A DNA stretch of 64,000 bases, taken from NCBI RefSeq assembly GCF_000143415.4, contig NW_003314383.1, positions 62,001-126,000 of the forward strand, written 5' to 3'. This DNA is from Selaginella moellendorffii. Lineage: Eukaryota; Plantae; Lycopodiophyta. The notes under the pieces are model-generated. The model was not told the origin of the DNA. It did not search any database and saw only the letters and a list, made by a program, of their open reading frames with translations. The translations under genes and the position numbers were made by a program. Numbering within the stretch: the stretch's first letter is position 1; each line of letters begins with the position of its first letter. Below, one piece after another: positions 1 through 64,000 of this stretch.

Positions 1-107
1 TCACCACATCCAAGACTCAACATAATCCGACACTACGGACTAAACATAACCAAATGATATCGACAACTTGCGCGAGGGCCCCAGTCGGAATAGCACGTGA
101 AGCGTGA

Positions 108-207
108 NNNNNNNNNNNNNNNNNNNNNNNNNNNNNNNNNNNNNNNNNNNNNNNNNNNNNNNNNNNNNNNNNNNNNNNNNNNNNNNNNNNNNNNNNNNNN
201 NNNNNNN
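108..207. other. Assembly gap (100 N)
   Basis: Run of exactly 100 N. Confidence 0.99.
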
Positions 208-289
208 AAGCAAATCTATCACTGCTAAATCATCATCGAGTGAAGCAAGTGTCAAATAGTCCTCGACGAAATCTATGAGCAATCACTAG

Positions 290-2620
290 TCGTAGAGCAA
301 CCAACAATCACTCTTTAACTTGTCTTCACAAGACCCAAACACTAAACTGACGTCATCAAGTCATATACTTGTCCAACATGAACGTAATACCTTAGATATA
401 AGATAAAAGTTCATGGACAAGCACAAACTAAATGACTACTCGAATCCAACTCAACCGCGATAAGCTCACCAATGCATTTAGTCAATAGCTCTGAGCATGC
501 CTTGAAGAGGCTAGCTATGTGATCAACACTCAGTTGAAACTAAAGTGAAGACCATGAAATGGATTCATATCGGTACACAACCTCCTCATAAACAAAGTTA
601 TAGTACAGGTACCAACATCTTAACCTAAAACAACTAAGTTGGACATCACCATCCTTAGCCAAGGCACTAGGCCACCAAGACCAAGTCAAGATCAGTGAGA
701 GCTCACTACTCTCATAGAGTCTAACAAAATGCAAGATGCAACCTGCCACCAAGCAAAACGCTATAAGAAAGGCACAAGGATCACCCTTCTTAGAAAAGTG
801 CAATGGCCACTTTTCTATACCAACTCCAGACTCTATCCAACTCAATTGCCTTAGCCTCAAAAGTTAGCATCCCTTTCGAGCTACATCATACAAATTATCT
901 ACTAAGGTTTAAGCCGATTGAAGTCAACTTCAACCCCTTCACTAGTTTGTATTGGCTTTCGAAAATGGAATGGTTTTCAAGCAAAGTGAGCCATTGGAAA
1001 AGTCTAAGAAAATTTGTGGAAAATTTTCCATCCTAGAGAAAGAATGACTCTCAGTCCAGGATTGCAAACTTTTAAGACTCAACCAACTTCCTTCTACAAA
1101 CAACTTCACATAGGTTCACCTCAACACAAATTCTCATTACCCATAATATGCTTAAGCATCAAACATTTTTGCCCATTTTTCCGATATCCAACACTAACAT
1201 CTGCAAAAATGCAAAATGAACATCCAAGGCTTGATCACGAAGACCACATCTTCGAATATCCACCTTTGCACTAACACTCTTCTTCAACCACGTTCAAGAT
1301 CCAATGTGAAGCCAAAACACTAATAAGAAAAATAATATGGAAAATCAAGCTTTAAGGAAAATTCCTCATCACTCGAAATAACAATGCCACTTCCACCAAC
1401 ACTAGTGCTAGTGATGTTAATGCCTCAACTACACACCTTCTCCATCCAACAATTTACTCCAAGTGTTAACGGATCAATCGACAAGTTATAGCAAATGAAT
1501 GTTATAACCCTTTTCCAACACCTTAATGGGCAAACTCAAGGAAACAAGGTACTAACTTAAGCTTGGCATAATGGACCACCAACGAGAATCCAGTCAAAGC
1601 TACTACAATGCTACTTCGTGCAAGTAGACTAGTTTCACCATTAACCACTTTGGGGTTGATCATCGTTTACCCAAGCAACTTCGTAAACACATTGCTCATT
1701 ATACATGGATATGATATAAATATCACAATGACTTGATCATCAATCAAGCAACACTATGAGCAATGCCTATGTCATTACTTCAAAGGTGTATGTGAATATC
1801 AAGTATCAACTCAATTCAACAAAATGCAACATAAATGCCACACCCCACCGATAGAGATTTACAACACCCGACACCACTAACTTTTGTTCACAACACAGAC
1901 AAGCTCATGCCACTTTCTCTCCAACCAAACTCAACACTAATCCAACACCAAGCTACTCAAGGAGCAATAGCAAGGTTTCTCAGAAAGAATTGAGCATTGT
2001 AACCCAAGTCTTCCAATAGCAAGCCTAGACAAAATGGTATAGCGCTTCACTACTATCCATCCCATAACTCACCACTTGTAAGACCATCATTTCCAACATG
2101 CATCAAGATAAGGATTCTTGATTGCATAATGTGAACACGAGCAATGAGTTACACCTCTTTGCAAATCATCTCTCCAAAAAGAAAAAATGATTGACGTGTT
2201 TGATCCTTCATCCCTGATGACTCTCTTTCCGGCCTCATCTTGACTAAACCTCAAGCTTGCTTTCGCACTGCCTTTAATTCAATCCAAGAAAAATTTATGA
2301 GAGAGCATGGCAATAACTACTTAAACCAATAGACTAATCCCTAATCTTTATTGATCCACTTGTAATCATGCCTAGGAAGGATCTACTAGTGCCATGCTAA
2401 ACAGCTACGGACCAGCCTATTTGCCACTTATAACAAACCTAAAAAGGTTTGCTTTCACCTATGGTATATGGAACAACTCATGGAAACACTGATATGCTAA
2501 CATTAATCCTGCCAACTCAAAGTGTAACTTTGAGTTGCTAATGTGCCTCACTCACAAGCCTAAGCTCAAACTCGTGCAAACGGAACATCTCCAAACCATT
2601 CTATGAGCCCAAGCACAAGC
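290..2620 (+). mobile_element. Possible highly decayed LINE (L1-like) ORF2 remnant
   Basis: Scattered, frameshifted motif-like fragments in LINE ORF2 order: PTITL(L)N at ~301 (cf. RPIsLLN), a KW..RF-like segment at ~2030, PKKVCFHLWYM at 2438-2470 (cf. zf-RVT PKxKFFLW) and EHL at ~2583. No open frame. Confidence 0.3.
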
Positions 2621-2783
2621 TCACATCATAAGGTACAACAAGGTAACAATATCCATACCCAAGGAACCAATTGCGAACCCTTTGCACCCAAACGTGTACC
2701 CACTCGGATTATTGTTTTCATCTCTGCGTATGCAACGAGATTAGTTGCCCAATCTCATTGGATAGTACTCGCCGAGACTCATC

Positions 2784-2794
2784 CTCTGATACCA
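2784..2794 (-). mobile_element. Primer-binding site (tRNA-iMet type) of minus-strand LTR element
   Basis: Plus strand ctctgatacca reads TGGTATCAGAG on minus, 2 nt after the ...CA end of the LTR at 2797. Confidence 0.85.
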
Positions 2795-2796
2795 AA

Positions 2797-3957
2797 TGTA
2801 GCACACATGGTTTTTTACCCTCTATCCTATGGTGATTTACCATAGAATAACACCACAAAGCGGAACCTAAACCCTCTTTGTGCCACGTGACAGATGCCAT
2901 GTGTCACATGCCACGTGTCCAAAGGAACGTGGTGTGGAGCCCTCAGTTCAGGGCCTTGGGCCACTGAACGAAAGAACGGTGCCAAACTCCCAAGCATGGA
3001 GCCAAGGAATGACGGAACCAAACCACGGAGCAACTCCCGAGCATACAGCCCAAGGAGCGAAGGGACAGGAGCCCGGAGCGATTTGGAACAGTCTTAGAGC
3101 AACCAGCATCCTAATGCCAGGACCAGTATACAAAACGGAAGCCAATGGAGTTTGGCGCTATTTCGGCATACTGGTGGCCTAACGGGGGGATAGGGGTCCT
3201 CCCCCAAGCTACCATGGTGTAGAGCTGGGGTTTAGACCCAACCCAGCCGCAGAACAAGGACAGGCCCGCAAGGGGGAGCTAGCTTTTCCCTCAGGTTGGT
3301 GGGCCATGCCCAACCTACCCACTATCCTTACTATATTTTGGGAACCCCCAATAGCCCCACCCACCCCCCCCCCCCCCCCCCGTGAGGAACACATGCTTTG
3401 GGCTTTCACCCCAAGCCTCCCTTAGTATCAGGAGTTAGTCACTGGGACAAGCTCGAAACTTACTAAATATGGAATGTCCTTAGATTACGAATTTGGACAC
3501 GGGACGAACACCATTGTGTTCAGGCCAATCTCTACATTCCGTAGATATGCCAAATAAGCAAATCTGGACACTTTCCATAAATAGCATTTGGGACCGAAAT
3601 GAGACTAACACAAAGGGCATGATAACGAGGGTGTTTGGCAGACACGGTAAGCTATCATCCAGCAATATTGAGGGACTAATCTCAATACCCGAGGGTTCTT
3701 GTCAAGCCAGTGCAAGACAGAGCAAAAGAGAACTAAGAGCCAGGCCGAGTATGCTCAGCTAGAAACACATAGGAGTTCCTACCTTATGTCCATCTGGCTA
3801 AGTACAAGTGCTAAGCCCAGTAAACTAACACTTGAACAAGAGGGACTAATAAAGGGTCCAGCAATACCGACCTCCTGCCATCGTGGCAGTAAGGTAAGAG
3901 TGTCTGTAAGGATTGGCCGACAAGTAACTTTCGATACCTGAAGTCACATTCGCGACA
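2797..3957 (-). mobile_element. 5' LTR (~1.16 kb) of a minus-strand LTR retroelement inserted into the gag of the neighbouring gypsy element
   Basis: TG...CA termini on minus (TGTCGCG at 3957, GCTACA at 2797), followed by the PBS. Bases 3148-3957 are the reverse complement of the 3' LTR starting at 8105. Confidence 0.8.
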
Positions 3958-6900
3958 GTGTGGGTCATTACTTCCATTGTGGAGAGTTAGAACATTGGTC
4001 CTTAAAATGTCCCAAGAAGCATAAGATAAGATGTTGTGCTAATGTCCTGAGGGAAGACAGTGGTGGTGAAGTTGAAGGGGTTGACGAGTTAGTTTATGTA
4101 GACTATGAGGAAGAGGAGGTGAGTTACTTTCGTTACTTTCCTTAAGTTTTTCTTATAGTCAATGTAAACACTAATCTATTGATGTATCTAGTAGGTTTTG
4201 TCCGTAGACACCGAATCCAAGTGATGATTGTCATAGGAGATACGCATAGCATGATATCCAAAGACTTATTTAAGCTGTTAGGATTGAAAGCTGAGCACAT
4301 ATCACCCATACACTTCCAGTTTGCAGAAGGTGGGAAAGTAGCCAGAAAATTTGTGAGTGATGTTCCAATAAAAATATCTAGAAAGAAAGAGTGGACTTGG
4401 TAGTGTTGAAGATACCAGATTTTCAGATGGTGTTTGGTATAGATTTCTTCAACAAATATATTAAAGGGATTTATGGTGCTCGAGAATGTCACATCATGTT
4501 AAGGTTAGAAGGATGTCCTAATGTGTCCTTCCAGTTGCAAAAGCGCTCCACAAAGGATTTGGGATGCTAAGTTTGACTACAAGAGCCATTCAAAAAGCAA
4601 CTAAGAAGGGATGTCAAACATTTTGGATTCAAGTGATGGAAGCTAAGGGTGTTAGTGACTTAGTTTGAACTGGTGATAAGGTTGATCCTGTACCAAAGAA
4701 GATATTGGAGTTGTTGGCATATCTTTCTAAAGGATTTGCCACTAAGGCTACCTCCTAGCCATGAGGTTGATCATCAGATTGAGGTTATTTCGGGTTCTAA
4801 ACCACTTACAAAAGCTCCATATCATTTGAACATGAAGGAGATGGTTGAACTCAAGAAGCAATTTGACAAAGATCATATCCGACCAAGCAAATCACCTTAT
4901 AGAGCGCTGGTCCTTTTTGTTATGAAAAAGGATAGAATCATGAGGATGTGTTTCAACTATCGGGCACTCAACAAGATCATGGTCAAAAACAATTATCCTT
5001 TGCCTCACATTAATGACTTGTTTGACCAACTTTTAAAGGCTAATTATTTTACACGACTTGATTTGTGGTCCGGGTATCATCAGATATGGGTGGTAGATCA
5101 AGATGTGGAGAAGACAGCCTTTAAGACTCAATATAAATCTTATGAGTTCCTTGTCATGCCATTTAGGTTATGCAATGCTCCAGTAATGGTCAACACAATG
5201 ATGGATAGAATATTTGGATATATTTATTGTCCTATATATCAATGATGTTCTAGTCTTTAGTGAAATGTTGGAGGATCATTTGAAATACTTGGAGTTGGTG
5301 TTTCAGAAGTTGTATGAACACAAACTATATGCTAAGGAAAATAAATGCGCTTTTGAACAATTGCACGTGAACTTTCTTGGACATATAATTGGTGGTGGCA
5401 TAATTGAGGTGGATCCAAAGAAGGTGGAAACGGTGAAGTCCTAGGAAGCCCCAACCATTGTATCAAATGTTAATTCCTTTCTTGGTTTGGCAGGATACTA
5501 TCACAAGTTTGTCTGCAATTTTGCAAGAATTGCTCTTCCGTTGACTGAGTTAATGAAAACTAGTATACTGTTTCATTGGATACCAGCTTTTCAGCGTGCT
5601 TTTGTATGGTTGAAGGAGATCTTGACTACCGTTCTTGTTCTTAGGATCCCAGATCTTGATAAACCCTTTGAAGTGCATTGTGATGCATCTGGCTATGCTA
5701 ATGGTGCAGTGTTGCAGCAAGATTGTGACAAAGCGGTTGGTGTTACACTAAGGCAATATGGTTGTTCCATTGCATTCTACTCCAAGAAATTGGATGAAAC
5801 CCAACGAGGATGGCCAATGCATGAGAAAGAGATGTTTACTATAGTGTTGGCGTTAGAACATTGGAGACACTATTTGCATGGACATACCAAGGTTTATATG
5901 AATAATAACACACTGAGCTACTTTGCTATGTAACCAAAGCTTATGCCAAAACAGGCTTATTGGCAAAAGAAGCTTGCTAGATTTGATATTGAAAACATCT
6001 ATAAAACTGGTAAAGACAATATTGTTCCAGATGCGTTGAGTTGTCAGGCTCAATTCTAGGTAGTATCGGCAATCAGTTCGGACTAGTTAGAGGACATTTG
6101 GGATTCATATAGAAGTGATTTATTGGCGAAGGCAATCGTGCACTGTGCAGAGTTGTTGAAGCAGAACCCTGGTAGTAAAGCAGCGAAAGTTGCTAGTCGT
6201 ACCAATGCGAAGCTTCACTTCTTAGTTCGGGATGGGCTTATAATCTATAAGCAAGAAAGATTGTACCTTCCCTCTAAGGATCTGCAATAGTTGTTTCTAT
6301 AGGAACATCATGATGTTTCAGTAGCAGGACATAGTGGAAAGAGAAAGACTCTTCCTTTATTGAAAAGGGGATTATTTTAGTCTAGTATGGAAGGTGATGT
6401 AGCAAACTATGTTTATTCCTGCCCTATATACCAGCAATGTAAGTGCAGAACTGAGAAACAAACTGGAAAGTTGCAATGCATTCTAACACAGGCATGGCCA
6501 TTTTAGAGTGTGATACTTGACTTCGTCACTTGCTTGCCGAAGTCTAAGGGTTATGATACTTTGATGGTGGTTGTGGATTAGTTGTCGAAGATTGCATATT
6601 TCATTCCAACTGTGGAAATAGTGAATGCAAAGTAAGCAACAAAGCTCTTTTTCCATGAAATAGTGCGGGTTTGTGGTCTTCCTAAAAAGATGATCTCGAA
6701 CAAAGATTCAAGATTTAGTGGGAAGTTTAGAGGCACACTATTCCAGTTGTTTGGTACTAAATTGAAGTTTAGTATGGCTTATCATCCTCAAACTAATGGG
6801 CAGACTGAACATGTGAATACTCATGTTGAGGATTATCTACGGTATTATGTCTCAACGGACCAACGCAACTAGGTTGAGCATTTAGACACAGTAAATATTT

Positions 6901-8104
6901 ATTATAACAACACATTTCACAACACTATTGGCTGTTCTCCATGGGAGATGTTGCAAGGGAATGCTCGAGGGGTGCCTCAATAGATTGTTGTACCAAAACC
7001 AATGTCTGAGGTGTTGGTCTTGGCCATTGAGACTTATGTGGAGCAGCTATGCTAAGGTTGATCTAGAGCTACTAAGGTGATGTGATAAGGATCAGCATTG
7101 TCAGGATGTATCCTATCAAGTGGGAGATTAGGTGTGGCTATCTTCCCGAAACTTGAATATTAAGGTATCTTTCTCTCGAAAGCTGTTACCTCGATATGTT
7201 GAACCCTATTGAGCGTTAAAATGAATTGGTGATATATCCTATTAGTTGGATATCCATAAGAGATGTCCAGACTTCATGATGTGTTTCATGTCAATTTACT
7301 GGCTCCATATCATGAGGATCCTGGCCACTCTAGGGATGTCTGTCCAGCTCTAGATGTTATTGATGGTGAATCAGAGTATCTAGTTGAGGCTATTCTTTTG
7401 TCTTATAAGGCATGTGGTGGTCAAACCAAAAAATATTTAGTTAAGTGGAAAGGTTACCCATCTTGTGAATCAATTTGGGAGCCTCTTAGGAATCTTACAC
7501 ATGCTCATGAGCTTGTCATAGAGTATGAGAATTGTAATAAAGACTAGCTCTTGTAAATCTTGTAATAAATCTTGAAAATCAATAAAGTAATATATTTCTA
7601 TAAATCAAAGTTTTATTTCCCTCATTCGTTAGTACTTAGGTCAATTTTGGTAGGCTGACTTTGGCACTTTGGTTCATGGGTTCAATCTATAACCATGGTG
7701 ATAACTATTATAGACTAATCACAAGTCCCTCTCGATAACTTATTTTTTAAAAGGGGCAACCAGTTTATAATAGTTGTCTAAATCTTCCCAAAGGGGTTGA
7801 TTTCTTGCTCAAGGGAAGTTGGGCCTCTGGCCTTCTCCTTATGTCCCTGCAGGTAAAGCCAAGTGGTACTCAAAGCAGCAAGGGTGGCTAACTCTATTAG
7901 TCATTTTCCTTGTCGGTAATGGTTGGAGGGTGTCTAAGTCTTCACATCTTTAAATGTAGAGGAGAGATAGTTCCATAACTCATTTAAGTCAGTGTGTTTC
8001 CCACATAATGTGCTTTCTGTTAACTTTCAAAGTTGTTTCCTTGACGGTTTGCTAGACACAGGTATGCATCAACGAGGACATTGATCTTCCCTAAAGGGGG
8101 AGAG
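3958..8104 (+). mobile_element. Decayed Ty3/gypsy chromovirus internal region (gag remnant, PR, RT, RNase H, integrase, chromodomain), pseudogenised
   Basis: Zn knuckle remnant FHCGELEHWSLKCP (3960). RT motifs RMCFNYRALNK, RLDLWSGYHQI, VMPFRLCNAP and YIND (degenerate YxDD). RNase H CDASGYA...EKEM. Integrase AYHPQTNGQTE and HDVFHV. Chromodomain YLVEAIL...YLVKWKGYPSCESIWEP (7263-7547). Many stops and frameshifts. Confidence 0.93.
8093..8104 (+). mobile_element. Polypurine tract
   Basis: aaagggggagag immediately before the TGTC LTR start at 8105. Confidence 0.8.
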
Positions 8105-9657
8105 TGTCGTAAATGTGACTTTGGGTATCGAAAGATACTTGTCAGCCAGTCCTTACAGACACTCTTTCCTTACTGCCACGACGGCAGAAGGTCGGTACTA
8201 CTAGTTCCCTTTATGGTCTCCACCTGAGCTAATTGAGCAAATGGTCAGCACATGTGCACTTAGACCGGAAGGGTACTAAGGAAGGAAATCCCAAGTTGTC
8301 ATTAAGTCCAGCATATTTGATCTGTTGATGAGAAACTTATATTGTTGGCTTGCACTTGCTGGTGTTGGGAACCCCTACGATATTGTGATTAATCCCTCAA
8401 TATTCGCTAGATGATAACTTACTATGTCTGGCAAACACCCTTGCTATCATGCCTTTTGTGTTAGTCTCATTTCAATATCAAATGTTATTTATGGAAAGTG
8501 TTTAGACTTGCTCATTTGGCATATCTACAGAATGTGGAGATTGTTTTGAACACAATAGTGTTTATCCTGTGTCCAAATTCACAATCTAGAGACATTCCAT
8601 ATTTAGTAAGTTTTGAGCTTGTCCTAGAGACTAACTCCTGGTACTAAGGGAGGCTTGGGGTGAAAGCCCAAAGTGTGTGTTCTTCAGAGGGGGGGGGGGG
8701 GGGCTATGGGGGCTTTCAAATATATAGTAGGGATAGTGTTTGACATGTATGTCTGACCACTTGAGACATTAGTTTGGCTCGTGCTGGGTTGTGTTGCTCC
8801 TTGTTTTGCATCTGCCTTGGGTCTAACCTCAATCTCTGTGCTACTCTAGTCACAGGGGTACCCTCCTCCTCGCGTTAGACCACTAGTATGCCAAAATCGG
8901 GCCAAAAACTGTCTGAAATCATTTTGGGGGTAGGAGTTAAATACCGGAAGCTAGTGTTTATGAAATTGTACCAAACCCTTGTTTTGTAATGCAATGGGCT
9001 TGGGTTTGGCTCCAAATTCAAGTGGGCTACAATGACCCCTCATGGACAAATGGCTCAATCTTTGAAAAACAGGACTGTGATGTAAGTGGTCTTGGACTAC
9101 TGATGTGGTAAGGGTGAATGGGCATAGCCTCAACATAATAGACTGATATATTGGTGCTACCCTTGGGTGTCAGTTATGGGCGATGGGGGCTTTCAAATGT
9201 ATAGTAGGGATAATGCTTGAAATGTATGTCCGACCACTTGAGACATTAGTTTGGCTTGCATTAGGCTATGTTGCTCCTTGTTTTGCATTTGGCCTGGGTC
9301 TAACCCTAATCTCTGTGCTGCCCTAGTCACTAAGGTACCCTCCTCCTCGCATTAGGCCACTAGCATGCCAAAATCATGCCAGACACTCTCTGACATCATT
9401 TTGTGTGTAAGAGCTAGATACGGGAATCTGGTGCTTGTGGGATTGTACCGGACCCTTGTTTCATAATGCAACGGGCTTGGGTTTAACTCCAAATTCAAGT
9501 GCGCTACAATGATCACTTATAGACAAATGGCTCAATTTTTAAGAGATGGGACTGTGATGTAAGTGGTTTTATACTACCGATGTGGCAAGGGTGAATGGGC
9601 ATAGCATTAATGTAACAGACTGATATGTTTGTGCTACCCTTGGGTGTCAGTCATGGG
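8105..9657 (+). mobile_element. 3' LTR of the chromovirus (3' end not resolved)
   Basis: Starts with TG after the PPT. The first ~800 bp are homologous to the LTR at 2797-3957. Contains a poly-G tract at ~8689-8703. Confidence 0.75.
8704..9657 (+). repeat. Tandem duplication, 2 x ~477 bp, within the LTR
   Basis: 8704-9180 and 9181-9657 align end to end (atgggggctttcaaat...gtgctacccttgggtgtcag) with mostly transition differences. Confidence 0.9.
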
Positions 9658-11747
9658 ATTGGACATGTGGAGCACTCAGACTAAATGCAAAAGCTAACTG
9701 GTATAGATGCCATTCACAAGGCTAGCAAGTCCTTAAATCCAGAATAAGACTTATGGAGGTGGTGAGTAAGACTCCTCCAAGTGGTCAGAGGTGTGGTTAA
9801 GTGACTAAAGTAGAATAGAAAAATTAATTACTTACACTATTCAATCATCAAGATAGAAGTAGACTATTTTCCAAAGTAATTGCTTAAAATAAACTTACTA
9901 ATGTCTATTTCTTTTGATAGGAGTAGCCATTGATACTAAAGTGATGCAATCTATTCATAACTAATGGCTTGGAATATTTATTGTCTAGATATTTGAGTAG
10001 TTTATTTCAAAGATTATTAGTTCATACATTTTATATACTTCATAGAGCAATTTTAAGTCATTTTAAACTTGTAGCCTAGAGATAATTAAATATATTACAG
10101 CATCAAGTATAAAGAAGTTGCTATTATATGTATAAATATGTAGTCAATGTTTTTTTATGTAATGTGTTCTACACCAGCTTGATTTGTAGTGCTATTTTCA
10201 AGAGTTTTTTAGCATTTTTAATGGATCATAGTCAAAAGTAGTTTTGGCATGGGCTGCATCAATTTTCATTGTGATGCCTTCTATACCTACCACTTCTTTT
10301 AATATTTGATTTTGAAATATTAAATATTAATATTATTCATAAGGGTAAGAGTAATAGCTCTCTTTAGAGTCCCACTCTCTTAACACCCTAGCCCTCAAGT
10401 CTAGCTCAATTAAAACATATTGGACCATTAAATGTTAATTTTAACATACAATGTGATTTCCCCAACTAAATGACAAAGTTGGACATAAGATCTTTTTTAT
10501 ACCTAATTTAAAACTTTGAAGTTTAGACTTCCTAGAGTGTTACCCTACTCCTTAACCCCAAATATCCAAAGGTACTTAACACCAAATATTTAAATACCAT
10601 TAACTAAGTGCATTTTTGTTCATATGCCTTTTTCCCTTTATATTTGAACTTGAATGAATTGGTTATTAAGTAGTTCTTTTTGTTTTCCTACAATAATGCA
10701 GAACAAAAGCTTGTCATCATTAGCAAAAAAAGTGTTTATCAACTTGAGTATCATACATGAGTTTTGCCATTATTGTGTCTCTATTACATCAATCTATCCA
10801 ATTGGGGTTGGTAGATCTAGCTAGAGTACATAAAGTAGTATTTGTGGGTTCTAGCTACACTCGGGATGTACTAATATTATACCCCCAGGCCGTGGCCAAC
10901 AACTCAAAAGTCTAGCAAACTTAGTACCTATTGATAAACTCATTGAAATGTTTATATAGGATTACTAGATGATTCTATGGTTGGATAATCAAGGACAAAC
11001 TTTTTACTAGGTTAAAGAATATTGTTCTTATAGTGATTTAAATAAATGGTATAATATGACTTGGTCAAGGTGACCAAGTGGGAAAAACACTTAAGTGAAA
11101 TGATTCCTAACAATATAATGGTATTATGAATTCAAGAAAATAATTTCTAAGTAAGGACTTATAAAAAGGTCATAAAATTGAACCATGGATAGTGTCTACA
11201 ATAGAAACTGTTAGTAAAACTTATTAGGGGTGAACACCTTTTGGACTTGGCAAAGTAAAGCCTTTTTTATAAAATAAAAAACTACCCTAATGACAAAGGT
11301 AGTGATCCTAAGTTTTTTGGTGTAATAACTAATAGGAGCAAAAGATTAATAACTAAAAATGGGTTTTTGTAATTATTAAAGGGAATTCAAATGATAAATT
11401 AGGGGAGAAACCACTATATTATAGATGCTAATGGATTATGGGAAAGTAATAAAATTCCAAAGAATGGGATTTCCAAGTGCTTTGCTTTGACGAAAGGTGA
11501 ACACTCTAAGAGATAGAGTGGTCATGTAGTTAAATGATAAAGCTATTGGAATCCTAACTCAAATTATGGATAAGTGAAATTTAGTGTATAAGTTAGTATG
11601 ATATAAAAGAAAAAATGATGGTGTCCTCAATAAAGAATTCTTTAGGATGGGGAAATAGAGTTTGCACAATATATACAATGAAAGGTGTCAAAAACATTGA
11701 TACAAGAAGTCAATATTAATCCAAAAGGTAATATTATGTTGATATAG

Positions 11748-12774
11748 TCAAGCAAATATTACTTGATGAACTTGGGGTAATCCAATAGGACAGGCATTTC
11801 ATTCCTTTTGACTTTCATGCTTGTATGTCCGTTTGGAGCCAAAAATTTCTACCGAATCAATATGTTGTGAGCATTTGGAATTGAGAGGGGAAGTTCTCAA
11901 TCTTGTAAACCTTCAAAAGGCAGTGTGTGCTTCACATATAATTATCTCCTTTCTTCTTTAATCTTCTAACAATGCTGAGTTTTAAGTTCAGTGGAATGAG
12001 GTGACTGTTTCATTCATGCAGGAAACACACCCAGAAGTTCCAACGCCTAATACCCCAAAGGCATTCTTTATTTTTCTTAATGTTGGTTAATATGGTGAAA
12101 TTTTTCTGGTTACAAAGGGATTTCGAGGAGGTGGCCATTGTGTTGGTTTTTGTTTTATGTAATGGTTAACATGTTTCAGGAGAACGAATAGGCAAGCGTG
12201 ATCATAAGCGCACGCTACATTCAAATGCCAATTCTGGTATCTTTCTGTGGTACAGGCTCCAGCAAGATTTTCAAACACACCTCCATCTCCACCTCAGCAG
12301 AAACGTGCTCGTAAGTTGAAGTCAGAAAGCTGAGGAACGAAAGAGTGGTCTCCTTTTATTTGGTAAGCTGTTGGTCTCGTCTTTCTTATCTGACTGGCAT
12401 TGTTTCCTAGAAGAACTTTCGAGTAATATCTGCACGATCAAAGCGGATCTCGTTCTATGGAAAGGAGAAATCTTATAGGGCTCGGCAATTGACCCAGAAG
12501 TTGTCCAAGAAGATCTGAGATATAATATACTGGAGGCACTTTCGCGACATTCTGCGACAAATGACAAGCTCCAACGAGGAGCTATGATCGCAAAAGTCGC
12601 AGCTAAATCACAGGCTTGCGAGGGCCACGCGAAGAACGGTGTGCTTGTGTTGTCGGGGACTTGGCTACGTACTGAAATGCTCGTTGCACTGCTTCAGTCG
12701 CAATCAAGGAAAAAGATCTGGCTCTTTCATTTGTTTTCACTTTTTTGACAGGCAAAAGGCAAAAGAAGGGTGCT
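11748..12774 (+). pseudogene. Inverted duplicate of the SWC4 3' exons/introns plus downstream intergenic DNA (partner ~59574-60678)
   Basis: Reverse-complement match, e.g. acttgatgaacttggggtaatccaat, [17 protein letters not shown] and gcaaaagaagggtgct. Introns are retained, so this is a DNA-level copy. It lacks the SWC4 5' half. Confidence 0.9.
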
Positions 12775-12814
12775 CACACTTCAGGCGTCGCGCCCTTTTG
12801 GAGTTGAAAAAGTC

Positions 12815-12822
12815 TAGGGTTT
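12815..12822 (+). promoter_or_regulatory. Telo-box (TAGGGTTT) upstream of the NLR start. Others at 20239-20246 (PHY), 28966-28973 (CPN10), 31398-31405 (APC6), 36859-36866 (HAT1), 48531-48538 (VIP3)
   Basis: AAACCCTA/TAGGGTTT octamers lie within ~100 bp upstream of six predicted ATGs. This is a known plant promoter/5'UTR element. Confidence 0.55.
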
Positions 12823-12843
12823 GCGTGGGGCTGCCGAGAGGCG

Positions 12844-15800
12844 ATGCAGGGCAGGGGTTTCGGATTCGTCATGGCTGGCGGTGCCGCTTGCGCCGCCGGC
12901 CTCCATGCCATCGACGATGTGCCGTTTGAAGGCGCCATCCGCAGCTCGGCGCACCAGCTTTGCACGCTGAATGAGGTGAGTGCTTCATCCACCCTGGGCA
13001 GGGAAGGGAGATACAGCGGCCATTTCACATCTTGTGTGGCTTGGCTCAGAGCTTGCAAGGCTTAGACTCGAAGCACAGCGACGGTATGACCAAGACGCTA
13101 TCGGAAGATGTGAGGCGCAAGTGCGGCAACCTTAGCTGGGCCGACCTCGCAACCAAGCTGTCCCTGCTCATGTGGGAGCAAGCTGGGGTTGCCGACGATG
13201 GCTACAACAAGCTGCAGTGGGATGAGATACGGAACAGGGCAAATTACGTGACGGGAAGGCTGAGGGAGATGCAGGACAACTTCCCGGGCGACCACAAGGT
13301 GTTTAGGAGCACCTTTTGTGCCCTCTTGAACGCCTACGCCATCATGCATAGCATGCTCTGGAACCCGGCTTGCTCACGGTACGTGTACCCTCTCTTATCC
13401 TCCCGACCTTCCTCTCACCCATCTTTGCTCGGTTTTCAATCCAAGCAGGTGTTGTGTAGCTGCAGAATGGTGGATCTGGGGAATGGTGTATTCACAGTCA
13501 AACAGGCACAACCTGGACAGAGTCCTCGCCCGCCTTCAGCTCCATGCGCTCTACCTCAGCTCCGACATTCTGCCAGACGCAGCCAAGCTCTTTGCTGCAA
13601 CCAAAATCGTGCAGCCGGATCTGCTCGACGCGCAAAACTGCCTCATATCTAGCGTCCCGACGGCGTTGGACACTGTTGTGGGGGACAAGAGGCTCTTTCT
13701 GTCCATTTCCCCTGCTCCTGTCTCAGCCTCAGAAAGCCTACTTGCAGCTACACCAACTAGTCCCTCGTCCATGAGAGAGACTTTGATGCCCGAAGGAGCA
13801 CCGCCATTGCAACCGTTCCTGCCATCCGCCAGCATTCCTTCGGCTGTCTCCTCGCTGCCATCCACTATCGCCGCTGTTCCCTCCTCCATCGTATCCAAGG
13901 CAGTGGAAGCAGCCTCAGCTGTAGCATCTGCAGCATCGTCGGTTTTGGCGTCGGAAGTAGCACGCAGTGTTGAGGAAACCGAGCCAGAGGTGCCACAACA
14001 GGTTCAAGAAAAAGTAGAAGCTTTGAAGGTTAAGTCGTCTCTAGTTCAGTCATCCGAGCCACAGGTTGGCATGGATAACTTGGCGGGAAGGGTCTCCTTG
14101 GGTTTTCAGAAGAAGGTGGCCGATTTGCAAGACAAGGCCGCTTCTCTGCTGCAAATCAAGGCATCGGAACTGCAAAACAAGGTACTCATTATGGGAATTG
14201 GAGTGAGACTGAATAAACTTGACAGGTGCCAGCGAGGTTACTAGAATTGCAAGGGAAGGCTGGTCAGGTAGGAGCCGTGGCCTCGGACCTCCAATCCCGC
14301 GTCACCGCAATTCCGTCGGTGTTGGATGCGAAAACAAGCGAGATGCAGGCCCGTGTCGGGTCGACTCTGTCCTCCCTTCCCTCGCAAGTCCGGGAAAGTA
14401 TTTCAGACGCACAGGCAAAGTCCTCTGCAGAAATGCAGGCGACTGCTTCGTCAGTACAGTCTGGGCTGCGAAATAAAGTTGCTACTCTCTCATCGGCGAT
14501 ACAGGCGAAGGTTGCAGCAGAAGACGTTCAAGCTAAGGTGGCATCGGGGTTCAGGTCATCTGACCTGGTTTCAGACTTACGTGAGCCTTCGACAGAAGTA
14601 AAGTCAAGTGTACAATCAAGAATTCAAGCTCTCGAGTCACGAGCCTCTGCTTCTGCTCCAAAGCACCACCTTCCTCCAAAACCTCCATCCGTTGCAGTGG
14701 ATGTTCCACCGGCCGTGGCAACCGTGGCATCTGCTGTTGCGTCGGCGGCATCCGCAGCGATGGCGGCAGCTAGCTCCGCAATTCAGGCACAGGAAGCAGC
14801 ACCAGCTCCGCAAGTAGTTCCTGTAGCCATTGTCAGTGCACCGGGAAAGATGGCCAAGCCTTCAATACGCATGCCGTCTCCTTCGGGGCCCATAACTACA
14901 GAGACGACAATGGGAGGCCAGAAGGTGTTTGTGACACTCCCTGAGACTCCCAAGTTGCTGCCAGCTCCGGTGGAACAGCAAGCAGCAAGGGGCGGTAGTA
15001 TGGTGAGCTTGGCCGCGGCGTCCACGTTAGCAGCGCTCCCGCCCTTGGAGCAAGGGATATTTGATCTTCCGGCGGTGCCACTGGCAGTGTTCCCTACGGC
15101 TGAGAAGAGCCACTGCCTAGCCATAGTTCCGTTTCAAGAGCAGAGGCACTGCGTGGCCTTGATACCGGCGTTGGGAGCGGCATCTGGCGACAGGCCATTG
15201 ATTGCAATTGTGCCACACGAAGACATGAAGCACTGCTTGGCGGTGCTGCCAGGCGCCCGTAGTGTTGGTCTTCCCGAGCACAAGAAGCGGTGCCTGGCTA
15301 TCATTCCGTACCAGGACAAGGACAGCTGCCTGGCGTTGATCCCCACGTCACAGGAGGTGGCCTCGGCTGGCGAGCAACAAGAGAGCTCCCTGGCTGTGGT
15401 GCCGTTTGAGGACAGGCTCGAGTGCCTGGCGGTGGTCCCGACTGCGCCATCGGAGGCGCTTGCCAGCATGAGCGCGAGCAAGAGCGCGCAGGACCTGGTG
15501 CAGTGCTTGGCCATGCTTCCGCCTCAAGAACACGAGCACGGCGGCGTGGTGCGCAAGTTGGCAGTGGTTCCATTGGACGACAAGATGAACTGTCTGGCAC
15601 TACTGAGGCCCGACGGCCCTCTGGACCTGCGGCAGCAGTGCATGGCTCTCATTCCCGCCATGCCGGAAGCCGTCCACGCGAGGCTAGAGCAGCACAGGCA
15701 TTCCTGCTTGGCCATATTCCCGGCGTCCACGCCGGGTGGTGGCCAAGGCCAGGCGCTGGCACTCATTCCCGTGGCAGGAGCAGGAGCAGAGGAGGCTCCT

Positions 15801-18800
15801 TGCCTGGCGATAGAGCCAACCACCCCGGAGGCGGCCATGGCGGACCAAAGGCACTGCATTGCCATCATCCCCACCAACCCGGACGTGTGCATGGCAGACG
15901 GTGGCTTCTCGATTGTCCCCACGACACCGAACGCAGCCCTCCGCGACGCCAGCCAGTGCTTCGCTATCATCCCCACCGCTCCCAACCTCGCCTTGTGCCA
16001 CCAGAAGACCGTGCTCGCCATTGTACCTGCTGCACCGTCCGCCACCCCAGCAGGCCCCAGCACCAGCGCAGGCACCCTCGAGGCTGACAAGCCTCTTGTC
16101 ACTGTCCTCCCCTCCCCTTCTTCATCGTCCTTCCCGTTCGCGGACAAGCACAAGTTCCTTCTCCCGCCCGACGAGCCTACGACCGCCCAACTTTACGAGG
16201 AGCTCCAGCCGGTTGCGCACCTTATCAAAGTGGGGCTGAGGGAGCGAGTGCGAGCTCTTGTGGATGAGCTTGAAAAGCATGATAAGCAGCGGCAGGTGGC
16301 GGGAGTGGCTATCCTAGGCGAGGGCGGGCTTGGAAAGAGTGCAATACTGAGAGAAGTCCTTACGGAACTCCGGAGGAAAGGCGAACACGCAGTGGCGTAT
16401 GGAGAGACGAGCGTGGCATCTTCACCGGAGGCCCTCACGGACACCATCTCTAGCCTTGTCCACCAGCTTGGAGGGGATTCGAGGGAAGTATATTACAGCA
16501 CGCTGGAAGCCAGGCAAGCTCTCGGCAAGCAGCTGGCGCAGCTTGGGGCCAAGCAAAAGGCGGTGTGCGTGGCGGTGGACAATGTTTGGTCTGGTGCAGC
16601 TCTGAGGGAAATGCTGCCCAGGAACCTGAGCCAGTTGCTATCTCCGGCAAGCTGTGTTATGGTTACTTGTCCCTCCGAGTCCGTGGCACGGGCGCTGGAC
16701 GAGCTGTGCAAACCAGCACATCCGAGTGCTACCGTCAACTACTGTTTTTGGTGCTATCAACCCAGCCATCTGTCACCTCCAGAGGCCAAAGAAATGTTTA
16801 TGCTGCACGCGTCCAAGCGCGGGGTGCATCTCTTACCGGAGCATGAAGAGCTGGTTGACGATCTTGTCCCGCTCTGTGGCGGCCTTCCGCTCGTGCTGCA
16901 GGTTGTGGGCTCACACTTTGCAAGGTTTGCCCGACGGAAGAGAGACGAGTGGCTGCACATAGCAAAGAAGCTGAAGCTGGCACAGGAGTTCCAAGTTCGC
17001 GACGACGAGATATGCTCCAAGCTCAAGGTGATTTACGACGGTCTCGACCCGTCCTTTCAGGAGGCCTTCCTGGACGTTGCAACGTTCTTCCGCGGCGCCA
17101 ACTGGAAGATGGTGGAGAGGAGTCTGGGCAAGCACCAGCTCGCAAGCTTGGCAGATCAAGCTTTCGTGTTTGCCAAGCAAAAAGAGCCGGATGCACAATG
17201 GTGCTCGCAGGATCTACTGGATTCGGTGCCTGTGTGCAGGCAATCCATGAGGTTGAATACAGAAGTCGTGGAGATGCATGATTTGGTTTACTCTCTGGGC
17301 CACCAGCTTGCCAAGGGAAGCTACGTGACTTCCAGCGACGCACAGAGGTTGCCGGATGTCCTGCACAATAAAGGGGTAAGTGATCTCCCTCCCTCTCCTT
17401 TGCTTTGCTGATCATTCTTGTTTGCAGGAGCTAAGCATGATCAAGGGGCTTACATTGAAGAGGTGTCAAGAGCCTTTCCCTGTGGGACTCATCGACAAGA
17501 TGAGGAAGCTTCATGTACTCGTCTTCGAAGGCACGAGTATGATCGGTCACTGCCACCGCCCCCCGCACCAGCTGCGCTACTTGGTTTGGCATCCCCTGGA
17601 CCAAGGGAAGGAGAGAGCATCAATGCCGTTCAAGCTCAAGAGACTCAGCAAGCTTGCCGTGGCACATTTGCACAACATACGGTCTGATTTCACCGACATT
17701 GACGTAAGCTGAGGCAACAAGGCTAGCCAGCTCTCTAAAAACTTCTTGTTTGGCTTGTCCCTTGTGCAGTTCCCTCCGAAACTGGTGGAGTTGGAGCTAG
17801 ACAACTGCGTGAAGCTTGTTGAACTCCCCCGCTCAATCGGGAGCTTGAAATGGCTGCACAGCCTGCACATGCACAACTGCCACAGCCTGAGAGCACTTCC
17901 GGACTCGATTGGGGGCCTGGTCATGCTGCAGGAGCTTGTGCTCAGCGTGTGTACCAGCATCACGGAGCTGCCGCAGTCCTTGGGGAACCTCCACGACCTC
18001 GAGTACGTGGACCTTGCGGCTTGTTTCAAGCTCATGGCCCTGCCCAGAAGCATTGGAAGGTTGATGGCGCTCAAGGTGATGGACTTGACAGGATGCGAGA
18101 GCCTGACGAGCTTGCCGCCGGAGATCGGTGAGCTGCGGAACCTGAGAGAGCTGGTCCTCGCGGGGTGTGGGTCGCTCAAGGAGCTCCCCCCTGAGATTGG
18201 GTCGCTCACACACTTGACCAACCTGGACGTGTCCCATTGTGAGCAGCTGATGCTTTTACCGCAGCAGATTGGAAACCTGACTGGCTTGAGAGAGCTCAAC
18301 ATGATGTGGTGCGAGAAGCTGGCGGCCCTTCCCCCTCAGGTTGGCTTCCTGCACGAGCTGACGGACCTGGAGCTGTCCGACTGCAAGAACCTGCCAGAGC
18401 TTCCCGTGACCATTGGGAAGCTGAGCTGTTTGAAACGGCTGCACCTGCGCGGATGTGCTCACCTCAAAGTGCTGCCACCCGAGATAGGTGGCCTCAAAAG
18501 CGTGAGCTCGATTGACTTTCGGGGGTGCGTGAGCCTGGCATCACTTCCGTCTGCGGAGATTGCAAAGATGAAACCGCTCACGTTCCTGGGTGCCGAGTGT
18601 GGGCCTGCCACCGAGTTGTGGCCAAACGTCCACCACCTCAGTGCGCTCAAGCGGCTTGACATTGACGACAAGTCTGGCTGCTGCGTCCTTGTTCCAGCGG
18701 AGATTTGGTCGCTTAGCACGTTGGAGAGGCTTGCGCTGCGGGGTTTCCGGGGAGTAGGCGGTTTTGCCCACGCAAAGTGGAACCTGCCCCTGCTCACGTC

Positions 18801-19941
18801 CCTGTGGATGGAAGGCTTCACCAACGTCACCGCTCTGCCATCAGAGCTGGCAACTCTAACATCGTTGACCTTCCTGGTGCTGGCTGAGTTCTCGAGCCTC
18901 ACCGAGCTGCCGCCGGGCATTGGCCACCTGAGCAAGCTGGAGAGGCTGAGCCTGAGATGTAGAAAGCTCAAGACACTGGCGCCAGACATGTTCAGGGGGC
19001 TAACAAAGCTGCGTTGCTTAAGCTTGGCCGAGTGCGTGAGCTTGACGACGCTGGCCGTACCCAGAGGGAGCCTGGCGTCCCTAGAGATTCTCGACTTGGT
19101 AGGGTGCAGCAGCCTGACGGAGCTCCCGGCGGCCGTTGCCGGCATGAGCTCGCTGGAGAGGCTCAACTGCAGGGAGTGCACCGCACTCAAGGCCCTTCCC
19201 CCTCAAGTTGGCGAGCCAACAAGGCTGCAGGCACTCTACCTCCAGCAGTGCTCAACGCTCAAGGAGCTTCCGCCACAGATTGGGAAGCTGTCCATGCTGG
19301 AGAGGCTCGACTTGAAAAAGTGTGGCGGCCTAACGAGCTTGCCCTCGGAGATTGGCATGCTGTCAAGGCTCAAGTTCTTACATCTCAATGCGTGCACGGG
19401 TATCAAGCAACTCCCGGCAGAGGTTGGAGACATGCGGAGCCTGGTGGAGCTGGGGTTGGAAGGATGTACGAGCCTCAAGGGGTTGCCAGCGCAGGTTGGT
19501 CAGCTGCGCAGCCTGGAAAACCTTGGTCTCGACGGCTGTACGGGCTTAACATCGCTGCCAGCGGATGTGGGGAATCTGGAATCCCTCAAGCGTTTGTCAC
19601 TGGCCAAGTGTTCGGCCCTCGAGGGGCTTCCGCGGGAGGTGGGCAGGCTGCCAAAGCTCAAGCTTTTGCGGCTGGACGGGTGCACCAGCATGAGTGAAGT
19701 GCCTGCGGAGCTTGGACACGTGCAGACGCTCGTCAACTTGGGTTTGGAGGGGTGCACCTCGCTGAGCTCCATACCGCCGGGGATTTTCAGGCTGCCAAAT
19801 CTGGAGCTCTTGGACCTGAGGAGGTGCACACTGCTGGCTCAAGACGTGGGCTCCTCGTCGGACATGCACAAGTATGGCTGCACCCTGGTGACCAACGACT
19901 TGGACTGGGAAGGGTTTGAGGAGGTTTGGCTTTACTACTGA
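12844..19941 (+). CDS. NB-ARC-LRR (NLR) protein, ~2263 aa, with a very long atypical N-terminus. Exons 12844-12975, 13050-13378, 13449-14181, 14226-17375, 17428-17703, 17770-19941
   Basis: P-loop GEGGLGKS, Walker B VAVDNVW, CGGLPL, RNBS-D FLDVATFF and MHD (EMHDLV), then nearly 30 24-aa LRRs (LxxLPxxIGxLxxLxxLxLxxC). All six exons join in frame through GT-AG introns. The first two exons are less certain. Confidence 0.88.
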
Positions 19942-20334
19942 GTGGGGGCGGCGGATTTTGTTGAGCGAGCGAGCGCAGAGCTTTGATTCGATTCCCCTTG
20001 GCAATGGCAGAGGGTGTGGATGGATAATAATACAAGTGCAGTCAGATTTGTTCACATGGACCTCACATGACCGATGATATAACAAAACATATATCCTATA
20101 TAACACACAGGAAAAGTAAAGAAGAAAAGGTAAAGTAGATAAGTAGCCACTGAGGAGGAGCAAGGGTTGTTCTTCTCTCAACTGGCAAGAATGGACAAAT
20201 CCTCGTGCCTCCCGGAGCGGGCAGCCCAGCTAGGTAGATAGGGTTTGGGTCTCGCAGGGCCTCACGCGCCTCAAAACGGGGTTAGATGTTGTAGGCAAGA
20301 GGGGCGAGCAAGGGGAAGATCTAGAGAGGCGAGC

Positions 20335-23300
20335 ATGTCGACCACCAAGCTGACTTACTCTTCGGGCAGCTCCGCCAAGTCCAAGCACAGCGTCCGTGTG
20401 GCACAGACGACCGCGGATGCCAAGCTCCATGCCGTGTACGAGGAGTCTGGTGAGTCCGGGGACTCGTTCGACTACACCAAGTCGGTGAATGCAACCAAGT
20501 CCACGGGCGAGAGCATCCCGGCGCAGGCCGTCACGGCCTACTTGCAGCGGATGCAGCGCGGTGGCCTGGTGCAGCCCTTCGGCTGTATGCTGGCGGTGGA
20601 GGAGGGCAGCTTCCGCGTGATTGCTTTCAGCGACAATGCAGGGGAGATGCTGGACCTCATGCCCCAGTCGGTCCCCAGCCTCGGCGCCGGGCAGCAGGAT
20701 CTGCTGGGGATCGGCAGCGACGCGCGCAGCCTCTTCACGCCGGCCAGCGCCAGCGCCCTGGAGAAGGCGGCGGGCGCCATCGACGTGAGCATGCTCAACC
20801 CCATCTCCGTCCACTGCAAGACGTCGGCCAAGCCCTTCTACGCCATCGTCCATCGCATCGACGTGGGCCTGGTGCTGGACCTGGAGCCCGTCAAGGCCAG
20901 CGACACGAGCGTGGGATCCGCTGCCGGTGCCCTCCAGTCCCACAAGCTGGCGGCCAAGGCCATATCGCGCCTCCAGTCGCTGCCCGGCGGCGACATCGGG
21001 CTGCTGTGCGACACGGTGGTGGAGGAGGTGCGCGAGCTGACGGGCTACGACCGCGTCATGGCCTACAAGTTCCACGACGACGAGCACGGCGAGGTGGTGG
21101 CGGAGATCCGGCGCTCCGACCTGGAGCCTTACCTGGGCCTGCACTACCCGGCAACCGACATTCCCCAGGCCTCCCGCTTCCTCTTCATGAAGAACCGGGT
21201 ACGCATGATCTGCGACTGCTCCGCGGCGCCCGTCAAGATCAGCCAGGACAAGGATCTGCGGCAGCCCATCAGCTTGGCCGGCTCCACGCTGCGGGCACCC
21301 CACGGTTGCCACGCGCAGTACATGGGCAACATGGGCTCCGTCGCCTCGCTGGTGATGGCGGTGATCATCAACGACAACGACGACGAGTACCGCTCGTCGT
21401 CGGGCGGGGGTGGCGGCGGCGGCGCGTACCAGCAGAAGGGCAGGAAGCTGTGGGGGATGGTGGTGTGCCACCACACGTCGCCTCGCTCGGTGCCTTTCCC
21501 ACTGCGCTCCGCCTGCGAGTTCCTCATGCAAGTGTTTGGGCTCCAGCTCAACATGGAGGTGGAGCTGGCAGCGCAGCTGCGGGAGAAGCACATCCTGCGC
21601 ACCCAGACACTCCTGTGTGACATGCTGCTCCGCGACGCCCCCATCGGCATTGTGTCGCAGTCACCAAACATCATGGACCTGGTCAAGTGCAATGGTGCTG
21701 CCCTCTACTACGGCAAGCGCTTCTGGCTCTTGGGCGTCACGCCCAGCGAGGCGCAAATCAAGGACATTGCCGACTGGCTGCTGGAGCACCACAAGGACTC
21801 CACCGGCCTCAGCACCGACAGCCTGGCCGACGCCGGCTACCCGGGTGCCGCGTCACTGGGCGACGAGGTGTGCGGCATGGCCGCGGCCAAGATCACCGCC
21901 AAGGACTTTTTGTTTTGGTTCCGCTCCCACACCGCCAAGGAGATCAAGTGGGGTGGCGCCAAGCACGACCCCGACGACAAGGACGACGGGCGCAAGATGC
22001 ACCCCCGCTCCTCGTTCAAGGCCTTCCTCGAGGTGGTGAAGCGGAGGAGCCTGCCATGGGAGGACGTGGAGATGGACGCCATACACTCGCTGCAGCTCAT
22101 CCTCCGCGGCTCCTTCCACGACATTGACGACAGCGACACCAAGACCATGATCCACGCGCGCCTCAACGACCTCAAGCTCCAGGGCATGGACGAGCTGAGC
22201 ACTGTCGCCAACGAGATGGTACGCCTCATCGAGACCGCCACCGCGCCCATCCTTGCTGTCGACTCGAGCGGCTTTATCAACGGCTGGAACGCAAAGGTGG
22301 CGGAGCTCACCGGGCTGCCCGTGACCGAGGCCATGGGGAGGTCCCTCGCCAAGGACCTGGTGCTGCAAGAGTCTGCGGACATGGTGGAGAGGCTGCTCTA
22401 TCTGGCGCTTCAAGGTACGCCATGACACACTTTCACGTACCTCACGCTAGCTAACCAGTTTCGTGTGGTGTGAAACAACAAACCAGGCGACGAGGAGCAG
22501 AATGTGGAGCTCAAGCTCAAGACGTTCGGCGTTCAAAAGGACAAGGAGGCGGTCATTCTGGTCGTCAACGCGTGCGCCAGCAGGGACGTTTCGGACAATG
22601 TGGTGGGAGTGTGCTTCGTTGGCCAGGACGTGACGGGGCAGAAGGTGGTAATGGACAAGTTCACGCGCATCCAAGGCGACTACAAGGCCATCGTGCAGAA
22701 CCCCAACCCGCTGATACCGCCAATCTTTGGCGCTGACGAGTTTGGCTACTGCTCCGAGTGGAATCCTGCCATGGAAAAGCTGTCTGGGTGGAAGCGGGAA
22801 GAAGTCCTGGGAAAGATGCTTGTCGGAGAGATATTTGGCATCCAGATGATGTACTGCCGCCTCAAAGGCCAGGACGCCGTCACCAAATTTATGATCGTTC
22901 TCAACAGTGCAGCAGATGGCCAGGACACGGAGAAGTTCCCCTTCGCCTTCTTTGATCGACAGGGCAAGTACGTCGAGGCTCTCCTCACGGCCACCAAGCG
23001 GGCGGATGCCGAGGGTTCCATCACTGGAGTGTTTTGCTTCCTACATATTGCTAGTGCCGAGTTGCAACAGGCCTTGACAGTCCAAAGAGCCACCGAGAAG
23101 GTTGCCTTGTCCAAGCTCAAAGAACTGGCTTACATCCGCCAGGAGATAAAGAATCCGCTCTATGGCATCATGTTCACTCGGACTCTCATGGAAACCACCG
23201 ACCTGTCCGAGGATCAGAAGCAGTACGTAGAGACTGGTGCTGTGTGCGAGAAGCAAATAAGGAAGATCCTGGACGATATGGACCTGGAAAGCATTGAGGA

Positions 23301-23997
23301 TGGGTACGTAGTTTCTTTTATCTACATTTTGCAGCTAGCACGAGTTTTGTTTTTTTCTTGTCTAATGTCTGGCATTGGCAGCTACCTGGAGCTGGATACG
23401 ACCGAGTTCATGATGGGGACGGTTATGGACGCTGTCATCAGCCAGGGCATGATCACCTCCAAAGAAAAGAACCTGCAGCTGATTCGGGAGACTCCAAAGG
23501 AGATCAAGGCCATGTTTCTGTACGGCGACCAGGTGCGCCTCCAGCAGGTTCTGGCAGATTTCCTGCTCAACGCGATCCGCTTCACTCCGTCATCCGAGAA
23601 TTGGGTGGGGATAAAGGTGGCCACGTCTAGAAAGCGCTTGGGTGGTGGTGTGCATGTGATGCATCTCGAGTTCAGGTGAGACACGACAAGCTGAAAAATG
23701 TTTCTTTTTTATCTGATGGATTTTGCGCTCATACTGACACTGGCAATCCGTCCCGGCAGGATAACTCACCCAGGTGTTGGCCTCCCTGAAGAGCTTGTCC
23801 AGGAGATGTTTGACAGGGGCCGAGGTATGACACAGGAGGGCCTGGGCCTCAGCATGTGCCGCAAACTCGTCAAACTCATGAACGGGGAAGTGGAGTACCT
23901 CAGGGAACCCGGCAAAAACTTCTTCCTGGTCAGCCTGGAGCTCCCCTTGGCACAACGGGATGATGCGGGCAGCGTTAAGTTTCAAGCTTCCAGCTAG
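20335..23997 (+). CDS. PHY: Phytochrome (canonical PAS-GAF-PHY-PAS-PAS-HKRD). Exons 20335-22414, 22487-23303, 23382-23675, 23760-23997
   Basis: [26 protein letters not shown], chromophore Cys in [16 protein letters not shown] tongue, QEIKNPL and [10 protein letters not shown]. Conserved 4-exon land-plant PHY structure. Confidence 0.98.
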
Positions 23998-24061
23998 AGC
24001 TCTTGTAAATTAGTTTTTGCCCAAATTGTGCTTCAGTACATGTAAACTCCAGCTGTCAGCC

Positions 24062-26668
24062 TTATGGTTTGTACCACAGGCAGCGTCGCAGTGACGTAGA
24101 GATGTGGAACACTTGACGAGGATGCTGGACCACGAGACAGATCCCGGCACAAGCCACAGCAAGTCCCACTGCCACTTTGACAATGGTTCTTCGCTTGTAT
24201 CTCAGGCTGCTCGAGTGCAAAAGGCGTGTGCTACACAGCCTCCCAAGAGTAGCAGCAGCACGCCCGTCCGCAAACCCCTGATACCGAAGGAAGTTAAAAA
24301 GGGCTATAGACAAAGCACACGTACACGCACCTCGTAAAGGCTTGCTTCTCGTTTGCCTTGATAAAGCAGCAGAACTTTGATAATGTCTGCCCTGTTGTGC
24401 GCCACTGCTGCTTGGAGAGCCTTTTCAATACCAACTCCATCAGATTGTCCCATTTGTCGAGCGGCTTCTAAGATTCGCTTTGTGGCAGCAGTCCATCCTC
24501 TTTCAACAGCAAACACTAAAAGCCGTTGGAGACGGCAAACGTGCAATGGCGTAGCAGAAACCCGTTTGGCCCGAGAGGTGTGACTGATCACCCAACCAAG
24601 GTCAACCAGTACCTCATGTGTCTCCAGCCTGCAAACATCTCGCCCCGAGCAGCAGCCAGAGCTTGAAGCTTTCAAATCCTGCTCCAGCGTCTGCACCTCT
24701 TCGCACAGCTGTTTGTCTGCTACAAGAAGCGGGACGGAGTTGCTAATCCCATGATCATAGCCTATCTGCATTAAGTGTGCCAAAATCACCTCAAGTCTGC
24801 AGAACGAACTTGACGTACCTCAACGAAGGCAACTCCCGGTCCTTGGGGGACGAGCACATCAATCTGTATGCTGGTGTAGAAGTGGCTGGAAGCGCGTATG
24901 CAACAGGGGAGATACTTTCCCCGTGAGGCAACCAGTACTCTGCCATATTATCAGGGCCCAGTTAGTTAGGGGGGAAGTAGATTTCGCCCGCCACACTCAC
25001 CTCGAGTTGAGCTTCAAGAGGTTGTGCCCCGTGAGGGTCACGGTCGCCTCAGTTCCTGCCTCTACGCAGAGAGGAAACACTGCTTCAATTACTGGATACT
25101 TCTTGGTTGCTCTTTCACAAAGTGACGGCGACGAAACTGAACCTGTGCAAGCAAGCGTGAGAAAGCACGTGAGGATTACTACCTAATTACTAACTACCAT
25201 TGTGAATGTATGCAACTTGGTTGCCTAGAAATGCCAAGACAAAGCCTTTGTCCCAAAAGCCAGTCTCAGCACCGGTGGTAAGTTTGACAAGGTAGTCATT
25301 CCAATCTTCCTCCAGCTGTATCCAAAATAAAGAGTCTCGAGAAAGTGTGGCAGCCTCCAACACAGACGAACCTTGGCCCAGAGTGATTGCGGCATGGCGA
25401 TGAAGAGTGTGAGGATGGTGCACCCGGAGCGGATGTAGCCTTCAAGCTCCACAGGCATATTGGCAAGCCACTCCATAATCTGCGAAGGAGAAAACACGGA
25501 TGAGCCAACGGAGTTCAAGGGCATCGAGGGAATACCTGTCCTCGAAGTCTCCGTGGAAAGTCGGCGGGGTTCCAGTCATAAAACTTGAAGGATATCCGCC
25601 TTGTTGGACACTGCAGACGAGACGGGCATACACACTTAGCTAAGAGAGAAGTCATGGTCTGATCTCACCGGTGAGGTGTAGGTGGTACGCTTTGGGAAGC
25701 CCGACGTGGTGGACACGGATTGGTTGTTGTGTTGCTCTTGCTGCTCTTCCAGCAGCATTGCAAGCAGTGACTCCTCCCCGCTTGCAACATTGGTGTCAAC
25801 ACCGAATGAATCGTCGTCACCTTCATGGTAGGGTGGCTTGCTCCCTTGTAGCAAGCGCTGGGCATGCGAGCGGAGGCAGTAGAGGTCATTCGCAGAGGGA
25901 GCTCCTCCTCCTCCTGCCACGCCCTGCTGGACGTCGCTGACTGCAAGGGAGAAGGCATTAACGGCCGTTCCAACATGAAACGTAAACAGGGGTGCATACC
26001 ATCTGAGTTGGTAGTGGTGTTGGGAGCAGTGCCATGCTTGTCGCTGACCACGCTAGTGTCGCCAGACTCGGGCAGCTTGCGCCTCCTCCTGTCGTTGTGC
26101 CTCTCGAGCTTCCTCCTGCAGCTCCGCTTGCCCTCGTCAAAGTCGCCCAAGGGATGAAACCTGAGGAGAGCAAAAGGTCCTCAGAGGGGGGTGTATACAG
26201 CACGTCAACTTACTTGCCACATTGCTGGCAGTATCTCTGGTGTTGGCCGCGCACCCAGACGGACGTAGCATTGGCACAGGTGAGGCACACCCGGTGGCGC
26301 TGGTGGTAGCCCTTGAGAGCAGTGAGGTCTGCGTGACAGGCGGGGACCTGGCAGCGAGCACTAGAGAGCTTGGAACGCTTCTTGGACCTCTCCGCTTCCT
26401 CCTCGTCCTCCTCATCCGAGCACGCACACGGCACTCGGCCCGCCAGGAAGTTGGGGCAGCTCAGCCGCGGATCTCGCCGCCGCCGTTGCTGCTGCTCTTG
26501 TTGCTGTTGCTGCTGCTGCTGGTGGCTGTGGCCTGGCGCCTCCGCTCCCCCCTGCTCCGCCTCCTGGCCATGGCCGCCTCCCTTATCACTTGGATGTGCC
26601 AGCAACAAGACGCTGTCCCAGTCCCACAGGCTGCTGCTGCTGCTGTTGGGATCGTCGTCGTGGCCCAT
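24062..26668 (-). CDS. SPL7: SQUAMOSA promoter-binding-like protein, SPL7 clade (multi-exon)
   Basis: DPRLSCPNFLAGRVPCAC, SBP domain CQVPAC...YHQRHRVC...YCQQCGK/FDEGKRSCRRKLERHNDRRRR, KLYDWNPADFP and LEGYIRSGCTILT, plus a C-terminal hydrophobic helix (VACAGICLVVQHP). Confidence 0.92.
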
Positions 26669-26846
26669 TCTATCACTCACCTCCTACCTAGGCTATGGGG
26701 CTGCTACTGCTCAATTCACCGCGGCGCGCCCCTTGCACATGCTCAAGAGCGTCCCATCCCGGGCGGCCGCGCGGCCCCACCGCCCAGGATTGACTGTTTA
26801 TAACACAAACCCCCAGGGTTGAGGTAACCACCAGGTTGGGCTTGGG

Positions 26847-28184
26847 ATGGGATCCAGTAACAAGCATGGGATCCTCCGCCCCCTCCTCCTCCTCCTCCCC
26901 CTCCTCGCCTGTGCCCTCGTGCTCTCCTACACCCAGGAGTGGCAGCAGCAGCAGCCATTGGATGTGGCGCCCCCGCCGCAATGCGACATCTCCGCGGGCA
27001 GCTGGGTGTATGACCGCTCCTACCCTCTCTACCGCGCCTCGGACTGCCCTCTTGTGGAGCAAGGCTTCAGGTGCCAGGACAACGGGCGGCCCGACAGCAG
27101 CTACACCAAGTGGAGATGGAAGCCGTCACAATGCCACATTCCCAGGTCTTGTCGGATCATTTCCCCACCTCTTTCTTCATCAATCCTTGTCTGCTCTGCG
27201 CAGCTTCCATGCGGCGCGTATGCTCCAGCTGCTGCGAGGCCGCCGGATCGCGTTCGTAGGCGACTCCATGGGCCGCACGCAATGGGAATCTCTCGTCTGC
27301 ATGCTGCTCACCGCCGTCGCCGACAAGTCGTCCGTGTGGGAGGTGAACAACCGGACGATCACCAAGCGTGAGCCCTACCTGGCGTTCCACTTCGCCATGC
27401 ACAAGGTGACCGTGGAGTACCACCGCTCCCCGTTCCTGGTCCAAGAGTCTCCGCCACCCAAGCACGCCCCCAGGAGAGTGCGCTCCATCCTGCGCCTCGA
27501 CCAGCTGGAAGCGTCGCGCACACGCTGGGCGGACGCGGACGTGCTCGTCTTCAACTCTGGTCATTGGTGGAATCCTTCCAAGACGCGCCAAGTGTTTGTA
27601 TCTTGCCCCACCCGTGTTGCTCGAGGATTCACGTTGGTCGCTGCGCAGGGGCTGCTACTTTTACGTGGGGAACACCCTGCGCCTCGGGATGAAGCTGGAG
27701 GCTGCTTATCAAGCAGCACTCAACACATGGGCTCGCTGGGTAGACAGCCTCGTCGACACCAACAAGACTCGCGTTCTCTTCCGGAGCCTCGAGCCTTCGC
27801 ACTGGGAGTACGTATGTTAGTTGGTCTGTGTTTACTTGCTTACACACACGCCTTTGACTCATCAGCTGGCCGAGGAAGCGATGCTCCTTCCAGAGGCAAC
27901 CAAATGCCAGCAGCCTCGCCGCCCCCAGCAGCATCCCGCAGCTCGCACTGAACCGGATCCTCCATCGAGTTGTCCAGGGCATGAACAAGAGCGTGGGAGT
28001 CCTCAACATCACCACATTGTCCCACTCCAGAAGCGATGCTCACGTTGGCCGCTGGAGCCCAGGACAGCCCCCTCTCGACTGTAGCCACTGGTGCCTCCCC
28101 GGCGTGCCAGACACATGGAACCAACTTCTCTACGCCACCCTGCTCAGCAACAAGAACAACAGAGTCGCTACCTCCTCAAACTGA
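26847..28184 (+). CDS. Trichome birefringence-like (TBL/PC-esterase) O-acetyltransferase
   Basis: N-terminal TM, CDISAGSWVYD, NGRPD...WRWKP, FVGDSMGRTQWESL and DCSHWCLPGVPDTWN. Confidence 0.95.
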
Positions 28185-28254
28185 ACCCACTTGTTTATGC
28201 TCAAGGTTTATCGGATACGTCGACTACACACAAAAAAAGGCTCCCCCACCTAGC

Positions 28255-28937
28255 CTAGTTGATTGTGGCAAGCAGGTCCCCCACTTTGCAAAAGCAATGC
28301 TTTTCGCTTGTGCCAAAGTTGACCTGCAATTCCAACCATTAGTCGAGGCACAGGCACAAACCAAGCTCCCACCTCGTAAGCATTTATATCAGAGAACATC
28401 ACCTGCCAAACAAAGTGTCAACTTTGAACCAAAACATAATTCTTGAGTACCTTCTGGCCCCTCTCAACAGATCCAGCATCCTTCCCTACGGATATCACCT
28501 GCACATATACCACCACCGTCAAAGAGCATCAAAGACCACTCACTGTGCACTTACCTCCCCAACGAGATAACGCTCAAACTTGACTGCATTCTTAGGAAGA
28601 AGCACTCCACCTTCAGATTTCTAGAGGAAGAAAAGACCGTCAGATTTCTAGAGAGGGGAAACAATTCTTGCTTATACCTCGGGAAGCTCTTCCAATCGAA
28701 CGAGCACTCTGTCAGCCTGGGGAGATACCTGCATTTCCGGCCGAGTCAGGTGGAGACTAATCCGCTATTCCAGACCTTGGAGGTATCCACAGCAGCGGAG
28801 GCTCTAACGGAGGCGAGACGCGGCCTTCGGCGGGCCGGAACAGCAGCCACAGCTTTACTAGACGAGCCAGCGGTAGAAGGACAAGGTGCACAAGGGACTC
28901 GCAAAGGAACACCAATCATCGCCATCGCCATCGCCAT
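28255..28937 (-). CDS. CPN10: Chloroplast 10-kDa co-chaperonin (CPN10)
   Basis: Transit-peptide-like N-terminus. Spliced exons give VSPQADRVLVRLEELPE, KSEGGVLLPKNAVKFERYLVGE, MFSDINAYE and HCFCKVGDLLATIN*. Confidence 0.88.
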
Positions 28938-29015
28938 CGCCGTAGGGTAGAATCTTTTCTCAACAAAACCCTATGTGTTCCTTCTGTTACAGATGTTTGA
29001 GATTACACTGTTTGT

Positions 29016-31381
29016 TTAGTGAAGGGCCGTGAGCTCTTTGGCAAAGCTGGGCCGTAGGCATTCTTCAGTCAGGGCTGCAGTGAGCATCTCTGCCGTGAAA
29101 GTATCATCGGGTTTCAAGCCCAGCGCCTGCAGCGCACAAGTGAGAAAACAGGCAAACAAGCATCTCACGAGGAAAACCTTGTGATAAAAGTCGATGGCGA
29201 TACCAGTGCTTCCCTACGTTAGGAGGCAAAGCGTTAGAAGGGGCGTGGTGTCAAGAGCACAGAGAGAGGCACCTGAAGGTGATGGGTGAAGCCCAGCGCT
29301 GCATATGTCGTAGCTCCACGAGGGCAAAGAGCCAAGGCTTTCTCGTACATGGATATCGCCTCCGGATATAGTCTGGTGGCACACACTAGAGCTCGTCACG
29401 ACGAGACCAAGAAGCACACGCTTACTTGAGTTTACGCAAGGTATGCGCCAGGTTGACAACAGTAGGCTCCCAACACAAGGTCAGGCTATTCCTCGTCTCT
29501 TGGACAAGAACCAAGGCCTTGCGTAGCCACCGAGCTGCTTCTTCGTACCTGCGGCAAACAAGACTTTTAAAACCCCCGCCAGTCCGCATCAAACAGTATG
29601 CCTACTCCCTGTTGCGGTAAGCCATGACACCGAGCTCGTTGTACACGAGAGGATCGGTTGGACAGATCCCTTTGGCCTGCATAAAGAACTGCGCAAACGA
29701 GAATGCTGACAAGGACGATGGCGATGATCATGCAAACCTGCTCGGCAAGGTTGAGGTTGTTTGTTCTTAGATACTCCATGCCGATGCACAAAGCGGGCAT
29801 GTGGCAACTGCATTAACAGCATAAAACATTCAGAGCGCGCCAAGTTCCAACCTCCCCTTACCCGGAGAAGAGACGCGCAGCGGTTCTGTATGCCGCCATA
29901 GCCTGGTCACTTTCGTCCTGGGCTGCATACGCATTGCCAAAACCCAGCCATGCAGGATAAAATGCCCCGTCCAACGTCGTTGCCTTGCTGGTGTGGCCAG
30001 TCAGAAAACACTTGGGAGATGCCTACAATCAGGAGATGCCTACCAGAAGTAGCGACGGGCGTGATCAAATTGCCGGATGCAGTAGTAGTAGCATCCCACG
30101 GCGAACCAAGCAATGGGCCTGCAGCAAAGTTTTGAGTGAGGCATACAAACTTTGACAGGTGGTAAGTACCTTTGAGAATACTCTTGGACGAGATTGTGTG
30201 CTCTTAAAAACAGCTCGTTCTTGCGCCCAAGCTCTAGTGCGGCACCTAGATGTAACGGCATACACTTGAGATGGTAAGGATCCTTTTCGAGCAGCCTAGA
30301 TGAAAGCGCCAAATGACATTAGACTGACAATGCGGGAGCTTACGTCTTTGTAATGTCGTAGCACAATTGAAACTCTCCTCGATGATAGAGGTAGTCTGCT
30401 CTGCATGCCAAGACGTCGTTGTTATCCTTCAACGACAGGCCCACGTTGCTGTGTTTCTGTGGTTCCCTTTCCAGTTCAGAAAGCTTGGACTCGAGCGCAC
30501 TTATCTGCCCATATTTCTTGGCTTGACAAGAATAAAGCAGTGAGAGCCAGCGATCGTCTGCATCGAACTTGAGAGACGACAGGAAGGCTACTTCTGAAAC
30601 GAGGAAATGCGTCAGAAAGTGAGAAGCATCCTAACCGGGTGGCAAGCAACCTTTCTCGCTGGAGAGCATGTGGTTGTCTACGATGTGCTCGTACGCCTAG
30701 AGCATGCTGGTCAGCACCTGGTTCCAAAACACGATTCTGCCTTACCTCGTAACAGTATGGGTCTACTCTAAGGGACGCCTTGTACCTGAACGTAAGATTA
30801 GTACTGTCAAGCAGCGAGCTGATTGCAAAAGTTACCAGCAGAGAGCTCTGGTCCTGTTTTCCAGAGCTTCGCATGCGCGCCCTCGCAGCAGGCACAGCGC
30901 GGCAGCGATCTGGGAAAAAAAAAAACGAGCGAGGACATGAGTTGCTAGTATACCAACACGAGGGGCCAACATTGATGCCTGCTTGGTGGCCCGACTCTGG
31001 ATCAATGTCGTCCTTCATGGGGTAGTTTCCATGCTGGTCAACCTCGTAGTCGCCCAGTACCGAGAGGCACTCGTCCCATTCCTTGATCTCTTCCTGCCGG
31101 GTGAGAGTGCCAGAGTCAGCGAGCCAAACGAGTGTGAGACAAGAGACCAAACACTTTGCGGCGAGGTAGCGGTAGCGAGGGTGGAGGTGGAGGAGGCCGT
31201 GAGTGCGAAGCAGATGCAGCGCCCTTCTAAACTGTCTGCCCTGGAAGAGTGCCTGTGCGTGCAAATGCACATCCTCTTCCGTGCCTCCCACCGTCACCAG
31301 CTTGTCAGCCAGGAAGATGGCAGACGCATGAAGATGCTTGTCCAAGCAGTCCCTCACCATCGCCCGCAGCTTGTTCTCCAT
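29016..31381 (-). CDS. APC6: Anaphase-promoting complex subunit 6 (CDC16/APC6), multi-exon
   Basis: LRAMVRDCLDKHLHASAIFLADK, WFAVGCYYYCI, IGMEYLRTNNL, DPLVYNELGV, TPR repeats and ALGLKPDDTF. Confidence 0.92.
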
Positions 31382-31497
31382 CGCGCTCCCTCACCTTAAA
31401 CCCTAGGAAGGAAGCGAGAGAGAGAGAGAGAGAGAGAGAGAGTGAGGCAGGAGGAAGCACTCAAGTTAAAATTCCCGGTCCACAACACATGGAGAGA

Positions 31498-32160
31498 TCA
31501 CAGCAGGTACTTGCGCGCAAGTGCTCGCACCCTGGTGTCGAACTGAGCGGACGTGATCCGGGATCCAGGCACGTAGAGCGGGTTGAGAAGGATCTGCGCA
31601 AACCAAAAACAAGAGGAAAGAAACTTGGCGACAGAGGCGTTGGAAGCGGCACCTTGATGTAGAGCTCGTGCACTTCCTGGAAGAAGCTTTTGATGCTGTC
31701 CTCGCTGCGGGAGTCGTGCAGCAGCATGAGCCGCGTGCGTGCGGAGGGAGAGGAGAGTCAAGGGGCATATCATCAAAGGCGAGGCTGTCTAAAGGATATG
31801 GCCAGCAGTCATGTAGACCGAGACGAGGAGCTCGTTGAATTTGTCCACTCCTTTCATGAACCTGGCCCGTTCATGGTGTGTGTTCATGAACAATCAGCAA
31901 CCAAGATGTGTGCGATGGCGGGGGGGGGGGGACTTACATGGAGTTGACGGTCCATGCCACATCCTCCACCACGTCCAGCGCCGCGTGCAGCACGAACTGA
32001 TGCTGGTGCATCGCCTCGTCCCTCTGTCAATACCCAAGCAAGCACGCTTCCATTTCCCAGCCATTTGCGCCTTGTGTACCTTGGGGGCATTTCCCAGCTC
32101 CGTCTCGTAGATGGGACTGTTGTTGCGACCCACGATGACGAAGCAGGCGGTCGTTGCCAT
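31498..32160 (-). CDS. TRAPPC2: TRAPP complex subunit 2 (sedlin/Trs20)
   Basis: MATTACFVIVGRNNSPIYE, HQFVLHAALDVVE, LMLLHDSRSEDSIKSFFQEVHELYIK and LLNPLYVPGSRITSAQFD. Confidence 0.93.
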
Positions 32161-32214
32161 TTGGATCCGCCACAAAAGCCCAGCAAAGCGAGCCCTAGCG
32201 ATCGAGTCTACAAA

Positions 32215-33983
32215 TCATATGTCCGAGGCGTAATAGTGTGTGGACGTATCCTCCTCGCCTCCCAGCTGCGGTCGCCCGTGGCTGCTGGCCGACACGCTCT
32301 TTCGCACGCTTTGCCTCCTCTCGTCGCCTCCAGCCTTCTTGCCCAAGTAGTGATCAAACCGGAAAATCTCCTGCGAGTGGATCACCTTGAGCTCCCGCAC
32401 CACGTTCTTATGCCTCTGCACCCATCGTCATCAGCACTATCATCATCAGCGTCGCCGGAGCACGCACGCACCTGGTGGCATCGCTCCAGGTCCTGCTCTC
32501 TGTTTCGCTGGAGATCGTCCCGAGCTTGCGCTGCTCGCTGGAGCAAAACCTCGAGCTCAACGTGCTGCTTGGACCGCAACGCGTTCTCTTTGGCGCCTAC
32601 TTCGTTCTGAAACGATTGCAGCGTCGCCTGCAGCTCTGCCTGCTCCATCTGGTCGGCCTGCCGCTTCAGCTCCTGCGCGTCGATGTACTTGCCTTGCTTA
32701 CCCAGGCATTCCTGCATCGGATATATTGGTACTTCAGATGGACGTGCCTTGGGTTCGAGGCAAATCCACGATACCTGGACCTTGCGCAGCCGTAGGAGCT
32801 CGCCGGACCACTGGGGCTTGGAGGGCGTCTTGGCATTCAGTTTGGTCCTCAAAGCTTGCAATGCAGCCGTGTGTTGGCGCTTCAGCTGGCCAGCATGTTC
32901 CATCACCTCACGGTGGAAGTTTTTAAGCTTGTCGTCCCAGAGCTGAGAGCAAGGGAGCAAGGTTCCAACGTTAACCTCCGGTAAGTTATCCACGTACCCG
33001 GTTCCTTTCTTCGAGCTCTCTCACGTACGCCTTCTTGGCCATCTCCCGTTCCCGCAGGTGCCTGTCAAGCATTGTCGCCCGCCGTTTCTCGTCTTCGACC
33101 ATCTAGAGCAACGAGCAAAGCGTTGGCTTGGCTCATCGTAAAGGTAAAAGAGGACCCCTGGACAACCTTAAGCTTTTGCAGCTTTGCGACCGCAGCATTA
33201 GCTTCCAGATAGTGGCCTTTCTTCTCGCATGTCCTCCTGAGCTCGTCCAGCTCCTTGATGGTGTCAACAACCTACACTGAGCACCACAACTTCAGTACCG
33301 TGCACCACCGCCGACACCCCACTGTACATACGAGGGGGATGTTGAGAGTGGAACCTTGGGATCCAGTGCCGGATACGTCTCCTCAAGATTCGCTCTCCTA
33401 CTCGGGCTTTTCTGGAGCGTTCTAAACACGTTTGGGGAGGAGCAAGTGCTCATGTTGACCGATCGCCTGCAAAGGCAATGTAGCTCAAGCCACAGTTGAT
33501 ACAAGACATGTGTGCGTACGCACCTCGAGTTGAGGAAAGAAGGATAACTCTCAAGCCGAGGCTGCAAAGCGAGGATGCATCAGTGTCCATTGCCAATTCA
33601 ATGTGAAGGAAAGTTACCCCGCTCGGGCCTGGGCTTGTGGGTTGCCTGGAGCTTGCCCTGTTGATGCTGCGGCTGCGGCTCCAGGGCGGGGCAAGCAACT
33701 CTTCGCCACTCTCCTCGAGGCTCTTCTTCCTGGGCCTGTCCTCCACGGGCACCAGCACCGCCGGCGTGGGCATGCTGAACGCGATGGTAGTGGAGTCATC
33801 GGGTGGCTCAGGCGACGGGGGCGGCGACAGCGCCGCAATCTCTTGAACATCGGCCGCGGCGTAGTCGATGTCCGACTCCACGGTCAGGGCTGGACTGTAA
33901 GGAGCGCCCTCTTCCTGCTGCTCCTCCCCCTCCTCCTCTTCAGCGGCAGGGGGCGGCGGCAGCGGGTCAGCAGCAGCAGCCAT
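32215..33983 (-). CDS. Uncharacterised coiled-coil protein with acidic/Pro-rich N-terminus (multi-exon)
   Basis: Spliced frames give ELRRTCEKKGHYLEANAA and LWDDKL...KPQWSGELLRLRKVQECLGKQGKYIDAQELK...RHKNVVREL, with heptad-rich composition. Confidence 0.75.
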
Positions 33984-34131
33984 GGCGCTCTACATGTGAA
34001 TGCATTCCAGGGGATTGGGTTGCGAGCGTGAGAGAGAGAGAGAGAGTGAGGTGGCGCGTGAAGCCTGCGACAGTTTCTCACCTTCGCCGCGGGAAAAAAA
34101 CCTTGCCCTAACGTACGTTTTAGGGCGCGCG

Positions 34132-34977
34132 ATGAGGTCAGCGAGGAAGAGGAAGAAGGAGGACGAGGACGAGGACGAGGATGCGGAGGAGGCGGCGGCG
34201 GAGAAGCGGGCGGCGCGGTTCGTGAGCATACCCTCAAAGCAGGTACAGGAGCGGATGGACCGGGCGGTAGAGCACCGCTTGTATCTCATCGACAAGGACA
34301 TCGAGACCGACTGCAGCCGCGGCAGTTTCGTCATCCTGGGTGCCACCGGGAATGTGTACAATGTGACGCTGGACAAGAATCCAAGCTGCGACTGCCCAGA
34401 CTTTGGCCGCTGCTACACTTGCAAGCACATCCTGTTTGTGCTGCTACGAGTTGTCAAGCTCCCGCGCACCGACCACCGCTTGTGGCAGAAGGCGCTCCTC
34501 TCCTCGGAGGTCAAGGAGCTGCTGCAGATGTGCGCGTCCAACGGCGAGGAGGCGGTGCTAGCCAGCCAGCGGGTGCGCCAGCGCTTCAAACAGATCCACG
34601 GCAAGGACAAGGACGAGGATGGACAGACGGAGGCCAAGAGCATCCAGAGGAGCATTGAAGGGGACTGCCCCATATGCTACGAGGCCATGGCAAGCGCAGA
34701 TGGTACCCCCGCCGAAGAGCTTGTCTTTTGCAAGTCATGCGGGAACAACGTTCACAAGGACTGCTTTGACCGCTGGAGCCGCAGCAAGTCCTCGTCCTAT
34801 TCCAAGGTCACTTGCATCTACTGCAGGGCGGTGTGGGAGCACAAATGCGGTGCCACAGCCGACGCTAGCTCCTCCGGCTATGTCAACCTGGCGTCCTACT
34901 CGGAGGATCACAACGAAGCCAACACCAGCCTCGAGGCCCTCTACCCCGACTGCTACGAGTGGATCGCAAGACGATGA
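34132..34977 (+). CDS. SWIM zinc finger plus RING/PHD-like protein (MAP3K1/ZSWIM2 N-terminal-like), intronless
   Basis: LGATGNVYNV...CDCPD...CKHILFV (SWIM) and CPICYE...CKSCGNNVHKDCF...CIYCR (RING). Confidence 0.92.
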   Translation: MRSARKRKKEDEDEDEDAEEAAAEKRAARFVSIPSKQVQERMDRAVEHRLYLIDKDIETDCSRGSFVILGATGNVYNVTLDKNPSCDCPDFGRCYTCKHILFVLLRVVKLPRTDHRLWQKALLSSEVKELLQMCASNGEEAVLASQRVRQRFKQIHGKDKDEDGQTEAKSIQRSIEGDCPICYEAMASADGTPAEELVFCKSCGNNVHKDCFDRWSRSKSSSYSKVTCIYCRAVWEHKCGATADASSSGYVNLASYSEDHNEANTSLEALYPDCYEWIARR

Positions 34978-34998
34978 AGATAAGGTGGTTTCCAATTT

Positions 34999-36849
34999 CT
35001 AGCTCTGCTCAATCCACACCCGCGGGTTGAAGTGTACAGGAGTTCCACGTAGGCTGCACAAGCTTGCCACCTTCTTCACCGCTGACAAAATGTGACTCTT
35101 CTTTTCTTTCACCAATTCCTTCAACGCTTCCTCCCTCTGAGACGCATCCACTTCCCCATCCTGCGCTTCGTCACCCCCATCCCTTTGCCTGAACTTCATC
35201 ATCACGAACGTCTTGCTGCTGTCGTACTTGTTCTCAGTGTCAACAACGTGCTTGAGCTTTGGCTGCTGGCTTTCCTTGCTCTCGAAGAGCTCTGCGGACA
35301 GCCGCTTCGACAGGAGCTCCGTAAATGCCTTCTCGTCGCCGGGATCCAGATGCACAAGGATCATCACTTCCCAGCATCTCTTGAACTGAACTTTGCTGAT
35401 CTTCAACTCCCGCCGCACCACACAAGCCAGGTTGGAGGGGGGCAGGAGCTCCTCCGACCCCGTTTTGCCTTCCTTTATCCGTTGGACAGCAAGTCTCACC
35501 TGGGATAGCACAGGCGTGGAGTCCAGCAGCCGCATCACGTCCATGCAATCACGCAGGAGCTGCAGCTTATCGGATGGATCCTCCATTGTCACGTCGAAGG
35601 AGTTCCTGCGCATGGCGATGTCGTTGACGGCATTCACCAGATGGTAGCCGTGCTGTTTGTTCTGGTAAGGTGGGAGCACCAATATCTGGAAAAGGAGAGC
35701 GGGGTTGAAAAGATGCGTCAGAGAACGCTCCAAACTTACTTGACTGATGCGGAGCCTCGAACTGTCTGGGTAGTGAAAGAAACGGTAAACGTTACAGAAG
35801 CCGGTCACCTTGTGTACGTCCCTTGTCGTTTCAACAGCCACATAAACTTCCCAGCGTGGGTCATCCACTTCGATGCAGCTTGCACCTGTCGCTCAGTCTC
35901 ATCAATCCTCTCTACCTGAGAATACGACCTCACAAACCTTCCACAAACCATAGTACAAGTGGATTCAGCCTTTGATGCCAGACTCGTGACTCCGAGCTCG
36001 CTAGCTCGAGGCGGAAAACCTGAAAGCTCCCGTGATTGCAAAAGCAGTGGTTTAGGATGCACCAACCTGGTTTCGAGTGAAACTATCGGCCGGTGCTTGC
36101 CACGAGGCTATGTGTTCCGCATATTTCGATAAGAGATCACTGTGTAGTGAATGATAAGAGCAGCAAACCCCTGGTGTTCCACAAACCTGAACTGCGAGCT
36201 GAATGAGGAAAGTTGCTTGGAAAATATATCTCGGTTCTCGACTAAGCCATCGCCAAAAACGTCCTGCAGGCCCCACAATGTGAAAGACGAAACCTTACAA
36301 CTCGAAAATAAACCTTCAAGACATCTTCCAATTTCTCGCGAGACTTGGGAACCTGGAGACACTACTTGGTTAGATTCTTTGAGCTCCACAAAGAAGACCT
36401 TCTACAACTTACAGGAACGATCGAGTCGTACTTGATATCCGCATAGGCATGGAAGGAGGAGCTGTGCAACCAGATATCGACCTGAGAGAAAGAGATTATT
36501 CCCGTATTTGTGGTGATCCTGGCCAAACCTTGAGTCCTTTGTAGCCGTAGATTTTGCCGCTCTCGCCGAAGTGCTCTTCCAGAAATGTGGGGCAGAAGCC
36601 TAGATTGCTGTCTTGGAAGTCATCGATGGAGCTGACTGTGAGGAGGACAAGCGGCAATGAGAAGACGAAGCGAGAAAGGAAACGGCATTTATACCGAGGT
36701 GTAGTTTGATGGCGTCTTTGGCCAGGCAAAACTCCGCATTTCGATCTGCAAGGGGACAAGTGACTCCCGACCGTGGCGAGTGAGGAAAACACACCTGCGG
36801 CGCTAGAGAAGGCCACTTTCCGCCGCTTGCTGCTGCTCTCGTCCCCCAT
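34999..36849 (-). CDS. HAT1: Histone acetyltransferase type B catalytic subunit (HAT1/HAG2)
   Basis: [44 protein letters not shown] and DVTMEDPS. Confidence 0.92.
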
Positions 36850-36926
36850 GGCAAGAACTAGGGTTTAAGGGAGGAGCTGCCCTAATTTCCTAATTTAGTG
36901 GATTAAATCTATAGCATTTTTACGTC

Positions 36927-37803
36927 TTAATCTTTCTTCCTGCCTCTAGCTGACTTCTTGCCACTCCTCCGCCTCGCTTTGCCATTGCCCCCCAGAATGC
37001 CGCTGGTGATTGAGTAGCCCGCCACTGCAACCATGGTTCCAGCCACGGCAAGCGCCATGGGATGGCTCCCCAAGAACTGGATGACAAGCCCGTCAAAGAA
37101 ATGCAAGCATAACCACAGGGGCACACCTGCAACGCCTGGGAGTATTTGTGCTGGAACGCTTCCATGAGATCGCCTCCGAGCGCAGCTTCCGGCGGCACCT
37201 CCTCCGCTCTCGTTTCCTTCCATCCTTGCTGCAAGCAGCAGCAACGCAAACGGTTTCCAAGGAGAAACGAAAACTACCACAAACCTTGACAAACTCCGAG
37301 ATGGTTTCGGCGGTCCAGTCGCCCGAGTAGTCAAACATGCGCCTGTCGTGGAACAGCTTGAGCTGTGGCGGGTTCGTGATGGAAAAGCGCTTGCGTGTCT
37401 TGGGACTCTTGGCTACATCCACCTTTGGGAGAGGACGCGACTCGTCTCACGAAACCAACGAAGTTCAACTTACCTTGGCAAAGAGGGGGTGCCCGTCCCT
37501 CGTCTCTTCGAGAAGCTTGCGAAGAGCGAGCTCGGCATCTTTGCCCTCCTCGAAATCCGGATCAGTGAAGAGCACCAGCCTGCACAAGCACGCCCACACT
37601 GCCAAAGGGTTGCTTCCCTGTGCATTTTCTTACCACGATCCAGTCGTCTGCCCGGTTGCTGCTTGTGTGTCGTGCTCGAAATTCCTGTCGCTGAGGTACA
37701 AGAGGTGCGGCCCTTCCACGGCGTCGTCACCAGCGGCAGCGCAAGCGCCCGCCGCCACGAACACCAGTAGCAGCAGCAGCAGCAGCAGCACAGGGCGCTC
37801 CAT
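36927..37803 (-). CDS. Secreted/ER membrane thioredoxin-fold protein lacking CxxC
   Basis: Signal peptide, LSDRNFEHDTQAATGQTTGSWLVLF, FAKVDV...RF.I...PQLKLF...YSG, C-terminal TM and basic tail. Confidence 0.75.
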
Positions 37804-37889
37804 GTCTGGATCAAACAATCAAGAAACGCAAACCCGAGTCGCTTCTCCTTCTGAATATATGAAGAAAAGAGTTTTGTTTGGTGTTTTCT

Positions 37890-40115
37890 TCACACAGGAA
37901 AACTGCCCGTCAGCTTTATGTGCTCGAGCGTTCTCGACAGGCCAAACTGCACCACCGACTGATGCCCTGCTCTGAACCCATCGCCATATGCCGGTGACGA
38001 GTCCATGGCAATCTGGTGGAGAAAGAATTCCTGGAAACGATCGTTGTTGATCGACTTTGGCTTCTGCTTGCCACCTGACGAGCTGCTGCTGCTGCCGCCG
38101 CTACTGCCGATCTGCGACTCGAGCCAAGTGTGTGCCATCACTTGACAAATGCCCTCCTCCACCGCTGGATTCAACTGGTGCGGATAGCCTTCAACAGAGA
38201 GAAGCAAATATGTGTCGAGCCAAGTTCTAGCAACACAAGTTCAGGGAGCTCACCGTTGAGCCGGAGCCAGGCATGCATGAGCTCGTGAGCCAGGATGGAG
38301 CCAGTGAGCAGACTGCAAACATGATCAGAGTCTTTCGTGGCGAGAACTGAAATGTTTCCCCTCACCGTGGAAGGCCGTACAGAACAAGGATAGCGGTGAC
38401 TTCGCACTGGCGTCGGAGCCTGAGTGATTCCTTGCGCATACTGCCCACTGGATTGCTACGTGAAGCCTTTGGCTTTCTGTACACCTGAAGCGCTGCACCA
38501 TCAGAAACTTTCCAGAGGTTGGAGGTTTCGGACTTACTTACAGTGCTAACAGTCTGCTCCTCCGACAGGCAGAGGCCCCTTGTTTCTGGCAAGTGGTGGT
38601 AGCCCTGTGCGCAAGCAACAGAATGAATGCCTGCCTATATACACAGGACGAGCATACAAAAACTTACGTCTCGTTCGTGCTCACGAGCTTCGTTGAGTGC
38701 TTGTCGCTCCACCAGAAGCATCGGTATCGACTGCGAGATCTTCATGTTCATTCCTTCGTAGAAATCCAGAATTTCGTGGTAGAGATGCTGGCACTCGTGC
38801 GTATCCATGACTGCCGAATCTAAGCATTCTAGGCACAGCTTCCGTCCATCGTCCAGGCTCACAAACCGTGCGTCTCGGGCCTGCATGTATGTCACCCCGG
38901 CCGTCAAGCAGTCGACAAGGCAGTAAAAACGGGCCTTACCTCCACTCGCTCACAACTGCAACATCGAGGGGTGGAGTCCTTTTCATGCAAGGGGCAATAC
39001 TTTTGTCCCCAGAAAGGATGTGCGCGGTACTCTATCAGGCCAGAGGAATTCGGTGGAATCTGAATGACTGGAAGTAAATACCATCCGCATATAAAGCTCA
39101 ACAAAACATACAAACTGGTGGCAGACTTCACACTTGGGATGATACAAATCCCTGTAACACTCCTTGTGGTAGCGGTCACTCCCGGACAAGGCAAACTGCA
39201 AGAAACACACGAGGAGCGTGGGTGGAGGGTCATCAAAGTCGAGAAACCTGTGAACCCGATATGGGATCTCCGCATGCTTTGCAGCGGAAGCACTGTGGAT
39301 GCCACACAGAACCGAGACAACTGAGGAAGCGCCCCGGTCCGATCTCCTGGTTGCACCCAGCACATATATATCTGTGCATCAAGGGAGTTGAAGACTACAC
39401 ACATAAACTGGATGGGCTGCCAACCTTTGTTTGCTCGGGCTGGGAGCACTCCTGCTTCTGCTTTGGCTGTCCAAGTCCATGCTCTCTTGCACGGCTCTCG
39501 CAAGCTCCTCCTCGTAGCTCGATCCAAACGGGCCAAATCTTTCTGCAGTGTGGACATTAGAGTGCGAACGCAGGCCACACGGAGTTCTACCGTAGTCATT
39601 ATTGTCTGGCGCAGGAGTGCGACGGTGGTCGTCATCAGTCAGCGCATTCCTGCGTCCATCCTGCGGGGAATGCAAAACAGATTACGGCTCCAAGAGCGAG
39701 GGCGATGGATGGGCAAGGGGAACAACATGCAGGCGCTCGCATTCTTATGTTGCGTGAGGGGCGACGAGGAGAAAGAAACAGAGGAGGAATACCTTAAACA
39801 TTGACGAGAGGAGGGAACGCAAGCGCGAGCGCAGAGACGACAAACCCCCGCTGCTGCTGGGCTGCCGGGTCCTGCTCCTGGGCTGGCGTTTGTCACGCAC
39901 AGCCGGACAAACGAGATCGACACAACCCAAGGCACAGATATATGGATTGCATTGCAAAGCGCCTGGATGACTTACCTGGAGGAAGATTTCGTCGATGGGA
40001 TTGAGGATCGACATGGACTGCCCCATTTTGCAGCTTGGTGCGCCGCCGCTGCTGCTCGTCTCCTTGTCCTCGTTGCCCCTTGGCCGCGGTTTGTCCAGTA
40101 TGAAGGGCGGAGCAT
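37890..40115 (-). CDS. DA1/DAR-like protein (UIM, LIM, zinc peptidase). Start approximate
   Basis: [19 protein letters not shown]...[69 protein letters not shown] and VEEGICQV. Confidence 0.9.
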
Positions 40116-40343
40116 CTCAAGAGGCGCATCATCTTGGGATCCTCTTGAAGCGAGAGTAAGACATCCCTCTTCCTTCACTCCTCTTCTATTCACTCACACA
40201 TCCATGACGCGCACACCCTCTCTCCCAGCAATGACCAAGCCAAAACAAACACATTTGATCTAGGCTAAGCCACCTATATTTTCCTTTTTTTCTTTTCTTT
40301 GTTTGCGATGTATCCATCTATCCATCCCTCTGATAAGTTATAC

Positions 40344-40734
40344 TTAAATCCCTCCGGCCCACGTAGTACGGCTCGGATCACTTGACCTCGCCCTTGTCCT
40401 CCTGCTTTGCCAAAGCGGAGAAACGTCAAAAGATAACAATCGGCATGCACGCTTGCTCGGAATTCTTACAAGCGCCGAGCGAGGGGCAGTAGGCGGAGGC
40501 TGCGACGAGGAGAGCGCAGCCATGGCTTTCTCTTGAGTGTCACTCGACTGGAATGCATCCTCCACAGCCCCCTGTTTCAGCCATCTCTCTCTCGCTCGCA
40601 TTTGGAAAAACTAAACCAGAAAATCAAAACACCACCTTGACGTTTTGCATCTCCTGTGCATTCAGTGTCCGCGGCTCCGTGCCGATTGAGGACTGCCGCC
40701 CCTCCTCCTCGCTCGTCCCCTTCCTCTCGGCCAT
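40344..40734 (-). CDS. Small uncharacterised protein (spliced)
   Basis: MAERKGTSEEEGRQSSIGTEPRTLNAQEMQNVK followed by a GT donor, then GAVEDAFQSSDTQEKAMAALS after an AG acceptor. The 3' end is uncertain. Confidence 0.45.
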
Positions 40735-41004
40735 TTGCCACTGTCGTGCTAATCCCACTCCACCGCTCTGCTTATCAAGGTTGCTAGACGCGTGGCCAAA
40801 GAAGATATATAAACTTGTTTTTCCCAATCAGTACAAAAGCCAACGGCGCTCTCCACGCGTGTTGGCTGGCCGTGTCGATCGATCAATCGTCTATACAAGA
40901 ACAAGAACAGAGTGGAGAATGAAAAATTTTCCTTCAGCGGTATGCACAGTTTCAAGTAAGGTGGAGTTGTGTTGTTGCTGTTGCCGAATAGTGTTGCGCG
41001 GATG

Positions 41005-43054
41005 TTATGTCGCGAGCCAAGGCTGAGATAGACTACAGGCGGGTGTGGATGCGCTTGGCCCCTCGTTTCCATGCACAGCCTTGTGAAGCAGCGCGTACTG
41101 CTCCCTCACTGATTCCCACACACTTTGGTGAGCATCCTCCTGCAAAGGCACAAAAGCCAACGCGTTTGTTCCTTGTCCCAGGAAAAGCAAGGCTCACCTG
41201 TCCAAAATTGACTTCGGAACCAACGGAGAGGCCGACCCCGTGATATCCTACGAGACGTCTCTCTCCGATCGCCTTTTGGACCTGTGCATGGCAATGAAAT
41301 GAGTCCATCGCCCGGACAAACCAGCTCTCTCACCTTGGGCGGAGGCGGCATGATGTTGTAGCTGAGTAGAGCCATCGGATACATGTGTCCTGGAACGTCA
41401 CCGCGCTCAACCAGCCGCCTCATGTTGTCCACGGCCGCCGGGTCGAAAACTGCCTGGAAGTGCGCATGTCACCCAGTCACTAGCCACCACAGAAACAATA
41501 CAAGCTTACTGGAGTCCATTCGTTGGTGACGGGATCGGGGCGATCACGGCCGCCACTAGGCGCAATCCATATTAGCTGCTTCCCGCTCCTACCAATGCTG
41601 GCAATCTGAGAAACGTTGCAAGTTAAGAGGCAGGACAGAGAAACCACCTGAGAAGGACGGCCAGCTCCTTGAGAGCCCGTGTGTTTGCACGTCGCTTCAT
41701 CTCCACAAGCTCAGGGTCGTCGTTGATATGCTTCTTCGAATGAACGCAGATAAGATTCCTGGCGGCAAAACACCGGCACCAGTGTCAACGAAGAAGAGAA
41801 AGAGATCGAACCTTCCCATGCTGAAGGGCTTACAAAACGGGTCCAAGATGACCCTGTCCCCGGCTATGTACGTCTGTCACCGTTGACAGTCACTTGGTCA
41901 GTAGAGCATATAGTCTTGCAAGCTGCGAAGCTCACATCCAGGAAGCAATACCATTCTCTCCGCAAGATAAGGATGCGAGCCCTCCAGAAGCAATGCGATG
42001 ATTGCAGGATCGGCTTCCGTTTGATGGTTCGAGAAAAGAACCACGTTGTGCCCCTGCATTGATGGAGTCGAGAGAAAGATTATAGAGTTGATTGGAAAAC
42101 AAGCAAGGAAAAAGAATGATACCTGTTGCACTTGGTTTTCGATGGCATCCCAGTGCTCCTTGTTACCGAGATATGATTTACTGCTCAGAGACAAGCGGTT
42201 TTACGAATTTTCTCTGTTGCCAACGCCAGCACCACCTTACCCGAAGTGAAGCAAGGGACGGATGTACTCCTGGCCAAACTTGTAGTAATCAAAAGGCTCC
42301 CTCATGCTTTGATGGTATGGAGGGAATGTGAAGGGATCCTGCAAGTGCGCACAACCTTATCCATGTTATAAAAGGCAAGCGAGCTAGGAACAAGTTCACC
42401 CGTAGCTACCTCGAATTGCAACAGGATTCGGTCAAGAACAGTTGCCATGATCGGTACCACCGATTTGTGTGCCGTCTCGGACTCGCTGTGTAGCACCTGA
42501 CAAAGAGAAGCATGAACTTGGAGGATATAACTCGAGTGTTCTTACCGCATCCCGGTAGTTTGCGTAAAAGTCCTTCATGCCCTCCCCGGCATGAGGAGGC
42601 AGCCTTCCCGCCGCCACTTCCTTGTCGATGCCAAGCAGCAATTCTGCGACCAAGGATAGGGTTTGAGAGTGGCAACAGTGAGCCAGCCAGCCAGTCGAAG
42701 TTCACCTTGTTCCGAGCCAACGCCCTGGAAGACGGACGAGTGCTCGTGCTGCTCCTCGTGGCACGAGGACGCCGCCGAGTGGTCATTGGTGGTGGCGGCA
42801 GCAGCAGCGGCGGCGGCAGCGGTGGTGGCAACGTCGTCTACTGCCCATTGCGCCGCGGCAGCCTCCACCATCTCGGCAATGGCGCCCCTCCCTCGACGCC
42901 GGGGCGACGGCCGCTCCTCCATGATGCTCCACGAAACTCGGCTGCTAACTCCGCCGCGCACACGTGGAAGCGCCACGCCACAGATTCGCGGAACTGGGAA
43001 GCACGACAGCGGCACACTGACGCTCACCCCTCCTCCGCTCCTCCCAGCCGCCAT
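41005..43054 (-). CDS. ATS1: Plastid glycerol-3-phosphate acyltransferase (ATS1), multi-exon
   Basis: Transit peptide, [26 protein letters not shown] (HxxxxD), [22 protein letters not shown] and [16 protein letters not shown]. Confidence 0.95.
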
Positions 43055-43274
43055 AAACCAAACCAAACCCAACCCAACCCAACCCTCTTGCGCGCGCGCT
43101 CGGGAAAGAGATTGCGTGTGTGCTCTTGCCTTCTTCCTTGCCTACCACTACCTAAACATGCCACCCCTGGTGGACTAGCCTATGCACCTTTACTAAACGC
43201 ATTCATTCCAAACATCCAATATGTACACACGCAGCTAGACGATAGACACAAACACACAGGCCAACACACATCTT

Positions 43275-46200
43275 CTAGGACCTCCTGCTGCTGTACGTGA
43301 TACCATATCCAAGCGCAGCCACCACGAACACCCACGCAGTGAGCAGCGCCGCCGCCGCCGCCAGCAGCAGCAGCGCCGAGAAATTCATCTCTGGTGCCTG
43401 CGAATTCGGCGACAGCGTAAAAGCACGTAATCCCAGCTGCTTGCTGGCCAGAGTTATCGCCTGTAGCACAGCAGACTGCTTGTAACACAGGTTTCGGTCT
43501 GCACGCATCAGAGCATACTCGACCATGTCCAGCGTCGTCATGTCCGCAACCAAGTCTTGGTCGCGCTTTTCCATGTATCTGCCGGTGTAGCCTGCCATGT
43601 TAGGCACCAGGTCAGGATAATAGGATAAGGAAAGGGCCCTACAATAAAGTGATCACCCCTTTAGCCAGTTGGCTTAGGGTGTAAGGGATAGGATCCTAAC
43701 ATTGGTATCAGAGAATTGGTTGCGATGGCCGACCAAGCTGAACGCTGGAATCCTATCATCGATGGTGGTGCCGACGGTGGTGCCGACGATGGTGTCAACG
43801 AAGCTGCGGAGATTTGGACCATTCAAGATGTGGTTCATGAGCTGCGAGCCCTTAATAAAAATCAGCAAGAGATGCAAGACGAGATGCATGGCATGATGGA
43901 TACCATGCGTGGGCGTGTTGAGGCACTCGAGGCTGGACGGGGTAGCGCTCCAAGTAAGCCTTCTTTGGTAGATCGACTCAAGATTCCAACCTTTTCCGGT
44001 GATGGTGGTGTGGACGAGTGTCTCGCTTGGCTAGCCAATGTGAAGAAGTTCTTGGCTGCTAGAGGAACTCCAGATGCAGAGGCTTTAGTGGCTATTCCGA
44101 TGGTTTTGCGTGATGCGGGTCTTCGATGGTGGAATTGGCTTGAGGAGTCCCGTGTTGCGGATAAGAAACCACCAGTGTCTACCATGGATGAGTTTGAGGC
44201 TGCTTTCCGTTTACGTTTTGCCCCTCATTACGACGTGGAGAATGCTCGTACAGAACTTCGCCATTTTCAGCAAGGGAAAATGACGCTCGGGGATTATATT
44301 GAGAAGCTTACTCGCTTGATTAGTCGTGTTCCAACGAAGGATCCAGATCAGAACAAATCCTACTTCATTGATGGCCTCCATAGTGAGAGTATGCGGCAAC
44401 ACTTGCGTCATTCTCAGCCTACAAAGAGTTTGGAGGAGCTCTTTGATGCGGCTCGTCGCCTTGACAATGACAAGCACAAGTCTCGCAAGCGTTCGCGGAG
44501 TCCTTCTGTCGAGAATCGTCGTGATGATCGCCGTGGACACAAGGATGGGAACAAGCATCACAAGTTGAAGTCGGTGGTGACTACTTCAGATGCAAAGGGG
44601 TCCAAGAAGCAGAAGTTCTTTGTGAAGAATTATAGACAGGGTTGTCATCATTGCGGCGAACTTGGACACTACAAGGCTGATTGTCCGCAGTTGAAGAACA
44701 AGCAGCAGGACAAGAAGAATGGCCAATCATCTTCTCACGGTAAGTCAGATACTAAAAAGTTGCAAGCTTTACAGCGTGAGGATGACGAGAACGACCATTC
44801 CGGTCGGAGGAAGAGACTTTCGATCGTTGCTCGTCAACTCAACTGTGTGTGGAACAAGATGGAGCTTGAGGATACGCGTGAATCAGCTTTAATGCTGGAG
44901 GGCGTGTTCCGTGGCGATCCAGTGCGGATTTTACTGGATAGTGGGAGCGATGACAACTTTGTTTCGGCAAAGTTTGTTGCGGAGCATCGCCTGAACACAC
45001 GTGGAGTTGTTCCATACACAGTGGAAGGTGCAGCTACCTCTGCTCAGCATTTCGATGCTTGTGTCGAGGGGCTGGAAGTGTTGGTTGGCAAAACCACACT
45101 TGTGGAGACTTTTTATCTCGCGGATATCCATCGTGTGGATCTCATTCTTGGGATGCCATGGTTGGTGAAGGTGGATCCCGAGATAAAGTGGAGCATTAAG
45201 CGTATCTCGCTGGAGTATGGTGGCGTTAAAGATGTGTGGTTTGGCGAGGGCGTTCAACCACCAGTTGTTATGCTCTCTGCTACATCTTTGAAGCGGGCTT
45301 GTCGTAATGGAAAAGCACTTTCAAGTTACTTGCTGTTTGTTCGTGACTTGGGGGACCAAGGCACGTGTGGGGGAGAAGCAGCAGTACGGGATGTACTTGA
45401 TGAGTTTTCTGATGTTTTTCCATCTGAACTTCCTCATGGATTGCCTCCATTACGAGGTGTGGAGCATGGGATTACATTGGAGCCGGGGACGCGGCCAATT
45501 TACCGGCGTCCATTTCGGTTAAGTTATGCGGAGGAGCAAGAAGTTCAACGACAAGTCAAGGAGTTACTTGAGTTTGGATTTATTCAGCCAAGTAAGTCTC
45601 CGTTTGGTGCTCCGGTCTTGCTTGTGAAGAAGAAGGACGGTTCAATGCGGATGTGTATTGACTACCGTGCTTTAAACAAGAAGACAGTGAAGGACAAGAT
45701 GCCGATGCCACGTGTGGATGATATCCTAGACAAGCTTGGTGAAGCACGAGTGTTTACCAAGATTGATCTGAGGAGTGGATATCATCAGATTGCAATGGAT
45801 GATGCATCTATCTCCAAGACGGCATTCAACACAAGCTTCGGACATTTTGAGTTTACCGTTATGCCGTTTGGTTTGACGAATGCACCGGCCACATTTACTC
45901 GGTTGATGACGGAGGTATTTGGGCGTTATCTTCATGAGTTTGTGGAGATTTTCTTGGATGATATTCTTGTTTTTAGCAAGAATATGGAGGAGCATAGGGT
46001 GCATTTGCGCAAGGTTCTTTTGTTACTTCGAGACAGCAAACTTTATGCGAAGAAGAGCAAATGTGAATTTGCAAAGTCGGAGGTGGAATATCTAGGCCAT
46101 ATTGTGACATCTAAGGGTGTCAAGACGGATCCAAGGAAGGTGGCTGTGGTGGAAAACTGGCCTACACCGACTACAGTGGCCGAGTTGCACAGTTTTCTTG

Positions 46201-48504
46201 GTATGGCTAGTTACTATCGACGTTTCCAGCATAAGTTTGCAGAGGTGGCTATTCCGTTGACGCGGTTGTTACGCAAGAATGTGCCATTCGAGTGGAAGAC
46301 GCCACAAGAGGAGAGTTTTGTGGCGCTGAAACGATTGTTGATCGAGGCTCCAGTGCTTCGCATTGCTGATCCATCGAAACCTTACGAGGTGACATGCGAT
46401 GCGAGTGGTTATGCACTGGGAGGAGTTCTCATGCAAGAGGGACAGCCTATTGCATATGAGAGTCGAACTTTGAATTCCGCAGAGCAACGCTATTCCACAT
46501 ATGAGCAAGAGTTACTCTCTATTGTTCATGCTTTGCGGACGTGGCGGCACTATCTTTATGGTGCAGTGTTCGTGGTGTTGACAGATCACAAACCACTTGT
46601 GTATCTTTTCACACAGAAGGAGTTGAACACTAGGCAAGCTCGTTGGATGGTCAAACTCATGGAGTTTGGGGAGTTTCCTATTGAGCATCGTCCGGGAAAA
46701 TCAAATGTGGTGGCGGATGCTTTATCTCGTGTTCGTCATGTGATGACGTTACGAACACGATTTTGTCATCATTTGAGTAAGGTGGTCAGCGAGTTTGGGC
46801 AGTTGGTTGAGCATGCTCAGGCTCAGGATGCTGAGGTGGCCTCTTTGCGAGACCAGATGGAAGCTCCTTTCTCATTGGTGGATGGGATTCTCTACTACAA
46901 TGGCCGTGTCTATTTGCCACGGGTGGATGCGTTAATTACTCAAGTTTTATTCCACTATCATGATCGTCCAGAGGCCGGTCATTTTGGGGGGAAGAAGACG
47001 TATGAGTTGATTAAGCGCAACTTTTATTGGAGGAATATGAAGGCTGATATCCTCAAGTATTGTAAATCATGCGAGCTTTGTCAGCGGGTTAAGGTGCCAC
47101 GGGAGAAGCCGGGGGGACTTTTGCAACCTTTACCTATTCCTCAGAGCCGTTGGTGTAGTATCTCTATGGACTTCATCACTTGTTTGCCACGAACACAGAG
47201 GCAAAAGGAGCAAGTATGGGTCATAGTGGATCGGTTGACGAAGTATGTGCGGTTGTTGGCTCTTCGGAAGACTGTCACTGCCTCAGACTTGGCTGCGGTT
47301 TACTTGGAGAAGGAGTTGAACACTATCCCTTACACCCTAAGCCAACTGGCTAAAGGGGTGATCACTTGATTGTAGGGCCCTTTCCTTATCCTATTATCCT
47401 GACCTGGTGCTTAACATGCCAACACATCAGGTCAGCAAGCTCACAGAACCTTTTTCAGGAGAGCACCTGGTATGTCAAATATCTGGTTTGCGGCAGAGAC
47501 GCCCAGAATCTCCCCGAGATGAAACCGTGCAGCGATTCGGTCCTCGACGGACAGCTCGTCACCGTGAGTCATTACCACGACAGGTCTATCGTCTGCGCAG
47601 CTCGAGAGACGAGAGAATGAGCACTCCTTCCTCCTATAACATCGTCAAGTACCTTTGAATGTGAGGAAAGAACTCTTGTAGATCTTGGCAAGAGGAGAGC
47701 GGTGCGTTGCTCCCGCCCCCGCCCTTCTCTCTCTGTGGACGGCCACAGCGCTCACCACAAAGATGACAAAGTGAACTTGCCTGGTAGCGCTGTGCAAGTG
47801 ATGGCCGTGCCGGGCTCTCACGAACAGCGAATCAACGTCAGGGCCCGCGGACCTGCATGTCTCATGCATGAGACCAAAACGTCGCTCTTCTTCTCTACCT
47901 CTGCACGATCCCTCCATGCTTGACGCCGTTCTTCATCCAATCGCGCACCATGCTCAGGTCCTCGTCGGTGTCCACCTCCGAGAAACCCCGAGTGTCAAAG
48001 ACGCAGATGTTCTTCACCGCGTTGCACAGCATGTACTCCCTGAGGAAGAGAGTTCCATTCTCGCTCGGATCGCCTGGCACACAGTCAGACACGAGTTCTA
48101 GCTGCTGCTGCTGCTGGATCACTCACCGCACACTTGAGCTCTGTCGAAGCCCGCATTCATGTCGTTGACCACCCTGATCATGTTGTTGATGAGTGTGCTC
48201 TTTCCCGCACCCATCGGCCCAACCACGAGAAGCGTCGTCACCTCTGGCACCGCGAAGCTCTTGGCCTCGAAGCCCCCAGTCTCGGCAATCCATCTCCCCG
48301 GCCGATAGCTGCAATCAATCACGGTGAGCGTGTGCGCAAGCTATGGATGGTATCACGGTACCTTTGGATGCTCTCCCTGCGCTCCTGGATGTTCGCAGCC
48401 CTCCTGACGGCGGACTCGTTCTGGTGGTGGACGAGGCGGGAAAGCTTGTCCAGATGCCGCTCTTCCTCCATGTCCGAATCCAAGAGCCCCCCGCCCATGA
48501 CCAT
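43275..48504 (-). CDS. P-loop NTPase family protein with C-terminal TM. The last intron (47466-43592) contains the retroelement
   Basis: LLVVGPMGAGKSTLIN, CVFDTRGF, VIFVVSA, PVVVMTHGDELS and IFDIP|GYTG...LDMVEYALMRADRNL. The phase-1 junction across the element is consistent. Confidence 0.82.
43593..47421 (+). mobile_element. Ty3/gypsy retrotransposon, 3'-truncated, bounded by inverted LTR copies. TSD TGCCA at 43593-43597 and 47417-47421
   Basis: 104-bp LTR at 43598-43701 (TGTTAG...CTAACA), PBS TGGTATCAGAG at 43703-43713, gag-pol ORF, and a reverse-complement LTR copy at 47323-47416. Confidence 0.93.
43725..47369 (+). CDS. Gag-Pol polyprotein, uninterrupted but with integrase truncated. Reads into the inverted LTR
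   Basis: Zn knuckle CHHCGELGHYKADC, protease LLDSGS, RT RMCIDYRALN/FLDD, RNase H CDASG, integrase HHCC and SMDFI. It ends before the second D and the E of the DDE triad. Confidence 0.93.
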   Translation: MADQAERWNPIIDGGADGGADDGVNEAAEIWTIQDVVHELRALNKNQQEMQDEMHGMMDTMRGRVEALEAGRGSAPSKPSLVDRLKIPTFSGDGGVDECLAWLANVKKFLAARGTPDAEALVAIPMVLRDAGLRWWNWLEESRVADKKPPVSTMDEFEAAFRLRFAPHYDVENARTELRHFQQGKMTLGDYIEKLTRLISRVPTKDPDQNKSYFIDGLHSESMRQHLRHSQPTKSLEELFDAARRLDNDKHKSRKRSRSPSVENRRDDRRGHKDGNKHHKLKSVVTTSDAKGSKKQKFFVKNYRQGCHHCGELGHYKADCPQLKNKQQDKKNGQSSSHGKSDTKKLQALQREDDENDHSGRRKRLSIVARQLNCVWNKMELEDTRESALMLEGVFRGDPVRILLDSGSDDNFVSAKFVAEHRLNTRGVVPYTVEGAATSAQHFDACVEGLEVLVGKTTLVETFYLADIHRVDLILGMPWLVKVDPEIKWSIKRISLEYGGVKDVWFGEGVQPPVVMLSATSLKRACRNGKALSSYLLFVRDLGDQGTCGGEAAVRDVLDEFSDVFPSELPHGLPPLRGVEHGITLEPGTRPIYRRPFRLSYAEEQEVQRQVKELLEFGFIQPSKSPFGAPVLLVKKKDGSMRMCIDYRALNKKTVKDKMPMPRVDDILDKLGEARVFTKIDLRSGYHQIAMDDASISKTAFNTSFGHFEFTVMPFGLTNAPATFTRLMTEVFGRYLHEFVEIFLDDILVFSKNMEEHRVHLRKVLLLLRDSKLYAKKSKCEFAKSEVEYLGHIVTSKGVKTDPRKVAVVENWPTPTTVAELHSFLGMASYYRRFQHKFAEVAIPLTRLLRKNVPFEWKTPQEESFVALKRLLIEAPVLRIADPSKPYEVTCDASGYALGGVLMQEGQPIAYESRTLNSAEQRYSTYEQELLSIVHALRTWRHYLYGAVFVVLTDHKPLVYLFTQKELNTRQARWMVKLMEFGEFPIEHRPGKSNVVADALSRVRHVMTLRTRFCHHLSKVVSEFGQLVEHAQAQDAEVASLRDQMEAPFSLVDGILYYNGRVYLPRVDALITQVLFHYHDRPEAGHFGGKKTYELIKRNFYWRNMKADILKYCKSCELCQRVKVPREKPGGLLQPLPIPQSRWCSISMDFITCLPRTQRQKEQVWVIVDRLTKYVRLLALRKTVTASDLAAVYLEKELNTIPYTLSQLAKGVIT

Positions 48505-48543
48505 GACAACGCAACCCTAGCTCGAAGCTCTAGGGTTTATGAG

Positions 48544-49525
48544 ATGAAGCTCGTGAGCATCAAGAGCTTGGCCAACGCGCACGGCGATGGAGTGTGGGCG
48601 GTGGCGTGGGCAGCAGCAACCGGCGATCGTCCAGCAGTGCTGCTCACGGGGTCGGCGGACGAGAGCGTCAAGGTGTGGAAGGGCGACGAGCTGGAGCTGG
48701 AGCGGACCAACAGCGGCAACTCGCTAGGTGTGGTGGCGGTGGCGGCGAGCCCAGATGGGAGGGTGGCGGCATGCACGTCCCTGGACAGTGTGGTGCGCAT
48801 CTTCGACGTGGACTCCAACAGCACGCTGGCGACGCTGGAGAGCAAGCCCGCCGAGGCGTGGCAAATGCAGTTCCATCCCAAGGTGAGGGAGGCGTGGGCA
48901 TTTAGCGATGGGCATTTTCATGGATTGGTGTGGCACCCAGGGGGAGCTGCTGGCGGTGGCTGGCGGAGGGAGCGGCTGCGTCAACATCTGGAAGGCGAGC
49001 AGCGGGAGCCGGGAGACGAGCCTCAAGGCGGAGAGCGTGGACAAGGTCGGGGGTGGCAAGTTCGTGCTGTCGGTTGCATGGAGCCCGGATGGCAAGCTGC
49101 TGGCGTGCAGCTCCATGGACGGCACCATCGCCGTGTTCGACGTGGCCCGGGGCAAGATGCTGCACACGCTCGACGGCCACTCGATGCCGGTGCGCTGCCT
49201 CGCCTTCTCGCCGGTGGAGCCGCGCTACCTCTTCACCGCCTGCGACGACAAGCACGTCCACATGTATGATGCCGAGGGGCGGAGCCTGGTGAGCGCCATG
49301 TCGGGCCACGCGAGCTGGGTGCTGAGCGTGGCGGGGAGCCCAGACGGCGCCGCGCTCGCCTCCGCCTCGAGCGACCGGACGGTCCGCCTCTGGGACCTCA
49401 AGACGAGGAGCTGCGTTCAGAGCCTGACGGAGCACAAAGATCAGGTGTGGGGCGTTGCCTTCCGCCCCGGCAGGCTGGCCACCGTCGCGGACGACCGGAG
49501 CATTTGCCTCTACGACTACGCCTGA
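48544..49525 (+). CDS. VIP3: WD40 protein VIP3/SKI8/WDR61 (intron 48882-48940)
   Basis: MKLVSIKSLANAHGDGVWAVAW, KFVLSVAWSPDG, GHSMPVR, GHASWVLSV and HKDQVWGV. Confidence 0.93.
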
Positions 49526-50244
49526 CGTGGAGTATACCGTGGAGACATGGAGGACGGGACGGGGCGGCGCGGACGAGAGAGGAGACTGTCTCAAAGCAAC
49601 ACAAAATGGCAAACTAGACATTTTAAGTGGCATATGAGTCATGAGCACAAGGAACAGTGGGCATTACAGGGAGGCTCTGCCACATTGCACATGCCTCCTC
49701 TTATTCTTGTCCCGCCATCTATTCATCACATTACACTTCCTATGGTATATATGTATGTATGTATACGCATTTGCCTCTTTTGGTTGGTTGGTTGTTTTGT
49801 TGCGTTGCTTGCTTGCCTCCTTTCCAAATGCCTCTTTTTAAGCCCCCCCTTTGGTCTTGGCTTTGGTCCTTGCCTAGCGGCAACTGGCAAACAAAGAAAA
49901 GACCCAACCAAAACGCTCAAACACCCCCAATTCCAGAGCCAGCTCAACCACAGCTATCTCAAGCTTAGCCAAGGGTCATAGGTAGCTACACCCACCACCA
50001 AAACATCTCATCCCATTTCATATCTCATCTCATCTCAGCTCAGCTATGATTCTATGTAAGACATGGTTTTAGCACTAAGGTGGTGTTGGTGTTGTTTAGC
50101 CTAGGTAGAACGTGAGTGTGAGTGTGTGTGTGGGGCGGGGGCACGGTGGCGTTTGTTTTTCTCTCTCACGAGTCATCACACTGCCCAGGACTGGCTGGAC
50201 CTCTGCGCTGAGCCCTGCCGAGCGCTGTGCCTGGAATACGAGTG

Positions 50245-50328
50245 TGAGAGAGAGAGAGAGAGAGGGCGGATTCGTTGACTGGGGAGTGAGAGTTTGACGA
50301 GGAGAGAGAGAGAGAGAGAGAGAGAGAG
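50245..50328 (+). repeat. (GA)n microsatellites in the GSK3 5' region. Similar tracts at ~31417-31442 and ~34030-34047
   Basis: Visible GA dinucleotide runs. Confidence 0.9.
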
Positions 50329-50413
50329 GTGTGTCGAGGGAGGCGATGGCGCGGCGCGAGGAGATTGAGGAGGAGAAGGAGAATGGGGGCAGCCATTTGT
50401 TGCGGCCACGGAT

Positions 50414-52635
50414 ATGATGCAGCGGCTGAGGAACTTAGCGTCTGGTTGGTCCTCCACGGCTGACACGGTAAGCCCCAAATCCGCCATTTACCCCCTTCCT
50501 AGCAAGCGCCACCACCAGCGCCATTCCAGCCACTGATTCGTTGCTCCTCTTGCCATGGCAGCAGCTTGGTGGAGCTGGTACCAAGAGGGCAAAGGTAGAA
50601 CAAGGCGAGGAGCAAGGCATGGCGTCCTCGGTTAGCGCGGCCGGCTTGATAGCGAATCCCAGAGCTGCCACCGTCAACAGCAACGTTGTGGACCAGCTCC
50701 CGGACGAGATGCACGAGATGAAGATCAGGGATGACAAGGCCGCCACACACATTGATGAAAAGGTTTTGTAGATTGGCAATAACGCTCTCTCATTTCTGGT
50801 GATACTTATGGAAAGTCGGGTTGATTCGATGCAGGAGGTGGAGGCGGCGGTGATTGACGGCAATGGTACCGAGACCGGACACATCATTGCCACCACAATA
50901 GGAGGTCGGAATGGCCAACCTAAACAGGTTTGCGCTCCTCCCTTTCTCCTACATTCACCTCTCTTTCCTCACTCGTCTTTCTATCTTCTTCTTGTGTGGC
51001 AGACAATCAGCTATGTCGCGGAACGGGTTGTGGGAACGGGCTCCTTTGGAATCGTTTTCCAGGTATTGCTAGTCCAAACAGTGCAACAAAAGCAGGCTTT
51101 ATCGTTTCTTCTTTCTCTTTGGGAATGCAGGCCAAGTGCTTGGAAACCGGAGAAACCGTGGCTATCAAAAAGGTCCTCCAAGACAAGCGGTACAAGAACC
51201 GAGAGCTCCAGATAATGCGCCTCCTCGACCACCCCAGCATTGTCTCCCTCAAGCACTGCTTCTTTTCCACCACCGATAAAGACGAGCTCTACCTCAACCT
51301 CGTCCTCGAGTACGTGCCCGAGACCGTCTACCGGATTGCAAAGCACTACAACAGGATGAACCAACGCATGCCGCTGCTGTACGTGAAGCTCTACACCTAC
51401 CAGGTAACCACACACCCCGCAACAATGAAAGTAGAGACAAGAAATGTGGTTGGCATGGGACTGACATTTGTGTTCACGGAATCTAGATCTGCAGAGCATT
51501 GACGTACATTCACGGTGGCATGGGTGTCTGTCATCGAGACATTAAGCCGCAAAATCTTCTGGTAAACCCTCCTTGTGCTTTCGAGTCCTGGAATTCTTAT
51601 GCTTTTCTTTTGCTGGATTTCATCAGGTAAATCCACACACACACCAGCTCAAGCTCTGTGACTTTGGGAGTGCTAAAGTCTTGGTGGGTGCTTACAAATA
51701 GGATCCTTGGAATTCAGCAGCTGATTTGCGTTTCCTGCTTTTCCTGGCAAAACAACAGGTGAAGGGAGAGCCCAACATATCGTATATCTGTTCCCGTTAC
51801 TACCGTGCTCCGGAACTTATATTTGGTGCAACTGACTACACAACAGCCATCGACATCTGGTCGACTGGATGCGTTCTGGCTGAGTTACTTCTTGGTCAGG
51901 TTGTATACCTCGTCCTTGCAACTCTTCCATTATGCCACTCACCGTCTCATCAATCATTTCCACTGTGCAGCCTTTGTTCCCAGGAGAGAGCGGCGTGGAT
52001 CAGCTAGTGGAGATTATAAAGGTACGCATGCATTCTTGCTCTTTTTTTTCTGTTTTTTTTGCGAGTCGCTCTTGCTCAAGACTTGCTTTTGCAGGTCTTA
52101 GGTACTCCTACTCGCGAGGAAATCAAATGCATGAATCCAAACTACACGGAGTTTAAGTTCCCTCAGATTAAAGCGCATCCCTGGCACAAGGTAAGAGCAA
52201 TCATCCGGTATATCTCTCTCTCTGTCTCTCTTGATGTGGCTCGTTGACAGGTTTTCCACAAGCGGATGCCTCCTGAAGCAGTGGACTTGGTGTCGAGGCT
52301 GCTTCAGTATTCCCCCAGCCTCCGATGCAATGCCGTAAGTTGTCGCGTTCTCGTTGAGCGCTGGTTCATTTATCTTTAAATTTTTCACAGCTGGAGGCAC
52401 TTGTCCATCCGTTTTTTGATGAGCTCCGAGACCCGAGCACAAGGCTACCCAATGGACGACCGTTGCCAGCCTTGTTCAACTTCAAACCACTTGGTAAATT
52501 GTTGTTGTGTGTCCCAAATTCTCCTGTGACTGAATGCTACTTAACGATCCAGAGTTGAAGGGCGCATCGCAAGAACTGCTTGAACGACTCATACCCGAAC
52601 ACGCGAGAAAGCAGGTTCCTTTTCTAGCGCTGTAG
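50414..52635 (+). CDS. GSK3/Shaggy-like kinase, multi-exon
   Basis: [44 protein letters not shown] and TREE. The N-terminal exon [11 protein letters not shown]...KRAK resembles group III plant GSK3s. An alternative ATG lies at 50619. Confidence 0.95.
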
Positions 52636-52937
52636 GCCTCGACGATCTGACAAGCAAGCCCTCTTATTTTTCTCGTTAACCTCTCTGGTATGATCTTTGT
52701 ATGTGTACTATGCTGATGCTACAACACTACTACGTACGACGACTGCTTCCCCTAGGTACAATACAATAGAGAGAACTGTGAGTGAGTGTGAGGGAGTAAA
52801 GAGATTACTACTATTATGAGTTACTTTCCAATAGGTTGCTAAGCAGAAGCTTGTCAACGAACGATTCGCATGAGATGTATGTTTATACAGAAAGAAGGGT
52901 GTGGCTTTTCGACAAAAAATTGCGACAAAGTTGCTGG

Positions 52938-54138
52938 CTAAGAATTGATTGCCCGGCAGTTTTTCCGAATCTGGCCATCCGAGCCAGTCTTCACCTGGAC
53001 CTGTCCCAGTCGCACCATAGCCAGCTGGAAGTTTGCAGAGAAGCTGTTTGCGTTTTGAGCAAAGGCGTTCACCAGCGGCTTTGTCCTTGGATCAGTAAAC
53101 AGCGCCTGGTCCGACGACATGAGGCCCTTCCCCGCCTGCAAGTTGACGAAGTAGGCATTGTCGAAGATGGTGTTGCTCAATACATCCAGGGGCAGCAGCT
53201 TGGTGGCGTCTGGACTGGGAGACGGGCAGCTCGACTCCAACATCTTTCCAAACGTTGGATCCAGCGTCGGATCGCTTCCGTTGGCACTAAAGCGATTCAT
53301 GATCGCTCCACAGTGCGCAAAACCAATGGTATGAGCGCCTACACAGATTAGTGAACACAACTGAGAACATCCACCAAGTCGCGTTTGCTCACCTGAAAGA
53401 ACCACCAGGTCCGACTGAGACAGACCCTTGGCGCTGAAAGATGCTGTCGACTGGTCCACGTTAAAGGATGGATCTGGTAAGTTGGAGGCGACGACGGAAG
53501 CCTGTGAAACAAGACCGTCTCTCCGTCCAGTTGGAACGTCCCAGTGCGGCCCTCCAGACTAGCAAAAAAGAACAGAGATAGAGCAGTCAATCAATGCACT
53601 GCGCTCTGCCCGTGGCCAGTAAACAAAAGAGCAAAGAGGCTATCAACTTACAAAGAATATGGCATCCCTGGCCGCCAATGCTACTACATCTGCGCATGAC
53701 ACAGTTCCGGGGCACACAGCTTCCAGCGTGTTCTTGGCGGCATCAATCACCTCGTAGCCACCCACGGTTGCGCTCGCCCGGCTATCTTTCTCCGCAGTGT
53801 TGTTTGGAGTTGAGTCGAGCAAGATTGAGGCGTCACACCCCTGTGGCACAAAACGCAGGCATGAGTAGCGACATCAGATGCAGCTCGAGCTCTAGCTTCA
53901 AACTTACTTGCACGAAGCAGTCGTGGAAGAAGAGCCGAACTAGACGCGATGCGAGCGGGCGATTACTTTGGATCGCCATCATCACGGATTGTTGCACAAT
54001 GCTCTCGGCTCTCGGGCAGGAGCTGTCATAGAATCCAACGAGCAGCTGCGCTTGAATGCATACAGCAGAGAGTTGGAGAACCAGGACGAAAAGAGGCTCC
54101 AGCATTCTTGAGCTTGGCGCGCGCAGGCGAGGCGGCAT
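52938..54138 (-). CDS. Class III peroxidase
   Basis: RLFFHDCFVQGCDASILLD, VSCADVVALAARD, GAHTIG and FDNAYF. Three introns. Confidence 0.96.
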
Positions 54139-54640
54139 TGTGCCGTGTAGGAGATTACTACGACAGGGTTGTGGAAGGTTTTAGCACCTGAAGCCCATGA
54201 CAGAAGTAGTGCCGCGTTTTCGCCACATAAGTCCAAGCCGCAGCTGCATAGTGTGAGCGAGTAAAGTCGAGAACCCAAGCACTGACTGTCTCTCTCTGCA
54301 ACAAAACAACAAGAGGAGAGAAAATCGGTGAGTTGAATTGAGAAGCCAAACACTGGTATATCATACTCGCCCGACCACAAATTCTTGTAACGACCGAATT
54401 GCATTGAATGCCGCATTCGCCATCACACTTGCTCGTTCTTCTTCCTTCCCAGCCTGTAGAAAAGAAAGACAGAAAATAAAAAGAAAAGAGAAAACAAGGC
54501 CGCCAGCTGCTGATGTGTTTCGGCACGGCAAGCACCGTGCTCTTTCACCCATTATAACTCCGCGTACCTTAATTTCTGGCTGTCAGCCATGGTAGCGTAG
54601 TGTTTGTAGACGCAGTATCATCTTGTTTTCGTGATAGATT

Positions 54641-56738
54641 TCACAGACCAATAGCATCCAGGAGCTGCGTGTGCTTATCTACAGATACCAGAGAGTTTGC
54701 AGTGAGCATGCCACTGGCAGCTACAGCAGGAACTCCGATTCCTGGAAACACCGAGTCTCCGCAGCAAAAAAGATTCTTGATTGGAGTCTCGGGACCAGGG
54801 AACGTGTCCTTGCCTGCTCGGATAGCAGGTCCATAAGTACCACGATGCCTGCGTAAGAAACGCTCGTGTGTCAATGGTGTCCCGACGAGCTTCACATCGC
54901 AGCTGTCTGCTGAGAATCCGGTCCCGAGCGCTCGCTGCACAGCTTTCCACATGACCTGAACAAAGCAACCAGTCAAGGAAATCACGAACGAGAAAAGAAA
55001 GACGAACCTGAGACCGTTCTTCTTTGAGCTGTTTGTATGCAGCAGACTGGCGATCAAGGCCTTTCCAGAGGTGATAAGGCTCCGTTCCTGGCGTGTATGC
55101 GTGCAGGACGTGCTTTCCAGGGGGTGCGAGATTGGGACTGAGAGCACTTGGCATGGAAATCAAAACAACATTTTGTGGTGCGTCCACCCCTTGCTCCCAG
55201 CTATCAACCACTATATGATGGATTCCAAGATCAGCAGGTAGGTCCTAAATGGTTAGCTGATAGATAGTACTTTGTTCCTGGAGAAAGAGAAATGCCCACC
55301 TTTGCTTCCACACCGAGATGCAAGTGCATAAAGGAATCGCACTGTGGAGTTTCAGTTGCACGCTTTTGATATTCTTGTGGAACCTCCTTTGGAGGGAGCA
55401 ACGCCACCGTATTCCATATTGACGCATTGCTTATGACCGCTTTGCGTGCAACAACAACCTGCATTATATGGAAGGATCAGGATCTGTGGCTTGACATCTT
55501 TCGAGTACCTGGCCATTTCTCAGCTTTACCCCCTTCGCACGGCCATTTTCAACCAGAATTTGCTCAACATGACACCCCAAGGAAAGCTGTCCGTTGTGTT
55601 TCTCGAGGCCGCGTACAAGAGCGTCGATAATTGCCTCAGTCCCTCCATGAGGATACTCCAGCATGCATCCAGGCTTATACCATTCGGAAAACATGTAGAC
55701 CTGTTTGTACGAGTTCAAAGTTAGACAAGTAGCTCAACTGACGACAAGAAGCGAGCTCACCACTTCGGCGGCAAGTGTGCCATCAGCCTTAAGGCCCGAA
55801 AGAAGGAAAGGCAGCAAATCCAGCCAGTTGCGAAGGAAAGGATCCTTAATCTCCAGTGCGTCGAGAATCTCCGAAAAAGGTCCCAGAAGCCTCGGCGCAT
55901 TCAAAGCTCCTTTGAATCCCATTCGCATGAAGGATGAGATGAGCTGTGGGGAATAACGTCCCAGAACGGTAAAAAGAGCGCCCCAGTCACCTCGAAGAGC
56001 TGCTGGTGGCAGGGCCATGGCAGCTTCAGAGAGTCCCAGCACAGTTTCCTGAATTTTGATCAAGTGTCAGTCAGTGGCAAGTGAGTTTCTCAACACTTCA
56101 CTTGAAGTCTCTTCCATTCTGCTACAGCATTCGAGCCACCATACTTTTCCAACACCTGGTACACAGATACTAACAGACGGAGAGTTATTTTCCAGAGCAA
56201 AAGCTTGCAAGCTTGTGCAAATACTTAGTACCTGTGGAAAATGGGATGGACCAATCTCGGACAAGAAGCTGCCTTGCGGAAGATGAACCATCCAGGAATC
56301 ATACTTTGCGCACTCGACACGCTCACCCAAGGCATCCAGTACCTGGAGAAGATACAACAAAGTTAGTTTATAGCTCGTAGTATATGATACTTTGACCTGA
56401 GCAAGGGGATTGGCTTGAGGACCCTTGGACGAGAGACCCGAGAAGAGCGAAGGCCCCGAATCGAAACGATAGCCTCCGATTTGGAAGGAATGCGCGGCTC
56501 CTCCAGCAAGGGTATGACTCTCCAGGACGACGACGTCTTCGCCATACCTGGCAAGCAAGCCGCCACAGCTCAAGCCGCCAATCCCACTCCCAATCACCAC
56601 ATAATCCGCCCCCGCCTTGCCTGGAAATCAAATGTAGGCGTAGGAGGAGCGAGCAAGCGAGCATTTCTCCAGCTTACCTCTGAGGCCCTTTCGATCGATG
56701 GTGTGAACGACGCTCGGGGCTGAGACGAGGCTGGCCAT
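54641..56738 (-). CDS. CRTISO-like FAD-dependent oxidoreductase (carotenoid isomerase family). Start approximate
   Basis: VIGSGIGGL (Rossmann), FDSGPSLFSG, SFMHLHLG, GTPLTHERFL and CGDSVFPGIGVPAVAASG. Confidence 0.9.
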
Positions 56739-56853
56739 CCAATCCAAATGCCCTAAACTCCCATCTAAGAAAGAGATCATGCTTGTGGAATACAATATAG
56801 CGATGCCTTGTGTGCACTACCTATCATCAGGAATCACTGGTCGACTGATCCCA

Positions 56854-58095
56854 ATGCCTTGGTTCTCGGCAGCGATGATAGTTGTGATACTGACAGCAAT
56901 TTTGGAGCTTGGAGTGGTCCAGAGCAGCACCGTGGTGGGATACTACTCACACTCTTGCCCGGCGGCCGAGAAGATTGTGAGCCAGGTTGTGGCGGAGCAA
57001 TTCGCAACCAGGCCGCTCGTCGCTGCCGGTATACTTCGACTCTACTTCCACGACTGCTTCGTAGAGGTAGCGCGCGAAAGTGGTAAAATCCTGTTCTTAC
57101 ATTTCTGTGTGTATCAAAGGGATGCGATGGATCCATTCTTCTCGACGCATCGCCCGACGGCACACCGCCTGAGAAGCGGAGCCTGGCAAACAATAACACA
57201 GCCACTGGATTCGAGCTCGTCGACGCGGCCAAGAGACGCATCGAGGCGGTCTGTCCGGGTACCGTATCGTGCGCTGACATTCTCGCTCTGGCCGCCAGAG
57301 ACTCCGTCGCAATAGTAAGTGCCTGGATCATCATGGTCGAATAAGCTCTTCACAGGTTCTTGATGATTGTTGCTCGGTGATATAGTCGGGGGGACCTCGC
57401 TGGGAGGAGCCAACTGGACGCTACGATGGAAGGGTGTCTCTGGCGTCCAATGCTGATGGCAGCATTCCTGGGCCTTCCTTCAACCTCACTCGCCTCATCC
57501 AATCCTTCGCAAACAAGACACTCGATTCCAGGGACCTTGTCACACTCTCGGGTACGATCAGATGCATGAAGATAACATAACCCATGTCGAAACAATCAAT
57601 GCAGGAGGCCACACGATCGGTCGATCCCATTGCGCCAACTTCCAAATCCGTCTCTACAATTTCTCTGGAACCGGGCTACCGGACCCGGCGTTGAATCCCG
57701 CCTACGCCGCTGCTTTGAGACGGATCTGCCCAAACACTTCTCCGGCCAGGCGCGCGACACTGTCTCTAGACAGAGGCAGCGAGATCCCCTTCGACAACTC
57801 GTACTTTGTGCAGCTCCTGGCTGGCAACGGGCTTCTCAGGAGCGACGAGGAGCTGCTGCTGGATGGATCCATGCGGGGCCTCATCAGTGCTTTCGCCGCA
57901 AACCAGCGACTCTTTTTCCGCGAGTTTGCCAAGGCTATGGTGAAGTTGGGAGGGATTGGTGTCAAGGATTCCATCCAGGGCGAGATCAGGCTGCATTGCC
58001 GGCGCGTGAATAGAAGAAACTCTGGATCATCCCCGCGAGTTCCCACGCCACCAGCTCCAATAATGCGCTCCAGAGCTCCGCCACCTCCGTACTAG
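56854..58095 (+). CDS. Class III peroxidase with Pro-rich C-terminal extension
   Basis: [38 protein letters not shown] and FDNSYF. Confidence 0.96.
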
Positions 58096-58239
58096 TATAA
58101 AGCCTGGTCTGCTAACGCATTTTTAATTAAAGTGGCGATTCTCTCCAAAAGAAGAAGCACTTTCTTCTTCCTTTGATCTAGAGTTTCAATCAGAAGCAAG
58201 CCAAAGAGAATCAAGTTATTGGGGGATCACACCATTTGC

Positions 58240-59461
<1,222 letters not shown>

Positions 59462-60045
59462 CTGTCTCTCTCTCTCTTTCACGCAGTGTTAGAATGGCTT
59501 CTCGAGTTAGATGAGTTTATTTCCTTGGGAAAGCTAAAGGCGAGCAATAGTACAGTAGGCTTTTGACAATGGTAGCACCCTTCTTTTGCCTTTCGCCAAA
59601 GTGAAAAATAAAAATAAAAATGAAAGAGCCAAATCTTTTTCCTTGACTGCGACTGAGGCAGTGCAACGAGCATTTCAGTACGTAGCCAAGTGCCCGACGA
59701 CACAAGCACACAGTTGCTCGCGTGGCCCTCGCAAGCCCGTGTTAGCTGGGACTTTTGCGATCATAGCTTCTCGTTAGAGCTTGTGATTTGTCGCGGAATC
59801 CGTGTCAAAGTGCCTCCGGTATATTATATCTCAGATTTTCTTGGACAAGGAAAGCTACGTTTGTGTGACTGGTCAATCGCCGAGCGGGAGGCTCGTCCCT
59901 ATGAGATTTCTCTTCTTTCTATAGAACAAGATCCGCTTTGATCGCGGAGATATTACTCGAAAGTTCTTCTAGGAAACAATGCCAGTCAGATAAGAAAGAC
60001 GAGACCGACAGCTTACCAAATAAAAGGAGACCACTCTTTCGTTCC

Positions 60046-62154
60046 TCAGCTTTCTGACTTCAACTTGCGAGCACGTTTCTGCTGAGGTGGAGATGGAGGC
60101 GTGTCTGAAAATCTTGCTGGAGCCTGTACCACAGAAAGATACCAGAATTGGCATTCGAATGTAGCGTACGCAACATTTACCTTGCGCTTGTGATCGCGCT
60201 TGCCTATTCGTTCTCCTGAAACATGTTAACCATTACATAAATCAAAAACCAACACAATGGCCACTCACCTGATACAGCAGCAGCACGGTCACCTCCTCGA
60301 AATCCCCTCTGTAACCAGGAAAAATTCACCATATTAACCAACATTAAGAAAAATAAAGAACACCTTCGGGGTATTAGGCGTTGAAACTTCTGGGTGTGTT
60401 TCCCGCATGAATGAAACAGTCGCCTCGTTCCATTGAACCTACAACTCAGCGTCGTTAGAAGATTAAAGAAAAAAGGAGACAATTATATATGAAGCACGCA
60501 CCGCCTTTTGAAGGTTTACTAGATTGAGAACTTCCCTTCTCAATTCCAAATGCTCACGACATATCGATTCGGTAGGAATTTTCGGCTCCAAACGAACCTA
60601 CAAGCATGAAAGTCAAAAGGAATGAAATGCCTGTCCCATTGGATTACCCCAAGTTCATCAAGTAGTATTTGCTCGATACGCTTCACTATCCGTGCTCCAA
60701 CTGACGAAAGCATACTTTGTACCATTTGCCCCAAATTAGGACCTCGAAGAAACACGCGATGCTGCTAGCGAAGTCAAGGTGAGTAGACAAAAAAAGCACA
60801 ATTTAGACAAAAATTACGGACCCCACGAGTAGTAGTAGTGGTAGACGTCGCTGCTGCTGCAGTATCAGTAGAAGGCTGCGTAAGATCTGTTCCAGGGGCA
60901 GAAGGTTGTTCTGCCTGCTCGTCCACCTGTTATGGTTATAGTTCCGGTGTTTAATGCTGAAAGAAAAATGAAATGTAAAAATACGTACTTTACTCAGACG
61001 GGCTTCGGTAATACGCTTAGCCTCCGCGAGTACCTATGCAAGAACACCAGTTAAAAGGAGTAAGAAATGAAGAACACGCATACTTCCGCGTCCTCCCGCT
61101 CCTGTTGCCTCGACTGAGACAATAGCAAGCCAAGGGCGCGCTTGCGTTCCGTTTCATAATTGAAGTTGTATGCGTCCTGAAAGGGCATCCCGAATTCAGC
61201 GTTAGCTCAAGATTTCATGCAGATTTATACCTTCACATGCGGATGGTCAGCCACCTCTTCAGGAGTTGTGGCCCTGGATAATATTATTGCTTTGGACGCT
61301 TCATATCAAAGGAGAAGTGTTAGGAAGTACTGAGAAACACATACGGAGACAAGGGCAACCTGAGTAGTAGCGATCCTTGAGTTCCTCAACAGTACGTGGA
61401 GGAGAGAACCTGTCCGCTATTATAACGAATCGAAGGTCGAATTGCTCGCACATGCTGAACAGAAGGTCTGTTTCTTGTTTCGTCCATTTCTACAAAATAG
61501 AAAAAGAAAAAGAAGAAAAATGTTAAGCACACAAAATGGTCTTAGCACATACCGTATCTGCTAGGTGCTTGTTGTACTCGTCATCTGTATACTTCAAGAC
61601 TGCCACAGACTGTTTGAAGTTTGATTCTCTTAGACGAAACACAAGAAGGCCAAAGAAATTAAAGGCACTCACTCTATTGTACTTCGCGAAAGCGTAATCC
61701 CCGGTCGGCACCACCGAGTCCACGACTCGCACCTAGAAAATAAAAATAAAAAACATGTTTCGAATGCTAAAGTCTTGAATGTACGTGGTCACAGACCCAA
61801 TGTGATAGCTGCAACCCATCCGTGCGTGCCGAATTCGCAAAAGGAAGCCATTGCCACGAAATCTATCGAAAAACAAAATTTTCCAGATGCTATTTTGCAA
61901 GGAAGCTTACCTTTTGAGACGAAGCTTGACGTTGCTTGGTATCCACAGAGGCTATCAGAGGCGGCAGACCTCCAGTGAGAGCATATACCTACATGAATGC
62001 CCGTAATTCAATCCGGAGCTAGAATAGAGCTACTCTTTCTTACCTCCCGGGAGACACGATCGAGCTTCTTGGGCACCGTCTCCTTGGGCGCCCGGACGCG
62101 CTTGTCGCCCACAGGCCCTCCCTTGGGCAGCCCAAGGATGTCCTTGGCGTCCAT
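60046..62154 (-). CDS. SWC4: SWR1/NuA4 complex subunit SWC4 (DMAP1), multi-exon
   Basis: [50 protein letters not shown]-like [12 protein letters not shown]...[10 protein letters not shown] and the C-terminus [10 protein letters not shown]. Confidence 0.93.
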
Positions 62155-62218
62155 TTCCCCCCTGCCCTAAAATCCTCTAGAGATTCTCTTGGTAATGTGA
62201 TGGAATCTTTTTTAAATT

Positions 62219-64000
62219 TCAAAAACGCTTCCTCTTGCTCGCAAAGAGCTGCTCTCTGCGAAACCAGACGTAGAGGCCGATTCCAGCGATGGCCAAAACG
62301 AAGACAAGCCAGCTCCAGGGGAAAGGCGCGTCCTTGAAACATACTATCGCTGCCTCGAGGTGTGAGGAAGCCTCGAAGGCGAGATGGTGAGCGCCGTAGA
62401 GGTCGTGCTCGGCGGATTTGAGGAAGAAGAGAGCCAAATTGAAATCGAAGTGAGACATGGCCGATGTTGCCTTGTTGAGCTTGTAGAGTAGTAAGTTCCA
62501 TCTCTGGTTCATCTCGGTCCCCTGTCTGCTCTTGAGCACAGCCTTCTCGCCTCCCAGTCCCTTCAACGTTTCCAGCATCTCAATGGCTCCCCACACCGTC
62601 GTGTTGAGCATCGTGTGCAGGACGTTGCGAGGAGCTGCGTCTCTCTGCGCGAATGACAGCGACGAGAGCTTCGAAAACGGACCAAACGGCGTGTTCCCCA
62701 GGCTCCAAGTGTAGTCTAGAAACGTCGAGTTGTGCTCGCTGCTCCAGGTGAGGTACGTCGGTGTCACGCCCCACAGAGTTTGAAGCAGCGACGCGACGAG
62801 TGGACGCTCGAGCCTTCTCGTCTCCACCATCATGGGACGATGGTTGCAATTGAACTCGGACACCGTCTGGTATCCTTTGCTCCGGATGGCGATTATCATG
62901 TCCCTGAAAGCCATCGACTGATGGTCGCGGTCCAGCATGACGATCCTGTCGCTCTTGAGATCAAAGACGTAGACTGGAACTATCCGAGCCATGAAGTTGT
63001 TCGAGCTGCCGCTGGAACCGGCCATCTTCTCTAGCTCCACTTGGTTCTCAGCCAGCAAGTAGTGCAGCTGCTTCGAGTCTATGTAATCGTTGACAAAGAG
63101 GCTGTAGCGATCGATGAGAACTCGTGAGGTGTAGCTCTTGGTGGAGCGGGCGAGGAGCGCCGAACACAGAGCGCATTCGTCCATATCTATCGTAAACCTC
63201 TTGAAGACGAGAGACTGGCCGTGAAAGAGCAGACCCTCCGAGGCCTCCTTCTTGAACGTCTCCTCGATCTCCTCCCACTTTATCTGCTCCGAGTCGCCGC
63301 CATCGCCATGCTTGAAGTGAAAGAAATGCACCTCCAACTCACGATCGTAGTAGACTGGAATCCTCATCGCGGGAGCTAGCAGCATCTGCGAGGCACTCCA
63401 GACGAGCGCCGCTAGATCAGCCAGCAGCGCCTTTTGAGCCGGGCTCTCGTGAAAAGCCGCCGCGTATGGATAGAGCTCGCTGCGCAGCACCAGACCCTCT
63501 CCGGAGAGAGCCGGGCCATACTCGATCGGACCGGCAGCGAGATCGATCCACACGTAGCGCTCCCGGCCCATCCAAAGATTCCCCAGGCACTTGGTGAAGG
63601 CCGAGTGGAGCTCGTCGCCGTCTCCCGGCTGGTAGTCGTATCCGTACGACCGAGCCTGGCGCTTGAGGTTGAGGATGTAGATGACGTACGACGCCAGCGG
63701 CTTGGCGAGGTCCGCCCGTACCAGCTCGTCCACCACAGTGTACGGCACCGGGGTGTAATAGACGCTCGAGAGTGACGAGGGGCGATCGACAGTGCCTTGG
63801 ATCGCCCGAAACATGGAATCGGCGAGATTGCTGCTGCCACTGTCCCTCACCACATCGATCTCGATCTTGGATCTCACGTTTAGCCTGTGATTGCTAGTCC
63901 CACCCGTGCCGATCACATGGACGTGCTCGTTCTTGTTGAGGATCTCCAGGTAGCGCCCCAGCTGCTGCTCCAGCTGATGCTTCTGATCGCTCGAGAAACC
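62219..64000 (-). CDS. Conserved uncharacterised plant membrane protein (5' end outside the window)
   Basis: Open frame of more than 565 aa with WIDLAAGPIEYGP, LLQTLWGV and YTWSLGNTPFGPFS, a C-terminal TM helix and a KRKRF (KxKxx) tail. Confidence 0.85.
   Translation of the reverse strand, partial: GFSSDQKHQLEQQLGRYLEILNKNEHVHVIGTGGTSNHRLNVRSKIEIDVVRDSGSSNLADSMFRAIQGTVDRPSSLSSVYYTPVPYTVVDELVRADLAKPLASYVIYILNLKRQARSYGYDYQPGDGDELHSAFTKCLGNLWMGRERYVWIDLAAGPIEYGPALSGEGLVLRSELYPYAAAFHESPAQKALLADLAALVWSASQMLLAPAMRIPVYYDRELEVHFFHFKHGDGGDSEQIKWEEIEETFKKEASEGLLFHGQSLVFKRFTIDMDECALCSALLARSTKSYTSRVLIDRYSLFVNDYIDSKQLHYLLAENQVELEKMAGSSGSSNNFMARIVPVYVFDLKSDRIVMLDRDHQSMAFRDMIIAIRSKGYQTVSEFNCNHRPMMVETRRLERPLVASLLQTLWGVTPTYLTWSSEHNSTFLDYTWSLGNTPFGPFSKLSSLSFAQRDAAPRNVLHTMLNTTVWGAIEMLETLKGLGGEKAVLKSRQGTEMNQRWNLLLYKLNKATSAMSHFDFNLALFFLKSAEHDLYGAHHLAFEASSHLEAAIVCFKDAPFPWSWLVFVLAIAGIGLYVWFRREQLFASKRKRF

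What the first reader, a model, noticed from the sequence alone, without database searches (positions are those of the whole stretch)
15081..16028. NLR with an unrecognised array of ~20 C-L-A-[ILV]-[ILV]-P motifs just before the NB-ARC
Seen: about 20 short hydrophobic hexapeptides (CLAIVP, CVALIP, CLAVLP, CLAIIP, CLALIP, CLAVVP, CLAMLP, CMALIP, CLAIFP, CIAIIP, CFAIIP and variants). Several come in pairs with exact 12-aa spacing and a charged turn: CLAIVPFQEQRHCVALIP, IAIVPHEDMKHCLAVLP, CLAIIPYQDKDSCLALIP, LAVVPFEDRLECLAVVP, LAVVPLDDKMNCLALL. The linkers are variable and the DNA has diverged, so the motif appears to be conserved at protein level. Known: plant NLRs carry TIR, CC or RPW8 at this position (kinase or hydrolase in bryophytes), and fungal and bacterial NLRs use short beta-forming amyloid motifs here. 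Inference: this could be a new NLR module, either a beta-hairpin/solenoid or amyloid-like signalling element, a Cys-based redox/metal/acylation array, or a multivalent linear-motif decoy for pathogen effectors.
Basis: partly seen in the sequence, partly recalled or inferred. Interest (0 to 1): 0.88.

Follow-up and report, generated by a model that had tools for sequence, protein, structure and literature searches.

The report
Orphan hydrophobic motif array in Selaginella NLR
One of the few NLR immune-receptor genes of the spikemoss Selaginella moellendorffii carries, just before its nucleotide-binding domain, a transcribed run of 20 short hydrophobic "C-L-A-I-V-P"-type peptides that selection keeps only at protein level and that resembles nothing described, so its function is still a guess.

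Summary
Window 15078-16028 (+) encodes 20 copies of [C]-Φ-A-Φ-Φ-P: 18 strict and 2 degenerate. No shuffle out of 20,000 reached 18 strict copies (the maximum was 3). Ala and Pro are each kept in 19 of 20 copies, while their third codon positions are random (identity 0.33 against 0.315 expected). The motif is therefore held at amino-acid level, not at DNA level.

The gene is Selaginella moellendorffii LOC112342872 (2260 aa, "uncharacterized"). The array is aa 681-996 and lies in the same 3.15-kb exon as a bona fide NB-ARC. Spliced RNA contigs and stranded reads cover the array and run into the NB-ARC with no joint inside it.

The array is not the N-terminal module. About 680 residues precede it: a helical region, then apolipoprotein-like repeats. 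It sits in an ~830-residue Pro/Ala-rich low-complexity tract.

Pfam, PDB, the ESM Atlas, two word-based searches and an exhaustive phmmer search of 1.84 billion representatives found no relative. AlphaFold2 gives no fold (pLDDT 33).

Best reading (about 0.45): a multivalent "sticker-spacer" array of β-strand-forming docking motifs in a disordered linker. The fungal and bacterial amyloid-motif analogy fails its defining tests.

The scan also noted the same array on another piece of this genome (s1-421041), probably the second haplotype. No orthologue could be examined.

The parts
15078..16028 (+). Array of 20 [C]-Φ-A-Φ-Φ-P hexapeptides (P0001 aa 680-996).
   Evidence: There are 18 strict and 2 degenerate copies, and 0 of 20,000 shuffles reached 18.
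15078..15608 (+). N-terminal half of the array (motifs 1-12). It holds six 12-residue spacings, which form double units of the type ΦAΦΦP-[FHYLT]-[EQDA]-[EDQ]-x-x-x-C-ΦAΦΦP.
15639..16028 (+). C-terminal half of the array (motifs 13-20). These are single motifs spaced 16-22 residues apart; five of the eight are followed by T-x-P (PTAP, PTTP, PTNP).
14226..17375 (+). Exon 4, a single open exon. It carries the end of the apolipoprotein-like repeats, a Pro/Ala-rich tract, the array, and the NB-ARC through to the MHD motif.
   Evidence: 1061-aa ORF; mapping of P0001 onto the window; a spliced joint at its 5' end and no joint inside it.
16245..17039 (+). NB-ARC domain (Pfam PF00931 match).
   Evidence: E 9.8e-12, 45.1 bits against a cut-off of 23.5.
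16317..16340 (+). P-loop, GEGGLGKS.
17274..17282 (+). MHD motif.
17428..17703 (+). Exon 5, the start of the LRR region.
   Evidence: The introns on either side have GT..AG ends. No reads tested them.
17770..19941 (+). Exon 6, the LRR domain up to the stop codon.
   Evidence: (LRR_14, E 2e-70).
13086..13378 (+). N-terminal coding exon, from the first in-frame ATG. It is part of the predicted helical region.
13379..13448 (+). Intron of 70 nt with GT..AG ends, supported by RNA.
   Evidence: table 5: reads from X15 and X16 and a contig from X5.
13449..14181 (+). Exon 3: the end of the helical region, a Pro/Ser/Ala-rich tract, and the start of the amphipathic repeats.
14182..14225 (+). Intron of 44 nt with GT..AG ends, supported by RNA.
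   Evidence: table 5: X15, X16, X1 and X5.
14271..14651 (+). Apolipoprotein A1/A4/E-like amphipathic repeats. The match is below the Pfam cut-off.
   Evidence: E 1.6e-5, 25 bits against a cut-off of 90.

Best explanation
SHOWN. The array is a genuine, expressed part of one S. moellendorffii NLR (LOC112342872). It consists of 20 very hydrophobic hexapeptides, [C]-Φ-A-Φ-Φ-P, separated by polar linkers of 6-21 residues with low hydropathy. It lies inside an ~830-residue Pro/Ala-rich tract that is poor in aromatic residues, between a helical N-terminal region and the NB-ARC. The motif is maintained by purifying selection on the peptide.

INFERRED. It works as a multivalent "sticker-and-spacer" module.
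- Each hexapeptide is a short strand-forming docking element ended by a proline. In the first half these are arranged as strand-turn-strand pairs.
- Many weak copies together give avidity. The avidity would serve either binding of an oligomeric or repeated partner, or motif-motif self-association once the NB-ARC oligomerises.
- In either case the array would help to hold the receptor in check or to concentrate and assemble it on activation.
- The partner is unknown.
For: - The motif is real and far beyond chance.
- Ala and Pro are each kept in 19 of 20 copies while using all four codons. Identity at the third codon position is 0.33, against 0.315 expected from composition.
- The only allelic change inside a motif core is the conservative L908I. 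The other amino-acid changes and a 4-residue insertion fall in linkers.
- Mean scaled hydropathy is 0.39 for the linkers, below the charge-hydropathy boundary of 0.435, and 0.75 for the motifs. The region has 10% Pro, 15.5% Ala and only 2% aromatic residues. The flanking tracts 231-680 and 997-1065 have similar composition.
- Linker lengths vary from 6 to 21 residues.
- AlphaFold2 gives no fold (mean pLDDT 32.6) but draws most of the motifs as short strands.
- The array is transcribed on the + strand and is continuous with the NB-ARC, with no joint inside it.
- No domain family, solved structure or homologue matches it.
Against: - No partner has been identified, and no orthologue could be examined.
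- The AlphaFold2 run used a single sequence, which often fails on real folds.
- Both faces of the putative strand are constrained (L and I on one face, the invariant small Ala and V on the other). This fits burial in a core or a tight zipper better than simple one-sided docking.
- The spacings cluster at 12, 16 and 18 residues, which could reflect a structural register.
- RNA depth is low, about 0.1-1.5x per bin in the array.
Confidence: 0.45

Rival explanations
1. The array is a folded beta-rich repeat domain, for example an irregular beta-sandwich, hairpin stack or solenoid. The hexapeptides would be its core strands.
For: - The motifs have strand-favouring residues, and both faces are conserved.
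- Six spacings are exactly 12 residues, each with a polar turn of similar pattern. The spacings in the second half are regular at 16-18 residues.
- AlphaFold2 draws the motifs as strands.
Against: - pLDDT is 32.6 throughout, with pTM 0.20.
- Overall spacing ranges from 12 to 34 residues.
- There is 10% Pro and only 2% aromatic residues.
- One allele tolerates a 4-residue insertion.
- There is no match in PDB or Pfam, even with a profile of the repeat unit.
Confidence: 0.2
2. The array is a Cys-centred lipidation module. The Cys that precedes most motifs would be S-acylated, helped by the adjacent hydrophobic residues and the nearby basic or His residues. Together with the amphipathic repeats upstream, this would tether the receptor to a membrane.
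For: - 13 of the 20 motifs start with Cys.
- All 15 Cys residues of the ~830-residue low-complexity tract lie in the array.
- Basic or His residues are frequent at positions -4 to -2.
- Apolipoprotein-like amphipathic repeats lie upstream.
Against: - Cys is the least conserved motif position (13 of 20, against 19 of 20 for Ala and Pro).
- Seven copies keep ΦAΦΦP without Cys.
- Acylation does not explain the invariant Ala and Pro.
Confidence: 0.1
3. The array is an amyloid-like (prion-like) signalling element, of the kind fungal and bacterial NLRs use to template a separate executioner protein.
For: The segments are short, hydrophobic and beta-prone, and they lie N-terminal to a STAND ATPase.
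Against: - The known systems have one motif of about 21 residues at the very N-terminus, and the same motif on the product of the adjacent gene (PMC5485727).
- Here there are 20 hexapeptides starting at residue 681.
- Every copy but one ends in proline.
- No other reading frame in the 64-kb window carries the motif in a credible gene. The downstream neighbour is a phytochrome.
- No Pfam amyloid-motif family matches at E <= 1.
Confidence: 0.07
4. The array is a functionally neutral low-complexity expansion with no role of its own.
For: - It has no homologue anywhere.
- It lies in a long low-complexity tract.
- Alleles differ by an indel.
Against: A neutral repeat old enough to have random third codon positions would not keep Ala and Pro in 19 of 20 copies.
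Confidence: 0.05

Closest known systems
Plant NB-ARC-LRR immune receptors with non-canonical N-termini (bryophyte kinase-NLRs and hydrolase-NLRs, and the 'NL/undefined' class of NLRtracker surveys; PMC11218826, PMC12512272)
   Same: It has an NB-ARC with P-loop, GLPL and MHD motifs and a C-terminal LRR of the CxxLxxLP type. The nearest NB-ARCs are TIR-NLR-type, at 24-26% identity.
   Different: The N-terminal ~1060 residues have no TIR, CC, RPW8, kinase or hydrolase domain. They contain an orphan motif array that the papers searched do not describe.
Fungal and bacterial NLR amyloid signalling motifs (HET-s/HRAM, sigma, PP, BASS)
   Same: Both are short beta-prone hydrophobic motifs placed N-terminal to a STAND NTPase.
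   Different: This array is not at the N-terminus. It has 20 hexapeptide copies rather than one unit of about 21 residues. Almost every copy ends in proline. No partner gene carries the motif, and there is no profile match.
Multivalent linear-motif arrays in disordered regions (for example the tandem SUMO-interacting motifs of RNF4, or FG repeats of nucleoporins; from my own knowledge)
   Same: Many copies of a short hydrophobic motif are separated by polar, variable spacers, and only the motif is conserved.
   Different: The ΦAΦΦP consensus fits no motif class I could recall. By eye, only about 4 of 20 copies fit a SIM-type pattern, and this was not checked against ELM. No reader domain is known.
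Tenebrio-type 12-residue Cys-containing beta-helix repeats and other short-period solenoids (from my own knowledge)
   Same: Some neighbouring Cys-containing motifs have a 12-residue period.
   Different: Only single pairs (once a triplet) have that spacing before a longer linker intervenes. There is no regular array, no confident model and no sequence match.

Membership tests
Plant NLR (NB-ARC-LRR) | NB-ARC domain above the Pfam gathering score | tested here: met
   PF00931 scores 45.1 bits against a cut-off of 23.5, E 9.8e-12.
Plant NLR (NB-ARC-LRR) | P-loop, GLPL and MHD motifs | tested here: met
   GEGGLGKS at aa 1093, GGLPL at aa 1280 and MHD at aa 1412 of P0001.
Plant NLR (NB-ARC-LRR) | C-terminal leucine-rich repeats | tested here: met
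   LRR_14 E 2e-70, plus RPS2-, RPS4B- and R13L1-type LRR families.
Plant NLR (NB-ARC-LRR) | Canonical N-terminal TIR, CC (Rx_N) or RPW8 domain | tested here: not met
   no Pfam family at E <= 1 in aa 1-400; the region is helical but pLDDT is only 40; no Atlas look-alike.
NLR amyloid signalling motifs (fungal/bacterial) | Motif at the very N-terminus of the NLR, in place of an effector domain | tested here: not met
   The array spans aa 681-996 of 2260. The definition is taken from PMC5485727.
NLR amyloid signalling motifs (fungal/bacterial) | The same motif on an executioner protein encoded by the adjacent gene | tested here: not met
   the 10 other pattern hits in the window are scattered singletons, none in a credible gene (nine have a stop codon within 40 codons; one is antisense to this gene). 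The next gene is a phytochrome.
NLR amyloid signalling motifs (fungal/bacterial) | Match to a known motif family profile | tested here: not met
   the only Pfam row for aa 670-1060 at E <= 1 is GF_recep_IV at E 0.51.
NLR amyloid signalling motifs (fungal/bacterial) | Forms a self-templating cross-beta fold | not testable with these tools
   This needs ThT binding, SDD-AGE or solid-state NMR.
Beta-solenoid / regular repeat domain | Constant repeat period and a confident repetitive fold | tested here: not met
   Spacing ranges from 12 to 34 residues. AlphaFold2 pLDDT is 32.6, but this was a single-sequence run, so the fold part of the test is inconclusive.
NLR integrated domain (decoy) | Homology to a domain of a separate host protein | tested here: inconclusive
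   Searches found no other protein with the array. A host protein carrying only one or two hexapeptides would be invisible to these searches.
S-acylated cysteine-rich anchor | Cysteines are the conserved and essential residues | tested here: inconclusive
   Cys is present in 13 of 20 copies, less conserved than Ala and Pro (19 of 20 each). The modification itself cannot be tested here.
Known short linear motif classes (SIM, MAPK D-site, clathrin box, LIR, PTAP) | Consistent match of the copies to the class pattern | not tested
   Patterns were compared by eye from memory only, and no class fitted most copies. There are two exact PTAP motifs, and the allele change A980P destroys one of them.

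The most novel reading that the evidence does not exclude
The array is a new kind of NLR module, in one of two forms. It could be an integrated multivalent linear-motif bait that mimics a docking motif of a host hub protein targeted by pathogen effectors. Alternatively it could be a proximity-triggered beta-strand zipper, which condenses or templates assembly when the NB-ARC oligomerises. The second form would be a plant counterpart of amyloid or condensate-based NLR signalling.
Probability: 0.15. Interest if true: 0.85.

Novelty: new variant of a known kind. Interest (0 to 1): 0.5.

Why it matters
S. moellendorffii is reported to have an unusually small NLR repertoire, about 2 in one survey (PMC3782705). 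Each receptor therefore matters for understanding lycophyte immunity.

This receptor has about 1060 residues before its NB-ARC that no domain library recognises. Within them is a selectively maintained 20-copy motif with no relative among 1.84 billion protein representatives.

If the motif proves to be a docking, self-assembly or bait element, it would add a new way of coupling an NLR to its partners. It would also give a compact peptide handle (ΦAΦΦP) with which to fish for them.

If it proves to be only a lineage-specific spacer, it is a curiosity. The present evidence cannot decide between these.

Tried and rejected
- **Homology searches of the array.** All were blank apart from the protein itself: the ESM Atlas, a word-indexed search with the whole-ORF length window and with the array-only length window, exhaustive phmmer against 1.84 G representatives, Pfam at E <= 1, PDB by sequence and PDB with a profile of the 20 units (only NikD at E 0.8, which is chance).
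- **P0002.** This weak phmmer hit is a 188-aa protein with TLAVIPRQDNVRH repeated eight times. It looked similar but is a lone ORF over a perfect minisatellite in a gene-poor metagenome contig, so I rejected it as chance. P0003 is low-complexity noise.
- **AlphaFold2.** Models of the array and of aa 50-330 both had pLDDT of 40 or less. I therefore ran no fold search, because matches to such models are meaningless.
- **DNA- or RNA-level function of the repeat.** Rejected, because third codon positions are random.
- **Coding on the antisense strand.** Long antisense ORFs exist in this GC-rich stretch. I rejected them because all laid read pairs over the array have the same orientation (first mate on the - strand), the usual sign of + strand RNA in a stranded library, and the + frame runs straight into the NB-ARC.
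- **C2H2-like zinc site from HC...HC pairs.** Only one pair has both His-Cys dyads, so I rejected this.
- **N-termini of the nearest NB-ARC relatives.** The Calypogeia, Riccia and Ceratodon proteins have hydrolase- or kinase-type N-termini and no such array.
- **Literature.** No paper contains the locus name, the accession or the motif.
- **Hsp70-site and prolyl-isomerase-substrate readings.** I considered both, but neither explains the invariant Ala and Pro, and neither can be tested here.


Full report
**What is there**

- A strict pattern [LIVMF]-A-[ILVM]-[ILVFE]-P occurs 18 times, and there are two degenerate copies (CLALLR, GFSIVP).
- 20,000 shuffles of the same residues never gave more than 3 hits.
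- Over the 20 copies the columns are Cys 13, Leu 14, Ala 19, I/V/L 19, V/I/L/F 19 and Pro 19.
- Six spacings are exactly 12 residues, each with a polar six-residue turn of similar pattern. These form strand-turn-strand-like double units in the first half.
- The second half has single motifs 16-22 residues apart, five of the eight followed by T-x-P.
- The six-frame translation of the whole 64-kb window has only 10 other hits. They are scattered and none lies in a credible gene: nine have a stop codon within 40 codons, and one is antisense to this gene. The rest of the protein has none.

**The motif is selected as a peptide**

TRF finds no tandem DNA repeat across the array itself, only two short repeats within linkers. 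The best direct-repeat families are 61-76% identical.

Ala is encoded by GCC, GCA, GCG and GCT in 6, 5, 4 and 4 copies. Pro is encoded by CCG, CCC, CCA and CCT in 7, 6, 4 and 2 copies. Pairwise identity among the motif codons is 0.55, 0.88 and 0.33 at positions 1, 2 and 3. Position 3 would be 0.315 from base composition alone.

Synonymous sites are therefore randomised while the residues are held. This excludes both a recent DNA repeat and a function at nucleic-acid level.

**The gene**

The array lies in a 1061-codon ORF (14226-17411) that continues in frame into an NB-ARC domain (Pfam 45.1 bits against a cut-off of 23.5). A 731-codon LRR ORF follows.

An exhaustive phmmer search returned a 2260-aa protein 100% identical over the array, P0001. 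A later search and an exact look-up name it [quoted passage not shown], XP_024521209.1.

Mapping P0001 onto the window gives six exons. The array (aa 681-996) and the NB-ARC (P-loop at 1093, GLPL at 1280, MHD at 1412) share exon 4, 14226-17375.

**Expression**

I laid two stranded RNA-seq runs and two contig sets on 12800-18799.
- Only two joints appeared, both with GT..AG ends: a 70-nt intron and a 44-nt intron upstream of the array. Contigs of X1 and X5 carry these joints, so those runs are RNA.
- Reads or contigs cover every 200-base bin of the array. One X1 contig (15733-16341) runs from the last six motifs into the P-loop.
- No joint lies inside the array.
- Depth is low, so rare isoforms cannot be excluded.
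- All reads over the array have the first mate on the - strand, the usual sign of + strand RNA.

**Alleles**

Among the runs, the array carries 3 synonymous and 5 non-synonymous differences. Only one non-synonymous change hits a motif core, and it is conservative (L908I, which turns LALIP into LAIIP). One allele has a 4-residue insertion in a linker. Another change (A980P) destroys one of the two exact PTAP motifs. The pattern fits "motif constrained, linker free", but the numbers are small.

**Position in the protein**

The array does not replace the usual N-terminal domain. Ahead of it lie:
- a region that AlphaFold2 draws as eight helices (aa ~52-230, pLDDT only about 40-50);
- a Pro/Ser/Ala-rich tract;
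- amphipathic repeats with a sub-threshold apolipoprotein match (E 1.6e-5);
- another Pro/Ala-rich tract.

From aa 231 to 1065 the chain has 6-16% Pro and 13-22% Ala, and aromatic residues are only 1-2% up to aa 996 (5.8% in the short 997-1065 tract). All 15 Cys residues of this stretch are in the array. Array linkers have mean scaled hydropathy 0.39, below the charge-hydropathy boundary of 0.435, while the motif residues score 0.75. No Pfam family matches aa 1-400 at E <= 1.

**Relatives**

None was found.
- The ESM Atlas gave no usable hit.
- Word-indexed searches were blank, both with the full-ORF length window and with the array alone.
- phmmer against 1.84 billion representatives found only the protein itself and two weak hits at E about 4e-4. 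One is a perfect 13-residue minisatellite ORF in a gene-poor metagenome contig. The other is low-complexity noise.
- PDB by sequence and by unit profile, and Pfam, gave nothing.
- The nearest NB-ARCs are TIR-NLR-type at 24-26% identity, so the receptor itself is an outlier. Liverwort and moss relatives have hydrolase or kinase N-termini without any such array.
- How well these databases cover other Selaginella species is unknown, so the absence of orthologues is weak evidence.
- A note of this scan (s1-421041) reports the same "~20x CLAIVP" array on another piece of this genome. I could not read it. The published assembly holds both haplotypes (my own knowledge), so it is most likely the allele.

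**Structure**

AlphaFold2 without an alignment gives mean pLDDT 32.6 and pTM 0.20 for aa 670-1005. Most motifs are drawn as short strands, but nothing is confident. This fits disorder but does not prove it. I ran no fold search on such models.

**Mechanism**

The facts are: very hydrophobic, strand-prone, proline-capped hexapeptides; polar linkers of variable length that tolerate indels; a disordered-looking context; and selection on the motif only. They fit best a multivalent sticker-spacer module, in which the copies dock as strands onto a partner or onto each other and gain strength by avidity (about 0.45).

Two features keep a folded beta domain alive as a rival (about 0.2). Both faces of the strand are constrained, including an invariant small Ala, and the spacings cluster at 12, 16 and 18 residues.

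A lipidation array (about 0.1) is weakened because Cys is the least conserved position.

The amyloid-signalling analogy (about 0.07) fails the defining features given in PMC5485727. The motif is not at the N-terminus, there are 20 hexapeptides rather than one unit of about 21 residues, no neighbouring gene carries the motif, and all copies but one end in proline.

A neutral expansion (about 0.05) is contradicted by the codon evidence.

**Comparison with what is known, and novelty**

The gene passes the tests for a plant NB-ARC-LRR receptor but lacks every described N-terminal class. Surveys of non-flowering-plant NLRs list TIR, CC, RPW8, Cbl-N, hydrolase, kinase and "undefined" types (PMC11218826, PMC12512272). 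No searchable paper contains the locus, the accession or the motif.

I therefore class it as a new variant of a known kind: a known receptor type carrying an orphan, selectively maintained motif array.

Interest is moderate at 0.5. It is unusual and testable, but it has been seen in only one species, its function is unknown, and lineage-specific low-complexity inserts are common.

Noticed in passing
window 20245-22425 (+) and onward: The gene immediately downstream of the NLR is a phytochrome. Its N-terminal photosensory region is one long ORF beginning [19 protein letters not shown]...
   Followed up: no
window 14182-14225 and 13379-13448: Two very short RNA-supported introns, 44 nt and 70 nt, both with GT..AG ends. 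The two annotated downstream introns are 52 nt and 66 nt.
   Followed up: partly
window 11751-12774 (+) versus 59574-60673 (-): A ~1.1-kb dispersed repeat in inverted orientation, 86% identical. One copy ends about 70 bp upstream of the annotated start of the NLR. It is probably a transposable-element fragment.
   Followed up: partly
window 12844-13086: The annotated first exon and intron (start at 12844, intron 12919-13001) are not supported by an RNA contig that runs unspliced from 12887 to 13070. A contig from the second sample has a 15-nt loose end before 13048. The true start may be the in-frame ATG at 13086 or an alternative 5' exon.
   Followed up: partly
window 14271-14651 (+), P0001 aa 411-537: Amphipathic repeats with a sub-threshold match to apolipoprotein A1/A4/E (E 1.6e-5) on the same NLR. 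The scan also noted these as s1-408548.
   Followed up: partly
L001:10001-10567: A metagenome contig carries a perfect eightfold 13-residue repeat, TLAVIPRQDNVRH. It superficially resembles the paired units here. It lies in a gene-poor stretch of short ORFs and looks like a minisatellite, not a relative.
   Followed up: yes
window 15134-16153 (-) and 15422-16087 (+, other frame): Long alternative-frame and antisense ORFs (126-221 aa) overlap the array because of its high GC content. The antisense frame shows a mirrored G-x-x-A-[KR]-[HQ] repeat. The read orientation does not support antisense transcription.
   Followed up: partly

Follow-up and report, generated by a model that had tools for sequence, protein, structure and literature searches.

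The 64,000-nt stretch of Selaginella moellendorffii DNA analysed here (the window) contains an NB-ARC-LRR gene in which more than a thousand residues precede the NB-ARC domain, raising the question of whether this extension belongs to the receptor, whether it has relatives, and what it might do. According to the passage of PMC3782705 that cites the relevant survey, Selaginella has very few NLRs, about two. Each of them therefore weighs heavily in reconstructing the origin of vascular-plant intracellular immunity.

One gene, from the N-terminal extension to the LRR

Positions 12844-14675 of the forward strand encode the first 545 residues of the product of an NB-ARC-LRR gene with six exons (12844-19941); they make up the 5' coding end of this single, very long S. 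moellendorffii NLR gene. The product is identical to RefSeq XP_024521209.1 ("uncharacterized protein", 2260 aa), which maps onto the exons at 100% identity by tblastn and peptide mapping. The features are as follows:

12844-12975, + strand: exon 1 as in the original prediction, 44 codons, donor AG/GTGAGT; in RefSeq, exon 1 stops at 12918 and coding resumes at 13002
13050-13378, + strand: exon 2, first half of the predicted helical head (XP_024521209.1 residues 42-151), phase-2 donor CG/GTACGT, 100% tblastn match
13449-14181, + strand: the whole of exon 3, covering the rest of the head, the linker and the start of the repeats
13449-13716, + strand: first part of exon 3, completing the head (residues 151-240); the Cys/Trp cluster CSRCCVAAEWWIWG lies here
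13717-14001, + strand: Ser/Ala/Pro-rich linker, residues 241-335
14002-14181, + strand: hendecad repeats, part 1 (residues 336-395, end of exon 3), from periodicity analysis, with motifs VQEKV, LQDKA and LQIKA
14182-14225, + strand: intron 3, 44 nt, GT..AG
14226-14675, + strand: hendecad repeats, part 2 (residues 396-545, start of exon 4), with six copies of the Q-x-[KR] motif
14676-17375, + strand: rest of exon 4, with an Ala/Pro-rich stretch, a CLAIVP-type motif array (~15081-16028) and the NB-ARC domain (~16245-17039)
17428-17703, + strand: exon 5, start of the LRR region, from XP_024521209.1 peptide mapping; sites GTAAGT and CAG
17770-19941, + strand: exon 6, LRR domain and stop codon, from XP_024521209.1 peptide mapping; LRR_14 (E 2e-70) and RPS4B-like LRR_13

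The public model and the original prediction agree on the e2/e3 and e3/e4 junctions and differ solely at e1/e2, where RefSeq joins 12918 to 13002 and the original prediction 12975 to 13050. Both donor consensus and codon bias favour the latter: the stretch that is unique to it (12919-12975) has a codon-bias score of +0.28, and exon 1 as a whole, whose ATG is preceded by an in-frame stop at 12805 with no other start in between, scores +0.16 in frame with a GC3 of 0.75. Codon bias likewise supports the stated frame of exon 2 (+0.34 vs -0.6 and -0.5 in the other frames, GC3 0.79) and of the head part of exon 3 (+0.19), and it is weak in the linker and early exon 4 (-0.2 to -0.09). Whole-domain analyses described below used XP_024521209.1, and hence the RefSeq e1/e2 junction, with the 44-residue exon 1 analysed alone; database searches were run exon by exon.

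That all of this is one gene is supported by exon 3, in which the latter half of the head sits together with the linker and the earliest repeats, and by the repeat motif and its register, which continue over the e3/e4 junction. Retention of intron 3 would shift the frame and lead to a stop at 14242. Upstream lies only a degenerate retroelement and no other gene, and no paralogous copy was found within the window by tblastn. The original prediction had placed head and repeats on the same NLR, with exons 1-3 splicing in frame and an N-terminus of ~1050 aa; frames and junctions are as it described, all of the peptides it quoted are present, and NB-ARC starts at about residue 1063.

The core of the protein is that of a plant NLR, in which an NB-ARC domain (PF00931, 45.1 bits vs a cut-off of 23.5) is followed by LRRs. 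The NB-ARC has the P-loop (GLGKS), GLPL (GGLPL) and MHD motifs, together with an RNBS-D motif of TNL type, FLDVATFF. In the alignment, Walker B reads VDN, with Asn at the second acidic position, and the sensor-1 "TTR/TCR" position reads TCP, with Pro replacing Arg; the NB-ARC switch may be atypical because of these two substitutions. Over its full length the protein is closest to TNLs, a Ceratodon kinase-NLR, a Calypogeia NLR whose hydrolase match is weak, and an Adiantum NB-ARC-LRR, so that the nearest relatives carry TIR, kinase or weakly matching hydrolase heads, or none. Pairwise scores and motif inspection thus suggest that the NB-ARC-LRR part is TNL-lineage-like; no TIR domain was matched in residues 1-1060, and the extension is absent from all 70 nearest NLRs.

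The head, the linker and the search for relatives

The first ~240 residues are predicted to form an all-helical, Trp/Cys-rich domain. They contain 7 Trp and 8 Cys, with a cluster, LWNPACSRCCVAAEWWIWG, that spans the e2/e3 junction, and a hydrophobic, Gly/Ala-rich segment, GFGFVMAGGAACAAGLHAI (12856-12912; KD19 of residues 5-23, 1.48), lies at the start of exon 1. AlphaFold predicts helix throughout, with low confidence (single-sequence model, pLDDT 38.7), and the Foldseek matches of this model (14-3-3, TM ~0.18, E > 0.7) are uninterpretable. An internal duplication of the head was considered and rejected (Smith-Waterman z -1.7). The head is followed by 95 residues (241-335) that include 26 Ser or Thr, 17 Ala, 13 Pro and a single aromatic, match no family and are probably disordered. 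Both the helical, Trp- and Cys-rich N-terminal region and the Ser/Ala/Pro linker after it had been read from the sequence originally, and both stand, the former with its helices predicted at low confidence.

Relatives of the extension were sought at several levels. Exon 2 had no Pfam match. An exhaustive phmmer search with exon 3 against 1.84 billion protein representatives returned only XP_024521209.1 itself, and a word search with residues 1-250 returned no match. With exon 4, the word search covered proteins of 583-1857 aa and was also empty, since the public model, at 2260 aa, falls outside that size range. No Pfam or NCBIfam family was assigned to the extension (Apolipoprotein and ATP_synt_b stayed below threshold), no PDB sequence matched it significantly, and the Atlas feature search with residues 1-250 gave a best score of 0.78, with recognition below threshold. 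As for known NLR and cell-death heads, residues 1-250 matched zero Pfam families at E up to 10, Rx_N (PF18052), RPW8, HeLo, HeLo-like and MLKL included; comparison by hhalign with a CC profile built from a 14-sequence alignment gave probabilities of 0.03% for residues 1-250 and 0.08% for residues 900-1075, and the head lacks an EDVID-like motif. The searches run thus bear out the original view of the head as an unfamiliar domain, head and repeats alike being without family, solved structure or database relative in them, and we conclude from them that a TNL-like core carries a lineage-specific extension of ~1060 residues with no detectable relatives. We hold this account of the architecture and orphan status of the extension with high confidence.

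An eleven-residue periodicity in hydrophobicity

Residues 336-545 make up ~19 hendecads. Hydrophobicity shows a period of 11 (z 4.0) and of 22 (z 2.9), with a spectral peak at 98 degrees (z 5.6) that is strongest at residues 419-484 (z 6.9), and the 3-11 moment over the whole region is 0.156 vs 0.052 in shuffles (p ~0.0005). The hydrophobic columns, 2, 5 and 9, have the 3-4-4 (a/d/h) spacing and occupy 3 of the 11 positions, mostly with Val, Leu and Ala. The motif [LMVIA]-Q-x-[KR]-[VIAL] occurs in 8 copies vs 0.29 expected, and a ninth, LQNK/V, is made by the e3/e4 splice, across which the rows ELQNKVPARLL and ELQGKAGQVGA keep the 11-residue register. A splice-offset test of the hendecad phase was weak, offset 0 being among the three best of 11, and is consistent with the junction. 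The AlphaFold model shows long helices over residues 359-501 (pLDDT 75-84), of 54 and 86 residues, for which Foldseek returned only unspecific long-helix proteins (Vipp1/PspA, chemoreceptor, Smc coiled coil) at E >= 0.46 and TM ~0.2-0.4. Seven prolines fall within the 210 residues, in hendecad columns 9, 7, 2, 2, 5, 7 and 1. Strict 11-mer sequence repeats were considered as well and rejected: Tandem Repeats Finder detected no DNA repeat, and motif spacing is irregular, at 8-18 residues. The periodicity therefore resides in hydrophobicity and not in repeated sequence. The 11-residue amphipathic units of the original prediction are in this sense statistically real, but their bounds are ~14002-14675 rather than ~14100-14640.

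The apolipoprotein- or LEA-like character attributed to these units does not extend to family membership, given that Apolipoprotein A1/A4/E (PF01442) scores 19.2-20.2 bits, on the second part of the repeats, vs a gathering cut-off of 90, and that the LEA_4, perilipin and synuclein models gave no match to residues 230-560 at E up to 10. The other marginal matches, to chloroplast ATP synthase b' (E 0.86) and NCBIfam ATP_synt_b (E 0.05), are not significant. The repeat region has a hydrophobic fraction of 0.39, an aromatic fraction of 0.01, a charged fraction of 0.22, a net charge of +5 and a mean moment of 0.25-0.32. Corresponding hydrophobic, aromatic and charged fractions and moments are 0.37/0.01/0.23 and 0.35 for Plin3, 0.47/0.02/0.24 and 0.30 for alpha-synuclein, and 0.35/0.002/0.15 and 0.257 for Plin4, and apoA-I has 7 Pro in 186 residues (PMC5889406, Table 1). 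Composition and moment thus match those of perilipin- and synuclein-type lipid-surface helices, and a right-handed coiled coil would fit equally well. Of the originally proposed lipid- or membrane-binding segment, the periodicity, composition and moment are as expected of lipid-surface helices, but the coiled coil explains the repeats equally well.

Possible roles and comparison with known systems

We tentatively propose that the hendecad region would form a 3-11 amphipathic helix, long and weakly hydrophobic, and attach reversibly to a lipid surface, either a membrane or a lipid droplet. The physical principle would be that of perilipins, alpha-synuclein and exchangeable apolipoproteins, with no common ancestry, and the region would thereby place the receptor on that surface. 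The helical head, which would occupy the position of the TIR, kinase or hydrolase heads of related NLRs, may serve as an output module, its copies being brought together on NB-ARC oligomerisation after the LRR senses a ligand; this induced proximity is weakened by the ~800 low-complexity residues that separate head and NB-ARC. Taken together, the two parts form a mechanism that we consider possible and somewhat doubtful. A bolder version, to which we give little weight, has the head as a new class of NLR output domain, a lycophyte-specific counterpart of CC, RPW8 and HeLo, whose Gly/Ala first helix and Trp/Cys cluster would be inserted in, or acylated onto, the membrane on oligomerisation, with the hendecads pre-docking the receptor. 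We also observe, counting against the lipid part, that the narrow hydrophobic face, with its small residues, is what a right-handed coiled coil would also show, and that the weak matches other than Apolipoprotein are to ATP synthase b-type stalks only.

If not a lipid binder, the hendecad region could be a right-handed coiled-coil stalk, holding the receptor as a pre-formed dimer or keeping head and core rigidly apart, a reading that we judge unlikely though not far-fetched. Hendecads with hydrophobic a, d, e and h positions define right-handed coiled coils, including that of ATP synthase b (PMC6131620), and the a/d/h columns of Val, Leu and Ala, the two long modelled helices and the weak b' and ATP_synt_b matches are all consistent with such a stalk. 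However, seven prolines break up the region, conservation across the repeat positions is poor, few salt-bridge pairs occur on a polar face rich in Ser, Gln and Ala, and every sequence match is far below significance.

Two further explanations concern the extension as a whole, and we think both improbable. NLRs of non-flowering plants often have integrated domains at either end (PMC11218826), and the extension might accordingly be an integrated bait, a sensor that mimics the host target of an effector, while the NB-ARC-LRR core or a partner signals. The distance of the head from NB-ARC and the modular make-up of the extension, with three or four unrelated segments, point the same way. An integrated domain, however, normally has a stand-alone host parent, and here no other protein, from Selaginella or elsewhere, matched exon 3 among the 1.84 billion representatives or residues 1-250 in the word search. 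Equally, the extension might have little or no function, being young or decaying lineage-specific coding sequence, or the transcript might start downstream with RefSeq over-extending the gene. The lack of relatives, so that no conservation is shown, the weak codon bias of the linker and early exon 4, the differing e1/e2 junctions and the two atypical catalytic positions in NB-ARC would suit this explanation. Against it stand open frames of 44 + 109 + 244 + 1050 codons, three canonical short introns, each required for the frame, the clear frame-specific codon bias of exons 1-2 and the head part of exon 3 (GC3 0.66-0.79), and a hendecad register coherent over 210 residues, which random or decaying sequence would lose.

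We know of no 11-mer lipid-surface helix region described inside an NLR. Should the proposed lipid binding be true, no perilipin- or synuclein-like targeting helix would, as far as we know, have been described in such a receptor before, and this one would give a direct handle on where the receptor acts; should the head signal, it would add one more, new output domain; and should neither be true, an immune receptor with a large orphan extension has been documented. With this receptor, head replacement in the TNL-related lineage, by TIR, kinase or hydrolase, is seen to have gone further in lycophytes, to a head and repeats without known relatives.

The original prediction saw in the head a possible novel executioner domain. 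Like the known executioners (the ZAR1-type CC, RPW8, the N-terminal bundle of plant MLKL and fungal HeLo), the head is N-terminal on a STAND/NLR protein, predicted all-helical and opened by a hydrophobic Gly/Ala-rich segment, which we presume to resemble HeLo N-termini and treat as a lead only. Unlike them, it has no family-model match, EDVID-like motif or CC similarity by hhalign (0.03%), and at ~240 residues it is larger than a four-helix bundle and lies far from NB-ARC. With the rotary ATPase stalk subunits b, E and G the repeats share the eleven-residue pattern with small hydrophobics at a/d/h; their modelled helices are long and uninterrupted, and b/b' are matched marginally. They differ in their prolines and in the non-significance of those matches. 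Compared with perilipins 1-4, alpha-synuclein and apolipoproteins A-I, A-IV and E, they lack sequence homology (20 bits vs 90; no Perilipin, Synuclein or LEA match), are degenerate, have prolines off fixed positions and show a narrower hydrophobic face, whereas the 11/3 periodicity, coherent over ~210 residues, the few aromatics, the charged fraction of 0.22, the moment of 0.25-0.32 and the proline punctuation lie inside the range of PMC5889406, Table 1. From TNL-related NLRs with swapped heads, namely angiosperm TIR-NLRs, moss kinase-NLRs, liverwort hydrolase-NLRs and "NL" receptors that have no annotated head, the Selaginella protein, finally, is set apart by a head that is not TIR, kinase, hydrolase, CC, RPW8 or Cbl-N, by the ~800 residues of repeats and low-complexity sequence between that head and NB-ARC, and by an extension (~1060 residues) that has no relative in the databases searched, whereas its P-loop, GLPL and MHD motifs, its TNL-type RNBS-D and its long RPS4B/LRR_14-type LRR are those of the same group of receptors.

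Gene structure and identity

Residues ahead of the NB-ARC domain in this NB-ARC-LRR protein form an extension of about 1060 residues, which opens with a head (residues ~1-240), a linker and a region of hendecads, i.e. amphipathic units of 11 residues (336-545). The gene has six exons on the + strand and ends at 19941, with window 12844-14675 as its start.

Exons and linker (window coordinates unless stated)
12844-12975, +, exon 1 (e1), donor AG|GTGAGT, in the original prediction
13050-13378, +, exon 2 (e2), phase 2 donor
13449-14181, +, exon 3 (e3), exon-wise translation, 244 aa
14226-17375, +, exon 4 (e4), exon-wise translation, end from peptide mapping of P0001
17428-17703, +, exon 5
17770-19941, +, exon 6
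residues 241-335, linker: Ser/Thr 26, Ala 17, Pro 13, aromatic 1

The original prediction had e1-e3 spliced in frame, and we recovered these junctions together with all the peptides it quoted (by DNA reading, ORF list and exon-wise translation); introns 1-3 (74, 70 and 44 nt) are each required for an open frame, the nearest in-frame stops 5' of e2, e3 and e4 lying at 12972, 13327 and 14220. A single exon, e3, encodes the head's second half, the linker and the opening repeats, and copies of the repeat motif flank the 44-nt intron, with an extra one, LQNK|V, arising only on splicing. The 11-residue register is kept over the e3/e4 junction (rows ELQNKVPARLL / ELQGKAGQVGA), with which a weak phase test is consistent. 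That e1-e3 might be a separate gene was one threat to this model; they cannot belong to a + strand neighbour because only a degenerate Ty3/gypsy element lies upstream and a phytochrome gene downstream. Read from the DNA, head, linker and repeats do belong together as one predicted protein. The upstream element consists of degenerate polyprotein ORFs (reverse transcriptase, RNase H-like, chromodomain) in AT-rich DNA at 4673-7547, and the phytochrome gene (PAS_2-GAF-PHY-PAS), on the same strand, begins a few hundred bases past the NLR stop (19941-20340).

When e3 (244 aa) was used as a phmmer query in an exhaustive search of 1.84 billion representative proteins, the single match was P0001, which is XP_024521209.1 of Selaginella moellendorffii ('uncharacterized protein LOC112342872', 2260 aa), the only member of its cluster and 100% identical to the exons by tblastn. 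RefSeq already includes the gene, its product being uncharacterised, and our literature search found no paper naming it. Homology searches were run per exon, and whole-region analyses on the database protein P0001. Both models have the e2/e3 and e3/e4 junctions in common. At e1/e2, RefSeq joins 12918|13002 (donor GTGCCG), whereas the original prediction joins 12975|13050 (donor GTGAGT); both are in frame, and they differ in head residues, 16 in RefSeq against 19 in the alternative. Since clear, frame-specific codon bias is present in 12919-12975, exclusive to the latter model (+0.28, GC3 0.79), and absent from 13002-13049, exclusive to RefSeq (-0.04), the junction with the GTGAGT donor, which is also the stronger donor site, has more support than that of RefSeq.

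An NLR core with an atypical NB-ARC

The NB-ARC domain, late in e4, scores 45.1 bits in Pfam against a cut-off of 23.5, and the last exon carries strong LRR models. Residues 1000-2260 find their best relatives in angiosperm TIR-NLRs, a Ceratodon kinase-NLR and a Calypogeia NLR that has a weak match to a hydrolase; none of these shares the extension. Among PDB entries, the TNL Roq1 matches best. The alignment shows an intact P-loop, GLPL and MHD, and an RNBS-D of TNL type (FLDVATFF). The protein is a plant NLR with an atypical NB-ARC: at P0001 about 1180-1215 (window about 16760-16860), Walker B reads VDN rather than two acidic residues and, in the TTR/TCR motif, Pro stands in place of the sensor-1 Arg (VTCP), and ATP hydrolysis may be impaired. 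Based on the best relatives, the Roq1 match and the TNL-type RNBS-D, sequence comparison places the gene in an NLR lineage of repeated head exchange, a pattern reported in PMC11218826.

By far the closest relative of the NB-ARC alone is P0021, an NB-ARC-LRR protein of Adiantum capillus-veneris (820 aa; 102 bits vs at most 45 for the rest), which has VTC, LVPLCGGLPL and QEAFLD in common with it and an N-terminus of 138 residues unrelated to the extension.

Search for relatives of the extension

The head was predicted to be an unknown, helical domain rich in Trp and Cys. It is balanced in composition and contains 7 Trp and 8 Cys, a hydrophobic Gly/Ala-rich segment at residues 5-23 (KD19 1.48) and the cluster LWNPACSRCCVAAEWWIWG spanning the e2/e3 junction; neither an internal duplication nor an EDVID-like motif was found in it. 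Single-sequence AlphaFold gave ten helices, as anticipated, but at low confidence (pLDDT 38.7).

The domain did prove unfamiliar to the databases searched. Besides the e3 search, the one run exhaustively, neither Pfam nor NCBIfam (E up to 10) matched residues 1-250 or 540-1060, Pfam found nothing whatever on e1-e3, and a word search with residues 1-250 among proteins of 138-437 aa was empty; residues 1-151 were covered by the family scans, this word search and the Atlas search of the head (best score 0.78, with recognition below threshold). A profile built from 14 CC domains of the NLR matches gave a probability of 0.03% against the head, and matched neither it nor the stretch preceding the NB-ARC. 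The sole match of the extension among PDB sequences was ATP synthase b' (E 0.86). For residues 230-560, Apolipoprotein scored best of all families, with 20.2 bits where the gathering score is 90, followed by ATP synthase b (E 0.05). By the sequence tests run, then, the predicted extension falls outside the CC, TIR, RPW8, HeLo, MLKL, apolipoprotein, LEA and perilipin families, and none of the collections searched, in which plant transcriptomes are sparse, yielded a detectable relative. It is a real, well-delimited orphan extension on a plant NLR.

Considering that the head stands where an NLR carries its signalling domain, it could serve as a signalling module, purely by inference; rival readings are that it, or the whole extension, is a bait domain, or that the extension has no function.

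The hendecad region and lipid-binding helices

The repeats had been called apolipoprotein- or LEA-like, of which the 11-residue amphipathic periodicity stands and the family membership does not. Hydrophobicity in residues 336-545 is periodic at 11 (z 4.0) and 22 (z 2.9), with a sharp peak in the spectrum at 98 degrees (an 11/3 helix; z 5.6 over all 210 residues), hydrophobic columns at positions 2, 5 and 9 (3-4-4 spacing) and a whole-region moment of 0.156 vs 0.052 in shuffles (p about 0.0005). In the AlphaFold model, residues 359-501 form helices of 86 and 54 residues (pLDDT 75-84). Eight copies of the motif [LMVIA]-Q-x-[KR]-[VIAL] are present where 0.29 would be expected; their spacing is variable, and the stretch contains no tandem repeat at the DNA level. 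What repeats is the chemistry of the helix rather than a copied sequence. Overlapping the hendecad end and the next Ala/Pro-rich stretch, residues 463-594 (window about 14380-14820) show a very strong periodicity in hydrophobicity, with a period of about 2.2 (164 degrees, z up to 10), whose source is Ala/Ser/Val alternation, e.g. AVATVASAVASAASAAMAA.

A pattern of only three small hydrophobic positions in eleven is also what defines coiled coils of the right-handed type, ATPase peripheral stalks among them (PMC6131620); it fits such a coil and a lipid-surface helix, and the computation here does not discriminate between them. Because of its prolines, Ser/Gln-rich polar face and degenerate repeats, which weigh against a coiled coil, we rank lipid-surface binding as slightly the more plausible of the two.

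Residues 336-545 and lipid-binding helices (comparison values from Table 1 of PMC5889406): hydrophobic, aromatic and charged fractions; mean moment
Residues 336-545: 0.39, 0.01, 0.22; 0.25-0.32
Plin3: 0.37, 0.01, 0.23; 0.35
alpha-Synuclein: 0.47, 0.02, 0.24; 0.30
Plin4: 0.35, 0.002, 0.15; 0.257

The region has a net charge of +5 and 7 prolines in 210 residues; the ApoA-I entry has 7 Pro in 186 residues (PMC5889406). Numerically, the hendecad region agrees with lipid-surface helices that are long and weakly hydrophobic; by analogy, it may work as lipid-binding helices built of 11-mers do.

What the first reader, a model, noticed from the sequence alone, without database searches (positions are those of the whole stretch)
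43593..47421. LTR retrotransposon integrated with INVERTED LTRs and a perfect TSD
Seen: the left LTR is 43598-43701. The right end, 47323-47416, is the reverse complement of 43598-43691 (2 mismatches in 94 bp). Both outer ends are therefore the LTR 5' (U3) end. An identical TGCCA flanks both sides, integrase is truncated and there is no PPT. Known: gypsy elements have direct LTRs, and integrase makes a 5-bp TSD. Inference: one concerted integration used two U3 ends. Either two cDNA molecules each donated an end and their inner ends were then joined by host repair, or a rearranged cDNA was integrated. If more copies exist, this would be a propagating inverted-terminus derivative.
Basis: partly seen in the sequence, partly recalled or inferred. 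Interest (0 to 1): 0.82.

Follow-up and report, generated by a model that had tools for sequence, protein, structure and literature searches.

The report
Retrotransposon inserted by two U3 ends
One haplotype of the spikemoss Selaginella moellendorffii carries a young Ty3/gypsy retrotransposon whose second LTR is a backwards, shortened copy of the first. The other haplotype has the untouched site with a single TGCCA, so a mis-made DNA copy was inserted in one step by two identical (U3) ends, a rare and dead-end replication accident.

Summary
A 104-bp LTR (43598-43701) is followed by a tRNA-iMet-type primer binding site and one intact 1217-codon ORF (gag, protease, RT, RNase H, integrase zinc domain). 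The ORF breaks off early in the integrase core at 47322. It is joined there to an inverted copy of LTR nt 1-94 (47323-47416, 2 mismatches). TGCCA lies on both sides.

The window is scaffold GL377687.1 of S. moellendorffii. The allelic scaffold GL377679.1 is collinear at 98.4-98.9% identity and carries the empty site with one TGCCA and no host DNA missing.

So this is one integrase-type insertion with two U3 termini, and it is hemizygous. How the head-to-head joint formed is inferred. I favour a plus-strand switch, or an end joining, onto a second plus-strand strong-stop DNA. An intact ORF combined with 2 LTR mismatches hints that the two LTR copies came from different templates.

The copy has no PPT, no direct 3' R and no complete integrase, so it cannot propagate. 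I could not reach any other copy of the family. I found no natural precedent in the papers searched. The scan has noted four other like-end insertions elsewhere in this genome; I did not check them.

The parts
43593..43597 (.). left copy of the 5-bp target site duplication, TGCCA
   Evidence: a single TGCCA at the empty allele, L002 8955-8959
43598..43701 (+). 5' LTR, 104 bp, TGTTAGG...CCTAACA (7-bp terminal inverted repeat). The outer end is the U3 terminus.
   Evidence: The 3' boundary is inferred from the CA and the adjacent primer binding site.
43703..43713 (+). primer binding site TGGTATCAGAG, 1 nt after the LTR. It is complementary to the 3' end of plant initiator tRNA-Met (from my own knowledge of plant LTR elements).
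   Evidence: Use of tRNA-iMet by plant LTR elements is stated in PMC7197481.
43716..47369 (+). single intact ORF of 1217 codons (first ATG at 43725). Domains: gag 44097-44381, CCHC 44640-44690, protease 44883-45215, RT 45624-46106, RNase H 46293-46667, integrase zinc domain 46929-47096. The last 15 codons and the stop are read from the inverted LTR.
47139..47322 (+). N-terminal stump of the integrase catalytic core. It has the first two acidic residues (MDF, VDRL) and is cut about 30 residues after the second, before the catalytic E.
   Evidence: no rve (PF00665) hit, whereas homologues have it
47306..47315 (+). 10-nt polypurine run GGAGAAGGAG, ending 7 nt before the junction. It may be a central PPT, that is, a plus-strand discontinuity (inference only).
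   Evidence: one of 9 purine runs of 9 nt or more in the element; post hoc p about 0.05
47323..47416 (-). inverted copy of LTR nt 1-94, lacking the last 10 nt of U5 (GATCCTAACA). Its U3 terminus faces outward to the right. It has 2 mismatches to the 5' LTR.
47417..47421 (.). right copy of the target site duplication, TGCCA

Best explanation
This is a single integrase-mediated insertion of an aberrant reverse-transcription product that had a U3 terminus at both ends.

Shown: the element is a Ty3/gypsy copy. Its left part (5' LTR, primer binding site, gag-pol up to the start of the integrase core) is joined head to head to a 94-nt piece of LTR lacking the last 10 nt of U5. Both outer tips are the LTR 5' end. 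The last 7 bp of that end are the same as those of a normal U5 end (CCTAACA), because the LTR has a 7-bp terminal inverted repeat. The insertion duplicated one TGCCA. The allelic chromosome still has the empty site.

Inferred: the integrase came from the virus-like particle of an intact parent, since this copy's own integrase gene is broken. It treated the two U3 tips as a normal pair of ends and made the usual 5-bp staggered insertion.

Inferred, with roughly 40% of my belief: the joint was made during reverse transcription. The growing plus strand stopped at a discontinuity just past an internal purine run in the integrase gene. It then switched onto a second plus-strand strong-stop DNA, probably from the co-packaged second genome, and copied it to its 5' end. 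That 5' end is by definition the U3 terminus.

The copy was dead on arrival. It has no PPT, no direct 3' R for the first strand transfer and no complete integrase.
For: Structure.

Empty allele: the window is GL377687.1. The allelic scaffold GL377679.1 (L002) aligns 1-8959 to window 34636-43597 and 8955-21072 to window 47417-59540. The 5 shared bases are one TGCCA, and gene order is the same on both scaffolds.

Integrase needs little more than the end dinucleotides. Ty1 integrase inserts any TG...CA fragment in vivo with a 5-bp duplication (PMC2939329). Aberrant cDNAs are known to be integrated with a normal duplication, as in the three-LTR complexes of PMC1950507. Plant elements have central PPT discontinuities and many rearranged cDNA forms inside particles (PMC7197481).

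Two templates: if the two LTR copies had been identical at insertion, the joint probability of a still-intact 1217-codon ORF and 2 or more LTR mismatches is at most 0.015 using the local indel rate. It is at most 0.14 counting stop codons only.

Leads only: the scan's earlier notes list four more like-end insertions in this genome. One has an inverted LTR plus a 42-nt tRNA copy, which is the signature of a strong-stop DNA (I did not check them).
Against: No canonical copy of the family could be fetched. The integrase sequence beyond the break is therefore unknown, and microhomology at the joint cannot be read. The visible joint shows none (43692 is g, but 47322 is a, not c).

The purine run near the joint is a post hoc observation (p about 0.05). 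The two-template argument rests on a neutral model and a local indel ratio.

The sequence cannot tell a switch during reverse transcription from end joining of two cDNA pieces. It also cannot tell either from two molecules sharing one intasome. There is only one assembly and no read-level check.
Confidence: 0.78

Rival explanations
1. Two separate cDNA molecules, or a cDNA and a short LTR duplex, each gave one U3 end to a single intasome. After the concerted strand transfer, the chromosome was held together only by host end joining of the two inner ends. One inner end was broken in the integrase gene, the other 10 nt short of the U5 end.
For: It gives the same final structure. No microhomology is visible at the joint, which fits blunt end joining. 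The 2 LTR mismatches with an intact ORF fit two molecules. Concerted integration from two donor molecules is the standard in vitro assay (my own knowledge).
Against: It needs a chromosome break to be repaired without loss. Intasomes normally synapse the two ends of one cDNA. Nothing in the sequence separates this from the favoured model.
Confidence: 0.2
2. Post-integration rearrangement. A canonical element inserted normally at TGCCA. Later a fold-back replication error (MMBIR type) copied the 5' LTR backwards from a break in the integrase gene. It then switched back into the end of the 3' LTR through the 9-nt identity CCTAACATG, which is shared by the inverted U3 end plus left flank and by the U5 end plus right flank.
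For: The 7-bp terminal inverted repeat plus the near-palindromic TGCCA gives 9 identical nt (11 of 12) at the two places. Such a switch would therefore leave no scar and would keep the duplication and the empty allele as observed.
Against: It needs two template switches, the first with no visible homology. It predicts that the two LTR copies were identical when made, which fits poorly with 2 mismatches and an intact ORF. It cannot explain the chimeras of two different families noted elsewhere in this genome (not checked by me).
Confidence: 0.05
3. Double insertion. Two copies of the family inserted independently and in opposite orientation into the very same 5-bp target. A deletion of roughly 6 kb (my estimate, assuming canonical copies of about 5.3 kb) then removed everything from the first copy's integrase to 10 nt inside the second copy's 5' LTR.
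For: The empty allele would also show one TGCCA. Inverted tandems of LTR elements at one palindromic target are reported in Drosophila (PMC5932611). It allows the two LTR copies to differ.
Against: It needs two hits on one 5-bp site in a genome of about 100 Mb (genome size from my own knowledge). It also needs a deletion whose right end falls within the last 104 bp of the second copy. All of this would have happened on one haplotype while the first copy's ORF stayed intact.
Confidence: 0.03
4. Assembly artefact. A chimeric clone or a false join in the Sanger assembly created the inverted end.
For: There is only one assembly and no reads were available to me. No independent contig with this ORF tail was found in the protein collection.
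Against: The 94-bp inverted piece is shorter than a read. Both of its junctions would therefore lie in single reads. A chimera would not end exactly at the LTR tip next to a correct 5-bp duplication that matches the empty allele.
Confidence: 0.03
5. A separate kind of element that normally has inverted terminal repeats (DIRS-like, or a propagating inverted-terminus derivative).
For: It has inverted ends and an intact long ORF.
Against: It has an integrase zinc domain and the stump of a DDE core, not a tyrosine recombinase. It has a 5-bp duplication, which DIRS elements do not make. The right repeat is a truncated copy of the left one, fused in frame into a broken integrase gene. There is no PPT and no direct R. 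No second copy is known.
Confidence: 0.02

Closest known systems
Canonical plant Ty3/gypsy (Metaviridae) LTR retrotransposon
   Same: gag with CCHC knuckle; pol order protease-RT-RNase H-integrase; TG...CA LTR; tRNA-iMet-type primer binding site; 5-bp target duplication.
   Different: The second LTR is inverted and lacks 10 nt of U5. The integrase is cut after its second catalytic D. There is no PPT. The best protein relatives are only 47-60% identical.
Complex three-LTR insertions made by template switching during reverse transcription (Sabot and Schulman 2007, PMC1950507)
   Same: An abnormal cDNA, made by a wrong template choice, is inserted by integrase in one event and carries one normal 5-bp duplication.
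   Different: Those products keep all LTRs direct and have a normal U3/U5 pair of ends. Here the polarity is inverted and both ends are U3.
Like-end or minimal-end integration by retroelement integrases in experiments (Ty1 integrase inserting any TG...CA fragment in vivo, PMC2939329; U3-only artificial Ty1 transposons and two-donor concerted integration assays, from my own knowledge)
   Same: Integrase needs only the terminal bases. Two ends of the same kind give a normal staggered insertion with a 5-bp duplication.
   Different: Those are engineered substrates. This is a natural germ-line insertion that is still polymorphic between the two haplotypes of one plant.
Autointegration inversion circles of retroviruses, Ty1 and Arabidopsis SISYPHUS (PMC7197481; Garfinkel 2006, cited there)
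   Same: They contain the order LTR, internal part, inverted LTR.
   Different: In those circles the inner junction is the exact U5 tip and the product is a circle with no free U3 ends. Here the inner junction is 10 nt short of the U5 tip and the product was inserted as a linear DNA. I rejected this as the origin.
DIRS-like retrotransposons with inverted terminal repeats
   Same: Inverted terminal repeats around an RT-bearing element.
   Different: DIRS elements use a tyrosine recombinase and make no target duplication. Here there is a DDE-type integrase remnant and a verified 5-bp duplication.

Membership tests
Ty3/gypsy LTR retrotransposon | pol domain order protease, RT, RNase H, integrase, with gag upstream | tested here: met
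   Pfam hits in that order along one ORF: Retrotrans_gag, zf-CCHC, RVP_2, RVT_1, RT_RNaseH, Integrase_H2C2
Ty3/gypsy LTR retrotransposon | two LTRs in direct orientation | tested here: not met
   The only second copy of the LTR is inverted and covers nt 1-94. This copy is an aberrant product of the family, not a canonical member.
Ty3/gypsy LTR retrotransposon | primer binding site next to the 5' LTR | tested here: met
   TGGTATCAGAG at 43703-43713. The match to the tRNA-iMet 3' end is from my own knowledge; there is no tRNA gene in the window to compare.
Ty3/gypsy LTR retrotransposon | polypurine tract directly upstream of the 3' LTR | tested here: not met
   The ORF runs straight into the inverted LTR. 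The purine run at 47306-47315 lies inside the integrase coding sequence.
Ty3/gypsy LTR retrotransposon | complete DDE integrase core | tested here: not met
   No rve hit. The alignment to homologues ends about 30 residues after the second D.
Ty3/gypsy LTR retrotransposon | short target site duplication made on insertion | tested here: met
   TGCCA on both sides and a single TGCCA at the empty allele
Like-end (U3-U3) integration product | both outer termini are the same LTR end | tested here: met
   The right terminus is the reverse complement of the left one, 92 of 94 nt
Like-end (U3-U3) integration product | one insertion event: empty site with one copy of the target and no host DNA lost | tested here: met
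   L002 1-8959 and 8955-21072 abut on window 43597 and 47417
Like-end (U3-U3) integration product | the joint was made before or during integration, not by a later rearrangement | tested here: inconclusive
   Only indirect evidence: 2 LTR mismatches with an intact ORF argue against a copy of the resident LTR
DIRS-like element | tyrosine recombinase instead of DDE integrase, and no target duplication | tested here: not met
   Integrase_H2C2 and a DDE stump; a verified 5-bp duplication

The most novel reading that the evidence does not exclude
Like-end insertions could be a regular by-product of gypsy replication in Selaginella. This hemizygous copy could also act on its family. Transcripts starting in its 5' LTR would read into the inverted LTR piece and fold into a hairpin of LTR sequence. 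That hairpin could seed small RNAs and silence all relatives, much as the inverted Mu killer locus silences MuDR in maize (comparison from my own knowledge).
Probability: 0.05. Interest if true: 0.7.

Novelty: new variant of a known kind. Interest (0 to 1): 0.5.

Why it matters
Test-tube work has long shown that retroelement integrases can pair two ends of the same kind. I found no report of a natural germ-line insertion made that way.

In this case the filled and the empty allele sit in the same sequenced plant. The single-event origin and the 5-bp duplication are therefore verified rather than assumed.

The copy preserves a failed replication intermediate. It could show where plus-strand synthesis breaks in a plant gypsy element and what integrase will accept in vivo.

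It is also a caution for annotation. LTR finders that require direct LTRs will miss such copies or call them truncated. Dating by LTR divergence would also be wrong here, because the two LTR copies probably came from different templates.

The insertion stretches a 1.6-kb divergent promoter region between a GPAT gene and VIP3/SKI8 to 5.4 kb on one haplotype, which could be tested for allele-specific expression.

Tried and rejected
Two insertions at different sites plus loss of the host DNA between them: rejected by the empty allele.

Autointegration inversion circle: rejected. Its inner junction would be the exact U5 tip, and it has no free ends.

DIRS-like element: rejected.

Host ORF restored across the empty site: I joined the flanks only inside a script, to look for an ORF. 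None spans the site. The site is intergenic, 543 bp upstream of the GPAT coding start and 1033 bp upstream of the VIP3 coding start. I did not send the joined sequence to any search tool.

Search for a canonical family copy or a second inverted copy:
- The whole ORF against the protein collection gave best partial identities of about 47-55%.
- The last 218 residues gave at best 60%: P0244, from a 1.9-kb Logan contig that itself lacks the integrase core.
- There is no other copy in the window or in the allelic 21 kb.
- Look-ups in the scan's notes by sequence and by relatives were blank, which means nothing.
- The tools cannot search Selaginella genomic DNA.

Literature search for a natural U3-U3 or inverted-LTR insertion: no direct hit.

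A tRNA gene to check the primer binding site: none in the window.

Full report
**What is in the sequence**

The repeat finder reports one long inverted pair: 43593-43691 against 47323-47421, 99 nt at 97%. Five of those bases on each side are the flanking TGCCA, which is nearly its own reverse complement. The element part is LTR nt 1-94, with two mismatches at LTR positions 6 (G/A) and 49 (A/C). A 33-nt probe from the LTR start matches only these two places in the 64-kb window, with none expected by chance.

The left repeat starts with TGTTAGG and ends with CCTAACA at 43701. After one base comes TGGTATCAGAG. I recognise this, from my own knowledge, as the usual plant primer binding site for initiator tRNA-Met. 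Use of that tRNA by plant elements is stated in PMC7197481. The LTR is therefore 104 bp. Its 3' boundary rests on the CA and the primer binding site, because the inverted copy stops 10 nt short (GATCCTAACA is missing).

**Coding content**

A single ORF of 1217 codons runs from 43716 (first ATG at 43725) to a stop at 47367-47369 inside the inverted repeat. Pfam places the following along it, in order:
- Retrotrans_gag
- a CCHC knuckle
- a retroviral-type protease
- RVT_1
- the RT-linked RNase H
- the integrase zinc-binding domain

There is no integrase core (rve) hit. Alignment to relatives shows that the core begins (MDF..., VDRL...) and is cut about 30 residues after the second catalytic aspartate, before the glutamate. 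The last 15 codons are read from the inverted LTR.

There is no spacer and no polypurine tract before the right repeat. The joint reads ...GGAGAAGGAGTTGAACA | CTATCCC... (47322 | 47323). No homology is visible across it.

This is a Ty3/gypsy element whose 3' quarter has been replaced by a backwards, slightly shortened copy of its own kind of LTR.

**Where the window comes from, and the empty site**

Earlier notes of this scan named Selaginella moellendorffii. I tested that. The WD40 gene just downstream is the S. moellendorffii VIP3/SKI8 protein. The locus fetched for it is 100% identical to window 38454-59525, which places the window at GL377687.1:62001-126000 of GCA_000143415.2.

That protein's 90% cluster holds a second allele on another scaffold. 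Fetching it gave 21 kb of GL377679.1 with the same gene order: DA1-like, GPAT, VIP3, kinase, peroxidases. It aligns in two blocks:
- L002 1-8959 to window 34636-43597, at 98.9%
- L002 8955-21072 to window 47417-59540, at 98.4%

The five bases shared by the two blocks are a single TGCCA. Nothing of the element is present on that scaffold.

The other haplotype carries the empty site, the 5-bp duplication is real, and no host DNA is missing. The insertion is hemizygous in the sequenced plant. It lies in a 1.58-kb divergent intergenic region, 543 bp upstream of the GPAT coding start and 1033 bp upstream of the VIP3 coding start.

**What this excludes, and what it does not**

Two insertions at different places, followed by deletion of the DNA between them, are excluded.

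A misassembly is very unlikely. The 94-bp piece is shorter than a Sanger read, and it ends exactly at the LTR tip beside a duplication that matches the empty allele.

A DIRS-like element is excluded by the integrase remnant and the duplication.

An autointegration inversion circle has the same order (LTR, interior, inverted LTR; PMC7197481). However, its inner junction is the exact U5 tip and it has no free ends, so it does not fit.

Two rivals survive the empty-site test.

The first is a double insertion into the same five bases in opposite orientation, followed by a deletion of about 6 kb (my estimate, assuming canonical copies of about 5.3 kb). The double-insertion step is the kind of event described for Drosophila inverted tandems in PMC5932611. 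It needs a second hit on one 5-bp site. It also needs a deletion ending within the last 104 bp of the second copy. I give it about 3%.

The second is a post-integration fold-back replication error. It would return to the 3' LTR through the 9-nt identity CCTAACATG, which the terminal inverted repeat and the near-palindromic target happen to create. It needs two switches, and it predicts that the two LTR copies were identical when made. I give it about 5%.

**A hint that the two LTR copies had different templates**

Suppose the copies had been identical at insertion. Then the two mismatches must have arisen since, while 3651 coding bases avoided every stop codon and frameshift.

For this ORF, 3.9% of substitutions make a stop. 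The local indel-to-substitution ratio between the two haplotypes is 0.18. With these values, the joint probability of an intact ORF and at least two LTR mismatches is at most 0.015, whatever the age. It is at most 0.14 if indels are ignored.

This is suggestive, not decisive. It favours models in which the inverted piece was copied from, or was part of, a second and slightly different family member. It argues against a fold-back on one molecule and against a later copy of the resident LTR. It also implies that other copies of the family exist or existed.

**How it most likely happened**

Shown: one insertion, two U3 tips, and a normal 5-bp duplication.

Established knowledge: integrases of this class need little more than the terminal bases. 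Ty1 integrase inserts any TG...CA fragment in yeast cells with a 5-bp duplication (PMC2939329). Here the last 7 bp of a U3 tip and of a U5 tip are identical anyway. Abnormal cDNAs made by wrong template choice are known to be integrated with normal duplications (PMC1950507).

Inferred: the proteins came from an intact parent's particle, because this copy's integrase gene is broken.

Inferred, about 40%: the head-to-head joint was made during reverse transcription. The left part is what a growing plus strand looks like: LTR, primer binding site, gag-pol, stopping in the integrase gene. It ends 7 nt past a 10-nt purine run. Central purine tracts are where plus strands are discontinuous in Ty1, HIV and Arabidopsis EVADE. 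If that 3' end switched onto a second plus-strand strong-stop DNA and copied it to its 5' end, the product would end exactly at a U3 tip.

The scan's note on another locus is consistent with this picture. It describes an inverted LTR followed by a 42-nt copy of the primer tRNA. I did not verify that note.

Two other routes cannot be separated from this by sequence: end joining of two cDNA pieces before integration, and two molecules sharing one intasome with host repair of the inner ends.

**Can it propagate?**

Almost certainly not. There is no polypurine tract, no direct 3' R for the first strand transfer, no polyadenylation signal in the right orientation at the 3' end, and no complete integrase.

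I could not find any second copy. Protein searches reached only 47-60% relatives. However, none of the tools can search Selaginella genomic DNA, so this is not evidence of absence.

**Novelty**

In six full-text searches I found no description of a natural LTR-retrotransposon insertion with inverted LTRs and a single duplication. The library lacks most older subscription papers.

The scan itself has noted four further like-end insertions in this genome: three U3-U3 and one U5-U5. The phenomenon may therefore be recurrent here. Those notes are unchecked leads.

The present case is the one with a verified empty allele. I rate it a new variant of a known kind. To a specialist it is a neat natural confirmation rather than a surprise.

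Noticed in passing
window 47895-48322, minus strand: Two adjacent ORFs between the insertion and VIP3 encode a Walker-A P-loop (GPMGAGKSTLIN...) followed by a ...FDTRGF... stretch. They have only sub-threshold P-loop Pfam hits. No gene is annotated here on either haplotype. This may be an unannotated small NTPase gene or a pseudogene.
   Followed up: partly
window 4721-6629, plus strand: A second, unrelated Ty3/gypsy pol remnant (35-45% identical at protein level to the element studied). It lies in the AT-rich first 12 kb of the window (GC 0.30-0.47, against 0.50-0.63 in most of the rest).
   Followed up: no
L003 (Logan SRR20718588 contig, 1935 bp), gene 493-1593: This is the closest protein relative found (60% identity over the integrase zinc domain). 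It also lacks the integrase core: homology stops at ...EQVWV, just before the second catalytic D, and resumes in the C-terminal SH3-like domain. The source organism is not known.
   Followed up: no
window 43593-47421 against L002 8955-8959: The insertion enlarges the divergent GPAT / VIP3 intergenic region from 1.58 kb to 5.4 kb on one haplotype only. This is a natural case for testing allele-specific expression. The two haplotypes differ by about 1% in substitutions, with 0.18 indels per substitution, over these 21 kb.
   Followed up: partly
window 43646 and 47368: One of the two LTR mismatches changes the only AATAAA of the LTR to AATCAA in the inverted copy. The other (43603 / 47411) lies inside the 7-bp terminal inverted repeat that integrase would contact.
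   Followed up: no
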